IMG/VR virus record: IMGVR_UViG_3300021962_000036
Location: 1 to 64,000 of that record
Reading direction: 5' to 3' (one strand)
Length of the DNA stretch: 64,000 nt
Origin: a virus
Below, piece by piece: positions 1 through 64,000 of this stretch. Within the stretch, counting starts at the first letter, position 1. Each line of letters begins with the position of its first letter. The position numbers and the translations under genes were made by a program. Below the pieces are notes generated by a model. It saw nothing but the letters and a program-made list of their open reading frames with translations, had not been told where the DNA came from and did not search any database.

Positions 1-106
1 CCATACGTTGGCATTCAAGTTCATAGTCACATGGATTTGTGTCATCGTCTGAAAATCCACTTAAAAAGTCTCCTACAGGATACTTGTACTTTGATTCTTT
101 TATCAT
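1..106 (-). CDS. hypothetical protein, 5' part only (runs off window start)
   Basis: ATG at 106 after an A-rich leader; open frame MIKESKYKYPVGDFLSGF... to the window edge. Confidence 0.5.
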   Translation of the reverse strand, partial: MIKESKYKYPVGDFLSGFSDDDTNPCDYELECQRM

Positions 107-125
107 TGTTCTTGTTGTTTAAAGG

Positions 126-365
126 TTAGTAGTAAATAAATCCTAATTGAAATTGAGCAAGTTTTGTGTCATCCTCATCACTAGATAAACCAAGCGAGAT
201 ACTTTGACCACTACATGTACATGTAGGATTGCCTTCTTTATTTAATCCAAAGTGAATAAAACCTGCACTAATTGGATTCATGTGTTTAAAATCACTGTGT
301 AACATGATTTCACCAAAAACAATAATTTCTTTGTCTTTAGTCTTAATGTACTTTGCTTTTGCCAT
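126..365 (-). CDS. hypothetical protein
   Basis: Track ORF 126..416 trimmed to ATG at 365 (MAKAKYIK), which has an A-rich leader; the extension overlaps a tRNA-like RNA. Confidence 0.7.
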   Translation of the reverse strand: MAKAKYIKTKDKEIIVFGEIMLHSDFKHMNPISAGFIHFGLNKEGNPTCTCSGQSISLGLSSDEDDTKLAQFQLGFIYY

Positions 366-385
366 TTGTTTGTTTTTAAAATTAG

Positions 386-526
386 AAGTCAGGACAGGAT
401 TCGAACCTGTACGCACACATTAAGGTGGTGCTTTGATATGTTTTCTAGTGTCCACTACATGTTCCCTTAACTTTGTAGCAACTGCTGTCATCTCACATAG
501 CGTCTAACCAATTCCGCCACCTGACT
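386..526 (-). ncRNA. tRNA-like RNA (class II, Leu-type arms) with a greatly expanded anticodon arm
   Basis: Acceptor AGTCAGG/CCTGACT, D arm TGGCGGAATTGGTTAGACGC, T arm ACAGG-TTCGAAT-CCTGT; 141 nt, no clear 7-nt anticodon loop. Confidence 0.75.
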
Positions 527-531
527 GTGTT

Positions 532-602
532 GCTTGTCTTTCCAAGCTGTCACGATTTTGCTAGTGTCAGACAATTGTTTTGCCTCTCATTACCTCACTA
601 GT
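532..602 (-). ncRNA. small structured RNA motif immediately 5' of the tRNA-like RNA
   Basis: Hairpin CTAGTG/CACTAG plus AGGTAAT/ATTGTCT, followed by GTGACA-GCTTG-GAAAGA-CAAGC. Confidence 0.4.
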
Positions 603-846
603 TTTGGGGAGCGTCTACCTGATTACCCGCATCCATTCCTCCTTGCAGGGGAAAATTTCTTTGTTTCATCTCTTCATCTAGAGATTGATCTGGACTATAG
701 ATTTTGTTACAGTTGCCACAAATGTGAAACTCTCCATCATCTGTCCATTTATTGACAAATTCACCTTCTTTTATGTGAGGTGAGCATGTTTTACAATTAC
801 ATGCGTTTGCTGTACCACAATGTGGACAATGAAAGGCTCCCATCAT
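598..846 (-). CDS. small Cys-rich, putative Zn-binding protein
   Basis: CPHC, CNCKTC and CGNC motifs; coupled to the upstream ORF. Confidence 0.7.
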   Translation of the reverse strand: MMGAFHCPHCGTANACNCKTCSPHIKEGEFVNKWTDDGEFHICGNCNKIYSPDQSLDEEMKQRNFPLQGGMDAGNQVDAPQN

Positions 847-1025
847 ATTAGTGTAGTTTTATTGTACTTTAACAAAAGAATTTTTTGAGATCTACCAAAC
901 TGAACTTTAATGGCTTCTCCAGGAATAACATTAATTACTTGCCCTGTACCAAACTTTGTGTGTTTTACAATTTGACCAATTGTATACTCACTTTCAATGG
1001 GTTCTTCTTTTTTAGCCTTTGCCAT
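843..1025 (-). CDS. stand-alone Tudor/SH3-like protein resembling the PcrA/UvrD C-terminal domain
   Basis: GQIVKHTKFGTGQVINV...IKVQFG..QKILLLKY matches the pattern GxxVxHxxFGxGxV...F...KxL. Confidence 0.6.
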   Translation of the reverse strand: MAKAKKEEPIESEYTIGQIVKHTKFGTGQVINVIPGEAIKVQFGRSQKILLLKYNKTTLI

Positions 1026-1031
1026 GATTTG

Positions 1032-1517
1032 TTATTTTTTAGGTATCTTGATATTTAATTCTTCATGAGTTACTGGTTTGTAATCAGTGTTCTCACAAGA
1101 CACGCAATAATATTTTGGTTCATTAATGATATTTTCATGGACATGCCCATGTATGTTTCCATAAACTCTTTCAAGTTCAAAAGGATGTACTGGACAGTGT
1201 GTTAACCAAAAACCTTTGTGTTTAATCATTCCTGATACACTGTGAACATGTTTCAATAGCTCTGCTACATCTTGGTGTCTATCATGATTACCCAGAACCA
1301 CATGCTTCACGCCATTAAGACGTGAGAGCAAGTGATAAGGGCTTTTCTTTTCCATGGATACATCTCCAAGAATATAAGTAACATCACGTTTTGAAACAGT
1401 ATTATTCCAACGTTGGATTATGAATTCATCATGCTCTTCAGCACATGAAAATCCACGTTTAATGGCCATATTTGTATGACCAAAGTGAAGATCTGCAATA
1501 AAACGAATTGTGCTCAT
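1032..1517 (-). CDS. calcineurin-like metallophosphoesterase
   Basis: Motifs DLHFGH, LGD, GNHD, THCP, HGHVH. Confidence 0.9.
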   Translation of the reverse strand: MSTIRFIADLHFGHTNMAIKRGFSCAEEHDEFIIQRWNNTVSKRDVTYILGDVSMEKKSPYHLLSRLNGVKHVVLGNHDRHQDVAELLKHVHSVSGMIKHKGFWLTHCPVHPFELERVYGNIHGHVHENIINEPKYYCVSCENTDYKPVTHEELNIKIPKK

Positions 1518-1520
1518 ACT

Positions 1521-3404
1521 TTAGATTGTTATTTTCTCTTTGATAAGTTTGTCAACTTTCTTAGACATGTAATTTACTAAATCTTTTGGAAGATTTTTGA
1601 TATCTGTCATCTGAATAAAGTAGTCAAACATTTCTTTAGAAGGAACATGTTCTTCAATAGCAATCTGAATAACTTGGAAACCTAGTAACTGAGCACGCGT
1701 AACTTTCTTACGTGTATCATCAATTGCACTACGTCCTCCATATCCAGATGCACTTGGAGCACCATCTGATAATACAATAAGTAAACCTTGATTTTCTGTT
1801 TGACCACGCATACGTCTAGCTGCAGCAAATATAGCATCACCGTCTCTATTGTTTGCATGTGCTTCAACAGAACCAAGAGAAAAAGAATCTGTTATATATC
1901 CTTTTTCACGATATACTGTCATGTCAACAGAATCTCTACCATTTGTATCAGCAGTGTGACCATAGATAAACAATTCTACATCAGGCATTTTCTTGAAAAC
2001 TTCATTAATAAAAATTGCAGCTTCTCTTGCTTTTTGAATTTTAGAACCTCCCATAGATCCAGACTCATCAATAAGAACACCAACGCAAACTTTGCTTGTT
2101 GTTACTTGACCAAATCTTTCATAAATAGTAGGAACTTGTTGAGCAGCTTCTGCAATCTTATTAGTATCCAAACGTCCTGAACGCATAGATTTCATGCTAA
2201 ACTCATAGTTTTTACTCTTGCGAGAAAACAACTTTTGTAACACAGCAGCTTTTGTTGTGTCAATTTTAGTTATAGCATCTCTATATTTATCTTTAGAACG
2301 TGTGTTTACTTCAGCTTTTTTCCAGTAAACATTTCCTTGAGAAGTTTCACCTTCATCATCCCAATTGAAATCTGACTTTGGTGGACTTGGAGCAGTTTCA
2401 GACATATCATCTACGAAATCTTCAAACTCACCACTAAAATCTTCACCACCAGGAGAGCCTTCTTCAGGATTAATCAATGCAGCCATCATTTCTTTGGCAA
2501 AGTCATTTAGTTCAGACTTATCCATTTCAGGTTTTGGCTTGCTTGGACTTGGCGTACCAGTTCCTTCAGAGTCATCTTCATCAGATTCATCTTCACCAGA
2601 TCCACCACCTCCAGGAGGTTCTTCTTCTTTTTCAGTATATTTGTATACAATGTTTGATAAACTTGTTGCCATACTAGCACAACTATCATAATCATTTGGT
2701 ATACCACCATGCTTCTTAAGAATACGTTCCATTGCTTTCAAAGGTTCAGCAAAATCTTCCATGTCTTCTTCAGAAATATTAGCTGGATAGCGTAACATTT
2801 TTACCACAAGATCAAGTAAACGTTTTTGCTTTGGTTCTTCTACACCAGGTCCTTCATAGTTTTCAAATCTATGTTCTTTGTATTTTTGTACAAACTTTAA
2901 ATAACCAGGAAGACGGTCTGCAAGTTTCTTGTCAATACGTTCTGTGTTTAATACACTTGTAATCAAGTCTTTAACACTAACTCCTTTTGAAGTGTCACGC
3001 AATAACATTGTCTTGTTATATTCTTGTGTTGTCTGCATTGTTGCAAGAGCAGCATTTTGAATAGCAGCGCCATAAAAAGCATCTAATAACTTTTCATCTC
3101 TGTCAAGGTACTTACCATCTTCATCTCTAAGCATGCTTAAAGGTACTTGAACTTTGGCATCTGTATAACCTCTTTTAGATGTTTGGATATCATTAGAATA
3201 CTTAAATGTTTTAGGTACACCAATAACTCTAAACATAGAGCCAATCATTTTAGAAGCTTCCTTCAGTGAGTTGTCATTTCTGATAAAGTATGAAGAGTAT
3301 GAACTCCTATCTTTATCCCAGTTGAAGAAACGCTTTGATTCATCATTGAATGTATACGCGTCTTCAGCTCTTCTGTTAAACCAGTCTTTTACTAATTTGC
3401 TCAT
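1521..3404 (-). CDS. vWA-domain protein (CobT-like MoxR partner)
   Basis: SGRLD, MIDAS motif IDESGSM, NRDG, VLSDGAP; acidic Gly-rich linker; adjacent to a MoxR ATPase. Confidence 0.88.
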   Translation of the reverse strand: MSKLVKDWFNRRAEDAYTFNDESKRFFNWDKDRSSYSSYFIRNDNSLKEASKMIGSMFRVIGVPKTFKYSNDIQTSKRGYTDAKVQVPLSMLRDEDGKYLDRDEKLLDAFYGAAIQNAALATMQTTQEYNKTMLLRDTSKGVSVKDLITSVLNTERIDKKLADRLPGYLKFVQKYKEHRFENYEGPGVEEPKQKRLLDLVVKMLRYPANISEEDMEDFAEPLKAMERILKKHGGIPNDYDSCASMATSLSNIVYKYTEKEEEPPGGGGSGEDESDEDDSEGTGTPSPSKPKPEMDKSELNDFAKEMMAALINPEEGSPGGEDFSGEFEDFVDDMSETAPSPPKSDFNWDDEGETSQGNVYWKKAEVNTRSKDKYRDAITKIDTTKAAVLQKLFSRKSKNYEFSMKSMRSGRLDTNKIAEAAQQVPTIYERFGQVTTSKVCVGVLIDESGSMGGSKIQKAREAAIFINEVFKKMPDVELFIYGHTADTNGRDSVDMTVYREKGYITDSFSLGSVEAHANNRDGDAIFAAARRMRGQTENQGLLIVLSDGAPSASGYGGRSAIDDTRKKVTRAQLLGFQVIQIAIEEHVPSKEMFDYFIQMTDIKNLPKDLVNYMSKKVDKLIKEKITI

Positions 3405-3416
3405 ATGAATGTATTT

Positions 3417-3446
3417 AAAAAAAGAGGGAGTATTTCATCCCTCTTT
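3417..3446 (-). terminator. intrinsic terminator between the ATPase and vWA genes
   Basis: Stem AAAGAGGGA/TCCCTCTTT with a U-run on the minus strand. Confidence 0.6.
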
Positions 3447-3461
3447 ATAATTTTGGTATGC

Positions 3462-4748
3462 TTAAAAAGCAGAAACAATAGAAAGTACTTTGCTACGCTC
3501 AGATACACCAATACCATCTTCAAACAAAGGCATGATTGTAGCAAGCAATGCTTTATCTACATCAAAACCATCTGCAATAAGACTTGCAGCTTGAAGTGTA
3601 TGACGAACAGAAACAGCTGTTGAAAGTTCTTGCTCTTTGTACTGCTTGCGTATCTCATTAGATACACGTACAATTGCAGTTGCAAACTTTTCATCAATTC
3701 CTGTACGTAACTTAAGAATGTTTACCTCATCTTTTTCAATTGGGTAATCAAGTTCTATAGGAAAAAATCTGTCCAACAATGCACGGTCAATTGAATGAGT
3801 ACCTGAATACTCAGAACCAAGGTTAGCAGTTGCAAAGAACACAGTGTTCTCATTAACAGCAATCCTACGATCACAATCTTCACATGCAATATCTACTGGT
3901 AAGTAACGTCTTTTATCCAAACATGGAAACAAGATATTATTTGCAGCAAGAGGTGAACGATTCAACTCATCTAACAACATAATACCACCAGCTTGAATGT
4001 TATTAACAAAAGGAGCAAACTCAAATGATGAGTGACCTTCATTGTTCAAACGGTGAACGCCAAGTAATGCTGATTGAGCATCTTGAACAGTACCCATGTC
4101 TTGGATGTACATGTTTCTTTCCATTGCAAGTGCAAGGTGAGATACAATTTCTGTTTTACCAGAACCTGTTGGCCCTATAAGCAAAGTGTTTTCCCCTCTC
4201 AATACATTTCTCACAAGCAAGAACCACATGTCTGGATCAATGTGGAAACCACAGTCATCAACAGAAGGTACAGGGTAATTTGCTGCAATAGTACGTTTAA
4301 GGTTTGTTCCTGAAGGAATTTCACCTGCAACAGTTGGTTTTGGAGCTATCATTGCGTCCCAGTCATATTCATAACCATAAGATGCAAATTGCTCTGCCAT
4401 TGCTTTTGCTTTTTCAATGCCATATAACTCACTGTCAATCATGTAATTAACAGTAAATTCAGCCATTTCTTGTAAACGAGCTTTTTCAAGATGTGCTAAT
4501 GGAAAAACTGTGCTATCATAAAACATAGCAACTACATTCTCTTTGCGAATGTGTAAATGGTCATCTTCTGGAAAATCATATCCATCTGTAATGAATATTG
4601 TTCCCAATGGATACTTTGCAAACTCAGCAATTGGAGATGTAATTTTCATGTCATCCATGTGACGTGTCAAAGTTTTCTCAAAAGATTGTTTAGGTAGAGT
4701 CTTAACTTGGTAGCTTGTGCCGCTGATAATTGATTGTAATAAAATCAT
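3462..4748 (-). CDS. MoxR/CobS-like AAA+ ATPase
   Basis: Walker A GPTGSGKT, Walker B LLDELNR, sensor ATAN, DRALLDRF, SVR. Confidence 0.92.
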   Translation of the reverse strand: MILLQSIISGTSYQVKTLPKQSFEKTLTRHMDDMKITSPIAEFAKYPLGTIFITDGYDFPEDDHLHIRKENVVAMFYDSTVFPLAHLEKARLQEMAEFTVNYMIDSELYGIEKAKAMAEQFASYGYEYDWDAMIAPKPTVAGEIPSGTNLKRTIAANYPVPSVDDCGFHIDPDMWFLLVRNVLRGENTLLIGPTGSGKTEIVSHLALAMERNMYIQDMGTVQDAQSALLGVHRLNNEGHSSFEFAPFVNNIQAGGIMLLDELNRSPLAANNILFPCLDKRRYLPVDIACEDCDRRIAVNENTVFFATANLGSEYSGTHSIDRALLDRFFPIELDYPIEKDEVNILKLRTGIDEKFATAIVRVSNEIRKQYKEQELSTAVSVRHTLQAASLIADGFDVDKALLATIMPLFEDGIGVSERSKVLSIVSAF

Positions 4749-4771
4749 TTCTTTTTAGTATTTATTGTGAG

Positions 4772-5347
4772 TTAGTAAATTTCAAAACCATTACAGTTTT
4801 CTAAGAAGAGAGCAAACTCTTCAATGTTGTCAATATTTGTTGCATGAGATGGAGTATAGAGTACACCATCTAGTTCAGCTTGTTCAAAGAAAATGCCTGG
4901 ATACTTTGCGTCTAATGCTTCTTTTAATGATAAGCTTTTTACAGAAGGCTCATTTGAGTCTTTGATATTCCACCAACCTGTATTTAAATAGACAATCTTA
5001 TTGTCATTTAATTTCATGTCAGCAGCAAAATCTCTAAAGCATTTAGCCAATTGTTCACAAAGACCTTTGTCTTTGACTCCTCCACCACCATTTTCACCTA
5101 ATTGCTTTAGGGTTTCTTCTGGTAAATGAAGTTCATAGGCACTGTTAAATACTGAAATCAACATTTGTAATGGACGCCAATGCCACCAGTTGTTTCTAAA
5201 GTAAAAACCTGGGTTTGATTGTTCCCATTCATCACGCATTTTCCAATAAGCTTGAACCTGATCTTCAGATAAATCTTGATAATTATCTGGTAATTCTGGT
5301 GCAGTTTCAGTCAACTTTGGACTGATTCCATAAATGTGTACTCCCAT
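4772..5347 (-). CDS. hypothetical protein
   Basis: 191-aa ORF in operon orientation; aromatic motif YFRNNWWHWRPL. Confidence 0.8.
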   Translation of the reverse strand: MGVHIYGISPKLTETAPELPDNYQDLSEDQVQAYWKMRDEWEQSNPGFYFRNNWWHWRPLQMLISVFNSAYELHLPEETLKQLGENGGGGVKDKGLCEQLAKCFRDFAADMKLNDNKIVYLNTGWWNIKDSNEPSVKSLSLKEALDAKYPGIFFEQAELDGVLYTPSHATNIDNIEEFALFLENCNGFEIY

Positions 5348-5389
5348 GATTGTAAAGTGTTAATTTTAAAGGCTTTTTTTGAGTAAAGG

Positions 5390-5490
5390 TATTCACTGGT
5401 GACACTTGATGGTATTCACCAGTGAATAGTAAGTAAAGAGAAGAATATAAAGAGAAAGCGAAGAAATTTCATGGGTGTCACCCATGACAC
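5390..5490. promoter_or_regulatory. three palindromic TCA-N4-TGA sites (operator or iteron candidates)
   Basis: TATTCA-CTGG-TGACAC (5390), TATTCA-CCAG-TGAATA (5413), GTGTCA-CCCA-TGACAC (5475). Confidence 0.55.
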
Positions 5491-5500
5491 TCGTCACTCT

Positions 5501-5944
5501 TTAAAATCCTCCTTTAAAGTCATTAATGTTGAAACCATCTGGATCTGAGCTGTCATCTTCATCATCTGATATTCCAAGTTCATTTTTAACTCTATTTTTA
5601 AGTTCCTCTAATTTAGAAACATCTCCGTTTTTTAAAGCTTCACGTGCGTCTTCTTCAAACTTTCTGATTTTCTCAACAATGTGACTTGGCATACCATTTA
5701 ATGCACGAGATGCATTTTCAACAGTTTCAAACTTCTCATGAATAGACTCACGAGCCTCTTCAAGTTTTCTAATTGCAAGATCTAACATTCCAAGTGTTTG
5801 GAAAGGTGTACCTTTTACTTTTACAGCACTTCCAACAGGAATGCCATTGTCATCAGCTTCAATGCATATTAATACATGGTCATTGAACTCTAATTCTTTG
5901 TTTTCAATTTCTTGAATTTGTGCTAAAAATGATTTTTTTGACAT
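5501..5944 (-). CDS. hypothetical protein, coiled coil with acidic tail
   Basis: 147-aa ORF with A-rich leader. Confidence 0.8.
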   Translation of the reverse strand: MSKKSFLAQIQEIENKELEFNDHVLICIEADDNGIPVGSAVKVKGTPFQTLGMLDLAIRKLEEARESIHEKFETVENASRALNGMPSHIVEKIRKFEEDAREALKNGDVSKLEELKNRVKNELGISDDEDDSSDPDGFNINDFKGGF

Positions 5945-5955
5945 GATTTTTGAAT

Positions 5956-6231
5956 TTAAGATTTTTTACTTTTATCCATCAAGTTGTAGGTGATGGTTTT
6001 CCTTTGAGATGGGTCATACAATCTTTGTATAACGCCTGTTTGAATTAATTCTTTAAGAAGTCTCTGTATAGTAGATTTACTTTTACCAGACATCTTACAT
6101 AAAGTTGAAATTGCAGGATAACAGTAATCTTTGTTACCACATAAAGAACAAACAATAGCGTAGAGCCCTTTTGCTTCTAAAGAAATTAACTCAGAATAGG
6201 ACACCACATTGTTTACTCTACCGTAGTTCAT
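5956..6231 (-). CDS. winged helix-turn-helix protein (replication-initiator N-terminal type)
   Basis: AKGLYAIVCSLCG...CYPAISTLCKMSGKSKSTIQRLLKELIQTGVI; start moved to ATG 6231. Confidence 0.8.
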   Translation of the reverse strand: MNYGRVNNVVSYSELISLEAKGLYAIVCSLCGNKDYCYPAISTLCKMSGKSKSTIQRLLKELIQTGVIQRLYDPSQRKTITYNLMDKSKKS

Positions 6232-6541
6232 TTGATAACTGTTTAAAAGTGTCATCACAGCTTTCTAACAGTTCAACAATTGGTCCTAGCTTAGCTACAA
6301 CAGATTTTGCCAGAATATAATATTCTGTGGCTTTAAACTTTGATATATGCTCATCAGAAACTTGCATAATTGCCACACCATCACCCATTGGAGTTTTAAC
6401 TGTCTTTGTGATTTGATTTTTACTTAGATTTTCATCAAGTTTGTCTACATACTTTTTAAAACGATAGTAAACAAGCATGATTTCAGAGTTAGAGAGTCCA
6501 CCATATTTGATGGACTCGTCTGTTTGAGTTGTTTTAGCCAT
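6218..6541 (-). CDS. hypothetical protein
   Basis: 107-aa ORF overlapping its neighbours in the operon. Confidence 0.75.
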   Translation of the reverse strand: MAKTTQTDESIKYGGLSNSEIMLVYYRFKKYVDKLDENLSKNQITKTVKTPMGDGVAIMQVSDEHISKFKATEYYILAKSVVAKLGPIVELLESCDDTFKQLSNELR

Positions 6542-7064
6542 TTAGAGAGACATTTTGGATTGTGATGTTAAAGAAGTTTTTAGGAAGTAACTTGCGTTTT
6601 ACAAACTCTTCAATTACTTCTTTTGTAGAGATGCCAAGACTTCTTAAAGTTACAGTCTTTGGTAATTCTAAAAACCAATCATGATCTTTTGAACCCAAGT
6701 TAAATGTTGGAAAAATAGCATTCATTAGCTTTGTTTCAGCATAATAATACTTTTTAGCCTTCATAATGTGTAAAGCTCTTTTAGCTTTTTTGTAGTCTTC
6801 AACAATCTTGCTGATTGCAGAAGGAGATAATGTGGCCATTTGCTCTGGCGTGTACTCTTTCAATCCATACATCAGACGTCTGAACATTTGGCGTTGTACC
6901 ATGTTCAAATGAATCTTTTCTAAATCTGTGCTAGTTTGCGCAATGTGCTTTGGCTTGTAGTCTGATTTTGATTGAAAATTTTGAGTATAACGCTCTAGTT
7001 GAGGTTTACCGTTTTTGTCATAGGTCAATAGACCTTGGGCTGTGGCTGTAATTTGATTCTTCAT
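6534..7064 (-). CDS. hypothetical basic protein
   Basis: 176-aa ORF with A-rich leader. Confidence 0.8.
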   Translation of the reverse strand: MKNQITATAQGLLTYDKNGKPQLERYTQNFQSKSDYKPKHIAQTSTDLEKIHLNMVQRQMFRRLMYGLKEYTPEQMATLSPSAISKIVEDYKKAKRALHIMKAKKYYYAETKLMNAIFPTFNLGSKDHDWFLELPKTVTLRSLGISTKEVIEEFVKRKLLPKNFFNITIQNVSLNG

Positions 7065-7124
7065 TTTTTGTCAATTTTAGAGTAAATAATGGATACCATC
7101 ACTAAATAGTGATATAATTGTCAT

Positions 7125-7155
7125 AAAAAAGGACCTGTATTTCTACAAGTCCTTT
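7125..7155 (-). terminator. intrinsic terminator
   Basis: AAAGGACTTGTA/TACAGGTCC stem followed by TTTTTT on the minus strand. Confidence 0.6.
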
Positions 7156-7158
7156 AAA

Positions 7159-7359
7159 TTAAAGTTTAATAAGTGGTTGATCTATATCTACAAATTGAGA
7201 TAGTAGTTGAACCATTAGAATAGGCATAACACAGAATGGTGATAAGATCAACATTAAGATATCTGCAACACTTAACATACGTGCTTCTGATAAGGTCATA
7301 ATGCTGAAAATTGTTCCTCCTATGTAGGATAATACTAGATAAATTTGCAATACTAACAT
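7159..7359 (-). CDS. small membrane protein
   Basis: Two hydrophobic segments; coupled to the upstream ORF and followed by a terminator. Confidence 0.6.
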   Translation of the reverse strand: MLVLQIYLVLSYIGGTIFSIMTLSEARMLSVADILMLILSPFCVMPILMVQLLSQFVDIDQPLIKL

Positions 7360-7532
7360 TGTTCTTTTTGATTTTGTTGTACAGATTCTTGTACATCTTC
7401 ATGTACAACAGGTTGACTATTCATTTCTTGTTCTTCAAGGTATCTTTGATACCAATAAGCATCATCAAGATGCTCATTTTCAATTGCTTCTTGCTCACGC
7501 TTGAGCATAAAGACTTCTTTCATTCTTCCCAT
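7353..7532 (-). CDS. small acidic protein, 59 aa (not in ORF track)
   Basis: Manual translation MGRMKEVFMLKREQEAIENEHLDDAYWYQRYLEEQE...; fills the operon gap. Confidence 0.65.
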   Translation of the reverse strand: MGRMKEVFMLKREQEAIENEHLDDAYWYQRYLEEQEMNSQPVVHEDVQESVQQNQKEQC

Positions 7533-7812
7533 GTGTATCTAATTTATTTAGTTTAATACATTTTTGTTCTGGGGTACAGGTGTTGATAAGAAAATATTCA
7601 TTTTCTGTGTCAAATAAGTACTGAGGATGAACAGAAGACATAGCTTCTTTCATCTCAAAGAATCTTTCTCTTTTGCAATTGCGAGATTGTTTGTTCAATA
7701 CAAGAATTTCATATCTTGTTTGTGGTGGATTATCAATTTCTTTAATAGATTTGATAAACTCTGACACACCATCTTTAAAAGTTCTGAGAGAGTTCTCTAA
7801 CTTTTGCGACAT
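7495..7812 (-). CDS. hypothetical protein
   Basis: Track ORF; probable start at ATG 7812 (MSQKLEN). Confidence 0.65.
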   Translation of the reverse strand: MSQKLENSLRTFKDGVSEFIKSIKEIDNPPQTRYEILVLNKQSRNCKRERFFEMKEAMSSVHPQYLFDTENEYFLINTCTPEQKCIKLNKLDTHGKNERSLYAQA

Positions 7813-8326
7813 AATTTGGAGCTTCTGCATAATTTTCTTTTAAGTATTGATAATAACCTTCTTCAGTTTTGATACTTGTTAAGAAGGCACATTGAAATAA
7901 AGCATAATCAACAACGCTTTCACGCCAGTGACCATACATAGCATGACCTAATTCACTTCCAAGATTTGTAGTTGCACGTACACGTGCCTGTTTCATACCA
8001 AATAAGTTATGGTTTGCAGTAAAAATCTTTGAATTAAAGTTACCTGTTTCAAGTACTGCTTGAGCGTATACTATATGAGGAAACTTAATGTTAAGTTGTA
8101 AGAGATACTCTTTTAACTTTTCTTTTGAGAACTTGTCATTCTCCTGAATAACAATCATACGTTCTTCTGGACTAACAACAGCATATTTATAATCATAATA
8201 ACCTTTGTAATGTCCAACGACATAAGAGGTTAATGATGCAAACACAATTGCAAGAATAACAAAAAGACTTGTTTTTAGAAACACGCCTTCATATTTCAGT
8301 GATGTTTTGTTGAATTTGTAAATCAT
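7775..8326 (-). CDS. glucosaminidase-family (GH73/FlgJ-like) peptidoglycan hydrolase with N-terminal membrane anchor
   Basis: AQAVLETG, HNLFGMK, YAEAPNY; hydrophobic N-terminal helix; start at ATG 8326. Confidence 0.8.
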   Translation of the reverse strand: MIYKFNKTSLKYEGVFLKTSLFVILAIVFASLTSYVVGHYKGYYDYKYAVVSPEERMIVIQENDKFSKEKLKEYLLQLNIKFPHIVYAQAVLETGNFNSKIFTANHNLFGMKQARVRATTNLGSELGHAMYGHWRESVVDYALFQCAFLTSIKTEEGYYQYLKENYAEAPNYVAKVRELSQNF

Positions 8327-8595
8327 TTTCTGAGAATTTATGTGAAACAATATGTAAAGTATAATTACAGGGACCTTCAAAATAACGGTTTATCTATCCT
8401 GTCAGAACCTGATTAGGGTTTGCTTTGTTCCCAAGAGAGCTTTTCATTATCTGAAACAAAGTCTTTTTGTAACCATATTGGCCTCACTCCTTGCTACTAA
8501 CCAGAGCAAATGTGTGTGAATTTAAAAGAAAGCAGCTCACTCTAATAAACTGCTTATGCTTACCAATAGGATTACTCCTTCAGCACAAAAATGCA

Positions 8596-8904
8596 TTATT
8601 CAGATTCAGGACCATATTGAATAGTCCTTCCATCAGGGTATATTTCAAAAAGATCTTTGATAAAACCATCATTACCTAAAAGGTAGACGTTGTCATAGTC
8701 TTTATGTTTAATTGTAAGGTATATGACACTATCAGTTTTCATGATCATGTGCTTTTTACCACCGTCCATCTTAAGGACATTGTTAACAAACAGACTATCA
8801 TCTGCTGTTAAGTTTCTAAACGTTGGATGTACCACTAGCTCCTCACTATTTGAGCAAGAAACTAGGGTCATCACAACTATGAACAAACCAATTATATTTT
8901 TCAT
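8596..8904 (-). CDS. putative lipoprotein
   Basis: MKNIIGLFIVVMTLVSC: signal peptide with lipobox LVSC. Confidence 0.7.
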   Translation of the reverse strand: MKNIIGLFIVVMTLVSCSNSEELVVHPTFRNLTADDSLFVNNVLKMDGGKKHMIMKTDSVIYLTIKHKDYDNVYLLGNDGFIKDLFEIYPDGRTIQYGPESE

Positions 8905-9080
8905 TGTGCTACTTTGAAGGGTTTAAACAATTTATACATTGAGCGGTTGTTCTGATAATGAGACATCTTTGTATAAAGAAGCTCAATAGCATGCCACTTG
9001 GTGCAAGCATAAACAGATTGTCTGTATACTTGACCATCAGGTAGTGTAACCTGAACAGGAAAGTTCTTCATTGATTCCAT
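8901..9080 (-). CDS. small protein, 59 aa (not in ORF track)
   Basis: Manual translation MESMKNFPVQVTLPDGQVYRQSVYACTKWHAIELLY...; stop overlaps the next start (ATGA). Confidence 0.6.
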   Translation of the reverse strand: MESMKNFPVQVTLPDGQVYRQSVYACTKWHAIELLYTKMSHYQNNRSMYKLFKPFKVAQ

Positions 9081-9090
9081 GATAGATACA

Positions 9091-9531
9091 TTAATAGGTT
9101 TCTAAAAAAGATATATCAAGAGTATAGTTCTTTGAAGAACGTTCTCTCCATATTGCAAAGGATTCATTAAGATATTCTATGGCTTGTTCGTTTGTCATAC
9201 CATTAACCTTCTTAAGTTGGTTAATAACAATATTGAGCTTACCATTCATTTGGGCAAGACCTGGATGTTTTGTAGTATGGCAATGAGGACAAAGACCTAT
9301 GATACCTGTAAGACTTTGAGTTAAGACTTCATCATCATAAGCCCATATTTCATGAGCTTCTAATTTATGTCTATAACCTTGATTGGTTCCAACGTCACCA
9401 CAGACTTCACAAACGTTGTTAGCGTTGTCATAGCACTTGTGACGTATATGATCCCACTCAGAGGTAGTAACATTAGATCTAACATTACTATACCAAGAAG
9501 TTTTAGGCACAAGTTCTATAGTAAGTTTCAT
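9091..9531 (-). CDS. HNH-like nuclease / Zn-finger protein
   Basis: CEVCG...AHEIW...LCPHCHTTKH. Confidence 0.75.
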   Translation of the reverse strand: MKLTIELVPKTSWYSNVRSNVTTSEWDHIRHKCYDNANNVCEVCGDVGTNQGYRHKLEAHEIWAYDDEVLTQSLTGIIGLCPHCHTTKHPGLAQMNGKLNIVINQLKKVNGMTNEQAIEYLNESFAIWRERSSKNYTLDISFLETY

Positions 9532-9532
9532 A

Positions 9533-9661
9533 TTACTTGGATGCTAAATCTTGAGAAGAATGTTGTACTTGAGAATATGCATCACATTCAATCATCTTTG
9601 GAGAACTACAAGAGGAAAGAACTATTGCAACTAGAATTGTAGGGATAATAAACTTTTTCAT
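9533..9661 (-). CDS. 42-aa putative lipoprotein (not in ORF track)
   Basis: MKKFIIPTILVAIVLSSCSSPKMIECDAY...; lipobox LSSC. Confidence 0.65.
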   Translation of the reverse strand: MKKFIIPTILVAIVLSSCSSPKMIECDAYSQVQHSSQDLASK

Positions 9662-9764
9662 AATCAATTGATTTGAGGGTTTTTAAAGAAAGCGGATGCT
9701 CTTATACTATAGGAAGAGATAAAGAAACATATAGAGAGAGTAATAAAGAAACAACTCTCTTCAT

Positions 9765-9887
9765 TTAGAATCCATCATAAGGATATCTTGCAATACCAAT
9801 TGTCATAATGTTATATATAACAAGTGTGAGTATTGTACCAAAGAATACTGATAGGATTAACAGGTTTATTTTGTCTTGCTTTTTCAT
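9765..9887 (-). CDS. 40-aa single-pass membrane peptide (not in ORF track)
   Basis: MKKQDKINLLILSVFFGTILTLVIYNIMTIGIARYPYDGF. Confidence 0.55.
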   Translation of the reverse strand: MKKQDKINLLILSVFFGTILTLVIYNIMTIGIARYPYDGF

Positions 9888-10086
9888 AACTTGTTATTTA
9901 TAGCTATTTATTATACAATGTAACCCTCTTTTGAGAGGATTTTTTTTGACTAATATATGTGGGAGAGTAGATCTGTCACCTACTCTCACGCACACAAATT
10001 ATTATTAATCAATGAGTTAACAAAGAAGTTTTGTTTGTCTTTGTAAGTTTGTCATTCAACACCTAAGTTTTCTTGTGGTTAATCAG

Positions 10087-10133
10087 AAAAAACTGCAGCA
10101 AGTACAGGGCATTATACCCTATACTTACCACAA
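10087..10133 (-). terminator. intrinsic terminator after paralog A
   Basis: AAGTATAGGG/CCCTGTACTT stem followed by CAGTTTTTT. Confidence 0.55.
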
Positions 10134-10144
10134 TTATATACTAA

Positions 10145-10636
10145 TTAACCTAACATTGCAGCGCTTGCAGATTGTACTTTACTCTCTGACACAGCAACTG
10201 TGTTGTCATGTGCTACTTTAACGTCTGTATCAGAACCGTTAGCATCATAACTTGTGAAGCGTAGAATTCTTTCTCCACCTAATGTTAACTCAACACCATC
10301 TGCACCTGCGCGTTTTACGTAAGGAGCGATAGCATCTTCATAAGCTAACTCTTTGTTGAAGAACTTTTCAGCAATAGCTTGAGGTACTTCAGACTCAAGG
10401 TATTCTTTTACTACAATTGCACCTGGCAATTGAAGACTTTTGTAAGCGGCAACAAACTTGGTTAACAAGTCCATCTTTGCGCGCAATAGAGTAGAGCGTT
10501 TGCTCTCTCTTACCCAACCACCATCAACGGTGATTGCAGTTTGTTGAAGCTGAACATAACCAAATTCAGCGTTGTTTTTGTAGGCAGTGATCACACTACC
10601 TGTCTTTGAGTTAGGAACGATTTGTACTTGAGACAT
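10145..10636 (-). CDS. early protein, paralog A of a tandem pair
   Basis: 163 aa; shares VDGGWVR, APYVKRAG, ELTLGGERILRFT and AHDN with 10839..11330. Confidence 0.88.
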   Translation of the reverse strand: MSQVQIVPNSKTGSVITAYKNNAEFGYVQLQQTAITVDGGWVRESKRSTLLRAKMDLLTKFVAAYKSLQLPGAIVVKEYLESEVPQAIAEKFFNKELAYEDAIAPYVKRAGADGVELTLGGERILRFTSYDANGSDTDVKVAHDNTVAVSESKVQSASAAMLG

Positions 10637-10789
10637 AATTCTAATTTTTAATTGTTAATACTAAAGTGATTTGGGGGTTTAGGTGTTGTTGTAGTCAAGG
10701 GCAATTTAGGTGTTGAGTAAGGGTTGAGAAAAAACTGTTCTGTTGTTTTTGTCTTACAGATCATCAACCACCCCAACATTTTTATTTGG

Positions 10790-10829
10790 AAAAAACTGAG
10801 GCTGAGGAGTTTATCCCCAGCCAGCAGTT
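10790..10829 (-). terminator. intrinsic terminator after paralog B
   Basis: CTGCTGGCTGGGGA/TCCTCAGCCTCAG stem followed by TTTTTT. Confidence 0.6.
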
Positions 10830-10838
10830 CTTCTAAAG

Positions 10839-11330
10839 TTAAGCAGGTAACGCAGCGCTGTTAACGTTCACATTACGTGAAGCAGATACAGCAGAGTTGT
10901 TATCATGTGCTATGCGTACATCTTGGTCAGCACCAGATGCATCATAGTCAGTGAAACGTAAGATACGCTCACCACCAAGAGTCAATTCAATACCGTCTTT
11001 ACCAGCACGTTTAACATAAGGAGCAATAGACTCTTCATAGTCTAAGTTCTTGTTAAGACGTGACATGTAGTTCTCAGGTAATTGAGACTCAGTGAATTCT
11101 TTTACAACAATGCGTCCTGGTATATTACCAGACTTACCAAATGCATTAACAAACTTTTCTAATAAGCTTGTCTCAGCTCTAAGTAACGCAGTGCGTACAG
11201 AGTTTCTTACCCAGCCACCGTCAACACTCATCTCTTCAGATTGTAGTGTGATGTAACCGTAAGCAGGATTGTTCTTGTAGGTGCTAACTAATGCACCAGT
11301 TTCAGTTGGTTTAATTTGTACTTTGTTCAT
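10839..11330 (-). CDS. early protein, paralog B of a tandem pair
   Basis: 163 aa; clear similarity to 10145..10636. Confidence 0.88.
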   Translation of the reverse strand: MNKVQIKPTETGALVSTYKNNPAYGYITLQSEEMSVDGGWVRNSVRTALLRAETSLLEKFVNAFGKSGNIPGRIVVKEFTESQLPENYMSRLNKNLDYEESIAPYVKRAGKDGIELTLGGERILRFTDYDASGADQDVRIAHDNNSAVSASRNVNVNSAALPA

Positions 11331-11395
11331 GATTGTTTAATTTAAATTGTTATTGATTTATTAAAGGATTTAAGTTGTTGTAAGGATGTGGGAGA

Positions 11396-11623
11396 TTATT
11401 TCTCATCCCACATCCAAGAGCCTACACTAATGAATGAACCAATTCCTACAAGGAAGTTGAATACCCACATTGGAGTAGCAGTTGTAACCTCTGAGAAAGT
11501 TACAGGCGTTAATAGCGAAATGCACGTAGCAAATACAGCTGTGATAATTGTAATCATAATCATTGGCAATGTGAATAGCGCAATGATTTGTACAGGCAAT
11601 ACCATTCTTTTAAGATGTCTCAT
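11396..11623 (-). CDS. small membrane protein
   Basis: Two hydrophobic helices; preceded by the early motif. Confidence 0.65.
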   Translation of the reverse strand: MRHLKRMVLPVQIIALFTLPMIMITIITAVFATCISLLTPVTFSEVTTATPMWVFNFLVGIGSFISVGSWMWDEK

Positions 11624-11760
11624 TTGATTGTTTATTTAGAGTGATTAATAAATACTGATTAGTTAAGGGGTTTAGCTGTTGGTAATAGTCTTATATATAA
11701 TAAACACAGAGACACTCGTGTAGAATATCTCTGTGTTGGGTCTGCTCTGGTGACACTTGT

Positions 11761-11862
11761 TCAGTGTCTGTCTTCTCTGCAGTACTCCATGAAGTATTTG
11801 TATGCTTCACGTAGAGACTTAGCAAGGATTTGATGTCCAGAAATTAAATACCAATGATACAT
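11761..11862 (-). CDS. 33-aa peptide, first gene of the leftward unit (not in ORF track)
   Basis: MYHWYLISGHQILAKSLREAYKYFMEYCREDRH; early motif 30 nt upstream. Confidence 0.5.
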   Translation of the reverse strand: MYHWYLISGHQILAKSLREAYKYFMEYCREDRH

Positions 11863-12080
11863 AAGATTAAATTTAATGTGCTGGATCACATGGGGGTATA
11901 GGTGTTGGCGTGTGAGGCGGGGGGCTGTTGTGGTAGGGGGTACTCACTCTCTACTACACACATGGGGGCTAGTTCCAGTAGACATAGTTATAGCTCAAGG
12001 GCAAACTGTTTATAGCTCAGATTGTCACAAATTTGATCTACATTTGTTACATATGTGAGCGATAAAGTCAGCAGAATTTC

Positions 12081-12097
12081 CTATATTATATATGTAA
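12081..12097 (+). promoter_or_regulatory. putative late promoter variant
   Basis: CTATATTATATATGTAA resembles the motif at 23371, 30056, 36696 and 48136. Confidence 0.4.
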
Positions 12098-12125
12098 GAT
12101 TGTTCAACATTAAAAAATATATACT

Positions 12126-12527
12126 ATGGCAAATTATTATGCATTTACAAAAAATGGTAAACCTGTACTAGGAAGTCCTTTACAAGGTAAGAAGCCACGT
12201 GGTGGTAAAAGTGTTCCTGTTTACTTAGGAGGTGAATCTTCTATTACATGTGAATTTGGCTTCATAAATGGAGCACAGTCTATTGAAGATACAGACAGCT
12301 ATCAAGTGTTTATCACTGCTATGTCAGAAACTGGTCGTCAGGTCCCTTACCAAATTGGATGGGTATACACTGGTTCACGCTTGACAATTAAAAAGTTTAT
12401 CAAAAGCATCAACACAGAACTTAATGGCATCCTTGAGTTTACAGCTGATAGCGTTGGTAATATTTTTATAGTAAGAAGTCAGATTGGTACAATCATGAAC
12501 TGCGGTATCAACTTTGTACTTGACTAA
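12126..12527 (+). CDS. hypothetical protein, possibly virion-associated
   Basis: 133-aa monocistronic ORF between a late-type motif and a terminator. Confidence 0.7.
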   Translation: MANYYAFTKNGKPVLGSPLQGKKPRGGKSVPVYLGGESSITCEFGFINGAQSIEDTDSYQVFITAMSETGRQVPYQIGWVYTGSRLTIKKFIKSINTELNGILEFTADSVGNIFIVRSQIGTIMNCGINFVLD

Positions 12528-12547
12528 AAGAAAAATTAGCCTAAAAT

Positions 12548-12581
12548 AAAGAACCCAGGTCAATAGCCTGGGTTTCTTTTT
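12548..12581. terminator. bidirectional intrinsic terminator
   Basis: AAAGAACCCAGG-N7-CCTGGGTTTCTTTT between convergent genes. Confidence 0.75.
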
Positions 12582-12783
12582 AATTGGAAGTTTTAAGGAG
12601 GATGTCTAGTGTATCTGACATTTCAATCTCATAGTGCCAGTCAACTTCCGTTCCCTGACTACATTTATAAATCAACCCACCATCAGCACATATCTGAATG
12701 CCTATGATTATACGAGGTAATTGTTCTACTTCAGTCTTGAGATAAACAATCTCTCCTAGCTCAAATTGATTATTTATATGCAT
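12580..12783 (-). CDS. hypothetical protein
   Basis: 67-aa ORF ending a four-gene minus-strand operon. Confidence 0.7.
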   Translation of the reverse strand: MHINNQFELGEIVYLKTEVEQLPRIIIGIQICADGGLIYKCSQGTEVDWHYEIEMSDTLDILLKTSN

Positions 12784-12784
12784 G

Positions 12785-13054
12785 CTATAAGTTGCTAAAG
12801 AAGTTCATCAGGAAATGACTTGTATATAAACCCAGCAAGCTACCAATTGTTGCTCCTGTAGAATAAAAGATTCTGTCAGAAAGTGTTCCAAACACAATCT
12901 TCTTTATGTTATAGGACCATACCATGGAAATGGCAAATGCTGCAAACATAACCCCAAGATATATGTCTTTGGCTAGGAAGCATGTGTTTATGGCTACAAA
13001 GTAAACTTGAATAATACCTGTTGCTGTTAGTTTAATCTTGGAAAGGTTCATCAT
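12785..13054 (-). CDS. small membrane protein
   Basis: Three hydrophobic segments. Confidence 0.7.
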   Translation of the reverse strand: MMNLSKIKLTATGIIQVYFVAINTCFLAKDIYLGVMFAAFAISMVWSYNIKKIVFGTLSDRIFYSTGATIGSLLGLYTSHFLMNFFSNL

Positions 13055-13502
13055 CGTAATCTAGTTTAGAGGGTTTGACTTTAATTTTGTTTAATATATA
13101 GGTTGAATTTTTAGTCTTGAAACGTAGCTCATTTGCAGATATTCTTTCAAAACTTTGAACCTGAGTAGTTAACCATGTATAAGAAGCACCATACTCAGAG
13201 TCTACTATACAGGAAAACCCAACCTGGGGTCGTCTATAAAGTTTTTCAGCTCTTCCATCTTCTTTCCATTTAACCCATCTTATAGATTTTCCTGTAATAA
13301 ATTTACCATCTTCCACTCTCATTAAAGAATATTTGATGCCAAATCTACACACAATGCATTCTTGAGCAACCATCTCCTGTTTGCCTAACATTGCGTCTTT
13401 TTCAAACTGTGACATAGTAGCACCAGTTTTAATAATTCCTCTACACTTGGAACATAATAATGCTCCTTGGCCTCCGTTGAATTTAAAGATTGCTTTCTCC
13501 AT
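13032..13502 (-). CDS. hypothetical protein with N-terminal CxxC pair
   Basis: FKFNGGQGALLCSKC...CIVC. Confidence 0.7.
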   Translation of the reverse strand: MEKAIFKFNGGQGALLCSKCRGIIKTGATMSQFEKDAMLGKQEMVAQECIVCRFGIKYSLMRVEDGKFITGKSIRWVKWKEDGRAEKLYRRPQVGFSCIVDSEYGASYTWLTTQVQSFERISANELRFKTKNSTYILNKIKVKPSKLDYDDEPFQD

Positions 13503-13896
13503 TGTTATTATATTTATTTCTTGTTCTATCTCCTATAGGAAGTGGGTCACCTGCCTCATCTATTCTGACAAATCTCATGTTTGTGTGTAAGATCACAGAT
13601 TGTGATCCTGAATACACATTGTGAGCGCGTGCTTCCATGTACAATGTTACAGAAGTATTACCTATGAGCAAGACTTTACCGTATATCTTAACAAGTTGTC
13701 CTTCCCTTGCAGGTTTCTTGAAGACGCACTTGTCTATCAGAACCGTAACCATGCGTGGTGTGTCACATACTTCCATGGCAAATCCAGCTGCCGCTGCATC
13801 CATCCATGCTAATAATTTACCACCAAAAAGATTACCATGAAATCCTAGATCTGACTTCTTTATAGGGTGGGTTGTAATCAGTTGCATTCCTTCCAT
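13483..13896 (-). CDS. acyl-CoA thioesterase, hotdog fold (YciA-like)
   Basis: DLGFHGNLFGGKLLAWMD, VTV.ID...FKKPAREG, GNTSV, FVRIDEAGDP. Confidence 0.88.
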   Translation of the reverse strand: MEGMQLITTHPIKKSDLGFHGNLFGGKLLAWMDAAAAGFAMEVCDTPRMVTVLIDKCVFKKPAREGQLVKIYGKVLLIGNTSVTLYMEARAHNVYSGSQSVILHTNMRFVRIDEAGDPLPIGDRTRNKYNNNGESNL

Positions 13897-13900
13897 TCAA

Positions 13901-13948
13901 CAAAAATACAAAAAAATTTGTAAAAGTTAAACTTTTGAAGTATATTTG
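13901..13948. promoter_or_regulatory. divergent Bacteroidota-type housekeeping promoters
   Basis: Plus strand TTTG (13917) then 20 nt then TATATTTG (13941); minus strand TATTTTTG (13908-13901), matching -33 TTTG / -7 TAnnTTTG. Confidence 0.65.
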
Positions 13949-13988
13949 TATTGAGGTTACTATTAAACTAAACTTTAAAAATTAAAAA

Positions 13989-14219
13989 ATGGCAACAGAA
14001 GAAACCAAAGAACCAACTAGAGAAGAGGTTATTGCCTGGTATAACAGCCAGATTGAACTTGCTTCTCTACGCGCACAGCTTGCTGAGCTACAAGCTAAGG
14101 CTGTAACTGAAGAAGCTAAGCGTATTCAAGCTACAATTATGATAGCTAACATGACTGCTCCTGAAAATGGAGAGCCAACTGACGGACCAGGTGGAGCTGA
14201 ACCTTCAGAAAAAAACTAA
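13989..14219 (+). CDS. small coiled-coil protein
   Basis: 76 aa with A-rich leader, downstream of the promoter. Confidence 0.75.
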   Translation: MATEETKEPTREEVIAWYNSQIELASLRAQLAELQAKAVTEEAKRIQATIMIANMTAPENGEPTDGPGGAEPSEKN

Positions 14220-14247
14220 ACCTTGTAAGTTTAAACTGACTTACATT

Positions 14248-14258
14248 GTTCTTTGACA
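14248..14258 (+). promoter_or_regulatory. boxA-like antitermination element
   Basis: GTTCTTTGACA versus rrn boxA GCTCTTTAACA; preceded by hairpin TGTAAGT/ACTTACA and upstream of stable-RNA genes. Confidence 0.5.
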
Positions 14259-14259
14259 T

Positions 14260-14560
14260 TTGATTTGTGTTTGTGGCAGAATAAACTCTTGAGAGGGGTT
14301 AATGTGGTTTTTCCAATTCTGAAAAGTTTTGAGAGAAACGCTGTCAAGCACGTGAGTTAAAACCACTCATCTTAAAGGTAGCGTAACTAATAAGCTCTGA
14401 GGTCCTGTGAAGATATACATAACTGATCTCCGCAGCAGGTGCTGGTAGTCAATCCAGCTAGTTAATAACAAGTGAACTGATCATTTGCTTGGACTATGGG
14501 TGAAAAGGGGCGTGTGTTGGACTTGTGGGTAGTCAGGATTCCCATCAAATAACAAATCAA
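14260..14560 (+). ncRNA. ~300-nt structured ncRNA of unknown class
   Basis: No ORF; closing helix TTGATTTGT-GTTTG / CAAAT-A-ACAAATCAA; several internal hairpins; abuts tRNA-Thr. Confidence 0.65.
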
Positions 14561-14565
14561 TGAAT

Positions 14566-14638
14566 GCCTTCTTAGCTCAATTGGTAGAGCAGCTGATTTG
14601 TACTCAGCAGGTTGTGGGTTCAACTCCTACAGAAGGCT
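14566..14638 (+). tRNA. tRNA-Thr(UGU)
   Basis: Cloverleaf GCCTTCT/AGAAGGC, anticodon arm GCTGA-TTTGTAC-TCAGC, T loop TTCAACT; CCA not encoded. Confidence 0.92.
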
Positions 14639-14670
14639 CAAATTTTTAATAACTAACAAACAAAAAAAGA

Positions 14671-14958
14671 ATGGAACAATTTAGAACATTGGTAGGAACC
14701 AGAGTGTTGCTTACAAAACCACAAAAGCCAGAATCTAAAATTATGTTAGATCCTGCTGCTGAAGCCCAAATGGAAGCAGAGATGATGCTGAAATGGACAG
14801 CATTAGAAGTATATGCTGTAGGAAATGAAGTAACAACTGTCCAACCAGGAGATAAAGTTTTTGTTGAAACTTATTCTTTGCAGAATGCAGGAGTTGTTTC
14901 AATTGGAGATGACTTAAAACTTATGATTGCAGAAAGAGATATTGCAATTATCTGGTAA
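14671..14958 (+). CDS. GroES-like co-chaperonin
   Basis: LVGTRVLL...VYAVGNEV..VQPGDKVFV...LMIAERDIAIIW. Confidence 0.7.
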   Translation: MEQFRTLVGTRVLLTKPQKPESKIMLDPAAEAQMEAEMMLKWTALEVYAVGNEVTTVQPGDKVFVETYSLQNAGVVSIGDDLKLMIAERDIAIIW

Positions 14959-14976
14959 CCTTTAAAACTTATCATT

Positions 14977-15231
14977 ATGTTAAAAACCATCATTAACAAA
15001 CTAACAGGTACTTCAGCGTCTTCTTTTTTATTTCAAGAAAGAAAAGATGCAATTCTTGCAGGATTTACAAGTACATTATCAAACTTGCAATCTTTGAGAG
15101 CAGAGCAAGAAAAACACATTGACAACATCAATGAGAAAGTCAACACATTAATGGATGAGTCAGAACGTACAAAGAAAATATTATCTAGTACTGATAAGAC
15201 AATTTCAAAGATCCAAAGTATTTTGGATTAA
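14977..15231 (+). CDS. small coiled-coil protein
   Basis: 84-aa ORF. Confidence 0.7.
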   Translation: MLKTIINKLTGTSASSFLFQERKDAILAGFTSTLSNLQSLRAEQEKHIDNINEKVNTLMDESERTKKILSSTDKTISKIQSILD

Positions 15232-15237
15232 AGGTAT

Positions 15238-15312
15238 GGCGGGGTAGACTGGAGTTGGTCCCAGCTTGGTCTCATAAGCCAAACAACGTAGGTTCAAATC
15301 CTACCCCCGCAA
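15238..15312 (+). tRNA. tRNA-Met(CAU), initiator-like
   Basis: GCGGGG/CCCCGC acceptor with 1:72 mismatch, loop CTCATAA, T loop TTCAAAT. Confidence 0.85.
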
Positions 15313-15376
15313 CAAAAGGTGCATGCCATGCAGGAGTCGCCAGTACCGCACTGATGTAAGTGTAAAAAAAGCATAC

Positions 15377-15461
15377 CCATTCTGTTTGGTGGAACAGATC
15401 AAAAGAGACTCACAAGTCTGGACTGAGAGGGTTGTTCAGGTGAAAATCCTGAGTGAATGGT
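15377..15461 (+). ncRNA. degenerate tRNA-like element
   Basis: CCATTC/GAATGG ends, T-arm-like TCAGG-TGAAAAT-CCTGA, hairpins TCTGTT/AACAGA and AGACT/AGTCT. Confidence 0.45.
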
Positions 15462-15487
15462 ACAAAAAAATTAAAATATTAAAAACC

Positions 15488-15883
15488 ATGGAAGTAAACA
15501 GAGTTCAAAAAAAGATTAGAGTAAGCTCTTATGAACTGGTTAAATATCAGATTATTACAGAATTGATTTTCTTTAAGAAAGAACATTTGATTCCATCTGA
15601 TATTGAACTATTAACACTACTTGCATTATGGGGGCCTATTGAACTAGGTAAATTCTGTAATGCTGCTGCCAAAAGATTGTACAAGAACATTGAAATGGAA
15701 GAGTTTTCTGTACGTGCACAAAACGTACGTAACAGAATGGCTAAGCTAGAAAAACGTGGCATTGTGCAAAAAATTAATGATGGAAAAAGACAAATTCAGT
15801 TATCCCCAACATTAAACATTTATGGCAAAGGAAATGTATTGTTAGACTATAATATATTAGCACTTGAATCCAATAAAGCGTAA
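15488..15883 (+). CDS. putative winged-helix DNA-binding protein
   Basis: Start moved to ATG 15488 (MEVNRVQKK); QNVRNRMAKLEKRGIVQK is wHTH-like. Confidence 0.7.
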   Translation: MEVNRVQKKIRVSSYELVKYQIITELIFFKKEHLIPSDIELLTLLALWGPIELGKFCNAAAKRLYKNIEMEEFSVRAQNVRNRMAKLEKRGIVQKINDGKRQIQLSPTLNIYGKGNVLLDYNILALESNKA

Positions 15884-16247
15884 GGAAATAACCAAGAAGA
15901 CCGCAGAGTCTTTAGGTTTAGATCATCTTATTGTGGATGATGTGGTAGCATTCTTTTATAGAACTACACAAAAGAAATTAAGTTCAATGAATGCTCCTTC
16001 TATCAATGTTCCTAATATGGGAACTTTTGTGCTTATGAGGAAGCGTGTTGAGAAGAAGCTTGAAAAGTACACCGCTTTTCTAAATAAAATAGATCCTTCT
16101 GAATCTATTAGAATGTATGAAACATCACTGCAAGTAAAGAATGATGTTGAAAATTATACAGCAATTTTAGAGAAAATGGATCTAGAGCAACAAAGAAGAA
16201 AAGAAGTAAACAAACTAAAAGAAAACTATTTAGACAATGTTGAATAA
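15864..16247 (+). CDS. HU/IHF-like DNA-binding protein
   Basis: KEITKKTAESLG...VDDVV..F...SINVPNMGTF pattern. Confidence 0.6.
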   Translation: MNPIKRKEITKKTAESLGLDHLIVDDVVAFFYRTTQKKLSSMNAPSINVPNMGTFVLMRKRVEKKLEKYTAFLNKIDPSESIRMYETSLQVKNDVENYTAILEKMDLEQQRRKEVNKLKENYLDNVE

Positions 16248-16554
16248 TACAATTAAAATCTGGAAAGAACGTAACAAGATTTTTGAAGGTGTTAGAAATA
16301 ACATATTTAAAAAGGAACACATTGAAGAGATTGCTTTCTCTAGAAATGAAGTTTGCGTAAAGTGTCCTCACATAGATGTTAAAGGAGACAATTGTGCTGT
16401 CATTGGTACACAACCATGTTGTTCTGAATGTGGATGTTCATTAAAACTAAAGACAAGATCTTTGTCTTCAGAATGTCCAAAAGGATTCTGGCAAGCTGTA
16501 ACAACACAACAAGAAGAAGACTTGATTAGACAGAGTATTAACAAAAGAAACTAA
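16237..16554 (+). CDS. Zn-binding hypothetical protein
   Basis: R..VCVKCP...CSECGC.L..K......CPKGFW. Confidence 0.8.
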   Translation: MLNNTIKIWKERNKIFEGVRNNIFKKEHIEEIAFSRNEVCVKCPHIDVKGDNCAVIGTQPCCSECGCSLKLKTRSLSSECPKGFWQAVTTQQEEDLIRQSINKRN

Positions 16555-16556
16555 GT

Positions 16557-17402
16557 ATGAGTTTAGTATTTGAACCAAAAACCCACAGTTACACATCAGT
16601 AGATCCTTCTGATAAAACACGATGGATTAGTGTAACAACCTTAATTGGCGCTTTAAAACAACCCTTTGATTCAACAAACATTGCAAAGAAATCATCTACA
16701 AGTAAAAAAAGTAAATGGTTTGGAATGACAGTTGACCAGATACAAGAAGTGTGGAGAAAAGAGTCTGATAGGGCATGTACACTAGGAAACTGGTATCATG
16801 ACCAAAGAGAACAAGACATCACAAATTGTGATACCATAGTTCGCTATGAGAAAGTATTGCCAGTAATAAAGCCAATGCAAGATGAGCATGGGTTGAAAGT
16901 GGCACCTTCTCAGAAACTTATGGATGGTATATATCCAGAACATATGGTCTATATGCGATCAGCAGGTATTTGTGGTCAAAGTGATTTAGTAGAAGTAGCT
17001 GATGGGTATGTTCATATCACAGATTACAAAACAAACAAAGAAATCAAAACAGAATCCTTTAGGAATTGGGAAGGTGTTTCTCAAAGAATGAATGCACCTG
17101 TGTCACATCTTGATGATTGTAACTTGAATCATTACAATTTACAGTTGTCAATTTACATGTACATGATTCTTAAACATAATCCAAACTTAAAAGCTGGTAA
17201 ACTAATTATACATCATATTTCTTTTGAAGAAGAAGATGAAAAGGATGATTTTGGTTATCCTATTTCTAAGCTAAACGCAGATGGAGAACCTATCATAAAA
17301 GAAATTGTACCTTATGAACTACCTTATTTAAAGGATGAGGTACTTGCAATTATGACATGGTATAAGAACAATGCAGATAAAGTAATTAAAAAGAAACACT
17401 AA
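16557..17402 (+). CDS. PD-(D/E)XK family nuclease
   Basis: SVTT, GQSDLV, ITDYKTNK, YNLQLSIY. Confidence 0.85.
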   Translation: MSLVFEPKTHSYTSVDPSDKTRWISVTTLIGALKQPFDSTNIAKKSSTSKKSKWFGMTVDQIQEVWRKESDRACTLGNWYHDQREQDITNCDTIVRYEKVLPVIKPMQDEHGLKVAPSQKLMDGIYPEHMVYMRSAGICGQSDLVEVADGYVHITDYKTNKEIKTESFRNWEGVSQRMNAPVSHLDDCNLNHYNLQLSIYMYMILKHNPNLKAGKLIIHHISFEEEDEKDDFGYPISKLNADGEPIIKEIVPYELPYLKDEVLAIMTWYKNNADKVIKKKH

Positions 17403-17917
17403 TGGTAAAATTATTTGACTTAGAAAATGGTGTGCTTGTTCCAACAGAACATTGTCACACATTAGCATACTTAAAAAGAATCATGGTAGAGTATCCTGAT
17501 AGTTATATGAATGTGTATTCTTATCTGTTCTACATGACCTGCCCTAACCCTGATTTAAATCCCTTTTTTGATACACCAGAAAATGAAAAAGAAGAAATTA
17601 TACTTACACAGATTAATGCAGATTTTTCTACAGAAGATGACGCAATTGTCGCAGCTGTTGAACTATGCAAAAAACTTTATGAAACGCCTACATACAGGGC
17701 TTTTATGGGTATTAAACACATGCTTGATGGCTTGGCAAAATACATGGAGACGACTACAATTGAGCATGGTAGGGATGGCAACATCAATTCTTTGGTTAAT
17801 GCTGCAGCAAAGTTTGAGCAGATACGTATATCGTTCAAAGGGGCGTATAAAGATCTCATGGAAGAGCAGAAGAGCCAGGTACGTGGAGGCCAACACCTTG
17901 CGTACGATCAAAGCTAA
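17402..17917 (+). CDS. hypothetical protein, terminase small subunit candidate
   Basis: Helical 171-aa ORF just upstream of terL ending SQVRGG; function inferred from position only. Confidence 0.55.
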   Translation: MVKLFDLENGVLVPTEHCHTLAYLKRIMVEYPDSYMNVYSYLFYMTCPNPDLNPFFDTPENEKEEIILTQINADFSTEDDAIVAAVELCKKLYETPTYRAFMGIKHMLDGLAKYMETTTIEHGRDGNINSLVNAAAKFEQIRISFKGAYKDLMEEQKSQVRGGQHLAYDQS

Positions 17918-17939
17918 ACAAAAACAACAAAAATTACAT

Positions 17940-18161
17940 ATGGACTTGACAACCTACAATTGGATTTTTCATTACAATGCACACACATCTACCTGGGCAG
18001 GATTTCATAGAGATGATTATCATGCCTATTGGAATGGTGGTGAATCAACCTTTGCAATCATAAAATCAAGCAAGATTGAAACTGTGCAAGAAATTATTAA
18101 AAAAACAGAAGGTAACAAAACACTACTCAATGAGCTTACACGAAGAACTGGAGAAAAATAA
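17940..18161 (+). CDS. hypothetical protein
   Basis: Start moved to ATG 17940 (MDLTTYNWIFHYN) after an A-rich leader. Confidence 0.7.
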   Translation: MDLTTYNWIFHYNAHTSTWAGFHRDDYHAYWNGGESTFAIIKSSKIETVQEIIKKTEGNKTLLNELTRRTGEK

Positions 18162-18345
18162 AACTACAAGAGTAGAAGTACATCATGTATCTGATGGATA
18201 CTTGACAACAAGAGTTGTAAAAAATACACCAGCAAAAGGTGATTGGATATCTATTGGTGGAGATACTTATGTTGTCAAACAAAGAATCTGGAACTATAGT
18301 GATGGAAGCACTCTTAAGTTGATAGTAGAAGAACCTAAAGATTAA
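18130..18345 (+). CDS. hypothetical protein
   Basis: Probable start ATG 18130 (MSLHEELEK); ends 2 nt before terL. Confidence 0.65.
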   Translation: MSLHEELEKNKTTRVEVHHVSDGYLTTRVVKNTPAKGDWISIGGDTYVVKQRIWNYSDGSTLKLIVEEPKD

Positions 18346-18347
18346 AT

Positions 18348-20546
18348 ATGTACTTAAGTATACCAACATATGATGCTAAAACTGAATCATGGTCTTATAC
18401 TGACTTTGAGACAAGAGAGTCATACACTGAATTTTTATGGTCTGTTTTCAAAGAACCTGGAAAATATGAGTTTGATGAAACATCATTATTGTTTAACAAA
18501 GAAGCTAGAAAGTTTAACAAGTATAAATTATTTTGTACAGCTCCTATAAGAACAAAAGACTACATACAATATTGGGATGACCAAAAAGAAAAATGTAGAA
18601 AAGGAGTAATTTTTAAAGGCAAGAAAAGCACATGGTTTTTAGCAAGAGACTATTACATGTGGATAAACTTCTTACCTATTTACAATAAGGAAGTAGCAAA
18701 GTTTACTTTTGCAGATGTAAGGGACGCCCAATACCATATGGCATTATATGAGGAGATTGCAAAGCATTCTTCTAAACATGCAGCCATTCTAAAGAAACGT
18801 CAGATTGCATCCTCTTATTTTCACGCAGGAAAAATGATTAACCTATTTTACTTTGAGGAAGGTGCTATAAACAAAATGGCTGGTTCCCTGAAGGATTATA
18901 TTAATGAAAAAGGTACTTGGCGTTTTCTAGAAGAATATAGAAACTTCTTGAACACACATACTGCATGGTATAGACCTTGTAATCCAGATAAAGTATTAAA
19001 CTGGGAACAGAAAATTGAAGTTAATCAAGGAGGAAAAAAACGTGATGTTGGATTAAAGTCTGTAATATTTGGACTTGCACTTGAAAAAGATCCAACAAAT
19101 GGTGTAGGGGGTCCTTGTACACTGTTTTATCATGAGGAGGCAGGTATTGCCCCAAAGATGAATGAAACAGTTGAGTACTTGTTACCTGCTATGAAATCAG
19201 GTATGACATACACAGGTATGTTTGTAGCTGCAGGATCTGTGGGAGATTTGGAACAATGTGAGCCATTGAAAGAAATGATCATGAATCCTATCTCTAAAGA
19301 CGTATTAGCAGTAGAAACAAATCTTGTTAATGCTGAAGGTCAGATTGCAGAGTGTGGTTTATTTATTCCTGAGCAGTGGTCAATGCTACCATGCATTGAT
19401 GAATTTGGTAACTCACTGGTAGAGAAGGCATTAGAAATGATTGTTGAAGAAAGGTTAGAATGGAAGAAAAATCTTAAACCTGAAGATTACCAATTACGTA
19501 TTTCTCAGAAACCAGTTAACATTGAGGAAGCTTTTGCTTATAGAAAAGTATCTAAATTCCCACTACATCTTCTAACTAAACAGATTAGAAGAATAGAAGA
19601 TCAAGAATATTTCAGAGAGTTTGTAGAGTTATCTAGAGATGAACATGGTAAAATTGTTTCTAAAGAATCGCGCAAACTTCCTATATCAGAATTTCCCATA
19701 TCACCTAAAACAGTTGATAAAGAAGGAGTTATAGTAGTCTATGAAAAACCAGCAAAGGATCCACAGTTTGGAGCATATTATGCTTCTATTGACCCTGTGT
19801 CTGAAGGAAAAACAACAACGTCAGATTCATTGTGTTCTATCTTTGTTTATAAAACAGCACAAGAAGTTACAAAGCATAAGGCTGACGGTACAATAGAACA
19901 GCACATTGAAAGGGATAAAATAGTTGCAGCATGGTGTGGACGTTTTGATGACTTGAATAAGACGCATGAACGTCTTGAAATGATTATAGAATGGTACAAT
20001 GCTTGGACAATTGTAGAGAATAACATAAGTTTGTTTATTCAATATATGATATCCAGAAGAAAGCAAAGATATCTGGTTCCAAAAAGCCAGATCTTGTTTC
20101 TCAAAGAATTGTCTAGTAATACAAATGTCTTTCAAGAATATGGTTGGAGAAACGTTGGTACACTTTTTAAAACCAATCTTATATCATACGCCATACAGTT
20201 TTTAGAAGAAGAATTAGACCAAGAAACAATGGCAGATGGAACCATTGTAAAACAAACATATGGTATAGAAAGAATACCTGATATCATGCTGTTAAAAGAA
20301 ATGGCAGCATACAGAGAAGGACTGAACGTGGATAGACTTGTAGCATTCTGTGCTTTAGTTGCATTTGCCAAAGTTCAAGAATCAAATAGAGGATACTCAA
20401 AACGTGTTGAAAGAGATGACGCTAATTTGGATAAATCAAATAAAAATGCTAAATTAAGAGTGAGCCCTTTTCGCCATATGGGGAATGAGAACTCATCATC
20501 TACAGCGTTGAGAAAGCCTAGAAATCCTTTCAAAAACATTAGATAA
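18348..20546 (+). CDS. terL: terminase large subunit
   Basis: ATPase motifs ILKKRQIASSY and LFYHEEAG; RNase H-like YYASIDPV, IVENN, NVDRL; upstream of the portal. Confidence 0.92.
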   Translation: MYLSIPTYDAKTESWSYTDFETRESYTEFLWSVFKEPGKYEFDETSLLFNKEARKFNKYKLFCTAPIRTKDYIQYWDDQKEKCRKGVIFKGKKSTWFLARDYYMWINFLPIYNKEVAKFTFADVRDAQYHMALYEEIAKHSSKHAAILKKRQIASSYFHAGKMINLFYFEEGAINKMAGSLKDYINEKGTWRFLEEYRNFLNTHTAWYRPCNPDKVLNWEQKIEVNQGGKKRDVGLKSVIFGLALEKDPTNGVGGPCTLFYHEEAGIAPKMNETVEYLLPAMKSGMTYTGMFVAAGSVGDLEQCEPLKEMIMNPISKDVLAVETNLVNAEGQIAECGLFIPEQWSMLPCIDEFGNSLVEKALEMIVEERLEWKKNLKPEDYQLRISQKPVNIEEAFAYRKVSKFPLHLLTKQIRRIEDQEYFREFVELSRDEHGKIVSKESRKLPISEFPISPKTVDKEGVIVVYEKPAKDPQFGAYYASIDPVSEGKTTTSDSLCSIFVYKTAQEVTKHKADGTIEQHIERDKIVAAWCGRFDDLNKTHERLEMIIEWYNAWTIVENNISLFIQYMISRRKQRYLVPKSQILFLKELSSNTNVFQEYGWRNVGTLFKTNLISYAIQFLEEELDQETMADGTIVKQTYGIERIPDIMLLKEMAAYREGLNVDRLVAFCALVAFAKVQESNRGYSKRVERDDANLDKSNKNAKLRVSPFRHMGNENSSSTALRKPRNPFKNIR

Positions 20547-20568
20547 ACAAAAGTAAATACATAAGGTT

Positions 20569-23298
20569 ATGCCAACAGTAGTTAACGCAATGCAGCTTAA
20601 GAATGGAGCTAAGGTAGAGAACAATAAAATGGGTACTCTAACTCAGCCTATTCAATTTCTGCGTAGAAAAGAAAAAGATGAATCTTGGGGAGCATGGAAC
20701 CTGGACTGGTTTGAAATGCAAGGTCTCAAGCAAATACGTAGAAATGCAAGAAGGTTGTTGAAAAACTACAAGCTTGCAAATGGTATTATTGATAAAACAG
20801 ACTATATTGTTGAAGAAGACAATGAAGTTGCAGAGCTTATTGATGTTCTGACAAAAGAAGATCAGAGTGCTTTTGAATTAAAGTTCTTTCCTATTGTTCC
20901 AAACGTTATCAATGTTTTGACAGGAGAGTTTGCAAAAAGAAATGATAAAATTACATATCGCGCAGTTGATGATCTTTCATATAATGAAATGATTGAGGCT
21001 AAACGTGCTATGGTAGAAGAAGTACTTGTTTCAAGAGCTGAGCAGAAAATGCAAGAGACCATAGAAAAGATGGGTCTAAATCTTGAAGATGAAAAACAAG
21101 CAGCTCAAGCACAACAAATGATGGCTCCTGAAACTCTTAAATCTTTACCTGAGATTGAAGGATTCTTTAAAAAGGATTATAGATCTCTTGTAGAAGAATG
21201 GGCAACTCATCAACATAATGTAGATGAAGAAAGATTCTCTATGAAAGAATTAGAGAATATGGCATTCAGAGATATGCTTATTACAGATAGAGAATTCTGG
21301 CACTTTAAAATGGGAGAAGATGACTATGAGATTGAATTATGGAATCCTTTATTGACATTCTATCACAAATCTCCAGAGGCAAGATATATCTCACAATCTA
21401 ACTGGGTTGGTAGAATAGACTTGCTTACTCTTGCAGATGTAATTGATAAGTATGGTTACATGATGGATGAAGATCAGATTCATAGTCTTGAGGCAATCTA
21501 TCCTGTAAAATCTGCTGGTTATAACATCCAAGGCGTACAGAATGATGGTTCATTCTACGATGCTACAAGATCACATGACTGGAATACAAATGGCCCTTCT
21601 TTAGGAATGCGCCAGTTCTTAAGTGCAAGTGAAATGCACATGAATACTGGTGATGATATTATCTTCCAAATTCTAAATGAGTCAGAAGACTTACAGGAAT
21701 TTAAAGATATGGGCATGTTGCGCGTTACTACAGTATACTGGAAGTCACAACGTATGATTGGACACTTATCAAGAATAGATGAGAAAGGTATGCTTGTAGA
21801 TATGATTGTAGATGAAAGTTATAAAGTTACAGATAAACCTGTTTATGACACTACAGTTGTAAAAAATAAAAATAGAGAAACATTAGTTTATGGAGAACAC
21901 ATTGATTGGATATGGATTAATGAAACTTGGGGTGGTGTCAAGATTGGTCCTAATAGACCAGCTTACTATGGCAACCATGATATCTTTGGATTTGCTCCAA
22001 TGTATCTTGATGTAAAACCTATACGTTTCCAATTTAAAGGAGATTTTACACTATATGGCTGTAAACTTCCAGTTGAAGGAGCTGTATTCTCTGATAGAAA
22101 TACAAAATCAATGTCTCTTGTAGACAAAATGAAACCTTATCAAGTAGGTTACAACTTGGTAAATAACCAGATAGCTGACATTCTTGTAGATGAATTAGGA
22201 ACAGTTATTATGTTGGATCAGAATGCATTACCACGTCACTCAATGGGTGAAGACTGGGGACATAACAATTTCTCTAAGGCGTACGTGGCAATGAAGAATT
22301 TCCAAATGTTACCTTTAGATACTTCTATAACAAATACAGAAAACGCAACAAACTTTAATCATTATCAAGTATTAAACCTTGAGCAGACTAATCGTTTGAT
22401 GTCACGTATTCAGTTATCTAACTATTTTAAGAATCAGTGCTTTGAAGCAATTGGTCTATCACCTCAGCGTATGGGTGCTGTTAATGCCCAAGAAACTGCA
22501 CAAGGTATAGAGCAAGCAATAAACATGAGTTACTCTCAAACTGAGCCTTATTTTACACAACACTCTGAGTACCTAATGCCACGCGTACATCAAATGCGTA
22601 CAGACTTATCACAGTACTATCATTCAAATAAACCAAGTTTGAGACTACAATACTTGACTACTATGGATGAAAAGGTTAACTTTGAAATTAATGGTACTGA
22701 ATTATTGGCTAGAGACTTGAACATTTTTATCTCAACAAAGGTTAATCAAAGACAGGTTATTGAGCAGATACGTTCTCTTGCAATTTCAAATAATACATCA
22801 GGTGCTTCTATTTATGATTTAGGTAACATTATTAAAGCTGACTCTATGGCTGAGATTACACATGTTATGAAGTCTATTGAAGAGAAAACATCTGCATCTA
22901 AACAACAAGAAATGCAAGCAATGCAAGAAACTGAGAAGATGAAACAAGAAGGTGAAACTAAACGTCTTGAGGCTCAACTTAAGTTTAATGCAGAACAGAA
23001 AGCTCTAGATAGAGAGTCTGATGTTAAGGTTGCTGAAATTCGCTCTGCAGGTTATACTGCAATGCAGGATAGAGATGCAAATGCTCAGAATGATTATATT
23101 GATACTCTTGAGTATCTTGATAAGAAGAACGCAAAACAAGCAGATCAGTCTTTATCAAGAGAAAGAGAAATAAACAAACAAACATCTGAGCAAGCAAAAC
23201 TTGAGTTGAAACGTCAGGAATTACTTTCAAAAGAAAGAATTGCTCAAAAAGAATTACAAGTAGCACAAACAAATAAAAATAAATATGATAAAAAATAA
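20569..23298 (+). CDS. portal protein
   Basis: 909 aa after terL; FFPIVPNVINVLTGEF, SLVDKMKPYQ..YN, GLSPQRMG; coiled-coil C-terminus. Confidence 0.88.
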   Translation: MPTVVNAMQLKNGAKVENNKMGTLTQPIQFLRRKEKDESWGAWNLDWFEMQGLKQIRRNARRLLKNYKLANGIIDKTDYIVEEDNEVAELIDVLTKEDQSAFELKFFPIVPNVINVLTGEFAKRNDKITYRAVDDLSYNEMIEAKRAMVEEVLVSRAEQKMQETIEKMGLNLEDEKQAAQAQQMMAPETLKSLPEIEGFFKKDYRSLVEEWATHQHNVDEERFSMKELENMAFRDMLITDREFWHFKMGEDDYEIELWNPLLTFYHKSPEARYISQSNWVGRIDLLTLADVIDKYGYMMDEDQIHSLEAIYPVKSAGYNIQGVQNDGSFYDATRSHDWNTNGPSLGMRQFLSASEMHMNTGDDIIFQILNESEDLQEFKDMGMLRVTTVYWKSQRMIGHLSRIDEKGMLVDMIVDESYKVTDKPVYDTTVVKNKNRETLVYGEHIDWIWINETWGGVKIGPNRPAYYGNHDIFGFAPMYLDVKPIRFQFKGDFTLYGCKLPVEGAVFSDRNTKSMSLVDKMKPYQVGYNLVNNQIADILVDELGTVIMLDQNALPRHSMGEDWGHNNFSKAYVAMKNFQMLPLDTSITNTENATNFNHYQVLNLEQTNRLMSRIQLSNYFKNQCFEAIGLSPQRMGAVNAQETAQGIEQAINMSYSQTEPYFTQHSEYLMPRVHQMRTDLSQYYHSNKPSLRLQYLTTMDEKVNFEINGTELLARDLNIFISTKVNQRQVIEQIRSLAISNNTSGASIYDLGNIIKADSMAEITHVMKSIEEKTSASKQQEMQAMQETEKMKQEGETKRLEAQLKFNAEQKALDRESDVKVAEIRSAGYTAMQDRDANAQNDYIDTLEYLDKKNAKQADQSLSREREINKQTSEQAKLELKRQELLSKERIAQKELQVAQTNKNKYDKK

Positions 23299-23370
23299 CT
23301 GTCATAGCTATATAATACAAAAAATGTGCAACCAATACACTTTGAGGGTGTAAATCTTCAAAGTTTATTT

Positions 23371-23387
23371 GTAGATTATATATGAAG
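23371..23387 (+). promoter_or_regulatory. putative late promoter
   Basis: GTAGATTATATATGAAG upstream of the scaffold/capsid operon. Confidence 0.5.
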
Positions 23388-23426
23388 AAGAACAAGAAAT
23401 AATACCAACTAAACAGAAAAAAAAGT

Positions 23427-24680
23427 ATGAGTACAACAGACAACAACCAACAAACATCTGTTAGTAATGTAACAATTGAAAGTATTGACGACTTTCTACC
23501 AATGCCAGGAGCTGAAAGCATTGTTACATCTGATGAAGATCAAGGTGAGGAGAAACCTACAATATTCTCAACAGGAAAACCTGTAGATATGTCATTCTTA
23601 GAGGATGATGCTGCAGATGATCCAAATAAAAAGAAAGTAGTAACGTCTACTGAAACTAATGAAGCAATTGCTGAGTTAGATGCTGACTTGGAAGATACAG
23701 AAGGTCTAGAGGACGCTGATAAAAAACAAGGACGCAAAAAGATTGACAAAAGTGGAATGGTAGAAACATTCTCAAAATTAATTGAGGAAGGTCTATTAGT
23801 TCCTTTTGAAGATGAAAAACCAATGGAGGAATACTCTATCAAGGATTGGAAAGATTTAATTCAAGCCAACTTTGATGAGAAGGAAAAAGCTTTAAGAGAG
23901 CAAACTCCAAAAGAGTTCTTTGAATCACTTCCATCAGAACTACAATATGCAGCAGAATATGTTGCAAAAGGTGGCACTGACATAAAAGGATTATTTCGTG
24001 CACTATCTCAAACTGAAGAGGTAAAGTCATTGGATCCAACAAATGCTGAGCATCAGGAAATGATTGCTCGTCAATACCTACAAGCTACAAACTTTGGTAA
24101 TGGAGACAATGAACTTTTAGAAGATCAGTTACAAGAATGGGTTGAATCTGGTACAATTGCAAAAAAAGCACAACAGTTCAAACCAAAATTGGATCAGATG
24201 CAAGAAGAAGTAGTTCAATCAAAAATTGCACAGCAGGAACAATTCCGCGCTGATCAGCAAAAGAAAAAAGAAGAGTATATGGATAACATATACAACACTT
24301 TGAAACCTGCTGAACTAAATGGTGTAAAGATTGATGGTAAACGTCAGAAGTTCTTATGGGATGAATTGACAACTGTTAAGTATGAAAGTATGACAGGACG
24401 TCCTACAAACTTGCTTGGTAAACTTTTAGAAGACCATCAGTTTGGAAAAGCTCCACGTTATGACTTGATTGCTGAAACATTATGGTTGCTATCTGATCCT
24501 GAAGATTATAAGGAAAATATCAGAAAGCAAGCAAAAAATGAGGTAACACAGGATACAGTTAGAAAACTCAAAACAGAAGAAGCACGTAAGATTGCATCAA
24601 CTGTAAAAGATGAGGAAGATGACAAACCTGCAACTAGAAAAATACCTCGCCAGGCTGCTAATATTTTTAAAAGACAATAA
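23427..24680 (+). CDS. acidic scaffold-like head protein
   Basis: Very acidic N-terminus and helical remainder; lies between portal and major capsid gene. Confidence 0.7.
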   Translation: MSTTDNNQQTSVSNVTIESIDDFLPMPGAESIVTSDEDQGEEKPTIFSTGKPVDMSFLEDDAADDPNKKKVVTSTETNEAIAELDADLEDTEGLEDADKKQGRKKIDKSGMVETFSKLIEEGLLVPFEDEKPMEEYSIKDWKDLIQANFDEKEKALREQTPKEFFESLPSELQYAAEYVAKGGTDIKGLFRALSQTEEVKSLDPTNAEHQEMIARQYLQATNFGNGDNELLEDQLQEWVESGTIAKKAQQFKPKLDQMQEEVVQSKIAQQEQFRADQQKKKEEYMDNIYNTLKPAELNGVKIDGKRQKFLWDELTTVKYESMTGRPTNLLGKLLEDHQFGKAPRYDLIAETLWLLSDPEDYKENIRKQAKNEVTQDTVRKLKTEEARKIASTVKDEEDDKPATRKIPRQAANIFKRQ

Positions 24681-24717
24681 CAATAATTTATAACTTTAAA
24701 CTTTAATTTAAAACACA

Positions 24718-26367
24718 ATGAGTACACCCGTATTAAACAATGGACTGTTCTTACGCGACACTAACTACAAAGTTGGTTCTCACGTAGATTCTTACCATTT
24801 GGTGAACATGCTTAAGAGTACTGACCCTATGGATTTAGGACCAGTTGACTTATGGGCACAGACCCAAAAGGTAGAAATGCCTCTTTATCAGATGGCTTCT
24901 TTTGGTGGTAAAAACACTATTCTTGTAGACAACCCTCGTGGTGAGTACAAATGGCAAACTCCTATCGTACAGGATCTTCCTTACGTTGTAGAAGATGTTG
25001 AGCCAGGCGTAGCTGTTCTAGGTCAAGATGGTACTACCTTCAAAATCAAAATTAACAAGCGTGTATTTGGACATGGTGATATCATCACTTATGACAAATA
25101 TAAAGGAGCTGAACTTTACATCACTGCAGAAGATATTCTTCCTTCAGGTGATGGTTTTGTGTACACTGTTCAATTAGTGAACAATGACAACACTAAGGCT
25201 CTTGACAAAAAATACTTGAAACCAGGTACTAAATTCTTCAGAAAAGGTTCTGCTCGTGGTGAGTATGGTGAGCGTTTCTCTGACATTGGAGAATTGAGCG
25301 CAGGTTTCCGTGAGTACTACAACTATGTTGGTGGTGCTGAAGCTCACGTACACTATTCAGTTTCTTCTCGCGCAGAAATGATGATGAAAGGTGGAATGAA
25401 TGCAGATGGTACAGTTCCTGTAACTGAGATCTGGAAATCATTTGACGCTAACATCGCAAAAGATCCATCTTTGACTAACATTGATGCAATGGTAGCTAAA
25501 ATGGGTAAAGACTACATCAAGAAAGCTTATGACAATGGTACATTGACTCGTTCATTTGTAACTAAAATGGAATCTGCACACTTGAGCAAAATTGCTAATG
25601 ACATTGAGACCTACTTAATGTGGGGACAAGGTGGACGTATTAAGCAAGATGGTCCAGATGATATCAGATTGTCTACTGGTCTTTGGGCACAGTTGGATAA
25701 CTCTTTCAAACGTATCTACAACAAAGGTTCATTCAATTTAGAGTTGTTCCGTTCTGAGATCTTCAACTTCTACAATGGTAAAGTTGACTTCAAAGGACCA
25801 GATCCAAATCGTCAAATCATTGTTCAAACTGGTATGGCTGGTATGAAGATGGTGAATGAGGCAATCAAGAAAGAAGCATTCAGCACTGCTGGATCTGGTA
25901 CTTCTTTATTTGCTGACATGAGCAAGTCTGGTTTAGGTGCTATCTCTGGTAACAACGCAATGGATTTGAATTTTGGATTTGCTTTCACTAGCTACACTAT
26001 TCCTTTCTTAGCTAACGTTAAGTTTGTGTTGAACCCAGCATTTGACAACGTACACACTAATGACATTGAAAACCCAATCATTGATGGTTTCCCATTGTCT
26101 TCTTATAACTTCATCGTGTTTGACATCACTGACAACACCAATGACAACATTTACTTGTTGAAATTGAAGTGGGATAGTGAAATGAAATGGTTCTACCAAA
26201 ATGGAACTATGGATTACATGGGAAGAACTCAAGGTTTTGCATCTTCAGGTAATTTCAATGGTTATAGAGTATTTATGACTCAGACTATGCCTTCTATCTG
26301 GGTTAAAGACCCTACTAAAGTTCTCAAAATTGTTATGAGAAATCCTATCACTGGAGGATCATTCTAA
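24718..26367 (+). CDS. major capsid protein
   Basis: 549 aa with high-expression codon bias; follows portal and scaffold; YLMWGQGG, STGLWAQLD, SIWVKDPTK resemble crAss-like MCPs. Confidence 0.85.
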   Translation: MSTPVLNNGLFLRDTNYKVGSHVDSYHLVNMLKSTDPMDLGPVDLWAQTQKVEMPLYQMASFGGKNTILVDNPRGEYKWQTPIVQDLPYVVEDVEPGVAVLGQDGTTFKIKINKRVFGHGDIITYDKYKGAELYITAEDILPSGDGFVYTVQLVNNDNTKALDKKYLKPGTKFFRKGSARGEYGERFSDIGELSAGFREYYNYVGGAEAHVHYSVSSRAEMMMKGGMNADGTVPVTEIWKSFDANIAKDPSLTNIDAMVAKMGKDYIKKAYDNGTLTRSFVTKMESAHLSKIANDIETYLMWGQGGRIKQDGPDDIRLSTGLWAQLDNSFKRIYNKGSFNLELFRSEIFNFYNGKVDFKGPDPNRQIIVQTGMAGMKMVNEAIKKEAFSTAGSGTSLFADMSKSGLGAISGNNAMDLNFGFAFTSYTIPFLANVKFVLNPAFDNVHTNDIENPIIDGFPLSSYNFIVFDITDNTNDNIYLLKLKWDSEMKWFYQNGTMDYMGRTQGFASSGNFNGYRVFMTQTMPSIWVKDPTKVLKIVMRNPITGGSF

Positions 26368-26390
26368 GGATCCTTGAAGGCACTAAGCAA

Positions 26391-26551
26391 ACCTGGGGGA
26401 ACGCAAACCCCCAGGTCCCTGCTTTTAAAGCAAGACTCCACCTCCTCACGTCAGGGTTAAACTTGACAAATACTTGCCTGGGTTAATTCCCAGGTTCTCC
26501 TGAGAAGCAACTACCTTGACGTGGTTCAGGAGCTTTAAACTAGAAGTTGCT
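26391..26551 (+). ncRNA. structured intergenic RNA ending in an HDV-like double pseudoknot
   Basis: Hairpins ACCTGGGG/CCCCAGGT and CCTGGG/CCCAGG; nested P1, P2 and P3 helices at 26497-26551. Confidence 0.6.
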
Positions 26552-26599
26552 AAAAACAGAAAGAAAAAGAAGAAAATAATTAACCAACAAAAACAAATT

Positions 26600-27616
26600 A
26601 TGGAAGTAACAATGATTGAAAAACATCAGACCTTTAAAAGGTCAAGTACTCTAGCAGTACGTCCGTTCATTGACACAATGAATTCTAACATGGGTCTTGA
26701 AAAGTATGAAATGGTACTTTTTGAAGGAGTGTTCCATGAGGAACAGTTAGCATGTTTAGAAAACAATGGTATCAAAAGATACGTAACAGGATTGAATGAA
26801 TTTGCTCCTGAGATCAAACAATTAGATGAAGATGAAAGAGAAGCAGCAATTAAGCAGATTCGCATGACTGTTGCTCAACTTGAAAAAGAACTTGCATCTA
26901 ATGTGTTAGATCCAACTGATGAACATTTCTGGAACAAAGTAAAATTACTTAGACCAGACAATGATGAGTTTTGGAGTAAAATCATTATGAGATTTGGTAA
27001 TGAACCAATCTATTTAGATCCTGCAAATGATCCTTATGACTTGATTAAGCTAAAAGCTATTGAAGCTGGTGGTTTTTCTGCTGTCGTAAAGAATCTTGAA
27101 GTAGCAAGAACATCTCCTGTACCTCCTAAGTTTTACTTGGATAAGTATGAAGAAACTGCTTCTGTAAGAACTGAAGTTAAAAAATTACGTAATAAGGCAT
27201 TGTCTGAATTACAAAAGTTATTTGATAAGAACACAAACAAGTTGTTCTATGTATGTAAAGTAGTAGATGGTAACTCAACGCAGTACAAAAAGTCTACACC
27301 ACTTGACATACTTTATGACAACATGGATAAATACATTAATGGTGAAACTGTAGATAAAGACAAACGTAAAACTGCAGAAAGATTCCTAGATGTATGTTTA
27401 ATGGATATGGAAACATTGAAATTAAGATCTCTTGTTAAGGATGCAAACTTCTATAAGATTATTGCTACCAGAGCTGATGGATTTATCTATCACATGAAGA
27501 GCAGTAGCTTATTGGGTAAAAACTCTTCTGATGTTGTAGAACATTTGAAGAATCCTTTAAACGAAGAAACATTGGTAGATATTACAAAAAATGTAGAGAA
27601 ATACTGGAATAACTAA
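26600..27616 (+). CDS. conserved post-capsid head-module protein
   Basis: Start moved to ATG 26600 (MEVTMIEK); position after the MCP. Confidence 0.75.
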   Translation: MEVTMIEKHQTFKRSSTLAVRPFIDTMNSNMGLEKYEMVLFEGVFHEEQLACLENNGIKRYVTGLNEFAPEIKQLDEDEREAAIKQIRMTVAQLEKELASNVLDPTDEHFWNKVKLLRPDNDEFWSKIIMRFGNEPIYLDPANDPYDLIKLKAIEAGGFSAVVKNLEVARTSPVPPKFYLDKYEETASVRTEVKKLRNKALSELQKLFDKNTNKLFYVCKVVDGNSTQYKKSTPLDILYDNMDKYINGETVDKDKRKTAERFLDVCLMDMETLKLRSLVKDANFYKIIATRADGFIYHMKSSSLLGKNSSDVVEHLKNPLNEETLVDITKNVEKYWNN

Positions 27617-28314
27617 TGAACAATAACCTACTACAAATTAAAGTTAAAGAGAGATTGAATAAACTTTCTTCTCAGGACTATGACAACATTGAGTGTTGGC
27701 AGATTGTTGAGGCTTTCAACAAAGCTCAACTTGAATGGGTACGTAGGCAAGTTCACGGTCATAACCAAGGAAAAGAAGGTAGTGAGCAAACAATCATGAA
27801 CATTGATGATTTGCAAATACTTCTTGTAGAGCAAAATTTAACTGCTACACAATTTCCTTTGTATTATGAAACAGCTGTTATTCCTGCAAACTACATGTTT
27901 TATAAAAGAATATCTGTAAATGCTATAACTGAATGTTGTCCTGAAAGACCATTGATTGTTTACTTAGCACAGGTTGCGGATGTTGATTCTTTGTTATCTG
28001 ATGATTTTAGATCACCAAGTGCTAAATGGGGTGAAACATTTTCAACAATTCAAAGTAATAAATTCAGAATTTATACAAATGGTGAATTTAATCTTTCAAC
28101 GCCAAAACTGGTTTACTACAGAAAACCAAGAAATATTTCTTTCTTGGGATGTATTAACCCTTCAACAGGAACAGCTGATGTTGATGTTGAATGTGAATTA
28201 AAAGATGATATTGTAGAAATGGTTATTGATGAAGCATGTTCTATTATAGCAGGAGATATTGAATTATTTAACCAATACTCAAGAACAAAACAACAAGCAA
28301 CAATAAACAATTAA
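27616..28314 (+). CDS. head-tail adaptor / ring protein candidate
   Basis: LNKLSSQD...FNKAQ...YYRKP...CELKDDIVEMVID; position in the structural block. Confidence 0.6.
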   Translation: MNNNLLQIKVKERLNKLSSQDYDNIECWQIVEAFNKAQLEWVRRQVHGHNQGKEGSEQTIMNIDDLQILLVEQNLTATQFPLYYETAVIPANYMFYKRISVNAITECCPERPLIVYLAQVADVDSLLSDDFRSPSAKWGETFSTIQSNKFRIYTNGEFNLSTPKLVYYRKPRNISFLGCINPSTGTADVDVECELKDDIVEMVIDEACSIIAGDIELFNQYSRTKQQATINN

Positions 28315-28318
28315 TAAT

Positions 28319-28762
28319 ATGGACTTTGCTGGACAATATAAAACCTTGAAAAGAACATCAACAGGATATCCTGCTGCAACGTCATGTGAAGCTCAAACTG
28401 CAGCATGTGTTACTGAATTAATGAACGCCTCTGTTAGCTTTCACAAATTACATTTGAAAGTTACAGGACTTGGTTCATTTTCTGCACATAAAGCATTGAA
28501 TGAGTTATATGATTCTTTGCCAGGTCATGCTGACGCTGTAGCTGAAGGATTTCAAGGAGCATCAGAAAAATTGCTAAATTATGAAGATTCTGCTCCAAGA
28601 ATTTTGAATTCTGTAGAAGAAGCGTTATCTTATTTAAGAGAGATGAAAGAGATGGTATCTGGATTACAAACAATAACACCATATAGTGAAGTTGTAAATG
28701 ACTTAGATAACATTAAAAGTACTATCAACTCTATTAAGTATAAATTGTTATTCTTAAAGTAA
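28319..28762 (+). CDS. ferritin/Dps-like four-helix-bundle protein
   Basis: HKLHL...HKALNELYD......DAVAEGFQG...KYKLLFLK. Confidence 0.7.
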   Translation: MDFAGQYKTLKRTSTGYPAATSCEAQTAACVTELMNASVSFHKLHLKVTGLGSFSAHKALNELYDSLPGHADAVAEGFQGASEKLLNYEDSAPRILNSVEEALSYLREMKEMVSGLQTITPYSEVVNDLDNIKSTINSIKYKLLFLK

Positions 28763-28812
28763 AAACAAAACAAAAAAATAAATTCTTTTAACCTTTAAAT
28801 ATTTTAAAAATT

Positions 28813-29967
28813 ATGGCTTACTTTCCACACGCCTTCCAAAAACTCTTAGTAGGAACTGATGGTTTCTCTACTAAAGACGGGCAAAACACATTAGCATTGG
28901 TTGCTGGTGAAATTGGTGTTGTATCTGCACAAGATAACATCATCCAAGACTTAACTGTTGCACCTACATATGCTGCGACACCATTAATTTATCTTGCTCA
29001 AGGTAGCTTCCACGCTAATGACAAGATTGGTCCTTTCCACGGTGGATACAAAGAGACTGTAAAGTCAAAAGGTATCAACCCTAAGTACGTTAGTGCATTC
29101 TACGTAACTGAACCAGCAAATGCTGTAAATCATGTAATCACTGTTGGTGCTGCTGCTCCTTGTGATGTTACATGTAACACAACTTACCGTCTACGTGTAG
29201 ATGTTAAAGGTTCTGCTGCTTTGCGTTTCTTAACTCACAACGCTTACAAAACTGTTGATGCTTTCACAGGATGTTGCGAAGGTGATGTTGCTGGAACTTT
29301 AGTTGATTCAGCTATCGTTTATGAGGCATGGGCTGCTGCAATTGCTGCTGATCCAATCATTGGTAAATTCATTGCTGCTTCATTGTTATACACAGACAAT
29401 TCTGGTGCATCTCCTGTAGTTACTACTACAAAGCCTGCTAACTGGAACACAATTGCTTTGGGTGACAAATGGGTACAATTGAAATTGACTGGTGCTTATG
29501 TAGACACTAAATTTGGTAACTGTTCTTTTGATCCTAAAGATCATTTTGAAATTGAGCCTGTTTATATCTATGCATCTGCTGTTGATTCAACTGGTGATCC
29601 TTGTTCTGAGTCTTGTTTCTTCGTTGCTGAAGTAACTCAAGCTTACCAAGGAAAAGGTTATGGTGAAACTTTAGTTAGAGAATTGATCTTAGCTAAAAGA
29701 TACCAACAAGAGCCTTGGACTCAAGACGTACGTTTACGTGAAGTTTTAGATGATACTACTCTTACTGAGTTGTCTCGTAACTCTAAGTACTTTGCTTACC
29801 ACATCTTACACAGTGTTCCTCGTAAGAGCAACCCAACTGGTATGATGGATGCTGATCAATACTTGGTGAAAATTGTTGTAGACGCTCGTGATGCAGCTTT
29901 TGAATCATATCTTGACACATTATTGTTGAGTTCTGGTAATCATGTACAACTTCAAGTTCAGTTGTAA
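28813..29967 (+). CDS. abundant structural protein (auxiliary capsid candidate)
   Basis: 384 aa, beta-rich, high-expression codons, followed by a terminator. Confidence 0.6.
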   Translation: MAYFPHAFQKLLVGTDGFSTKDGQNTLALVAGEIGVVSAQDNIIQDLTVAPTYAATPLIYLAQGSFHANDKIGPFHGGYKETVKSKGINPKYVSAFYVTEPANAVNHVITVGAAAPCDVTCNTTYRLRVDVKGSAALRFLTHNAYKTVDAFTGCCEGDVAGTLVDSAIVYEAWAAAIAADPIIGKFIAASLLYTDNSGASPVVTTTKPANWNTIALGDKWVQLKLTGAYVDTKFGNCSFDPKDHFEIEPVYIYASAVDSTGDPCSESCFFVAEVTQAYQGKGYGETLVRELILAKRYQQEPWTQDVRLREVLDDTTLTELSRNSKYFAYHILHSVPRKSNPTGMMDADQYLVKIVVDARDAAFESYLDTLLLSSGNHVQLQVQL

Positions 29968-29994
29968 TAACTGATCTTGCTTTCCATACATTGC

Positions 29995-30035
29995 AAAGAA
30001 GGAGGAGAAGGGTGCAACTCTTCCCTCCTTTTTTT
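29995..30035 (+). terminator. intrinsic terminator
   Basis: GGAGGAGAAGGG-TGCAA-CTCTTCCCTCC followed by T7. Confidence 0.8.
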
Positions 30036-30055
30036 GTTTTTGTTAGATATTTTTT

Positions 30056-30072
30056 GTAAATTCTAAGTGTAG
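30056..30072 (+). promoter_or_regulatory. putative late promoter
   Basis: GTAAATTCTAAGTGTAG, near-identical to 36696 and 48136. Confidence 0.65.
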
Positions 30073-30098
30073 AGATTCTATTATAATAAATTCAAACC

Positions 30099-30707
30099 AT
30101 GGCAATAAAACATATTCTGGCATTAGATATTCCAGACACAGCATGTGATACTATTCTAAAAATTTGGGATAGTTCTAGTTATGCTGAGACGTTACCTGTA
30201 GACTGTCCTAGGTTAGACATATTCTTTCCTGGATTTGCAGAACCCTTATATATTACAGAACCAAAGATTGCTCCAGGTTTTGCCCTTAATTTGAATGCTA
30301 AAGACTTTAGTTTACAACATCCTCAAGCAGAGCATTTGATTTCTTTGCCTGATGGTTTATATACAATCAAATACAGTGTTTCTCCTAATGATAAAGTATT
30401 TGTTGAATATTATCATTTGAGAACAACAACAATAATGAATGCGTATTACAAGGAACTTTGTAAAGTACAATTAGCACCTTGTGAACCTTCACCAGAGCAA
30501 CATCAAAAACTACATGATTTACGTTATATAAAAATGTACATTGATGCTGCAAAAGCTAAGACAGAATATTGTCATTCACCTAAGCAAGGTGTTGAAATGT
30601 TAGCATATGCTGACAAATTGCTTAAAAAATATATGACTGGCTGTTGCGTTAGTTGCAGTGGATCACACGGAGGTTATACTCATGGATCACATGGTCATCA
30701 TCACTAA
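30099..30707 (+). CDS. structural protein with Cys/His-rich tail
   Basis: LPDGLYTIKYSVSPN; C-terminus GCCVSCSGSHGGYTHGSHGHHH. Confidence 0.75.
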   Translation: MAIKHILALDIPDTACDTILKIWDSSSYAETLPVDCPRLDIFFPGFAEPLYITEPKIAPGFALNLNAKDFSLQHPQAEHLISLPDGLYTIKYSVSPNDKVFVEYYHLRTTTIMNAYYKELCKVQLAPCEPSPEQHQKLHDLRYIKMYIDAAKAKTEYCHSPKQGVEMLAYADKLLKKYMTGCCVSCSGSHGGYTHGSHGHHH

Positions 30708-30734
30708 GACAAATTATTTAAAACCAATTATAAG

Positions 30735-30923
30735 ATGAACTGTCAAAACTGTGGATCAAAATTATCATGTGGATGTCAAAAAAGAATTGCATCAGATGGT
30801 AAAGAAGTATGTGGCACATGTGCTGCAAACTATGAGAATCAACTTAGATTGAAAGCACTAACTGATAATCAAGTGGCTAAATACCCTTTGATTACAGATG
30901 TAAATAAAACAAACAACACATAG
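30735..30923 (+). CDS. small Cys-rich protein
   Basis: CQNCG...CGCQ...CGTC. Confidence 0.7.
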   Translation: MNCQNCGSKLSCGCQKRIASDGKEVCGTCAANYENQLRLKALTDNQVAKYPLITDVNKTNNT

Positions 30924-30924
30924 T

Positions 30925-31149
30925 ATGGATCCAATAGAACGCATAAGTGAAGTATTTGCTGATTCAGTATTTGTTTCCTACAAGAAAACACGTTATGGTT
31001 TAAAATCTTGTAAGATGACAATTGACGCAGAATACGCAAATGATTTGAGAGAACTTTATTTAAGAACTCTTGAAATGAACACTTGTGGGTTAACTTTTGG
31101 TGGTGGTTGTTCAAAAATTAGTATTGAAGAAAAAATCAAGACAATATAA
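30925..31149 (+). CDS. hypothetical protein
   Basis: 74 aa, coupled to its neighbours. Confidence 0.65.
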   Translation: MDPIERISEVFADSVFVSYKKTRYGLKSCKMTIDAEYANDLRELYLRTLEMNTCGLTFGGGCSKISIEEKIKTI

Positions 31150-32711
31150 TGAAACCTATAAACAGCAACTTAAGATTAAAACCTGAAGATGGATGCACAA
31201 AAGTATCATCTTCATGCGTTATCTGGCAAGGTCCAGATATTCCTTGTATTGAATTATGCAAAGGAGACTCAATTACAGATGTTGTTTATGAGTTAGCAAT
31301 GAAGTTGTGTGAAATAACTTCTGGAGTTATTGATCTTAGTACACTAGATTTTAAATGCTTAGTGCCAACAGGTATTCCTGAACCAACTACAATTATTCAA
31401 GCATTACAGTTGCTTATTGATAAGCAATGTTTTTTTGAAGAAAATTGTTGTGATGATGGACCTGGTGGTAGTACAGTACCTATTCCTATTTCATTACCTC
31501 CATGTTTATATTTTACAGAAGATGGAGATGAAATAACATCTTTACTTCCAACTGATTACAGTTCTTATTTAGCAAGTAAAATTTGTGAAATTATAGATGA
31601 TATTACAAGTATCAATTCTACCATTGCAACATTGCAAAATAGAGTCACTACATTAGAAGCAAGTTCTGGTGGAGGTGGTGGTACTGGAGCAACAATATCT
31701 GTTGTTGCACAGTGTGCTAGTAATCCTATACCTGGAACAGTTGTTCCTATTGGCCAAGCATTTTCTGCATTTGAAAGTAAGTTTTGCCAATTAACAACAA
31801 TTCTTGGAAGCAATGCTGCGTTATCAACTGCGATTGGTACAGAATGTGCAGGATTAGACTCAGCTCCACAACTAGTCAATGGTGATAATACAATGTCAGA
31901 AATTGCAGGTTGGGTTGCTTCTCCATCAACTTTGTCAGAAACCATAGTAAACATGTGGTTGACAATATGTGATATGAGATCTGCAATTGTAAATAGTTTG
32001 AACACTACAATACCATGTATTCCAATTCCTGTATCTAATATTCAAATAACAGATGTAACAAGCACAGGTTCTAAAATAACTTGGTCTGCTCCAAATAATG
32101 GAACTGTGTCAGAATCACCTTTACAATATTTACTAAAAGTATATGAGTGGAATGGTTCATCAACAGTAGGTTCACCTATTGTTAGTGTTATCAAACCTTT
32201 TGGAACAAATTTTCATGACATAACACTTGTTCCTGATCCAGCAAAAGATTATCAAATACAAATTACAGCTGAATATTCTTGTGATCTGTCTACTGTTGCA
32301 ACTACCATTGGTAAAATTGCTTTGACAACTGTCCTATATTGTGTAGCTGTAACAGATGTTGCATATGATGAAATCAATCAATTATGTGATGGTAATTCAT
32401 ATGTTACAAAAAGAAGAAAAACAACCCTTACACTAAAAGATATAGTTTCAGGTAATCCTGTAGCAAATACTTTAGCACCATTTACTGCTGTAATTAATTA
32501 TGACATAGATGGAGATTGTGCTTTAATTACTTCAGAATCAATTACAAAAACATTTGCAACAGGTGTTTCTAGTGTAGATCATATTTATGAAATGGAAAAA
32601 TATGTTCAATGTGCATCAGATCCATGTGCTCCTAAGATTAAATCCTACAATTGTATTGGAAGTATCTCAAGCACAAGAGCTGTAGCATGTAGTGGTGAGG
32701 TAACTTGTTAA
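31149..32711 (+). CDS. Cys-rich fibre/decoration protein with coiled coil and FN3-like domain
   Basis: N-terminal CVIWQGPDIPC module; coiled coil ITSINSTIATLQNRVTTLE; FN3-like PVSNIQITDVTSTGSKITWSAP. Confidence 0.75.
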   Translation: MKPINSNLRLKPEDGCTKVSSSCVIWQGPDIPCIELCKGDSITDVVYELAMKLCEITSGVIDLSTLDFKCLVPTGIPEPTTIIQALQLLIDKQCFFEENCCDDGPGGSTVPIPISLPPCLYFTEDGDEITSLLPTDYSSYLASKICEIIDDITSINSTIATLQNRVTTLEASSGGGGGTGATISVVAQCASNPIPGTVVPIGQAFSAFESKFCQLTTILGSNAALSTAIGTECAGLDSAPQLVNGDNTMSEIAGWVASPSTLSETIVNMWLTICDMRSAIVNSLNTTIPCIPIPVSNIQITDVTSTGSKITWSAPNNGTVSESPLQYLLKVYEWNGSSTVGSPIVSVIKPFGTNFHDITLVPDPAKDYQIQITAEYSCDLSTVATTIGKIALTTVLYCVAVTDVAYDEINQLCDGNSYVTKRRKTTLTLKDIVSGNPVANTLAPFTAVINYDIDGDCALITSESITKTFATGVSSVDHIYEMEKYVQCASDPCAPKIKSYNCIGSISSTRAVACSGEVTC

Positions 32712-32740
32712 TTAAATAGAAACAAATAAAATATAATATA

Positions 32741-34342
32741 ATGTATCCTAATCAATATTGTCATCCTTGCACAGAGCCAACACCATGTGTTCCAGCTCCA
32801 CCACCACCAGATTGTATAGGTGAACCATGTGAAGAAATTGTTCTAGACACATGTGTAAGATATACAGGACCTGCAATTCCATGTCTTGGAATTACTACAG
32901 GTGCAGATCTTAGTCAAGTACTACAAATTATTGCAGCAAGACTTTGTGATTGTTGTGATGGAACACCTCCAGTTGTAAATTGCGTAGTTTCTGCATGGTC
33001 AGAATGGTCAGAATGTATAGATGGTGTTCAGACAAGAACTAGAACAGTAATTCAAGCTCCACAAAATGGCGGTACTGCTTGTCCTCCATTAATAGAAACA
33101 AGATCATGTTGTGAGCCTGTTGACTGTGTAGTATCTGCATGGAGTGATTGGTCAATTTGTGATGGGGATGTTAGAACAAGAACAAGAACTGTTGTTACGC
33201 CAGCATCATGTGGTGGAGTAGCTTGTCCTGTTTTAATTGAAACAGAATCTTGTAACTTACCATTGCCATGTCAACCAATAACAAATATTCTTGGTAGATC
33301 ATTAGATTGTGAAACAATTGAAGTATCATTTTCAGATGGAGCTACAGGTCCAGCAACAAGTTTAGTTGCAGAATTAGTTAGTACAAGTGCACCTTCTGTT
33401 GTTTTACAGTCATTTACTTTCACAACAACTGGCGCTGCTGCATCATATTCTCATACATTTACAGCTGTTGCTCCTGGTTCATACCTTATAAAAGTTTATA
33501 AAACTAGTGCAGCAGGAACTTGTGATGTTGTTACAACTTCTGCTGTAACAGTTGAAGTTTGCGCAACATGTGTGCCATTAACAGACATAGATGTTTTATC
33601 TGACAATTGTGAAACTTTACAAATTTCATTAACTGATGATGGAAACGCTACTGTTTTGTATGCTGAATTATTTAACAATAATGCACCAACTATAGTTGTA
33701 TCTACCAAAACATGGACTCCATTAGGATCAGCTACTGTTTATAGTCATACTTTCACAGGATTAACTCCAGGAAATTATTTTGTAAAAATTTACAAAGATG
33801 CTGGTACTGTAAAATGTGATACAGTTGTAACAAGTGCTGTTTTAGTACAAGGATGTCCTGTAGATTGTGTTGTTTCAGATTGGTCTGCATGGTCTGAATG
33901 TATTGAAGGTGAACAAACTAGAACAAGAACAATAGTTACACCTGCATCAAATGGTGGAACTCCATGTCCTGTATTGACAGAAACACAACCTTGTGAAATA
34001 CCATGTGTCCCTTTAACAAACTTTACAGCAATATCTGATAATTGTGAAACGTTAACCGTTTCAGCAGTAGATAATGGAGAAGCAACAGATTTACATGTAA
34101 CATTGTATAATGCATCTAACCCAACAGTGCCTTTATTTACTCATGATTGGATTCCTACTGGAAATCCTGGATCATACACACATACATTTACAGGTCTTTC
34201 AGGAGGAACTTATATTGCAATAATTTACAAATTGTCAGATCGTTCAACTTGTGATCCAATATCATCAGCAAATGTTGTTGTTGAAACATGTAAATCAGCA
34301 TGTCCTGCACCAACAGGAGTATCAGCTACAGTAACAGCTTAA
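32741..34342 (+). CDS. adhesin-like protein with three thrombospondin type-1 repeats and three Ig/SprB-like repeats
   Basis: 3x CVVSxWSxWSxC...TRTRT...GGxxCPxLxETxxC; 3x CET...YxHTFTxxxxGxYxxxxYK...CD. Confidence 0.85.
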   Translation: MYPNQYCHPCTEPTPCVPAPPPPDCIGEPCEEIVLDTCVRYTGPAIPCLGITTGADLSQVLQIIAARLCDCCDGTPPVVNCVVSAWSEWSECIDGVQTRTRTVIQAPQNGGTACPPLIETRSCCEPVDCVVSAWSDWSICDGDVRTRTRTVVTPASCGGVACPVLIETESCNLPLPCQPITNILGRSLDCETIEVSFSDGATGPATSLVAELVSTSAPSVVLQSFTFTTTGAAASYSHTFTAVAPGSYLIKVYKTSAAGTCDVVTTSAVTVEVCATCVPLTDIDVLSDNCETLQISLTDDGNATVLYAELFNNNAPTIVVSTKTWTPLGSATVYSHTFTGLTPGNYFVKIYKDAGTVKCDTVVTSAVLVQGCPVDCVVSDWSAWSECIEGEQTRTRTIVTPASNGGTPCPVLTETQPCEIPCVPLTNFTAISDNCETLTVSAVDNGEATDLHVTLYNASNPTVPLFTHDWIPTGNPGSYTHTFTGLSGGTYIAIIYKLSDRSTCDPISSANVVVETCKSACPAPTGVSATVTA

Positions 34343-34366
34343 CAAAAAAATAAAAAAAATAAACAA

Positions 34367-35149
34367 ATGGCAACATTAACTATAAATTTTACACCAGTAT
34401 CAGGAATATCAAGTTATGAAATTTGTTATAGACCTGTAGGTGCAACAACTCCTTTTATTTGTATAGAAGATTCCGCATCACCTGTTGTTATAACTTCAGG
34501 GATTGAATGTGGTGTTGCATATGATGTGACAGTAAGAACAAACTGCCCTCCAGGAGAATATTTATCAGACCAAAGTACATCTGCTGTTGCAGTAGCTACA
34601 GCACTAGAATGTCCTCCTGAAATAGTATGTGTATCTTACACAATATCAACATCATCAGCTCAAGGACAAACTTCAGCTTATATTGATTGCATGGATCAAA
34701 TTCAACAAGTAACTGTAGGAGGTGTTAGTGGATATGACGCAACTACATTCTGTGCAAAAGAAGGTAGCGTTGTAATAGCTGGTGAATGTAATCTAACAAT
34801 TAATGGCCCATGTGGTGACCCAGTAGGTCCAATTACAGTAACTGGTGCGTATGGTTCAATGGAACCATGTATTGGCGGTACAATTGATGATTATATGAGT
34901 GCTAGTGTTAGTTTAGATGCTCCAGTTTCTGTAGACACAAATTTTAACGTAAATGTTTTATGGACTCAGTTAAATGGTGGCAGTTGTGCCAGTCCTAATA
35001 CTCAATCATTTACAGTTCTTGTACTAGCTGGGCAAGTATCTGGTCAATTAAATGCATGTAATCAAGGAGCTTATTTTGCACAAGGAGCATCTATTTGTGC
35101 AGCTCAAGTAATGGGTCATGACAACACAGTTGACATAATTAATTACTAA
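34367..35149 (+). CDS. Cys-rich beta protein starting with an FN3 domain that lacks its first strand
   Basis: ATLTINFTPVSGISSYEICYRPVG...YDVTVRTNC. Confidence 0.75.
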   Translation: MATLTINFTPVSGISSYEICYRPVGATTPFICIEDSASPVVITSGIECGVAYDVTVRTNCPPGEYLSDQSTSAVAVATALECPPEIVCVSYTISTSSAQGQTSAYIDCMDQIQQVTVGGVSGYDATTFCAKEGSVVIAGECNLTINGPCGDPVGPITVTGAYGSMEPCIGGTIDDYMSASVSLDAPVSVDTNFNVNVLWTQLNGGSCASPNTQSFTVLVLAGQVSGQLNACNQGAYFAQGASICAAQVMGHDNTVDIINY

Positions 35150-35203
35150 TAAAGATAATAGTCATGCATTAGGTTTGTTGGTTTTCCTACTGTTTTGATG
35201 GAA

Positions 35204-35235
35204 GTGCCCCTGGCGAAAGCTGGGGGTATCTTTTT
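35204..35235 (+). terminator. intrinsic terminator
   Basis: GTGCCCCTGGC-GAAA-GCTGGGGGTAT followed by CTTTTT. Confidence 0.8.
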
Positions 35236-35274
35236 AAAAACCAATTGTTTATAAGAAATTATAAATTAATTTCC

Positions 35275-35282
35275 TATTTTTG
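35275..35282 (+). promoter_or_regulatory. Bacteroidota-type -7 box
   Basis: TATTTTTG 28 nt upstream of the ATG at 35311. Confidence 0.45.
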
Positions 35283-35310
35283 CTAAAGTTTAACCATATT
35301 AAAATAACCT

Positions 35311-36657
35311 ATGAATATTATTTCAGCAGTATACCATAGTTTAAAAAGAAAGAAGTCAGCAGAAGCTGAGTCTCAAAGACTAGGTATTTCAGTATCTTAT
35401 TATCAAAAGATAAAAGAAGAAGTCATTAAAGTTTTAAATGAAGCAGGTTCAAGAATAGATTCTGTTGTCATTCAAATGGTAGAAGCAAATTTAACAAAAA
35501 AATCTGAGTCAGTTTCAAATGAAGAAATTTTATTTGAACTAGAACAACAACTTGGCATTGATGCTAAAGACAGATTCTACAACAAAGAGGAAGATTCTAA
35601 AAGAATTGAAATTCATGAAGATCTAGAATCAGGAACCAGTAAGATCACTGGCCTGTCTGCAACAGAGCCACGTAGTGCAGAAGAAATTATTGCATTATTA
35701 AAGATAGACACAAAGAAATGGAAACTATCTCAATATTGGAATAAAGAGAAAGGCACAAAATGGTTAGTATCTGCTTTAGTTAGTAGAGTACCACAAGAAG
35801 AAAAAATACAAAGTACATTCTTAGAGTTACTTGAAACATATCAAGTTCCACAAATAACACCACTAGACCCTGCAGCTTTTTGGCAGAACACAAGTTCTCA
35901 AGAAAAAGTTTGCGGGGTTCTTTCATTACAAGACTTGCATTTTGGTAAAGTTGGAAATGAAAACATGAAAGAGATCTTAAATGACTCTGTAAGCTACTTA
36001 ATTGACAAAGCTAATAGAAACTACGTCTTGGAGAAGATAGTGTTTGTAATAGGCCCAGATACGCTCAACATGGATACATTTGGTGGTACAACCACTAAAG
36101 GAACTCCAGTAGAGAACTCTGAGATGGCAACAGAGGCTTACATAAAAGCTTTTGATGGTATATGTCAAGCAATAGGTACAGCTAAACAGTTTTGTGAGAA
36201 GCTGGAAGTATTGTTTATACCTGGTAATCATGATAGGTTAAGTTCCTTTCATTTGTTACACGCTGTTTCTCAAGCATTTAAGACATGGGATGATATTAAT
36301 TTTAACGTAGCCTATGCTGAGAGAAAAGTTGTAACTTATGGCTTGAACATGCTTTGTTTTGAGCATGGTGACGTGACTGCCAAAAATAATCCTTTGGTTT
36401 ATGCAGTTGAGTTTCCTAATGAATGGGGAGTTTCTAAGTATAGAATGCTTTATACAGGACACTACCATGGACGCAAGACAACTCAGTTTGTGACTGAAAA
36501 TGAACAAAATGGTTTTGTTACAAGAATAATTCCAGCATTGACTTCATCTGATTATTACCACTATCATAATAAATATGTGGGAAATACGCGTTCTGCTATA
36601 ATGCATATTCATGATTCTTCTAAAGGATTGATCAGTGAATTTACATATACTGTCTAA
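35311..36657 (+). CDS. calcineurin-like metallophosphoesterase (DNA-repair exonuclease-like)
   Basis: DLHFGK, GPD, PGNHD, EHGD, TGHYH. Confidence 0.88.
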   Translation: MNIISAVYHSLKRKKSAEAESQRLGISVSYYQKIKEEVIKVLNEAGSRIDSVVIQMVEANLTKKSESVSNEEILFELEQQLGIDAKDRFYNKEEDSKRIEIHEDLESGTSKITGLSATEPRSAEEIIALLKIDTKKWKLSQYWNKEKGTKWLVSALVSRVPQEEKIQSTFLELLETYQVPQITPLDPAAFWQNTSSQEKVCGVLSLQDLHFGKVGNENMKEILNDSVSYLIDKANRNYVLEKIVFVIGPDTLNMDTFGGTTTKGTPVENSEMATEAYIKAFDGICQAIGTAKQFCEKLEVLFIPGNHDRLSSFHLLHAVSQAFKTWDDINFNVAYAERKVVTYGLNMLCFEHGDVTAKNNPLVYAVEFPNEWGVSKYRMLYTGHYHGRKTTQFVTENEQNGFVTRIIPALTSSDYYHYHNKYVGNTRSAIMHIHDSSKGLISEFTYTV

Positions 36658-36695
36658 TTAATCAAGGAAGTTCTTTATAATGTCCCAAAAATTTA

Positions 36696-36712
36696 GTAAA
36701 TTCTTATTGTAG
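36696..36712 (+). promoter_or_regulatory. putative late promoter
   Basis: GTAAATTCTTATTGTAG, 7 nt upstream of ATG 36720. Confidence 0.6.
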
Positions 36713-36719
36713 GTATCAT

Positions 36720-37298
36720 ATGAAAGATGCAAGAAAACCAAATCTTAATGCGCCTCGTTTCAGACCCAGTGCTGAAGGAACTTTAAACTCAGAATTTATT
36801 GAGTTACTTAAACAAAAAGTCCCTTCTGCAAAAGACTTAAGTGCTGCTGATGTGAAGAAAATAATTCACACATTCAACACAAACCTTTGGTCTACTGTGA
36901 TTGAAAATAGAGATGGTGTTGAGATTCCAGAACAAATTGGACATCTTTTTATAGGAACTTGTCAACCAAGGCGTAGTCCAAATGTTGACTACAAGACTAG
37001 TGCTGAATATATGAAAGTCATAGAATTTCGCAACTGGGAAAGTGATCAACATTTGGCAAAGATTTTTTATACAACCTATGGTACAAAGTATAGGTTTAAG
37101 AATCATGAACTTTGGGGATTTAAACCTACAAGAGCATTTAAAAGAATGGTCAGTAAAACATATCCTGAAAAATGGAAACAATATGTGGAGATTGATCCTG
37201 CAATAAAAATATCAAGTATGTTCAGAACTAAAGGTTATGAATCTTTTAAAGAACAGATTGAACCAGACATAACAATGTATAACGAATTTGAATTATAA
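36720..37298 (+). CDS. IHF-like protein heading the tail module
   Basis: VKKIIHTFN...GVEIPEQIGHLFI...FKPTRAFKRMV; same position as the IHF-like gene of crAss-like phages. Confidence 0.6.
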   Translation: MKDARKPNLNAPRFRPSAEGTLNSEFIELLKQKVPSAKDLSAADVKKIIHTFNTNLWSTVIENRDGVEIPEQIGHLFIGTCQPRRSPNVDYKTSAEYMKVIEFRNWESDQHLAKIFYTTYGTKYRFKNHELWGFKPTRAFKRMVSKTYPEKWKQYVEIDPAIKISSMFRTKGYESFKEQIEPDITMYNEFEL

Positions 37299-37301
37299 CA
37301 A

Positions 37302-37973
37302 ATGATTACAATAGGTGAAGTATTATCAAGGCTGCGTAACCAAGTAAAAGCTGTTAAGCAGGATGCTTTCCTGACTGACCGTTTCTTGTATTCTCTTGTT
37401 AATAAACATGCAAAACTAATGATGCGTAGACAAGACAACTTGAATCGCATTATGAAATATCAATCAGTGTTTCAAACTCTAGATTTTATAGAGTTAATTG
37501 AAGTAGATAGAGCACAAGCTCAATGTCATGGTATTGAAACAGGTTGTTACTTTAAAAGAACAAAAGATAAATTACCTGAATTGTATGATGGATACTGGGG
37601 ACCATTGATTAGAGCTGTTACGTCATTAGATTTATCAGAAGACTTAACAAGCACATATCCTACTACTTACCAACAAATGGAAAGACAAAAAACATTTAAG
37701 TACAATAAGAAAAAGTATTATTGGTATTTAGATGGTCATTTGTACTTTCCTAATTTAGAATGGGACGCTGTTAGAATTGAAGGTGTGTTTGAAGGTGATA
37801 TTTCTAAATACAATTGTGATCCTGCGGATGACTGTCAATATGTTCAAGATAGTCCATTTAATGTTCCTGAACACTTGTTCCCTGAAATAGAACAACTTGC
37901 TATGAGAGATTTAGGATTAATGATGCAGGTTCCACAAGATGCTGCACAGGATCTTAAACACACTGCTAGATAA
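37302..37973 (+). CDS. tail ring / tubular protein candidate
   Basis: Position in the tail block; KKYYWYLDGHLY...VRIEGVFE. Confidence 0.6.
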   Translation: MITIGEVLSRLRNQVKAVKQDAFLTDRFLYSLVNKHAKLMMRRQDNLNRIMKYQSVFQTLDFIELIEVDRAQAQCHGIETGCYFKRTKDKLPELYDGYWGPLIRAVTSLDLSEDLTSTYPTTYQQMERQKTFKYNKKKYYWYLDGHLYFPNLEWDAVRIEGVFEGDISKYNCDPADDCQYVQDSPFNVPEHLFPEIEQLAMRDLGLMMQVPQDAAQDLKHTAR

Positions 37974-37990
37974 TTTTAATATAAAACACT

Positions 37991-39091
37991 ATGTTGACTG
38001 AAGTACAATATAAAGAATTTGATGAACTACTTGAGAGTGTCAAGATAGATATGAGAACTTATGACTTAGAAAGTTCAATAGATCCTCAGCAACTAATTAA
38101 AGTTGCCATGAAGGTTAACTATGAGCTAGGTCTTAAAGTAAACCCATCACGTTCAAAAGCTATAGAAATTCATAAAGGTAAAGGTAAGTTACCTCAAGAC
38201 TTTTATGTGTTAAACTTTGCACTTGTATGTGAAGGTCATAATTCATACTACCTACAAGAAAGAGCAAAAACTTATACAGAAGGAATGCTAGAGGGAGTCC
38301 TGCTTGCTCAAAAAATGTTTAAACTTACAGGTGGTAGTAATGTAAGACAATATAGTGTTATAAGAAATATTCTACCAGGAATCAATGTTATAAATCACAA
38401 CATTGGTACTGCAAATATTTTAGTTCAAGCTTTGAGCATTGATGGCAATCTGCTTTCATTTGAAATTCATCATTTAGATAATAATAGTTTTGAATTAATA
38501 TCAGAATCTAGTGAAATTATCACAGAAGTAAGATTGGTTGTAATGGGTGGTAACACAATTGCAACTACAAGTGGTGGAACAAGTGCTGAAATTGTTAGTG
38601 ATTCACAAGGTAAAAAAGTTGTAGCATATAACTTAAATGGTAGAAGATATGAGCATTCTCATTTGATACCATTAAGAATTGAAAAAAGCAAATCAGTATC
38701 AGCTGATTGTTTTAATTTAAACAGTCATGATCCTAATGTAGCGTATATAAAGAATGGATTTCTAGTAACAAACTTTGATGAGGGTGTTGTTTACATTAAC
38801 TACCAAAGTTTAATGGAAGACGACAAAGGAAACTTATTGGTAATGGAACATCCATTGGTAAATGAATACTATGAGTATGCTTTGAAACAGAGAATATATG
38901 AAAACTTGTATATGTCTGGAGAGAATGTACTTAACTATTTACAGTTAGTAGAACAAAAACTTAGAGCATCAAGAAACAATGCTTTGTCTTTTGTGAATAC
39001 ACCTGACTTTAGAGAATTAAAGCAGACATGGGAAATGAATAGAAAAGCACAGTATCACAATTACTATAACATGTTTAAGAGTAGAATCTAA
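37991..39091 (+). CDS. tail tubular protein candidate (P22 gp4-like role)
   Basis: KGKLPQDF...TNFDEGVVYINY...DDKGNLLV; directly upstream of the large tail gene. Confidence 0.6.
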   Translation: MLTEVQYKEFDELLESVKIDMRTYDLESSIDPQQLIKVAMKVNYELGLKVNPSRSKAIEIHKGKGKLPQDFYVLNFALVCEGHNSYYLQERAKTYTEGMLEGVLLAQKMFKLTGGSNVRQYSVIRNILPGINVINHNIGTANILVQALSIDGNLLSFEIHHLDNNSFELISESSEIITEVRLVVMGGNTIATTSGGTSAEIVSDSQGKKVVAYNLNGRRYEHSHLIPLRIEKSKSVSADCFNLNSHDPNVAYIKNGFLVTNFDEGVVYINYQSLMEDDKGNLLVMEHPLVNEYYEYALKQRIYENLYMSGENVLNYLQLVEQKLRASRNNALSFVNTPDFRELKQTWEMNRKAQYHNYYNMFKSRI

Positions 39092-39462
39092 TGGCTGCTA
39101 AAATATTTAAAAAAAAAATAAATCTTGCTATCTATGAAGCTGTAGTAAACTTACGCGTTGTAGAAAGTATGCAAGACATGCAAGAGTATCTTGACAAAAA
39201 AACTAAATCTTTAGTAGATGTTACAGATAGTTATGGATGTGTTTTTGATTTACCTGGTGCAAAAGGATTGGAATATTATATTGTTTATGAAAAAGATAAA
39301 CTTACTATAAATTTAATCTCTCATGAGGTATATCATTTAGCTATTAGAATTTTAACAAACATAAACATAACAGATGAGGAATCAACTGCATGGTTAGTAG
39401 GTTACTTGACAGAAACAATATATAAAGTATTACGTCAGAAAAATTACAACATCAAAGACTAA
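39091..39462 (+). CDS. small zincin-like metallopeptidase
   Basis: HExxH motif ISHEVYH plus downstream DEESTAWLVGY. Confidence 0.65.
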   Translation: MAAKIFKKKINLAIYEAVVNLRVVESMQDMQEYLDKKTKSLVDVTDSYGCVFDLPGAKGLEYYIVYEKDKLTINLISHEVYHLAIRILTNINITDEESTAWLVGYLTETIYKVLRQKNYNIKD

Positions 39463-42400
39463 TGAGCGAAAATTTTACAAATACAAGTGCTGCCAAAACT
39501 AATGCCTTCAACAAAGGTATGGTTAAAGACTATACTGATATTTACATTTCAGAAGGTCTTTGGACTAATGCAGTAAATGCTATAAACAATGCTCACTATG
39601 GTGAGACAGGCTCTATTGGCAATGAGCCATCTAATAAGTTTTGTGCAAACGCAACTTATGATGTTATTGGTATTTCTCACAAAACTAAAACTTCTTGGGT
39701 TGTATTTTCTACAGATGATGTTTCTTCTGAGATTGGTATTTTTGATGAAAGAGATTGCTCATATACAGTAATTGTAAATGATCCATGCCTTGGTTTTAAG
39801 AAAACAAACTTGATCACAGCAGTTACAAAAGAAAACTATGACTGCACACATTCAACATATTTTCAGGATAACTTAAATCCTGATAGAGTTTTAAACTTAG
39901 ACAGAGTTCCTTATAAAACAACAGGAAACAACTTGTCTCAGGATCCAGATTGTTTTATTCCTGAATACACAACTGACTTAGATTGTGATGCACTAAGATT
40001 ACATCCTCTTGTAACACAACCATGTGTAAATGTAAAAAAAGCACAAGGAGCTGGCCAATTAAATAATGGTAGTTATATGGCAGTTGTAGCTTATTCTGAA
40101 AACGGAATAAGACTTACAGATTACTCACTACCTAGTCAACCACAAGCATTGTGGGATCATACTGGAATTGGTGGATCTTTGGATATTACTATTGACAATC
40201 TAGACAAAGACTATGATGAGTATGAACTTGTTGTTATTGCTGTAATTAATCAACAAACTATAGCAAAAAAGGTTGGTTATTATTCAACTAGGCAAACATC
40301 AGTACATCTTGACTTGTACAATCAAAGTTTAGAAACTGTTGAACTTGCAGTAATACCTTTAAAATCAATAGTTTATGAAAAGAGTGAAAAAATGCACTCT
40401 GTAAATAACTATCTTATCAGAACAGGAGTTACTACACAACCATACTTTAATTATCAAAAACAAGCAAATGATATAAAAGTGCAGTGGGTTGCTGCACAAT
40501 ATCCTACAGATTATTACCATAATGGAGGTAATGTTACAGGATACATGCGTGATGAGGTGTATGCCTTTTTCATTAGATGGGTTTATAAAACAGGAGCAAG
40601 AAGTGCTTCTTTTCATATTCCTGGTAGGTTGTCTACAGGAGTTGACACAAACCCTGTATCAACACCTGACGTTATTTATCCTACAGAAACTAAAGTGTGG
40701 CAAGTATATGATACTGCAACAAAATATTTAGCATCTGGTACTACCAAAGATGGTGGTGTTATCATTGCTAAAGGAGACATGGCATACTGGGAATCAACAG
40801 AAAAATATCCTGATGACAAACCAGATGTTTGGGGTACACTATGTGGTAAACCAATTAGACATCACAAAATGCCTTCAAATGAAACTATACATATCCATAG
40901 TCAAGGAGGAGATTATATTTATAATTTAGGTGTTGAGTTTTCAAATATTCAACATCCTGTAGATGAGACACTTACTCCAATTAAAGATATTGTAGGATAT
41001 GAGATATTAAGAGGATCTAGAGAAGGAAACAGAACTATTGTTGCGAAAGGTTTATTTAACAACATGTTTGAGTTTAATATTCAAGGAAGTACTGGAAGAA
41101 AAGGTTTGTTCCAGAATTATCCTTACAATGATATTAGACCAGATAACTTCTTAACAAACGATTTTTCAGTTCTTGATTCTGGTAGAGGAAGTCAATCTGG
41201 TGTTGAGTCAGCATCTAAACTTGACACTCACAAAAGAAACTATTTATCTTTTCATGCTGTAGAAACAAATTTTGTTAAACCATATATTGGTTCTAACTAC
41301 GTAAAAGTATATACAGAAGAAAGAGGAACTGTAACAGGTAAGTATGAGTTTCCACATAAACATCCTAAACATGTAATTTTAACTGATGGTGCGTTTGTAA
41401 CAGCAGGTATTGTTGGTTTAGGAATTGCACTTGTACAAGCTGTTGGTAAAACAACATTGACATCAGAAGTTGCTCCATGGGCTTTAGCTTTAGGTACTGG
41501 ATTTTATTATGGTGGAACACAAGTAAGTAAAGAATCAGCACCAGCATCTATTATTGGTGATTTAACAACATATGGTATTACATCAGGTCTTTCAGGATTT
41601 GGTGCAGGAAATGCCGCAGCTGCTATTGCATCTGTTGCAGTAATGATTGTTAGTGGTACTTATTATTGGGGACAAGCTACTGATCAAGTTTTGGATATAT
41701 TTAGAAAACTTGGTAAGGATAGACAATACATGCTTCAATACAATAGTCATGGATTCTATCATTCATATTCAGGCGTATCTAACTCTGCAGTACCTTCAGG
41801 ATTACCAAAAGCATTTAGAAGAAAGATTGCTGATTCAGGAGCAAAATATATTGGTTCTGGGATTCATGATTTAGATGCTACATATAGAATTAACAATCTT
41901 AATAGAAACAAATATGTAGCTATTAAATTAACTTCTGATTTACCAGATGTATCATCAACAATAGATAATACAAAACATAGAATTCAAGATGGTGGAATAG
42001 ATCGTTCTAATCCTACAAAAGAATCAATTAGTACAACAACAGTTGCATATTATGGTGCATTAAAAGTAGATTTTGAAAATCAGTATGGTCAATTAACATC
42101 AGTTGTTCAATTACCTACAGATTCTTGCATATACGCAACTGAACCACAACTTACAACTCTTTATACTACATCAACAATATTTGGTGGAGACATCTATATT
42201 AATAGATACACTGAAAAGAATCCATACATGTTCTTTAACACATGGATGTATGATATGCCAACTGGTACAGAATATGATTACAAAAATTATGTAAATGGTC
42301 CTGTTCCAAGATATTGGATAAACTTTGATAAATTTGATGTCACAGATTTTGATGTTAATATAAGTTTGTCAAATGGTGTAAGTTTTACAACGCCTAGTGA

Positions 42401-45077
42401 CTTCCATAGAATGGATAGAGCAGGTAGTACTGGTACATGGACTTTGAGAAACTGCTTTGCATATCTTTTCCATAACGGTATTAGAGACTTTTATACAGAA
42501 TCTGAACTTAACATGGCGTTTAGAGACTATGGTGAAGAAGATTTTCAAAAGTTCTATGATGTATATGGTAACTCATTTAATGATGAGGCTACTATGTTTA
42601 GATCAGATTTGATAACTAAACCAATATATAACAAATATGACTTATCACTTAGCACATCCAAGTTGTTTAACAACTTCGCGACATGGGGACAAATTCTCCC
42701 TAGGGACTATGACCCAGCCATATACAACACATGCTTTGAGTACTACCCTAAACGTGGAGTGTACTCTCTCCAACAGCAGTCAGGTCTTAAACGCGATAAC
42801 TGGAGAAACTTCTTACCTCTTAACTATAAAGATTTTGGAGGAAAAATCAACACAATAAAGTCACTGAATGGAACAGGTGCTATAATACTTTTTGAAGATG
42901 CTGAACCTACACAATTTGTAGGTGTTGATCAATTGCAGACTAAAGGTGGTGTAAAAATCACAATTGGTGATGGAGGATTGTTTCAACAAAACATGCAAAG
43001 TCTTGTAAATGCAGATGATGCGTTGGAGTATGGAGCATGCATTTCTTCAAGATCTGCAGTAAATACACCACATGGTTTATTTTATGCTTCTCAGAAGTCA
43101 GGTAAAATTATGCATTATTCTGGTGGCATTGATGAGATATCAAGAAATGGATTGAAGTTTTGGTTTGCTGAAAATTTACCTTCAGAACTATTACGTCAAT
43201 ATCCAGACTATCCATTATATGATAATCCAGTAGCAGGTATTGGAGTACAAGCAATTTATGATCCTCAATATGAATTAGTATACTTTACAAAGAAAGACTA
43301 TATTCCTTTGAGATCAGATTTACACTTTGATGACCCTTCTGGTGTACCATATTATATTTGTGGAACTACTGGTGATATTGACATACCATCTGAAATAGTC
43401 TCAACAAGTATGTTGGAAACTCCAACAACACTTGCTGAAGATCCAGATGCACCATGTAAAGCACCATTAGATTTAGTTTTTGTTATTGACATTACAGGAA
43501 GTATGGGAACTGTTTTAAATAACATTAAAACAAGTGTTGCTAATATTGCTACTGATGCTGTGACAAAATCAAATAATGATTATAGATTTGGATTAATAAC
43601 TGTGAATCAATCTGGTAGTGTTCTTAACGTTGTAAGAGAAGTAATGTCTGCAAATAATGTTGCAACATTTAACACTGCATTACAAGTTGTTACATTGGGA
43701 AGTGGTGGCGGTGAACCAGAACCTACAGACATAGGTGTTAAGATGGTATTAGATGGACAAGCAGGAGTTTTCAGATCAAATGCTATCAAAATGATTATTA
43801 TGGTTACAGATGCTAGACCATCTGGTACTGATGATGCTTATGTTGTAGGTGTTGATGATGTAAATGTTCAAAATGTTTCAAATCAAGCATTAGCTCAGGA
43901 TGTTTTAATATTCCCTATTGCAACAGGTTATGGAGTTAGTGGTCAATATGCATCTACTATTTTACCATTGCATGACATTTATGCAAATACTACAGGAGGT
44001 GTTGCAAGTCAATCACTTACTGGAATTGTAGCAGATATAATTGGTGATTCTATTTTAAATGTACCATGTCCAGAAGTACCATTAGAATGTACTTTTGAAT
44101 CTAATCCATATACTATAAATTTAGGACAATCAATAACGTTGACATGGTCTGTACTTGGTACACCAGAATCTGTAGTATTAATGCCAAATAATGTTGTGGT
44201 AAACGCAACAGGTTCATTGACAGTATCACCAGTTGTAAACACTATTTATCAATTGATAAGTACTAAAGGTGATGTAACAAATATTTGTGAATTAGAAGTT
44301 ATTGTAGTTCAACCAGAAATAATTCAGTGTCCATGCGCATATGATGATCCTAAATGTTTTACTCCATGTGGTTGGACAATCAGTTATGATCCAAAGCAAA
44401 AATTATGGATAAGTTTTCATGATTGGAAACCTAGTTTATTAATGCCTTCACATGAGCACTTCTTTACAATTAAAGGCAGAGGATTTTGGAAACACAATGA
44501 TAGATGGGATAGTTTTGCAAATTACTATGGAGTAGATTATCCATGGGAAGTAGAATATCCTGTGACAACACCTAATAGCGTAACAACTCTTAGAAGTATA
44601 GAATATACACTAGATGTATATAAGTTCTTCAATGATGGTAAAGATTTCAATCATGTACTTGATGAAAACTTTGACAGAGCTATTATACATAACTCAGAGC
44701 AAATGTCTGGTTTGTTGAAACTTAAAATTAAAGGTAAAAACAATCCTTTAGAATTGGTCAATTACCCACAAGCAACAGCTAATGGTATTGACATACTATT
44801 CTCTAAAGAAGAAAACAAATTTAGATTTAATCAATTTTGGGATATTACAAAAGATAGAGGTGAGTTTACAGGTAATGATACACCAATGTGGATTACAAAA
44901 TGTTCAGGTTATGAAAGATCAATTAATCCTAATTATGTAAACTACTTTAAGACACCAACTGAACATAAAAAATTCAGACACTATGGAAACAAAGTGATCT
45001 TACGCAAAAATGTAAGTGGTGACAAGAAAATGATTTTAAAACTAACAAATTCAAAACATCTTAATAGTTCAAGATAA
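39462..45077 (+). CDS. tail stabilization / muzzle protein with inserted vWA and Ig-like domains
   Basis: 1871 aa; FNKGM..D start, GYMRDEVYAF, WTISY...WISFHDW; position before the cargo genes as in crAss-like phages. Confidence 0.75.
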   Translation: MSENFTNTSAAKTNAFNKGMVKDYTDIYISEGLWTNAVNAINNAHYGETGSIGNEPSNKFCANATYDVIGISHKTKTSWVVFSTDDVSSEIGIFDERDCSYTVIVNDPCLGFKKTNLITAVTKENYDCTHSTYFQDNLNPDRVLNLDRVPYKTTGNNLSQDPDCFIPEYTTDLDCDALRLHPLVTQPCVNVKKAQGAGQLNNGSYMAVVAYSENGIRLTDYSLPSQPQALWDHTGIGGSLDITIDNLDKDYDEYELVVIAVINQQTIAKKVGYYSTRQTSVHLDLYNQSLETVELAVIPLKSIVYEKSEKMHSVNNYLIRTGVTTQPYFNYQKQANDIKVQWVAAQYPTDYYHNGGNVTGYMRDEVYAFFIRWVYKTGARSASFHIPGRLSTGVDTNPVSTPDVIYPTETKVWQVYDTATKYLASGTTKDGGVIIAKGDMAYWESTEKYPDDKPDVWGTLCGKPIRHHKMPSNETIHIHSQGGDYIYNLGVEFSNIQHPVDETLTPIKDIVGYEILRGSREGNRTIVAKGLFNNMFEFNIQGSTGRKGLFQNYPYNDIRPDNFLTNDFSVLDSGRGSQSGVESASKLDTHKRNYLSFHAVETNFVKPYIGSNYVKVYTEERGTVTGKYEFPHKHPKHVILTDGAFVTAGIVGLGIALVQAVGKTTLTSEVAPWALALGTGFYYGGTQVSKESAPASIIGDLTTYGITSGLSGFGAGNAAAAIASVAVMIVSGTYYWGQATDQVLDIFRKLGKDRQYMLQYNSHGFYHSYSGVSNSAVPSGLPKAFRRKIADSGAKYIGSGIHDLDATYRINNLNRNKYVAIKLTSDLPDVSSTIDNTKHRIQDGGIDRSNPTKESISTTTVAYYGALKVDFENQYGQLTSVVQLPTDSCIYATEPQLTTLYTTSTIFGGDIYINRYTEKNPYMFFNTWMYDMPTGTEYDYKNYVNGPVPRYWINFDKFDVTDFDVNISLSNGVSFTTPSDFHRMDRAGSTGTWTLRNCFAYLFHNGIRDFYTESELNMAFRDYGEEDFQKFYDVYGNSFNDEATMFRSDLITKPIYNKYDLSLSTSKLFNNFATWGQILPRDYDPAIYNTCFEYYPKRGVYSLQQQSGLKRDNWRNFLPLNYKDFGGKINTIKSLNGTGAIILFEDAEPTQFVGVDQLQTKGGVKITIGDGGLFQQNMQSLVNADDALEYGACISSRSAVNTPHGLFYASQKSGKIMHYSGGIDEISRNGLKFWFAENLPSELLRQYPDYPLYDNPVAGIGVQAIYDPQYELVYFTKKDYIPLRSDLHFDDPSGVPYYICGTTGDIDIPSEIVSTSMLETPTTLAEDPDAPCKAPLDLVFVIDITGSMGTVLNNIKTSVANIATDAVTKSNNDYRFGLITVNQSGSVLNVVREVMSANNVATFNTALQVVTLGSGGGEPEPTDIGVKMVLDGQAGVFRSNAIKMIIMVTDARPSGTDDAYVVGVDDVNVQNVSNQALAQDVLIFPIATGYGVSGQYASTILPLHDIYANTTGGVASQSLTGIVADIIGDSILNVPCPEVPLECTFESNPYTINLGQSITLTWSVLGTPESVVLMPNNVVVNATGSLTVSPVVNTIYQLISTKGDVTNICELEVIVVQPEIIQCPCAYDDPKCFTPCGWTISYDPKQKLWISFHDWKPSLLMPSHEHFFTIKGRGFWKHNDRWDSFANYYGVDYPWEVEYPVTTPNSVTTLRSIEYTLDVYKFFNDGKDFNHVLDENFDRAIIHNSEQMSGLLKLKIKGKNNPLELVNYPQATANGIDILFSKEENKFRFNQFWDITKDRGEFTGNDTPMWITKCSGYERSINPNYVNYFKTPTEHKKFRHYGNKVILRKNVSGDKKMILKLTNSKHLNSSR

Positions 45078-48000
45078 TGAAGGATACAAATAATGTATTG
45101 ATGAAATTTATTAGCACACAGGGTTACAAAAATAGTAGCCCTGATGTTAACAATCCTATTAATGTAATTCCTTCAAATAGAATTACAATGAAGGATGTAG
45201 ATTTTCCAGTACAAGGAATTGATAATTTAGGCAACTCACAATTAATGATGCCAGGTGGTGAATATCTATTTGGTGGCGATTATGTTATTGAAACACCAAT
45301 GAAAAAACAAGGTGGTGAAAAAGATGCAGATATTAAATGTGGCAATTGTGGTTGGTCTTGGAAAGTTTCTAATGGAGGATCAGATCCTTACACATGTCAT
45401 AAATGTGGAGCTGAAAATGCAGAGGTTCAAATGAAAAATGGTGGCCAACATGGTGGTTTAGATAGATGGTTTGCTGAGAAATGGGTTGATGTCAAAACTG
45501 GCAAACCATGTGGTAGACAGAAAGGTGAAAAGCGTGATGGTTATCCTGCATGTAGACCTTCTAAAAGAATTAGTAGTGAAACACCAAAAACAGCTTCTGA
45601 ACTTAGTCAGTCTGAAAAAGATAAATTTAAAAGATCAAAAACATCAAGCAAACGCATTGATTACAATCACAAAAAAAATGAGTTTGGTGGACAAAACATA
45701 TTTGAAAAAAACTTTACAATGGAAGATTATAACAAATTAGAAATGATGGCAAAAGGAGGCAACGTTCCTACTAATCCTGCTTTATGGTCAAGAGCTAAGG
45801 CAGCAGCAAAAGCTAAGTATGACGTTTATCCATCAGCATACGCAAATGGTTTTGCATCAAAATGGTATAAGTCAAAAGGTGGTGGTTGGAGAAAAGCTGA
45901 ATTTGGTATGGAAGTAATGGGTGATGGCGGCACACCAAACAATGCTGGATTTAATGCTTTACCTGATTATGTTCAACAAAAAATAATGAACAATATGGCA
46001 GAAGGTGGTGAAAAAATGCCAGCTGATATTGCACGCGCACGTTTTGCTGCAGCAGGTAATCTTGATCAAATGGATGAATATGGATACGCCTTTGGAGGTT
46101 TCGTACCTGAAATGATGTATGGGGGTGATTATGAAATGAAGAATGGAGGATGTATGGAATGTGGCGGTCAAATGCAAGAAGGAGGAGAACAACCTCAACA
46201 AGAACAAGGATCAAACATTAATGATGCATTAGGTGAAATATCAATGATGTTGGAAAATGGAACAAATCCTAATGACATTTTACAAATGTTAATTGAGCAA
46301 GGTGTTTCAGAAGAGCAAGGTATGGAGATTATTCAGTCAGCTCAAAATGACGTTGTAGAATCTGATTTAGAAGAAGAAGATGTGCCAGTAGATACAGAAG
46401 ATATTGAAGATGATTCTGAAGAATTGTTATCATCTGATGATGAGATGAAGTATGGTGGTATTAAACTTGACCCTAAAAAGAAAGGAACATTTAAAGCACA
46501 AGCTACTAAGATGGGCATGTCTGTACAAGAAGCAGCAGAACACATTTTAGATAATAAAGAAGAATATTCACCAGAGATGGTAAAAAAAGCTAACTTTGCT
46601 AGGAACTTTGCTAAAGAACTTGGAGGACAAATGTATGAAATGGCATCAGGTGGAACAGTTCCTGATCGTTATAAGAATATGGGTTTCTCAAAGGTGGGTG
46701 TTAAAAAACAATCTACGCGTCCTGGAAAAAAATGGATGGTGCTTGCAAAAAAAGGTGATCAATATAAAGTAGTACATGGTGGATGGAAAGGAATGAAAGA
46801 CTTTACACAACATGGTTCTGAAAAACGCAAAGATAGATTTTGGGATAGAATGGGTGGTAGAGATTCTGCAAAAGCAAAAGATCCTTTTTCACCTTTGTAT
46901 TGGCATAAGCGTTTTGGTACTTGGCAAGATGGTGGAGAATCTACTTCAATGTATGACTATGAAAACTATAAAGTTGGAGATCAAAGAACAAACAAGACTG
47001 AATCAAATACAATAAGTTCATTAGAAAATAATGCTTGGAATAGAGGATTAGCTACAGCTAATACATTAGGAGATCCTAGATCAATGATTTGGGCACTACC
47101 TAATAAGGGAATACTTGGAACAGTAAAAGGCATTGCTGGTGCAGCTGCTGGTTTATCTGGTGCTATTTTAGGATATGAAAAATTGTTTAGTAAACCAAAG
47201 ACAACTGAGTATGTTGTAAACAATGATACAAAAGAATCTGGAAAATTATCTGACGTACTTGCAAAAAGAAAAGAAGATCAAGATAAGCTAATGAAACAAT
47301 ACTCTCAACCTAGCATGTACCAAGAAGCTCCTAAAGATGAAATGAATAGAAAACAAAATATGTTACCAGCTGACCCAATGATGCAACCATGGATGAATGA
47401 TGGTACAATACCAAATAATCCTAATGTTGGAATGATGGCTAAGTACGGTGGTGCAATGCAAGAATATCAAGTTGGCGGTCAAAGCAAACCTTTAACATAT
47501 GATGAGTGGCTTGCTGAAAATAATAGAGGTTTAATGGGTGAAGAAGGTAGAGATATGAATGATTATCAACAATACCTTTCATCATTTCAACCTGCTGTAG
47601 CAACAAGTGTTGGAGGTACTGAAGTAGCTCAAACTCCTGGTGGTGCTGCACAACCTACTGACAAATCAGATGTGGCAAAACAATCAACTCAAACTTTTAA
47701 AGGTGATAACGTTGGTGTTATTGCAGCAAACAATGCACTTGCTGGATTAGGAATGGTTAATGAAGTACTTGGTGCAGGTGATTATGAAAAAGAATATAAT
47801 CAACGTTTGAGAGAAATGGGTAATACTATGAATAGATATAATCCTCAGAACGCTGTCAATCCATTTGGTAACTATACATTGAACGCAGGTCCTGCATCAA
47901 ATTTTGCACTTGTTGCAAATACACCAATACAAGACTTTGGTACTAAAATGTCATCAGCTAAATATGGAGGATTAATTCCTTTTATTCCTGCCACAAGACA

Positions 48001-48088
48001 ATATGAAGAAGGCGGTGAGTTTTATGCTGATGAAGATGAGATCAAACGCATTCTTGCAATGGGTGGAGAGATAGAATATCTTGACTAA
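45077..48088 (+). CDS. modular virion cargo polyprotein with repeated xxxGG linkers
   Basis: About 19 [M/Y/F/W/A]xxGG-type motifs separating short Zn-ribbon, basic and acidic modules. Confidence 0.75.
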   Translation: MKDTNNVLMKFISTQGYKNSSPDVNNPINVIPSNRITMKDVDFPVQGIDNLGNSQLMMPGGEYLFGGDYVIETPMKKQGGEKDADIKCGNCGWSWKVSNGGSDPYTCHKCGAENAEVQMKNGGQHGGLDRWFAEKWVDVKTGKPCGRQKGEKRDGYPACRPSKRISSETPKTASELSQSEKDKFKRSKTSSKRIDYNHKKNEFGGQNIFEKNFTMEDYNKLEMMAKGGNVPTNPALWSRAKAAAKAKYDVYPSAYANGFASKWYKSKGGGWRKAEFGMEVMGDGGTPNNAGFNALPDYVQQKIMNNMAEGGEKMPADIARARFAAAGNLDQMDEYGYAFGGFVPEMMYGGDYEMKNGGCMECGGQMQEGGEQPQQEQGSNINDALGEISMMLENGTNPNDILQMLIEQGVSEEQGMEIIQSAQNDVVESDLEEEDVPVDTEDIEDDSEELLSSDDEMKYGGIKLDPKKKGTFKAQATKMGMSVQEAAEHILDNKEEYSPEMVKKANFARNFAKELGGQMYEMASGGTVPDRYKNMGFSKVGVKKQSTRPGKKWMVLAKKGDQYKVVHGGWKGMKDFTQHGSEKRKDRFWDRMGGRDSAKAKDPFSPLYWHKRFGTWQDGGESTSMYDYENYKVGDQRTNKTESNTISSLENNAWNRGLATANTLGDPRSMIWALPNKGILGTVKGIAGAAAGLSGAILGYEKLFSKPKTTEYVVNNDTKESGKLSDVLAKRKEDQDKLMKQYSQPSMYQEAPKDEMNRKQNMLPADPMMQPWMNDGTIPNNPNVGMMAKYGGAMQEYQVGGQSKPLTYDEWLAENNRGLMGEEGRDMNDYQQYLSSFQPAVATSVGGTEVAQTPGGAAQPTDKSDVAKQSTQTFKGDNVGVIAANNALAGLGMVNEVLGAGDYEKEYNQRLREMGNTMNRYNPQNAVNPFGNYTLNAGPASNFALVANTPIQDFGTKMSSAKYGGLIPFIPATRQYEEGGEFYADEDEIKRILAMGGEIEYLD

Positions 48089-48135
48089 AAAATGTAGAAA
48101 AAGCCTTCTAAAATTGGAAAAATCAAATTAAATTT

Positions 48136-48152
48136 GTAAATTCTAAATGTAG
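48136..48152 (+). promoter_or_regulatory. putative late promoter
   Basis: GTAAATTCTAAATGTAG. Confidence 0.65.
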
Positions 48153-48194
48153 GAGGTTTATAATATAATAAAGTTTAAACTTCATAAGTTTATT

Positions 48195-51100
48195 ATGCAA
48201 AAGATTAGAATCAAAAAAGCACCAAAACCTGGAGACCAACAAGACTATAGTTTAGTTGGTAGAAATGTTAGTTTTACTGACACTGGTAAAAGCACAAGTA
48301 ATGTTAAAAATACTATGGGTGCTGTTCCTGAAGAAGAAGCTAACATTGAAGTAGAGGGTGGTGAAACAGTAGTTGGTGATATCAACAAAGATGGTTTCTT
48401 AGAACAATTTACTTTTGTAGGTAAACGTCACTCTAAGGGTGGCATGCCTGTAAATATACCTGAAGGTTCATTTATATTTTCTGACACAAAGAAATTAAAG
48501 ATTAAGGACAAAGAAGTTCTTGAATCTATCTTTGGTTTAAAAGAAAAGAAAGGTGGTTATACTCCTGCAGAAATTGCAAAGAAATATCAAATCAATCAGT
48601 TTGTTCAAGACTTAAAAAGTGAAGATACTGATGCTATTCAAAAACGTTCTTCTGCTGAGATGCTTAAAAAGAATACTCAAAAGTTGGGTATGCTTGCATT
48701 GGTACAAGAATCTATGAAAGGATTTCCTGATGGAATTCCTGCTATTGCAGAATCTGTAATGGCTGGATTAGGTGGAACACAAATACCTGGAATGGAAAAA
48801 GGTGAAAGTGTTCAGGAAGAAGTAATGGAAGGACAGGAAGAAGGAATGAAGTATGGTGGTTCAATGAATAGAAAATTCCAAGATGGAGGTTTTCAATTGA
48901 GTTACACACCTAACATGGTTATATACTTAAATGGTGAACCATTTAAATACAAAACACATGAAGATGCTTTTGGTTGGGGAACTGGTGATATTATTACATT
49001 CCAAGGACCTAATGGTAGAACATATAAGACAAACTCTGAAGACTTAATGGAAAGAGTTGACTCTGGTAAATATGTTGACACAGGATTTGATGGTACAAAA
49101 GCTAAAAGATTTTATGTTGAAAGTAAACCAGGTGGTAGAAATTATTACGCGTCAAACTCAAACACAATTGGTAAAACCACATTAAAGCAAGGGCAGCAAT
49201 TTTATATTGGCAATGAGCAATATGAAGTAGCTAATGCTTATGCTAAAACAACACAGACTGGATATACTGCAGGGTATCAAGGTACAGGTATGGCTAATGC
49301 TGGCTCATCATACAAACAAGATGTTAATACTGTATCTGTTTATAAAATTGATCCAAACACAGGAAAAAGAGTTGGTAATGCTTTTGCTATTGACCCAAGT
49401 AAAATTGAGCAAGGCGTAAGAAATAATACATTTGCTTATGTTAAAGGAACAGCACAAGCTGCTCCAGTATCTGTACCAGTTAATGGTGCATACAATAGCT
49501 ATGACAGTGGTGTTACTGAAAAAACAAAACCTGCAGGACAAGAATATAAGATTGCTGGTAGAGATAAGTATACTTATTACAAAGATGCTAATTCTTCAAC
49601 AGGTTGGACTTATGTAGATACTGATGGTAATAGAGGAAATGTTACAAACAACGAAAGTGTAGCAACCTTGAATAAACAAGTATCAGGCATGCAAACTAAA
49701 GCACCAGCTAAAACAACAAGTACACAACAAACACCTGTTAAATCTGCTCCAAGACCTACAGGCAAACCTAAGACAGCTCAAGAAGCATTAAACTATTTTG
49801 CGTCAGGTGGTTCAGTTTTTGGTTATTATCAAGAAGCAGGTACTGTTACACCTGGTCCTGGTGATCCTCCAAATAATGGTACTTTAAATACTACAGTTGC
49901 TACTAAACAAGATGCACAAGCATCAGGAAACAAACGTGTAGATCCTAATCAAGAAATATTTGCAGGTAACATTACATTAGAAGATGGTACTGTATTAAAA
50001 GCTTATTACAAAGGAAACCAAAAATATTTAAAAGATGCTAGTGGTGCAATTGTAGCACAAGCAACTAGAACAGACGTTCAGAATGAACAATATGGTTCTC
50101 AAAACATTAATCAGATTTTATCTAAAGCTGAGAATGTTAAATATACAAACACAAACTTTGGTACATTTAAAAATCAGCCAAACGTAAAAGGTACTGGTAT
50201 TTATCTTTCTTCAGGAAATGCAGCTGCTAGAACAAGTGGTGATTTATCACCTGAAGAATGGGCTGACTTTCAAGATAGACATGGTGACTGGATTGATAAA
50301 CAATACACAGGAGGATTTGCTCAATACAAAAAAGATTTACAAACTAGTAAAGCAACAGGTGATAAAGCAGCTGCTTGGTTTCAAGATGCTGTAAATGAGA
50401 AATCAATGAAGCAATTTGGTGTACCTTATTTTGCACCATTAGGTTCTAATAAGGAAACCAATCCATATTTTAGAGATTCTAAGTTTGGACAGGTTACATA
50501 CTCTGTACCTAGATTTTTTGATGCTCCTGTTAAAACAGAACCAGGACAAGAAGTTGCATATTTCTGTGTTGAATACACAGATGGTTCTAAAAACGTTGTT
50601 TCTGTTTCTCATAAAACTGGTGAACAACCACTTGCTCCTTCTGGAACAACTATTAAAGCAGTTGGTGCAGCTTCAAAAGATAAAGGAGTTGTTGATGGTC
50701 AATGTATTGGCGTTCCAGGAAAAACTTTTGAGAAAAAACCTAAGAAAGAAGGACCATGGTGGTTACAAGACATTGTCAACTTTGTAGGAACTGCAACAGA
50801 TCAAGTTAATCGTTATGAACCTACACAAGGTAAGATTGACTTAGTTACACCAGGTTATGACTTATTAGACCCTACAAGAAAGCTTGCTGCTAATCAAGAG
50901 CAAATGGCAAGATACCAAAATCAAGTACAAAATACTGCTGATGGTAACGTAGGATTAGCAACAACTCTTGGTGCATCTGGTGAAGGATTTGCTAATGCAG
51001 CAAATGTATTAGATACAACAGAAGCTGCAAATATTGGAATTGTTAATCAAGCATATAATACAAATGCTCAAATTCAAAACCAAGAAATACTTGGTAATGA

Positions 51101-51632
51101 AAATGCACGTCAAAAATATGTTGAAGATATGGCAACATTGAATCAACAGTATGACAATTCATTACAACAAAAGAAATGGAGAGAGATTGCAGCATTTAAT
51201 AATGGTACAACTAACTGGTTTAGAAAAAAACAAATGGAGAATGTTTTATTCCCACAAGTTTATATAGATCCTATTTTAGGAGATGTAGATTTTTCTGGTC
51301 AAGGTAGAGAGATACTTGGTGATGAAGGAACTGGAATGGCTCCTGATGTATACCAAAATCCATATGGAGGTGGTGCAAGAGGTGGTGTTGGTACTGGTTA
51401 TGATCCTTCAGCAATGACTCAAACTGCAAATGCAGCATGGAAAAAAGCTTATGATGAATCAGTAGGTACAAGAGGAGAAGAAGAAGCACGTAAATATGCA
51501 ACTCAAGTATCTAATATGTATTTACAAACTGCTAAGCAGTCTCCTACATGGAAGAATAATTTTCAACAAGCATATATGAGTGGCATGACTACTCCTGCTC
51601 AAGCTAATATGACTCCTTGGGAAGATCAATAA
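48195..51632 (+). CDS. virion cargo/ejection protein candidate
   Basis: 1145 aa; ANIEVEGGET...GKRHSKGG N-domain; MKYGG, FQDGG and FASGG linkers; Q/N-rich C-terminus. Confidence 0.7.
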   Translation: MQKIRIKKAPKPGDQQDYSLVGRNVSFTDTGKSTSNVKNTMGAVPEEEANIEVEGGETVVGDINKDGFLEQFTFVGKRHSKGGMPVNIPEGSFIFSDTKKLKIKDKEVLESIFGLKEKKGGYTPAEIAKKYQINQFVQDLKSEDTDAIQKRSSAEMLKKNTQKLGMLALVQESMKGFPDGIPAIAESVMAGLGGTQIPGMEKGESVQEEVMEGQEEGMKYGGSMNRKFQDGGFQLSYTPNMVIYLNGEPFKYKTHEDAFGWGTGDIITFQGPNGRTYKTNSEDLMERVDSGKYVDTGFDGTKAKRFYVESKPGGRNYYASNSNTIGKTTLKQGQQFYIGNEQYEVANAYAKTTQTGYTAGYQGTGMANAGSSYKQDVNTVSVYKIDPNTGKRVGNAFAIDPSKIEQGVRNNTFAYVKGTAQAAPVSVPVNGAYNSYDSGVTEKTKPAGQEYKIAGRDKYTYYKDANSSTGWTYVDTDGNRGNVTNNESVATLNKQVSGMQTKAPAKTTSTQQTPVKSAPRPTGKPKTAQEALNYFASGGSVFGYYQEAGTVTPGPGDPPNNGTLNTTVATKQDAQASGNKRVDPNQEIFAGNITLEDGTVLKAYYKGNQKYLKDASGAIVAQATRTDVQNEQYGSQNINQILSKAENVKYTNTNFGTFKNQPNVKGTGIYLSSGNAAARTSGDLSPEEWADFQDRHGDWIDKQYTGGFAQYKKDLQTSKATGDKAAAWFQDAVNEKSMKQFGVPYFAPLGSNKETNPYFRDSKFGQVTYSVPRFFDAPVKTEPGQEVAYFCVEYTDGSKNVVSVSHKTGEQPLAPSGTTIKAVGAASKDKGVVDGQCIGVPGKTFEKKPKKEGPWWLQDIVNFVGTATDQVNRYEPTQGKIDLVTPGYDLLDPTRKLAANQEQMARYQNQVQNTADGNVGLATTLGASGEGFANAANVLDTTEAANIGIVNQAYNTNAQIQNQEILGNENARQKYVEDMATLNQQYDNSLQQKKWREIAAFNNGTTNWFRKKQMENVLFPQVYIDPILGDVDFSGQGREILGDEGTGMAPDVYQNPYGGGARGGVGTGYDPSAMTQTANAAWKKAYDESVGTRGEEEARKYATQVSNMYLQTAKQSPTWKNNFQQAYMSGMTTPAQANMTPWEDQ

Positions 51633-51660
51633 TTTAATAAAAGTAAAGTAGAAATAAAAC

Positions 51661-54285
51661 ATGGCAACATTTATAAAAGGACTTACTGATCAATTTGGTC
51701 CAATGCAATTGTACAAACCTGACTATCAGTTTCTGACTCAGGTGTATGGTACAAGACAGGCTGAATATGATCGTGGTTTTAGCATGGTCAAAAATCTTTA
51801 CAACTCTGTGCTAAACAGTGCATTGACAAATTCTGACAATGAAAGTTTTAGACAGGAGGCTTTTAAAAAGCTACAAGGAGCATTGAAAAGTGTTTCTAAT
51901 GTTGACCTTTCAAATCCTACTAATATCATGCGTGCACAAAGTTTGATTGATCCTATTTCTCAGGATCAAGATATGGCGTATGATATGGCTGTAACAAGAT
52001 TTCATCAAGCACAAAAGCAAAAGATGGAGCAGTACAAAAATAGTTCTGATCCTAAGATGCGTGCAATGTATAGTGATTACAGTAAAATGGATATTGCTTT
52101 TGCAGAAGAAGATTTAAGAGGTGCTAAAAGAGGAGATGGATCTGTACAAAAAGTACAGCCACGTGAGTTTGTTCCATTTGAAGATACAATGGAATATCTT
52201 AGAAAAGCAGCTAAAGAACAAGGATTAGAAATTACACAGTCTGGTCCAGATGGTAATGGTTATATTATTAAACGTGTGAATGGTGCAGGTGTAGCTCCTA
52301 TTTTTACTGAGTGGGCAAAGGCCACAATGGGAACTAGATTTGACAGACAGTTTCAGGTTATGGGACGTGTTGCTGCTGAATCTTCTATCAGAAATGAAAT
52401 GTCAACAAATGGCATAAAAAGAGAAGAAGCAATACAAAAAATCTCACAAAAATTATTACCTGTTTTAAATGAAAAAACTTCTACAGAAGGTGTAACAGCT
52501 GATAAAGAACTTAAAAAAATAGATGATGAAATTTCTCTTTATGAGAAAAAATATCCTAATGGATTCCCTCCAACATTACCACATGTAAAAGAAGACTATC
52601 AAGAACTTTTGAAAAAAAGAGATGATTACAAAAATACACTTGATGGTTCTAAATCTGAAGTTGCTAAAATGCAGCAAGAAGGGCCTCAATATGTAGCATC
52701 TAATCTTTACTCATTATATACAAAAGAGGCAAGAGAAAATGCTGCTCAAACTTTTGGTGGTACGCTTGCTACAGCAAAACAATCTATTGAATATAGACCA
52801 GATACTACGTGGGCAACAAAAGCACACATTGCTTCTAGCGAAAGAATTGCTGGTGCAAGACTTGCAATGGATCAACAAAAACTTAATTGGGATAAAGAGA
52901 AGTTTGGTATTACTACTGAACTTAAGATGATGGAATTAAAAGGTAAAGGATATGTGCCATCAGAAGAATACTTAGGTTCAGGTTTAGGTGCTGCACAAAG
53001 TGGAGCTGAACTTGTTTCTAAAGGTATGAACATCAATAGAGAAAAAGCATTTTCTACAGCATTTAATGCTGAGAATGGTTTAGCTTTACTTGTATTGAAT
53101 GAAGACGCAAAACAGTATTCAGATGTTTACAATACTGTAAATAAGATTAAACAAATGGGTGCTGGTCAGAGAGTTACATTAACAGCTCAAGACAAGGCTA
53201 CATTAAAAATGTATGGTGACAAGTTAGGTATTAATATTACAGCTCCAGGAAATGCTGCACAAGCAACTGGATTAGTTGATGCACTAGCAGGATATACATA
53301 CAAAGCTGCTACAGATAAATTACCAGCTTATTCAAGATTACACAAAACAGGTGACGCAGCAAAATTTGTTCAAAGTTTTAGAGGAGCATCTAATGCATTT
53401 AAAACATTAGAATCAGAAAGAACAAACCTTAATCAAAACATGTTGAGACTTTCTCAAGAAGTTGTTGGTGCTAACGGAAGAGTTAAAGATGCTTATAAAG
53501 GTGCGGTAATTAGAGGAAGACTTGCAAATGGAGCATATGATTTGGACTTATCAAACACAAGTGCTGCTGCAAAACAAAGACTAGGTACTTTAGTGACATC
53601 TGAGTATGCTGCTAGAACAAGACCTGTAACATCTAATTACAAATTCAGTAAGTTAAACGCTGCTGAGATAGAAGTTCTTGTTAAGAATCCATATGCTGTA
53701 AAGTCAATCACTTCATCAGATGGATCTGCTATTGATATGAGTGTGTTAAAGAATATGAATGCATCTGACTTAGCTGAGTTGTTTGGTGATCAAGCAACAG
53801 TTAATTATGATGGTAACAATGCAAATATTCAAGTTAACATTTCTCAGAAATCTGATATAGGTAAAAAGATAGGAATTAAAAATCCTGGTACATTAACATT
53901 TGTATTACCTTATGAGTCTGCTAGAGCAAACAGTGCTTTAGGAAGAATTAACAAGTACGCTACTGTTAACTCAGTGTCATCACAATCACTTGGTGTATTA
54001 GATGATTTCTTAACTAACCCTGGTGCTTCTGTTAAAGGTGAGCAATCTTATAAAGGTTTTGATTTTGATTACAATTTGCAAGGATCTCAAGATGCATCTG
54101 GTAATCCTGTGTTAATTTATAACATTGATTTTTACAATCCTCAAACTAAAAAACGTGAAAATAAAACTTCATATATTCCTTTTAGACCAGGTGATGTAAA
54201 TAGTTTGCTAAAAGCAAATGAAACTATTAACTCTACGTTTGATAATTACATCAATCAGAGAATTCAACATGAATTAGGACAATAA
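51661..54285 (+). CDS. virion cargo/ejection protein candidate
   Basis: 874-aa helical protein in the giant-gene block. Confidence 0.65.
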   Translation: MATFIKGLTDQFGPMQLYKPDYQFLTQVYGTRQAEYDRGFSMVKNLYNSVLNSALTNSDNESFRQEAFKKLQGALKSVSNVDLSNPTNIMRAQSLIDPISQDQDMAYDMAVTRFHQAQKQKMEQYKNSSDPKMRAMYSDYSKMDIAFAEEDLRGAKRGDGSVQKVQPREFVPFEDTMEYLRKAAKEQGLEITQSGPDGNGYIIKRVNGAGVAPIFTEWAKATMGTRFDRQFQVMGRVAAESSIRNEMSTNGIKREEAIQKISQKLLPVLNEKTSTEGVTADKELKKIDDEISLYEKKYPNGFPPTLPHVKEDYQELLKKRDDYKNTLDGSKSEVAKMQQEGPQYVASNLYSLYTKEARENAAQTFGGTLATAKQSIEYRPDTTWATKAHIASSERIAGARLAMDQQKLNWDKEKFGITTELKMMELKGKGYVPSEEYLGSGLGAAQSGAELVSKGMNINREKAFSTAFNAENGLALLVLNEDAKQYSDVYNTVNKIKQMGAGQRVTLTAQDKATLKMYGDKLGINITAPGNAAQATGLVDALAGYTYKAATDKLPAYSRLHKTGDAAKFVQSFRGASNAFKTLESERTNLNQNMLRLSQEVVGANGRVKDAYKGAVIRGRLANGAYDLDLSNTSAAAKQRLGTLVTSEYAARTRPVTSNYKFSKLNAAEIEVLVKNPYAVKSITSSDGSAIDMSVLKNMNASDLAELFGDQATVNYDGNNANIQVNISQKSDIGKKIGIKNPGTLTFVLPYESARANSALGRINKYATVNSVSSQSLGVLDDFLTNPGASVKGEQSYKGFDFDYNLQGSQDASGNPVLIYNIDFYNPQTKKRENKTSYIPFRPGDVNSLLKANETINSTFDNYINQRIQHELGQ

Positions 54286-54302
54286 AGAAATAAACCATTT
54301 AC

Positions 54303-57300
54303 ATGGCAGAGAATATAACATTTGATTTTAATCAAGGTATACCTGATCAAGGCTTGATTGGTGAAACAACTTCACCATTAGAAACTCCTATTGATCCACC
54401 TAAAAAAGGCAAAGGTAGTTTTAGTAGTAGTTTTGATTCTCTTAATACTCAGAGTGTTAAAGATATATACTACAGCGACCAACCTAAAAGTATCTTAGAT
54501 AAATTAAACAGACCTGTTGGACCTAGCGGTGTTGCTTATGCACCAGAGTCTTTGACAGATCAATATATGTATCAAGAAGGATTTGAAGCAAAACACTTTA
54601 ATCCATTTGATACTACAAACTATCAAAAATTTGCTGATAAAGAAACATGGGGTTCTGCATTAGATAAAGGTTTTGATTCATTTGGTTATAAGTTTGGTAA
54701 TACTTTTTCAGATTACTGGAAAGGTTATGGACGTATGGCTGAAGCATTGTTTACTCTTGACTGGGACAAAATGAAACCAGATGAGACCACAATGATGGAA
54801 ACATACTATCAAGACCAGTTAGACATGAAGAAAAACTTTGTGTTTGAACAACCTCAAAATGAGGATAGTATCTTTGGTAAAAGAACAATGTCTGAGTTTA
54901 TTGGTAATGCTGGTTTTGCATTAGGAACATTTGCAGGACTTGGTATTGAAATTGCAGCTGATATTGCTATTACTGCTTTAACAGGAGGTGCAGGTGCTGA
55001 AACATTTGCATTAACTGCTGCTAATCAGGCTGCAAGAACTGCTGCAAGACAAGCTACAAAAGGAGGACTTAGAACTTTTGGTAGAGATGTATTACAAGGT
55101 TTTGGTAAACTTGGTGCTAAAAGTGTAGACGAACTTGCTGTATTAAACAAAATAGATGAAGCTGCAACAATAGCTGGAGCATCAGCATCACCATTAAGAA
55201 GTACAGTTGCACAAACATTTGAAGCATTTAATTATAGTTGGCTTAAAACTTTAAAGTCTAAATCATTTAGTGAATTTGGAGAAAACCTTTTAAAAGGTAC
55301 TCCATTACTTGGTACAGGAATTAGATATGGAGAAAGAGTTGCTGCAGCTGCCAAAGGTGGTGCATCAGCTGGTCAACTAGTTGGACTAGGTTTACAGGGA
55401 GTAAGACGTGTTGGTCAAGAAATGAACATGGCAGCTACTGAAGCAAGTTTTGAAGCAGTAACATCTTATGGTGATACTCTTGACAAAATGGTTCAGCAGT
55501 ACAAGATTGATAATGAAGGTGGTGTTCCAACAGCAGAAGAATTTGAAAAAATGAGAGGACTTGCAATGAAAGCAAGTTCATCTAACTTTAATACTAACAT
55601 GGCAGTATTACTTGCAACAAACCAATTACAATTTGGTACATTGTTTAGTAAATTCTTGCCAGCAAACATGTTAGCTAATGACGTTGCTGAGCAAATTCTA
55701 AGAGTAGAAGGAAAAGCAGCAGCTGCTAAACTTTACAAAAAAGGATTTACTGGAACTTATGGTGTATTAGGTCAAGTTGCAAAAGACTTTGGTAAAAAAG
55801 AAGCAGCATATCAATTTGGAAAAGCATTCTTTAAAGATGCCCTAAAGTTTGAAATTGCAGAAGGTCTTCAAGAAAACGTACAAGAAACAACTGCTGCAGG
55901 ATGGAGAGACTACTATGCTGGTCAAATGAATGGTACAAAGTATTCTTTATCACAAGCATTTGGAAAAGGAGCAGAAGAACAATTTACAAAACAAGGTTTA
56001 AAGACATTCTTAATGGGTGCTTTAACAGGTTCTGTAATCAGACTCCCAACAGCTGTTGCATCACGTTCTTTAGATGCTGCAAATAAAGCTGTTATCAGTA
56101 ATCAATATAAAAATGATCCAACGTCAAATCCTATTGTAAAAGCTGAAAAGCAATTAGATGAGGACTTGGCACAAATGAACTCATTGTTTAAACAAGCTCA
56201 TGAGGGTAAGTTTGAACAAAAAGTATTTAACTTTAATGCACAAATGAATGCTGCTCAAGAAGTAGCAGAAGGCGCAGCGCAGGGTTCAAGATATGATTTT
56301 GAAAATGGTAAAGATAACTCATTGTTATCTGCTGTAGCAAGTGCAAAACGTACACACTCAATTGACATGCTTTACAAAGCTGTAAAGGATATGGGTGTAG
56401 AAATGACTGCTGAAGATTTTGAAAAATCATTTGGTTACAAATTAGAAAACACAAAATATGCTACAGCTCAAGACTTTTCTGAATCTGTAGCTAGAGATAT
56501 TAAAAAGTATTCTGATACTATTGATAATGTAACAAGTCACGTTAAGAATAAATTAGCCAATCCAATGGCTTATTCTGCAGGTAGTAGAGGTAAATTTGTT
56601 ACAAGTTTAACAAGACAAGCACAAGAAGATGCTATTCAGGTAATTGCATTGAATAGTGTTAAAGGTGAAATGGCTGCAAATCGTGCTAAACAAGTTGCAA
56701 GTGAAATACTAGCTATGCCTAACATGGGCATTTCTGCAGATTTTGCATTAAGAACTTTGACAAATGCAGGATCAGTTGACGCTGAAGTAGGTAATATTGT
56801 TGCAGAACTTAAGATTTTAAATACAAACATGCAGGCAGAAGGTCTTGAACCTGACGCAAAGAAAGCATTGGCTGAACAGATTGCAAATAAACAAGAAGAA
56901 CTTGCATTAGTTAACAAATGGAAAACATTCTGGGACACTAGAAAAAATGTAATAGGGAAAGACTCTGAAGGCAATGATATTGCAGAAGATGAATCTGACT
57001 TGTTTGTAGGCCAAAAGTATAGAGGAAAACTTGAAACTCAAGATGAAAATGGTGACTTTATTTTATCAGAAGAGGAACAGGACTTATTTAGTATAGACCA
57101 TCCTGAAGTTATAAACACATTCAGAAAGTTAATGTCTATTAAAAATAAACAAGCTGGTAACAATACTGAAATATCTGAACAAACACTAAGAGATTCTTTT
57201 GAAAAGGTTTATGACTACATGAGATTAGACCAAGACACTAAAGACTATATGAGGTCTGTAGATGTGTTAATGAATCCTGAAAATTTCCAAAGAGCATTAG

Positions 57301-58739
57301 CTAGAATGGCTGATGGTAAGTTTAAACATAAGTTAATCAATTATGTAGATACAGTATCAGCGCGTTATTCAGTCGCTGCTATGTCTGCTGCAGTAGAACT
57401 TGGATTAAATCAACAAGAGTACATAAATCTATTAGCTGATATTGGAACTGCTGTAACGTCAAGTGAAGCATACAATAACATTCTTACTTTGGCAGTAGAT
57501 CCAAATGTTGGTATTGAAAACGCAGAGTATGCTCAAAAATTATCAGAGCAGATAAATGAAACCATTAAAACTGCAGTTAAAGAAGGTATTGCAAAATACA
57601 AGTCTGATGGCATATCTGATTTGTCAGTAGAAGAATTAGATGAAATTATTGCAGCTGGTACAATAGATGATGCAAGTGTTAGAAAGTTAGTTATTCTTGA
57701 CAAGTTAGTAAAGAATCAACCTTTACTTCCTAATGAACAAAAGGTTTATGATTTGTTTAAAGAAGATTTTGACAAAGAAGCAGAAGCACAGAAAGCTGCA
57801 CAACCTGTTGCGCAAGAACCTATTATTCCTGTAAATCAAGAAGAGTTGCCTGAAATTGGCCCTGATGGTGAGTTAGTTGATAGAGTTCCTGTAAATGGTG
57901 GTGATCAAGTAGAGGAAGAAGCACCTGTTACATTTGTAGATGAAAATGGTGAAGTTGCAGAAGAACCTGCACCTATTGAAACAGAAGTAGAAACTTTAAC
58001 TCCAGTAGAACCAGCTCAAACACAAACAACAACTGAGGAGGGTGTTGAAGGTGTTGGTGCTCAAGATGCGTCTAGCATGCTTGCTGGACTACTTGGTATT
58101 GAACCTGTAGAGAATGAAGAACCATTTGTTGTTGAAGGTACTACAGAGTCAGGATTTGATGTTGTAGACAAAAGCAATACTCCAGTAACAAATGAGAAGT
58201 TTGAAACAGAAGATAAAGCTCAAGAACTTTCTGACAGTTTAAATGCTACAAGATTGAACTTAGAGTTTGCTAAACAATTTATATCTCCAATGTTAGAAGA
58301 TCTTTCTGACAATGGTAAAATTGTAGAGATGCATGATCGTGCGATGAAATCAATGAAAAGATTTAACAGCATGAACAAGACAAACTTTGAAACTCTTGAA
58401 GAATATTACAAGACTCCAAAAGGTAAAGAGTTGTTAAATGGTATTAGAGATTCTGTCATTTCAGGTCAACCTGTTAAGTATGGTAAACCTAAAGCAATTG
58501 TTGTTACAACAAATGATGAGAATCAACCAACATTATTTGATACAACAACATCACCAGCAACTTCTGCAAGTTTAACTCTTGAAAGTTTACAAGCATTACA
58601 CAGTAAAATCCAAGGTTCAATTTCTACACCAGAAGTACAACAAATATCAGAAAAAAATAGTAAATTTGTAGAGGGAGGAATTGTCACAGAAGAATCAATT
58701 TTAGATGAGTTGAGGAAGATAACTGACTGTTTCTCTTAA
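54303..58739 (+). CDS. large virion cargo/ejection protein with Gly/Ala-rich hydrophobic segments
   Basis: 1478 aa; FIGNAGFALGTFAGLGIEIAADIAITALTGGAG; EGLQENVQ motif. Confidence 0.7.
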   Translation: MAENITFDFNQGIPDQGLIGETTSPLETPIDPPKKGKGSFSSSFDSLNTQSVKDIYYSDQPKSILDKLNRPVGPSGVAYAPESLTDQYMYQEGFEAKHFNPFDTTNYQKFADKETWGSALDKGFDSFGYKFGNTFSDYWKGYGRMAEALFTLDWDKMKPDETTMMETYYQDQLDMKKNFVFEQPQNEDSIFGKRTMSEFIGNAGFALGTFAGLGIEIAADIAITALTGGAGAETFALTAANQAARTAARQATKGGLRTFGRDVLQGFGKLGAKSVDELAVLNKIDEAATIAGASASPLRSTVAQTFEAFNYSWLKTLKSKSFSEFGENLLKGTPLLGTGIRYGERVAAAAKGGASAGQLVGLGLQGVRRVGQEMNMAATEASFEAVTSYGDTLDKMVQQYKIDNEGGVPTAEEFEKMRGLAMKASSSNFNTNMAVLLATNQLQFGTLFSKFLPANMLANDVAEQILRVEGKAAAAKLYKKGFTGTYGVLGQVAKDFGKKEAAYQFGKAFFKDALKFEIAEGLQENVQETTAAGWRDYYAGQMNGTKYSLSQAFGKGAEEQFTKQGLKTFLMGALTGSVIRLPTAVASRSLDAANKAVISNQYKNDPTSNPIVKAEKQLDEDLAQMNSLFKQAHEGKFEQKVFNFNAQMNAAQEVAEGAAQGSRYDFENGKDNSLLSAVASAKRTHSIDMLYKAVKDMGVEMTAEDFEKSFGYKLENTKYATAQDFSESVARDIKKYSDTIDNVTSHVKNKLANPMAYSAGSRGKFVTSLTRQAQEDAIQVIALNSVKGEMAANRAKQVASEILAMPNMGISADFALRTLTNAGSVDAEVGNIVAELKILNTNMQAEGLEPDAKKALAEQIANKQEELALVNKWKTFWDTRKNVIGKDSEGNDIAEDESDLFVGQKYRGKLETQDENGDFILSEEEQDLFSIDHPEVINTFRKLMSIKNKQAGNNTEISEQTLRDSFEKVYDYMRLDQDTKDYMRSVDVLMNPENFQRALARMADGKFKHKLINYVDTVSARYSVAAMSAAVELGLNQQEYINLLADIGTAVTSSEAYNNILTLAVDPNVGIENAEYAQKLSEQINETIKTAVKEGIAKYKSDGISDLSVEELDEIIAAGTIDDASVRKLVILDKLVKNQPLLPNEQKVYDLFKEDFDKEAEAQKAAQPVAQEPIIPVNQEELPEIGPDGELVDRVPVNGGDQVEEEAPVTFVDENGEVAEEPAPIETEVETLTPVEPAQTQTTTEEGVEGVGAQDASSMLAGLLGIEPVENEEPFVVEGTTESGFDVVDKSNTPVTNEKFETEDKAQELSDSLNATRLNLEFAKQFISPMLEDLSDNGKIVEMHDRAMKSMKRFNSMNKTNFETLEEYYKTPKGKELLNGIRDSVISGQPVKYGKPKAIVVTTNDENQPTLFDTTTSPATSASLTLESLQALHSKIQGSISTPEVQQISEKNSKFVEGGIVTEESILDELRKITDCFS

Positions 58740-58767
58740 TCTTCGTAAAATCAAAGAATATAAAGGT

Positions 58768-61700
58768 ATGGCATGTCAAATACAAACTGACAAGTACACT
58801 TCAGTTGTACTTAACTTAATTAAATTAGACCCTTCAGTATATAGTAATTTTGATAACGCTTCAAAGTTTATACTTGGCAGTGCATTGACACCTGAGCAAA
58901 AGATGATGTCATTGCATAACATGGCATATATCTACAAGGGCCTGGCTGGTATTGATAATAAATTTTACAATGCTGGAAATGCTGAAGGTATCATTAGTGC
59001 TGTTGTATTAATGGATGATCCATCAAAGTATGTGTCAAGTGTTAGTGAAATATTAGGTGTCAAGAAACCTTCAGCTTTAAAAGTTGAGAGTATTTCTAAA
59101 GCAATTGATAAGCTATCTTCTAAGAAGAACATCACACGTCAAGATTTAATTTCTTCTGAAGGTATACTTACATCTGTAAAAAACTATTTCAGTGTTACAG
59201 TATTTCCTACTAACGAAGAAAGAGAGCAATTACTAAATGAATTTTCTACTGCAATTAAAACTGCAATTACAGAACATGATTCACCTCAAGCTCACAAAGA
59301 CTTCTTAATCAAGCAAGTAGATGAAGCAATAAATTCTTTAAGAAAATCTTCTAGTTTTATTCCATTGTCAGATATTGCTAATCTAGCAGATTTGAACAAT
59401 GTATTGATTACTTTGACAAATGGTCAAATGGTTGAGGGCGTTAGACAAGATGAGCAATTTAAAATTATTACAAGTGATGGTTCATTACAAACAGTAGAAG
59501 CATCACAGATTCTTACAGCAAAAGATGCACGTGTTGCAGATAACTCAAGAAGTAATGCTGGAGAACAAGTATTTCAAGAACACACTTTACTTTCTAGTTT
59601 TTCAATTAAAGCTGTTGATTCAGCGGATCAATTTGAATTAGAAAAGAAATTGGCTAACATGAAAAATCCACAAGCTGGTATTAAAATTCATGCAGTCAAG
59701 TTAAGCGATGTAGCAGATAGAAGAGTAGAACGTATACAAGAAGCTGCAAAACAAAATCCTAAGTATTCATCTCTAGAGAATAGAGAACATGAGACTTTTG
59801 AAAATGCTACACAAATAAAAGCATTACAATCATCTTCTTCTAAGAAGATTATGACTGTGTCTAGACCTAAAGCAAGTGAACAACAGTTTGTTCTTGTTGG
59901 TGAGATTATTGGAAGTGGTGAGAAATTTTATATGTATTCTTCTGACAACTTTGTTTTTGTTAGTAGTGATAACACAACAGAAAGAGTTGACTTTACAAAT
60001 CCAGAACATATGGAATTGGTTAAGTCTCTTGCTGTAAAGAACACAAAAGAAGGAAACAAATCATTGTCTGATACAGATATCATTGCAATGTCTGAGTCTA
60101 ATAAATTATTCCAAGGTTTTAAAGCAAGTCTTTCTGACAAGGTTGCAAGTTTATCTGATAACTCACTTGATGTTACTAGTGAATTTTTTAATGCTTATGA
60201 AGCTAGTTCAAAAAGAACAGACATAAACAAAAAACAATTATTAAAGAATGAGATTGAAGTAGATACTACTTTATCTAAACCTTTGACAGTTGTTACAATG
60301 GTAGATGGAGTTATTGCTAATACAGAAGTAGTTAGTGTACCATTCATTTATACAAAAGTAAAAAATGACCCATACATCTTAAAACCATTCTTGGCAAAAG
60401 GGCAACTTATTCAATTAGAAAATGGTGCTACTGTTTCTCAAGAAGTATACGCAAGTGATGTGTTAGGTATTAATCCTTCTGAGATACAAGGTAAAATTGT
60501 AAAACCAGAGCATGGTAATCAACTAAACATATTGTTACGTTTCAACAATGATGGTACAATTGGATATAGAAGTATTGCTCCTGTATTACAAATGTCTCAG
60601 CAAGTAGAGTTTGCAAAATTCATTGTATCATTGGCTAATATTCTTCAGACATCTGCAAACAGAACTGGTGATATTAGAAACTTTGATAGAAACTCATATG
60701 GTTTTAAGTTTTACAATAAAGCAAAACAAGGACCTAATGATGACAATAGAGCACCATTGCGTGTAAACTTTGCAACATCAAAAGCAGGACAGTTACAAAT
60801 AGAAATAAGACCAATGGACAAACAAGGTCCTTATGGTTTTATTGCTGAAACAGAAAACAAGAATCAATTTAACTTTCCAGTTAATGAAGCTATTATAACA
60901 AACTTAGCTAAAGCATTACTAGGAAAGGGTAATTTAGTTAATCAAGTAAAAGAAGCATATCCTGCTTTGAAGACTTTGGATTTAACAAATACAAAAGACT
61001 TAGTTACATTCTATGAGCAGGTAAACAAATTAAGTAATTCAGAAACTGCACTTCCTGTTTTAAAACAGTTAAGTGATAGTATTGAGAAAGCTCAAAAAGA
61101 ATTTGCTGAATACTTGGTTAATAATATTATAAACAAACTTGCTGAAAGAACAACAATGTTCCCAGAGTTTGTAGAACAATTAAAGAAAGACTTTACATTC
61201 AATGGTGTGTACAGACCAGAATTGTTAGTGGCTGACACTGATGAATCAGGTGTATTATATCCTAGAATAGAATATGCACAACCTGCAGAACGCAAAGAGT
61301 ATCGTGAAGATCTTGCAAACTTTAAAATATTACAAGCAAACAGTAAGAAGTTTACAGTAGTACCAAAAGCTGCAACTCCACAAGTTACAAAATCACAAGA
61401 AGTATTAACTCCAATTGTAGAAAGTGAAAAGATTCACAAACAAGAACCTTTAAATACAATTGAAGATGACACTACAGATATTCCTGATATTGAAGTATTC
61501 TCTTTAGTTGGGGATGAGAATGTTATTGTAGAGACAGATGAACAAAGATTAGCAGCATCTGAGTGGTTGTCACAATCTTTACCACAATTTGAAATTGATA
61601 ATGGTTCTCTAGCAGACATTATTGATCTTACTAAATTAGACGGTACTGTTCTTGGTGCATTTAAAGATAGAGTTATCTATTTAAATAATGCATTAAAAGG

Positions 61701-63999
61701 ACAAGGTGTAATTTATCATGAAGCTTTCCACGGTGTATTCAGATTCTTAATGAGTTCTGAAGAAAGACAAAATCTTATCAATGCTGTTTCTGATAATAAA
61801 AAGCATGCTGGTAAGTTCACAGAAAGCGCTCTAAAGGAGTTTGCACGTCAACGCAACTATGTGTATAACAAAGAAGAAATGACGCGCTTACAGGCAGAAG
61901 AAATTCTAGCTGATGGATTCCAAAACTACATGTTAAAGAATACTAAACCAAAAGGTATTCTTGGTCAGTTTATGGCAATGCTTAAAAAGTTATTGGCAAT
62001 GTTTGCTTCTAAAGGAGCTTACATTGATAACGTGTATGGTAAAATCAAAAACGGTCAATATAGAAATGAGGTAATCTCTTCTGGTATACATGAAGGTCAA
62101 ATAGCTTATGAATTAATACCAGGACTTAAGCAGGTAGTATCAACCCCAGCAGGTGTTGGGCAAAGAACAAGTGTCTTGTCTAAAGCAGATCAAGATCAAC
62201 TTGTAAACATGCTTGCAGGATATGTAATTGAAGATGGTCAAAAAGAAGCATTCTCTACAAAATTTGATAGAATTGCTCAGTTAGTATTAGACTATGAATA
62301 TAACATGGATGTTTTGTTAAGAACAAACTCTGAGTTATTTAAGTCTAACCCTGGCCTTAAGGAAAAAGTAATCAAAACAATGGGACCTTTGTATGCTAAC
62401 TACAGATTTATGTTGGGAGCTAGAGCAAAAGGTGAAGCATTGTATGATTTAAATACAACAGATAATCCATCTTATGACAACAGGTTTAACAAAAACAATT
62501 CTGTTAAAGTATATGGTGAAGAAGAAGCACAGGATAATCACTTGGGTCAAGTGTCATATGAGATGCTTAAAAAACAAGTTAAAGAGCAAGTTGATAAAGT
62601 AAACTCTATTCTTGATGGTACTGAAAAGACTTCTGATAAAGATGTTGTTGAAAAAGAAATAGCTGGTGCAAATGAAAATACAATTGCAAATGATGATGCA
62701 GAAGACGAACAAGAAGTTTCAGAATCATCTGATTTTGATGCTTCATTCAATGAGATAAATGCATTAGAGTCTTTGCCAAGACAAATTAGAAAGTTCTTAG
62801 CAGTAGTAAGATATGACCAAGTTCACCCAACATTAGGAATTAAAGTTCCAAGAATGATTGCAGGTGAACAATTGTTTGGTTCACTTATTAAAGTATCTGC
62901 AGAGATGGACCCAAGAAATATTATTGAGCACATCAAGATTGTTGCAGAACAACAAATTGAAGATGGGTACTTTAATTCTGGAAATGACCTAATGGCTGTT
63001 TATGACAAGTTAAGTCGTTACACCAAAATGGATGAGTCAGGAACACCTCAATCTAATAAGCAATTATATAACATGATAGTTGATGTCTTACATAAGACTG
63101 AGATTGATTATGTAATGATTGATGTAAAAACATCACAAACTTTCTTGGAAGGGGATGAGGTTCTTACAGATACAAGAAACTTTACACTTGTTGATAAAGT
63201 ACATTCACAAGATGTAAATAATAAGAAAAGAAATTTAGTTACATCTGTTATTGAGATGTACAAAGAAAATAAAAATAATCCTGAGTACTTAGCTGCAGTA
63301 AATAAATTGTTGCAATTGTCACGTACAATTAAGACAAGCAGTTTTATTTTAAGTGATGTTACATCTCAAAATGCAAAATTAGAAAGTATTACTACTGAAC
63401 TACAAAAAGCATTTGAAGATGTAGGCATGAAGTTTCCTAAGTCTTTGATTAGAATGTCTGTTATGGCAATTGATCAAGTTGATAATAAAGCAACTTTAAA
63501 TATTACAGGAACTCCATTAACACATTATAATAATCACTCTAAATTTATTTCTGAGAAGAAGTATTTAGAAAAAGATTTCTTTACAGATGTGATTAATATA
63601 TTTGAAAAGATAAGTGTAAACAAAATCTCTTCAAATGACTTTGCAGTATTGCTTGATGAAAAGAATAGCAAAAGTGATACAGTTAATCGTTTTAACTCAA
63701 TCATTAAAAAAGCTGCAGAATATATTGTTAAGTATGATCCTAATGAATTACCAAGTACTGTGCGTAACGCAGAGGGTAAACCAATTTACAGATACGTAAG
63801 TTATACTCCTGCAACTATTATTGCTCAGTCTATACGTACAAAAGGTTTACTTGAAACTTTAAAAGAAGATCCTTTCTATGCAGATTTCTTAGAATCTTTC
63901 TATGCTGATAATGCAATGTTAGGTGACTTACTTAAAGGATTAGATACACAAAAAGCAAGAGAAATGAAATTGTTTATGGACAACTTCAAAGTATCATTG
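58768..63999 (+). CDS. giant polyvalent cargo protein with zincin metallopeptidase domain, 3' truncated (not in ORF track)
   Basis: ATG 58768 (MACQIQTDKY); in-frame and open at every point checked up to the window end; IYHEAFHGVF at about 61711-61740 and downstream EEILAD. Confidence 0.85.
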   Translation, partial: MACQIQTDKYTSVVLNLIKLDPSVYSNFDNASKFILGSALTPEQKMMSLHNMAYIYKGLAGIDNKFYNAGNAEGIISAVVLMDDPSKYVSSVSEILGVKKPSALKVESISKAIDKLSSKKNITRQDLISSEGILTSVKNYFSVTVFPTNEEREQLLNEFSTAIKTAITEHDSPQAHKDFLIKQVDEAINSLRKSSSFIPLSDIANLADLNNVLITLTNGQMVEGVRQDEQFKIITSDGSLQTVEASQILTAKDARVADNSRSNAGEQVFQEHTLLSSFSIKAVDSADQFELEKKLANMKNPQAGIKIHAVKLSDVADRRVERIQEAAKQNPKYSSLENREHETFENATQIKALQSSSSKKIMTVSRPKASEQQFVLVGEIIGSGEKFYMYSSDNFVFVSSDNTTERVDFTNPEHMELVKSLAVKNTKEGNKSLSDTDIIAMSESNKLFQGFKASLSDKVASLSDNSLDVTSEFFNAYEASSKRTDINKKQLLKNEIEVDTTLSKPLTVVTMVDGVIANTEVVSVPFIYTKVKNDPYILKPFLAKGQLIQLENGATVSQEVYASDVLGINPSEIQGKIVKPEHGNQLNILLRFNNDGTIGYRSIAPVLQMSQQVEFAKFIVSLANILQTSANRTGDIRNFDRNSYGFKFYNKAKQGPNDDNRAPLRVNFATSKAGQLQIEIRPMDKQGPYGFIAETENKNQFNFPVNEAIITNLAKALLGKGNLVNQVKEAYPALKTLDLTNTKDLVTFYEQVNKLSNSETALPVLKQLSDSIEKAQKEFAEYLVNNIINKLAERTTMFPEFVEQLKKDFTFNGVYRPELLVADTDESGVLYPRIEYAQPAERKEYREDLANFKILQANSKKFTVVPKAATPQVTKSQEVLTPIVESEKIHKQEPLNTIEDDTTDIPDIEVFSLVGDENVIVETDEQRLAASEWLSQSLPQFEIDNGSLADIIDLTKLDGTVLGAFKDRVIYLNNALKGQGVIYHEAFHGVFRFLMSSEERQNLINAVSDNKKHAGKFTESALKEFARQRNYVYNKEEMTRLQAEEILADGFQNYMLKNTKPKGILGQFMAMLKKLLAMFASKGAYIDNVYGKIKNGQYRNEVISSGIHEGQIAYELIPGLKQVVSTPAGVGQRTSVLSKADQDQLVNMLAGYVIEDGQKEAFSTKFDRIAQLVLDYEYNMDVLLRTNSELFKSNPGLKEKVIKTMGPLYANYRFMLGARAKGEALYDLNTTDNPSYDNRFNKNNSVKVYGEEEAQDNHLGQVSYEMLKKQVKEQVDKVNSILDGTEKTSDKDVVEKEIAGANENTIANDDAEDEQEVSESSDFDASFNEINALESLPRQIRKFLAVVRYDQVHPTLGIKVPRMIAGEQLFGSLIKVSAEMDPRNIIEHIKIVAEQQIEDGYFNSGNDLMAVYDKLSRYTKMDESGTPQSNKQLYNMIVDVLHKTEIDYVMIDVKTSQTFLEGDEVLTDTRNFTLVDKVHSQDVNNKKRNLVTSVIEMYKENKNNPEYLAAVNKLLQLSRTIKTSSFILSDVTSQNAKLESITTELQKAFEDVGMKFPKSLIRMSVMAIDQVDNKATLNITGTPLTHYNNHSKFISEKKYLEKDFFTDVINIFEKISVNKISSNDFAVLLDEKNSKSDTVNRFNSIIKKAAEYIVKYDPNELPSTVRNAEGKPIYRYVSYTPATIIAQSIRTKGLLETLKEDPFYADFLESFYADNAMLGDLLKGLDTQKAREMKLFMDNFKVSL

Positions 64000-64000
64000 T

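Follow-up and report, generated by a model that had tools for sequence, protein, structure and literature searches.

T4 internal proteins and Alt carry capsid-targeting leaders that are cut by the gp21 prohead protease, whose cleavage rule is (L/I)xE. The adenovirus protease (adenain) and pS273R of ASFV cut virion precursors after Gly-Gly, and the adenain site has Met, Ile or Leu at P4.

Polyvalent proteins are multidomain, encoded among virion genes and presumed to enter the host together with the DNA; the available part of the account describing them proposes zincins (MPTase) as processors of such injected proteins, releasing their domains (Iyer et al. 2017, PMC5512222). The same source points out that the N4 virion RNA polymerase has a similar zincin, yet is packaged unprocessed. 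Its text, as far as available, uses neither 'linker' nor 'glycine' and names no junction motif.

crAss-like phages rank among the most abundant human gut viruses and are also common in the sea, and the loading and delivery of their protein cargo are barely known. In crAss001, gp45 is cargo protein C1 and is detected in virions (Bayfield et al. 2023, PMC10172136). The available text of that work treats gp45 as a single 90.8-kDa chain, describes neither seams nor processing, and does not contain 'cleav', 'proteoly' or 'protease'. A 2018 gel of crAss001 has bands listed at 85 and 100 kDa that would be compatible with uncut gp45, bands to which the available part of that report matches no protein identity. 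The idea of multidomain cargo released by zincins has been proposed before. The Gly-Gly junction motif described below is absent from the published accounts we found, in so far as their text is available, and our literature search returned no description of Gly-Gly seams in these cargo proteins.

Here we analyse a stretch of 64,000 nucleotides (positions 1 to 64,000 of IMG/VR record IMGVR_UViG_3300021962_000036, hereafter the window). It encodes a 1003-aa protein built as a chain of modules with a short Gly-Gly peptide (the seam) at the joints. Seams are restricted to joints, and it is at these joints that relatives exchange modules. From sequence comparison we favour the reading that the seam is a processing site over that of an uncut hinge, at a probability of roughly 0.45, because T4-like cyanophages carry a prohead-protease-type motif at the same junctions.

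A crAss-like virion gene block

By its gene content, the source virus is a marine crAss-like phage (Crassvirales). Pfam matches to Crass_capsid (E 5e-33), CrAss_Ring_1 (E 4.3e-9) and CrAss_Ring_2 (E 2.5e-21), from a scan of 47 ORFs (out of 98 that reach 90 aa and are not nested), share one + strand block with TerL and portal (PHROG). The 1871-aa muzzle-like protein has a weak BLAST match to crAss001 gp44 (E 0.001), and its gene runs to 45077, the position at which the cargo gene begins, so that stop and start overlap. A cargo gene directly 3' of the muzzle ('stabilization') gene is also the order in crAss001 (gp44, then gp45) and Dulem 41. The 1003-aa protein is most likely the first 'cargo' protein, packed in the particle and injected into the host.

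Like gp45, which is the crAss_CARG1 (PF25725) protein of crAss001, it is encoded right after the muzzle and has a Gly/Ala-rich hydrophobic stretch (at about residues 679-703, in the C-terminal core; the most hydrophobic 19-residue window is at 679). The two differ in sequence: BLAST from the cargo protein reaches gp45 only at E=0.21, gp45 lacks DUF5872, DUF5754 and the zinc ribbon, and a profile of the N-terminal beta-rich module finds no match in it. The crAss_CARG1 model matches gp45 (E 2.3e-66) and the Dulem 41 protein (E 2.1e-37), and has no match in the cargo protein (E≤0.01) or the next gene (E≤1). CARG1-bearing proteins such as that of Dulem 41 nevertheless share the IKxxPxKKGTF...ANFARNF module with the cargo protein. 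This module has tblastn matches in Dulem virus 41, cr128_1, cr108_1, cr10_1 and cr127_1. In Dulem 41 it has GG on both sides, in the same places, within the protein that carries crAss_CARG1; in cr10_1 it makes up, together with a 20-aa leader that closes on YKNGG, a gene of 75 aa.

The likeness to polyvalent proteins lies in at least seven distinct modules in one protein within the virion gene block, and in the ADP-ribosyltransferase and peptidoglycan-enzyme modules of its relatives. Unlike in those proteins, most of the modules here are very small and basic, and the cargo protein itself has no zincin; zincin-like motifs occur in a HELGH module of relatives and in a putative zincin domain (HEAFH) of the neighbouring giant protein.

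Architecture of the cargo protein

The earlier note had listed 19 xxxGG pentapeptides. All are present in the open frame, starting at residues 76, 119, 201, 224, 281, 307, 337, 346, 354, 360, 366, 457, 513, 522, 616, 788, 797, 961 and 976. Its description of the modules (a Zn ribbon, four basic domains and an acidic tract) was also right, and the segments can now be given with their pI and net charge (Table 1), as can the stacked motifs. The stacked seams are spaced 6-9 residues apart, so that cutting at every seam would release peptides of no evident use, a point against processing. The three motifs said to recur in the next gene were located there as well: MKYGG (217-222), FQDGG (228-232) and FASGG (535-539).

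Table 1. Features of the window (nucleotide positions in the window; res, residues of the 1003-aa protein)
Feature	Position	Strand	Basis or remarks
123-aa protein with HEVYH zincin-like motif, minor protease candidate	39091..39462	+	phrog_1365
Muzzle-like virion protein, 1871 aa, VWA domain	39462..45077	+	phrog_37948, phrog_15100 'virion structural protein'; Pfam VWA
Cargo-position protein P0001, 1003 aa, module chain with Gly-Gly seams	45077..48088	+	open frame; Pfam DUF5872, DUF5754
N-terminal beta-rich portable module, res 26-80, closed by KKQGG; two structural GG (MMPGG, YLFGG)	45152..45316	+	AF2 pLDDT 78-94, strands
Zinc-ribbon-like module, res 81-123, CxxC...CxxC at 88-113, closed by MKNGG	45317..45445	+	sequence
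Basic module A, DUF5872, res 128-205, pI 9.9, opened by QHGG, closed by NEFGG	45458..45691	+	Pfam E 1.7e-16
Short acidic connector, res 206-228, ending MMAKGG	45692..45760	+	like end of ~41-aa leader of relatives
Basic module B, res 229-269, NPxLW...PSAYAN, pI 10.0	45761..45883	+	phrog_27331; AF2 pLDDT 87-94, helical
Four stacked seams, no module between, res 342-370	46100..46186	+	AF2 pLDDT <50
Acidic tract, res 371-461, net charge -27, closed by MKYGG	46187..46459	+	helices 381-431, pLDDT 74-90
Basic module IKxxPxKKGTF...ANFARNF, res 462-517, pI 9.3, closed by KELGG	46460..46627	+	also in gut crAss-like phages
Basic module with DUF5754, res 527-620, pI 9.5-10.4, closed by WQDGG	46655..46936	+	Pfam E 2.9e-8; phrog_220
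Conserved C-terminal core, res 621-1003	46937..48085	+	alignment of 10 relatives
Second cargo-position protein, 1145 aa, three seams	48195..51632	+	first ~194 aa = portable module ending MAGLGG
3772-aa giant cargo protein, start; runs to 70089 of contig	58768..64000	+	HEAFH at window 61717-61731; main protease candidate

The protein holds 30 GG dipeptides, against 12.9±3.2 expected from composition-preserving shuffles (maximum 26 in 2000). The pattern [MFYW]xxGG is found 16 times where 1.7 are expected, with 0-3 in each of 34 further ORFs that were checked. Eleven GG lie beyond the 19 listed (e.g. MMPGG, YLFGG, VVHGG and DRMGG). MMPGG, YLFGG and DRMGG are outside the segments with pLDDT <50 in the AF2 model, and VVHGG and DRMGG fall within or beside the Pfam DUF5754 match (545-592), in a module that is conserved along its whole length in an alignment of 10 relatives and whose two inner GG are not seams. 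By comparison, 17 of the 19 seams are in segments with pLDDT <50, which make up 42% of residues (P=2.6e-5), and confident AF2 blocks lie between seams at residues 21-75, 229-270, 381-430 and 471-515.

Across the family, 813 unique GG contexts give a logo with Met (26%, 6.9-fold enriched) or Tyr (17%) at P5 and Gln, Ala or Lys at P4; an identical logo was recovered from 1333 contexts in 130 library proteins. The consensus junction peptide reads Met or aromatic, Gln/Ala/Lys, any residue, Gly, Gly. As with adenain and pS273R, cutting would follow GG in genome-packed proteins, some of them small and basic, at what is here a putative site; unlike in adenain, the hydrophobic residue of the cargo protein seams is at P5.

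Exchange of modules at the seams

Relatives split, fuse, insert and swap modules exactly at GG, as the ortholog comparison proposed in the earlier note could reveal. Among 117 unique homology breakpoints, 49 lie at most three residues from a GG (chance 19%). The gene is split exactly at the NEFGG/MAKGG seams in at least 20 relatives, one ORF ending ...YNHKRNK (stop) and the next beginning MANKPNNP..., and other relatives have a leader ending MMKxGG. In one close relative (L096), SET and HELGH modules replace residues 26-123, and about 250 aa are inserted at a seam, beside the four-seam stack. Enzyme modules in relatives include ADP-ribosyltransferase, SET, LysM+YkuD and the HELGH zincin-like module, and the position of the N-terminal beta-rich module varies. 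The peptide logo is retained in relatives that are only 35-60% identical, and the C-terminal tail ...EGGE..(I/L)xAxGGE(I/V)E(Y/F), with its two GG, is invariant in 10 relatives.

The seam occurs only where a module has a neighbour. For module A in the loci collected, GG precedes all 48 internal starts and neither of the two N-terminal starts; it is present at 17 of 24 internal ends and lacking at 25 of 26 C-terminal ends. Module B has GG just before 18 of its 19 internal copies and before none of 21 N-terminal copies. Library representatives (n=150, of which 4 lack the anchor) behave alike: internal starts follow GG in 144/144 cases and N-terminal starts in 0/2, and GG is found at 49/52 internal ends and missing from 84/85 C-terminal ends. 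Stand-alone homologs, which the earlier note had suggested looking for, also exist: module A, matched by 787 library clusters (E≤1e-3), stands alone in Prochlorococcus phage P-SCSP2 as a gene of 86 aa, with its start at the same residue.

The earlier note had pictured a plug-in delivery system in which the motif is a cleavage or packaging tag. Portable mini-domains with the motif at their joints stand; the packaging tag does not fit a motif that is absent from terminal and free-standing modules, a distribution that argues against an address tag. The cleavage half of that picture gains support by comparison with T4-like cyanophages.

The same joints in T4-like cyanophages

The same modules occur in seven T4-GC_119 proteins (from six T4-like cyanophages), where [LIVMF]xE joins them. 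Their junctions can be set beside those of this phage: VMKE/DLRDWF vs QHGG/LDRWF, and IEE/KNVPTNPALW vs MAKGG/NVPTNPALW. In these proteins, which are mutually related and whose processing sites are predicted, [LIVMF]xE ends at most 10 residues upstream of 24 of the 27 module starts (5.0±2.0 by chance; no more than 12 in any of 2000 trials). Because the Gly-Gly peptide sits where unrelated ocean phages have a predicted head-protease site, it probably marks a place of cutting. T4 internal proteins are likewise small basic proteins made as head-packed precursors, and T4-GC_119 has the very same modules; the difference is that the joints here are Gly-Gly, not Glu. No gp21/HK97-type prohead protease was matched by Pfam or PHROG in the ORFs scanned.

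Processing site, hinge, handle or scar

The cargo protein is laid out like a polyprotein, its conserved C-terminal core preceded by a beta-rich module, a zinc ribbon, the four basic modules and an acidic tract. Most likely it enters the host together with the DNA or before it. If the seam is a processing site, a protease carried in the virion would cut behind Gly-Gly, either as the head matures or once the protein has been ejected, and so detach the small basic modules from the core, much as happens to T4 internal proteins through the prohead protease.

We think it possible, if on balance unlikely, that the protein instead stays whole, a bead-on-a-string chain whose junction peptides lend flexibility, and perhaps some recognition, for unfolded threading through portal and tail of the kind put forward for crAss001 gp45. 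Seams located in low-confidence AF2 linkers are consistent with such a hinge, a seam found only at joined ends fits a joint as well as a cut, and Pfam found no protease family, including the clan CE cysteine type of adenain and pS273R, in the 47 ORFs scanned out of 98. In crAss001, the gp45 authors model a single chain spanning tail and capsid in the available text (PMC10172136). Moreover, gp45 has 21 GG in 842 aa, and its cryo-EM-resolved domain 425-552 spans those at 427, 434 and 447; these three are not cut, because the resolved domain runs through them, and their contexts lack the Met/aromatic P5. Yet a plain hinge needs neither a conserved Met/aromatic P5 nor Gln/Ala/Lys at P4, at least 20 relatives make the same modules as separate polypeptides, and the joints of T4-like cyanophages bear a protease-type motif rather than Gly-rich hinges.

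The motifs could also be handles that bind procapsid, portal or tail barrel and so load or position the cargo, with stacks adding avidity. We rate this as improbable: the motif is missing where an address label would be expected, at 84/85 C-terminal ends and at 2/2 and 21/21 N-terminal starts. The stacked seams at residues 342-370 without cargo between them, the invariant two-GG C-terminal tail and the YKNGG leader of the free-standing cr10_1 protein speak for a handle, as does the tail-barrel-bound segment of gp45 (214-245), which starts four residues past FSAYGG (PMC10172136, available text). Module gain and loss exactly at the seams, even among close relatives, would suit a recombination scar, a motif with no role in the protein that is kept as microhomology for module shuffling. 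This we regard as very improbable, given that the logo persists at 35-60% identity and that the GG codons of the cargo gene are mixed (GGTGGT 10, GGAGGA 5, GGTGGA 5, others 10) and match the gene's overall Gly codon usage; conservation is therefore at the peptide level, not the DNA level.

Candidate proteases and wider reading

For the processing site, the best protease candidate would be a conserved domain of the giant gp47-like cargo protein, a putative zincin with the motif HEAFH. Seven sequences share HEAFH and AEEILAxGF without variation, the domain occurs in contigs of 4 of 5 relatives, and crAss001 gp47 has YHEAFH at residue 2157. The domain is called a zincin from its motifs, its AF2 model being of low confidence (mean pLDDT 47). 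The 123-aa HEVYH protein is present in two marine relatives and was not found in crAss001, Dulem 41 or cr10_1.

A broader and more tentative proposal is that Crassvirales, including crAss001, share an undescribed maturation, in which a packaged protease, probably the HEAFH zincin, cuts cargo after Met/aromatic-x-x-Gly-Gly, and that the basic modules belong to a shared internal-protein pool. Virions would in that case contain numerous small internal proteins derived by processing, and gp45 in both tail and capsid would be two separate fragments, not one threaded chain. In T4-like cyanophages the same basic modules would serve as internal proteins of the head, set free by a T4-type protease, with each phage lineage applying its own cutting code to a common pool; the match between Gly-Gly seams and Glu sites points to such a pool across unrelated ocean phages. 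A conserved junction code would predict the mature products and direct the search of existing virion mass-spectrometry data. It would also explain the free swapping of payload modules (ADP-ribosyltransferase, SET, cell-wall enzymes and small basic proteins).

Against processing, avoidance of GG in co-packaged proteins is weak: two show fewer GG than expected (1 vs 4.6, P=0.05; 4 vs 9.3, P=0.03), and the others show no avoidance.

Phage genome and virion genes

The window, from a crAss-like phage, covers the left-hand 64 kb of a contig of 119.9 kb. This contig has overlapping ends, with its first 100 bases repeated at 118638, and thus represents a circular genome of ~118.6 kb. The virion genes form a block on one strand (see table), in which the gene of the seam protein, a chain of small modules, comes first after the muzzle-like gene. 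According to the available text of PMC10172136, the counterparts of this gene run in Bacteroides phage crAss001, the cargo protein gp45 (C1) among them, were detected in virions.

Features of the window and of the adjoining contig
Position	Strand	Length (aa)	Feature	Basis or remark
1521-4748	-	428 and 627	Gene pair: AAA_5/CbbQ_C (MoxR-like) ATPase and CobT_C/VWA-domain protein	
Block from 18 kb onward	+		TerL and portal	PHROG matches
Same block from 18 kb	+		Major capsid protein	Pfam Crass_capsid, E 5e-33
23427-24680			ORF after portal gene	
28319-28762	+	147	DUF5856/ferritin-like protein, among head genes	Pfam E 6.2e-14
32741-34342	+	533	Protein with three thrombospondin type-1 repeats, in virion block	Pfam TSP1_spondin E 2.8e-36, TSP_1 E 2.5e-13
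35311-36657	+		Exonuclease-like gene within structural block, right before ring-protein genes	phrog_704 'DNA repair exonuclease', E 5e-47
Same block	+		Tail ring proteins 2 and 1	Pfam CrAss_Ring_2, CrAss_Ring_1
39091-39462		123	HEVYH protein	phrog_1365
Same block	+	1871	Muzzle-like virion protein	
45077-48088	+	1003	Seam protein	
Same block	+	1003, 1145, 874, 1478, 3772, 1965	Run of large genes	After muzzle-like gene; the first is the seam protein
Contig 51661-54285	+		Giant cargo protein	GG 1 vs 4.6 expected (P=0.05)
Contig 58768-70089	+		Another giant cargo protein (3772 aa)	GG 4 vs 9.3 expected (P=0.03)
Contig 70091-75988, beyond window	+	1965	Giant protein after the 3772-aa one	PD-(D/E)XK nuclease match, Pfam E 1.6e-5

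Thrombospondin type-1 domains, unusual for a phage, are typically seen in extracellular proteins of animals; the 533-aa protein that carries them may serve as an adhesin on the surface or on a fibre. Downstream of the portal gene, the ORF at 23427-24680 resembles an acidic coiled-coil scaffold and is unrelated to the 'peptidase' of the uncultured phage cr10_1 (best E 3.4).

Modules and seams of the seam protein

The seam protein is encoded by an uninterrupted frame, and its modules are separated by seams, that is, junction peptides of the form Met/aromatic-x-x-Gly-Gly (P5 is the Met/aromatic position, P4 the next). All of the pentapeptides in the earlier note are present (19/19), and the module layout it described holds: a CxxC...CxxC ribbon, four basic segments (pI 9.3-10.4) and an acidic tract (net charge -27) lie between the seams, four of which are stacked with no module between them. 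MKYGG, FQDGG and FASGG do recur in the next gene (1145 aa), whose first ~194 residues are another portable module. GG occurs 30 times in the seam protein compared with 12.9±3.2 in shuffles, and [MFYW]xxGG 16 times compared with 1.7 expected and with 0-3 per ORF in 34 other ORFs.

An AlphaFold2 model (25-row alignment, mean pLDDT 57) has confident blocks at residues 21-75, 229-270, 381-430 and 471-515, and 17 of the 19 seams fall in segments with pLDDT <50, which make up 42% of residues (P=2.6e-5). Other GG pairs are not seams: MMPGG and YLFGG lie inside a confident beta module of the model, and VVHGG and DRMGG, within or beside a DUF5754 match, are kept in all aligned relatives. A PDB sequence search with the seam protein and the next gene returned 0 matches at E<=1, and Foldseek with the whole model against PDB returned 0 at E<=0.001, its top rows being weak and cupin-like (E 0.2-1). 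For residues 621-1003, a protein atlas search gave a top score of 0.83 and only viral clusters without names.

By position, architecture and one common module, the seam protein probably works like C1 of crAss001. The module in common with a protein of Dulem virus 41, which bears the crAss_CARG1 domain, is 55.8% identical (E 1e-11). The seam protein itself does not match the Pfam crAss_CARG1 model and is therefore not filed in that family. Residues 28-75 resembled, by eye, the portal-binding domain of gp45, a likeness that was discarded because a profile from 27 relatives matches neither gp45 nor Dulem 41. The seam protein also fits the concept of 'polyvalent' proteins (Iyer et al. 2017, PMC5512222), whose available text names no junction motif. 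Literature searches, including full text, returned no paper on Gly-Gly seams or proteolytic processing in crAss-like phages, and Gly-Gly seams in crAss-like cargo proteins appear to be undescribed in print.

Exchange of modules at the seams

An IMG/VR scan returned 80 related loci, which carry differing subsets of the modules in differing orders, mixed with further modules (ADPrib_exo_Tox, LysM with YkuD, DUF3597). That modules are gained and lost at the motifs, as had been expected, is borne out by swaps, split genes and breakpoints alike. For example, L096, a close relative with a 123-aa neighbour gene 91% identical to its counterpart in the window, carries a HELGH module together with a SET domain (Pfam E 1.4e-7) in place of residues 26-123, and ~250 aa extra beside the seam stack. 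At least 20 relatives have a split gene: one ORF has the equivalent of residues 28-202 at its C-terminal end, stopping at ...YNHKRNK, and the following ORF starts MANKPNNPALW..., which corresponds to the seam protein from residue 229 onward; in other relatives, the residue-229 module is preceded by a 41-aa leader ending MMKxGG. Relative to these split genes, the seam protein gene is a fusion whose junction carries NEFGG and MMAKGG. More generally, 49 of 117 unique homology breakpoints (which are non-independent) lie <=3 residues from a GG, compared with 19% at random positions (P=2e-8).

Across 813 unique contexts, P5 of the family motif is Met (26%, 6.9-fold enriched) or an aromatic residue (Tyr, Trp or Phe) and P4 is Gln/Ala/Lys; one variable residue separates P4 from the Gly-Gly, after which preferences are weak. 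An independent set of 1333 contexts from 130 proteins gave the same picture.

Seams and module neighbours

A seam occurs only where a module has a neighbour. In the IMG/VR loci, the DUF5872 module (residues 128-205) starts <=2 residues after a GG in 48/48 internal copies and in 0/2 N-terminal ones. It ends without GG in 25 of 26 C-terminal copies and with a GG <=8 residues away in 17 of 24 internal ones; of the seven exceptions, five are short ORFs in which nothing but a basic tail follows the module. The NPxLW module (residues 229-269) behaves likewise, with GG before 18/19 internal and 0/21 N-terminal copies. As an independent library, we searched 1.84 billion representatives with the 78-aa DUF5872 module (HMMER; 787 matches at E<=1e-3). 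Among the best 150 of the 787, all 144 internal starts follow a GG and both N-terminal starts lack one (four proteins had no anchor); 84/85 C-terminal ends are without GG and 49/52 internal ends have it.

Stand-alone homologues of the modules, which the earlier note had suggested looking for, do exist. Seamless free-standing copies are found in unrelated podoviruses, among them Prochlorococcus phage P-SCSP2, which carries DUF5872 as an 86-aa gene of its own between the scaffold and capsid genes, starting exactly at the residue after the QHGG of the seam protein. A leader-GG mini-gene standing alone was not found in the phage genome. The suggestion that the motif is a packaging tag on the cargo does not fit this distribution and is unlikely, because a label required for packing should mark terminal and free-standing copies as well, and it is absent there.

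The same modules in T4-like cyanophages

The T4-like Synechococcus phage S-BM3 encodes a 337-aa protein (L089:3713-4726) that tblastn matched to residues 145-295. This protein is part of cyanophage gene cluster T4-GC_119 and adjoins the terminase genes, and its relatives occur in 497 phage records. Two of its modules are DUF5872 and NPxLW; another is encoded as a separate gene in P-SCSP2. The joints differ (slash at the joint): VMKE/DLRDWF in S-BM3 vs QHGG/LDRWF in the seam protein, and IEE/KNVPTNPALW vs MAKGG/NVPTNPALW. In seven T4-GC_119 proteins from six cyanophages, [LIVMF]xE ends <=10 residues upstream of 24/27 module starts, compared with 5.0±2.0 at random positions (maximum 12 in 2000 trials), a count that overstates independence since the seven proteins are mutually related. 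In T4, gp21, the prohead protease that trims Alt and the internal proteins, recognises (L/I)xE. Judged from their sequences, two unrelated phage lineages chain the same small basic modules, T4-like cyanophages with joints of the type cut by the head protease known for T4, whereas the crAss-like phage uses Gly-Gly seams.

The T4-GC_119 proteins (S-BM3 and relatives L090-L094), in which small basic modules are chained through hydrophobic-x-Glu, themselves look like unannotated internal-protein polyproteins, putatively cut by a T4-type prohead protease.

Are the seams cut?

We tentatively place cutting first, with a probability of roughly 45% that the seams are cutting sites, because T4-like cyanophages carry [LIVMF]xE at the equivalent joints and relatives make the modules as separate polypeptides. 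Several observations count against it. Pfam protease families are absent from the 47 ORFs scanned (of 98 non-nested ORFs >=90 aa). In gp45, the portal-bound domain 425-552 is resolved (PMC10172136) through GG at 427, 434 and 447 (P5 Asn, Asn and Ile), and these GG are therefore intact. The available text of that paper has 0 occurrences of 'cleav', 'proteoly' and 'protease' and models gp45 as a single chain that spans tail barrel (214-245) and capsid, and the 2018 crAss001 gel, in its available description, lists bands at 85 and 100 kDa, known by size alone. Moreover, a spacing of 6-9 residues between stacked seams is hard to explain by cutting alone; the stack may be left over from module loss. 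On the side of cutting, gp45 may be two separate fragments, because the tail-barrel segment starts 4 residues past FSAYGG, the portal-bound domain stops 10 residues short of MFAYGG, and none of the four regions named as MS-detected in the available text (79-101, 181-190, 275-300 and 307-320; PMC10172136) crosses a GG. GG avoidance in co-packaged proteins was dropped as a signature of cutting, being weak and inconsistent: GG is slightly underrepresented in two of the giant cargo proteins (see table) and in none of the remaining virion proteins.

If the seams are cut, the candidate protease is a predicted zincin. Two HExxH motifs were found, in the 123-aa HEVYH protein and in the 3772-aa giant protein. 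The former is present in two marine relatives, and a word-index search returned only 9 near relatives; searches of the seam-carrying phages crAss001, Dulem virus 41 and cr10_1 did not find it, which argues against a universal seam protease. The latter has VIYHEAFHGVF at residue 984, and HEAFH with a downstream AEEILAxGF is invariant in 7 sequences. The domain occurs in 4/5 relatives' contigs, the fifth being a fragment rated 41% complete, and the giant cargo protein gp47 of crAss001 has TYHEAFHVVF at residue 2157. The AlphaFold2 model of the zincin region has a mean pLDDT of 47, and a complex prediction of the region plus Zn with a 101-aa seam segment (7-row alignments) gave 0.00 twice, which, being controlless, weighs neither way. 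In the available text of Iyer et al. 2017 (PMC5512222), such zincins are proposed to process injected 'polyvalent' proteins, and the zincin-bearing N4 virion polymerase is packed unprocessed.

In the gut crAss-like phage cr10_1 (L003:4649-6180), a 432-aa protein annotated as a 'peptidase' and bearing a HEISH motif is encoded between portal and capsid, immediately ahead of a 75-aa gene with a 20-aa leader that ends in YKNGG. Head-maturation proteases classically sit in the gene order portal-protease-scaffold-capsid.
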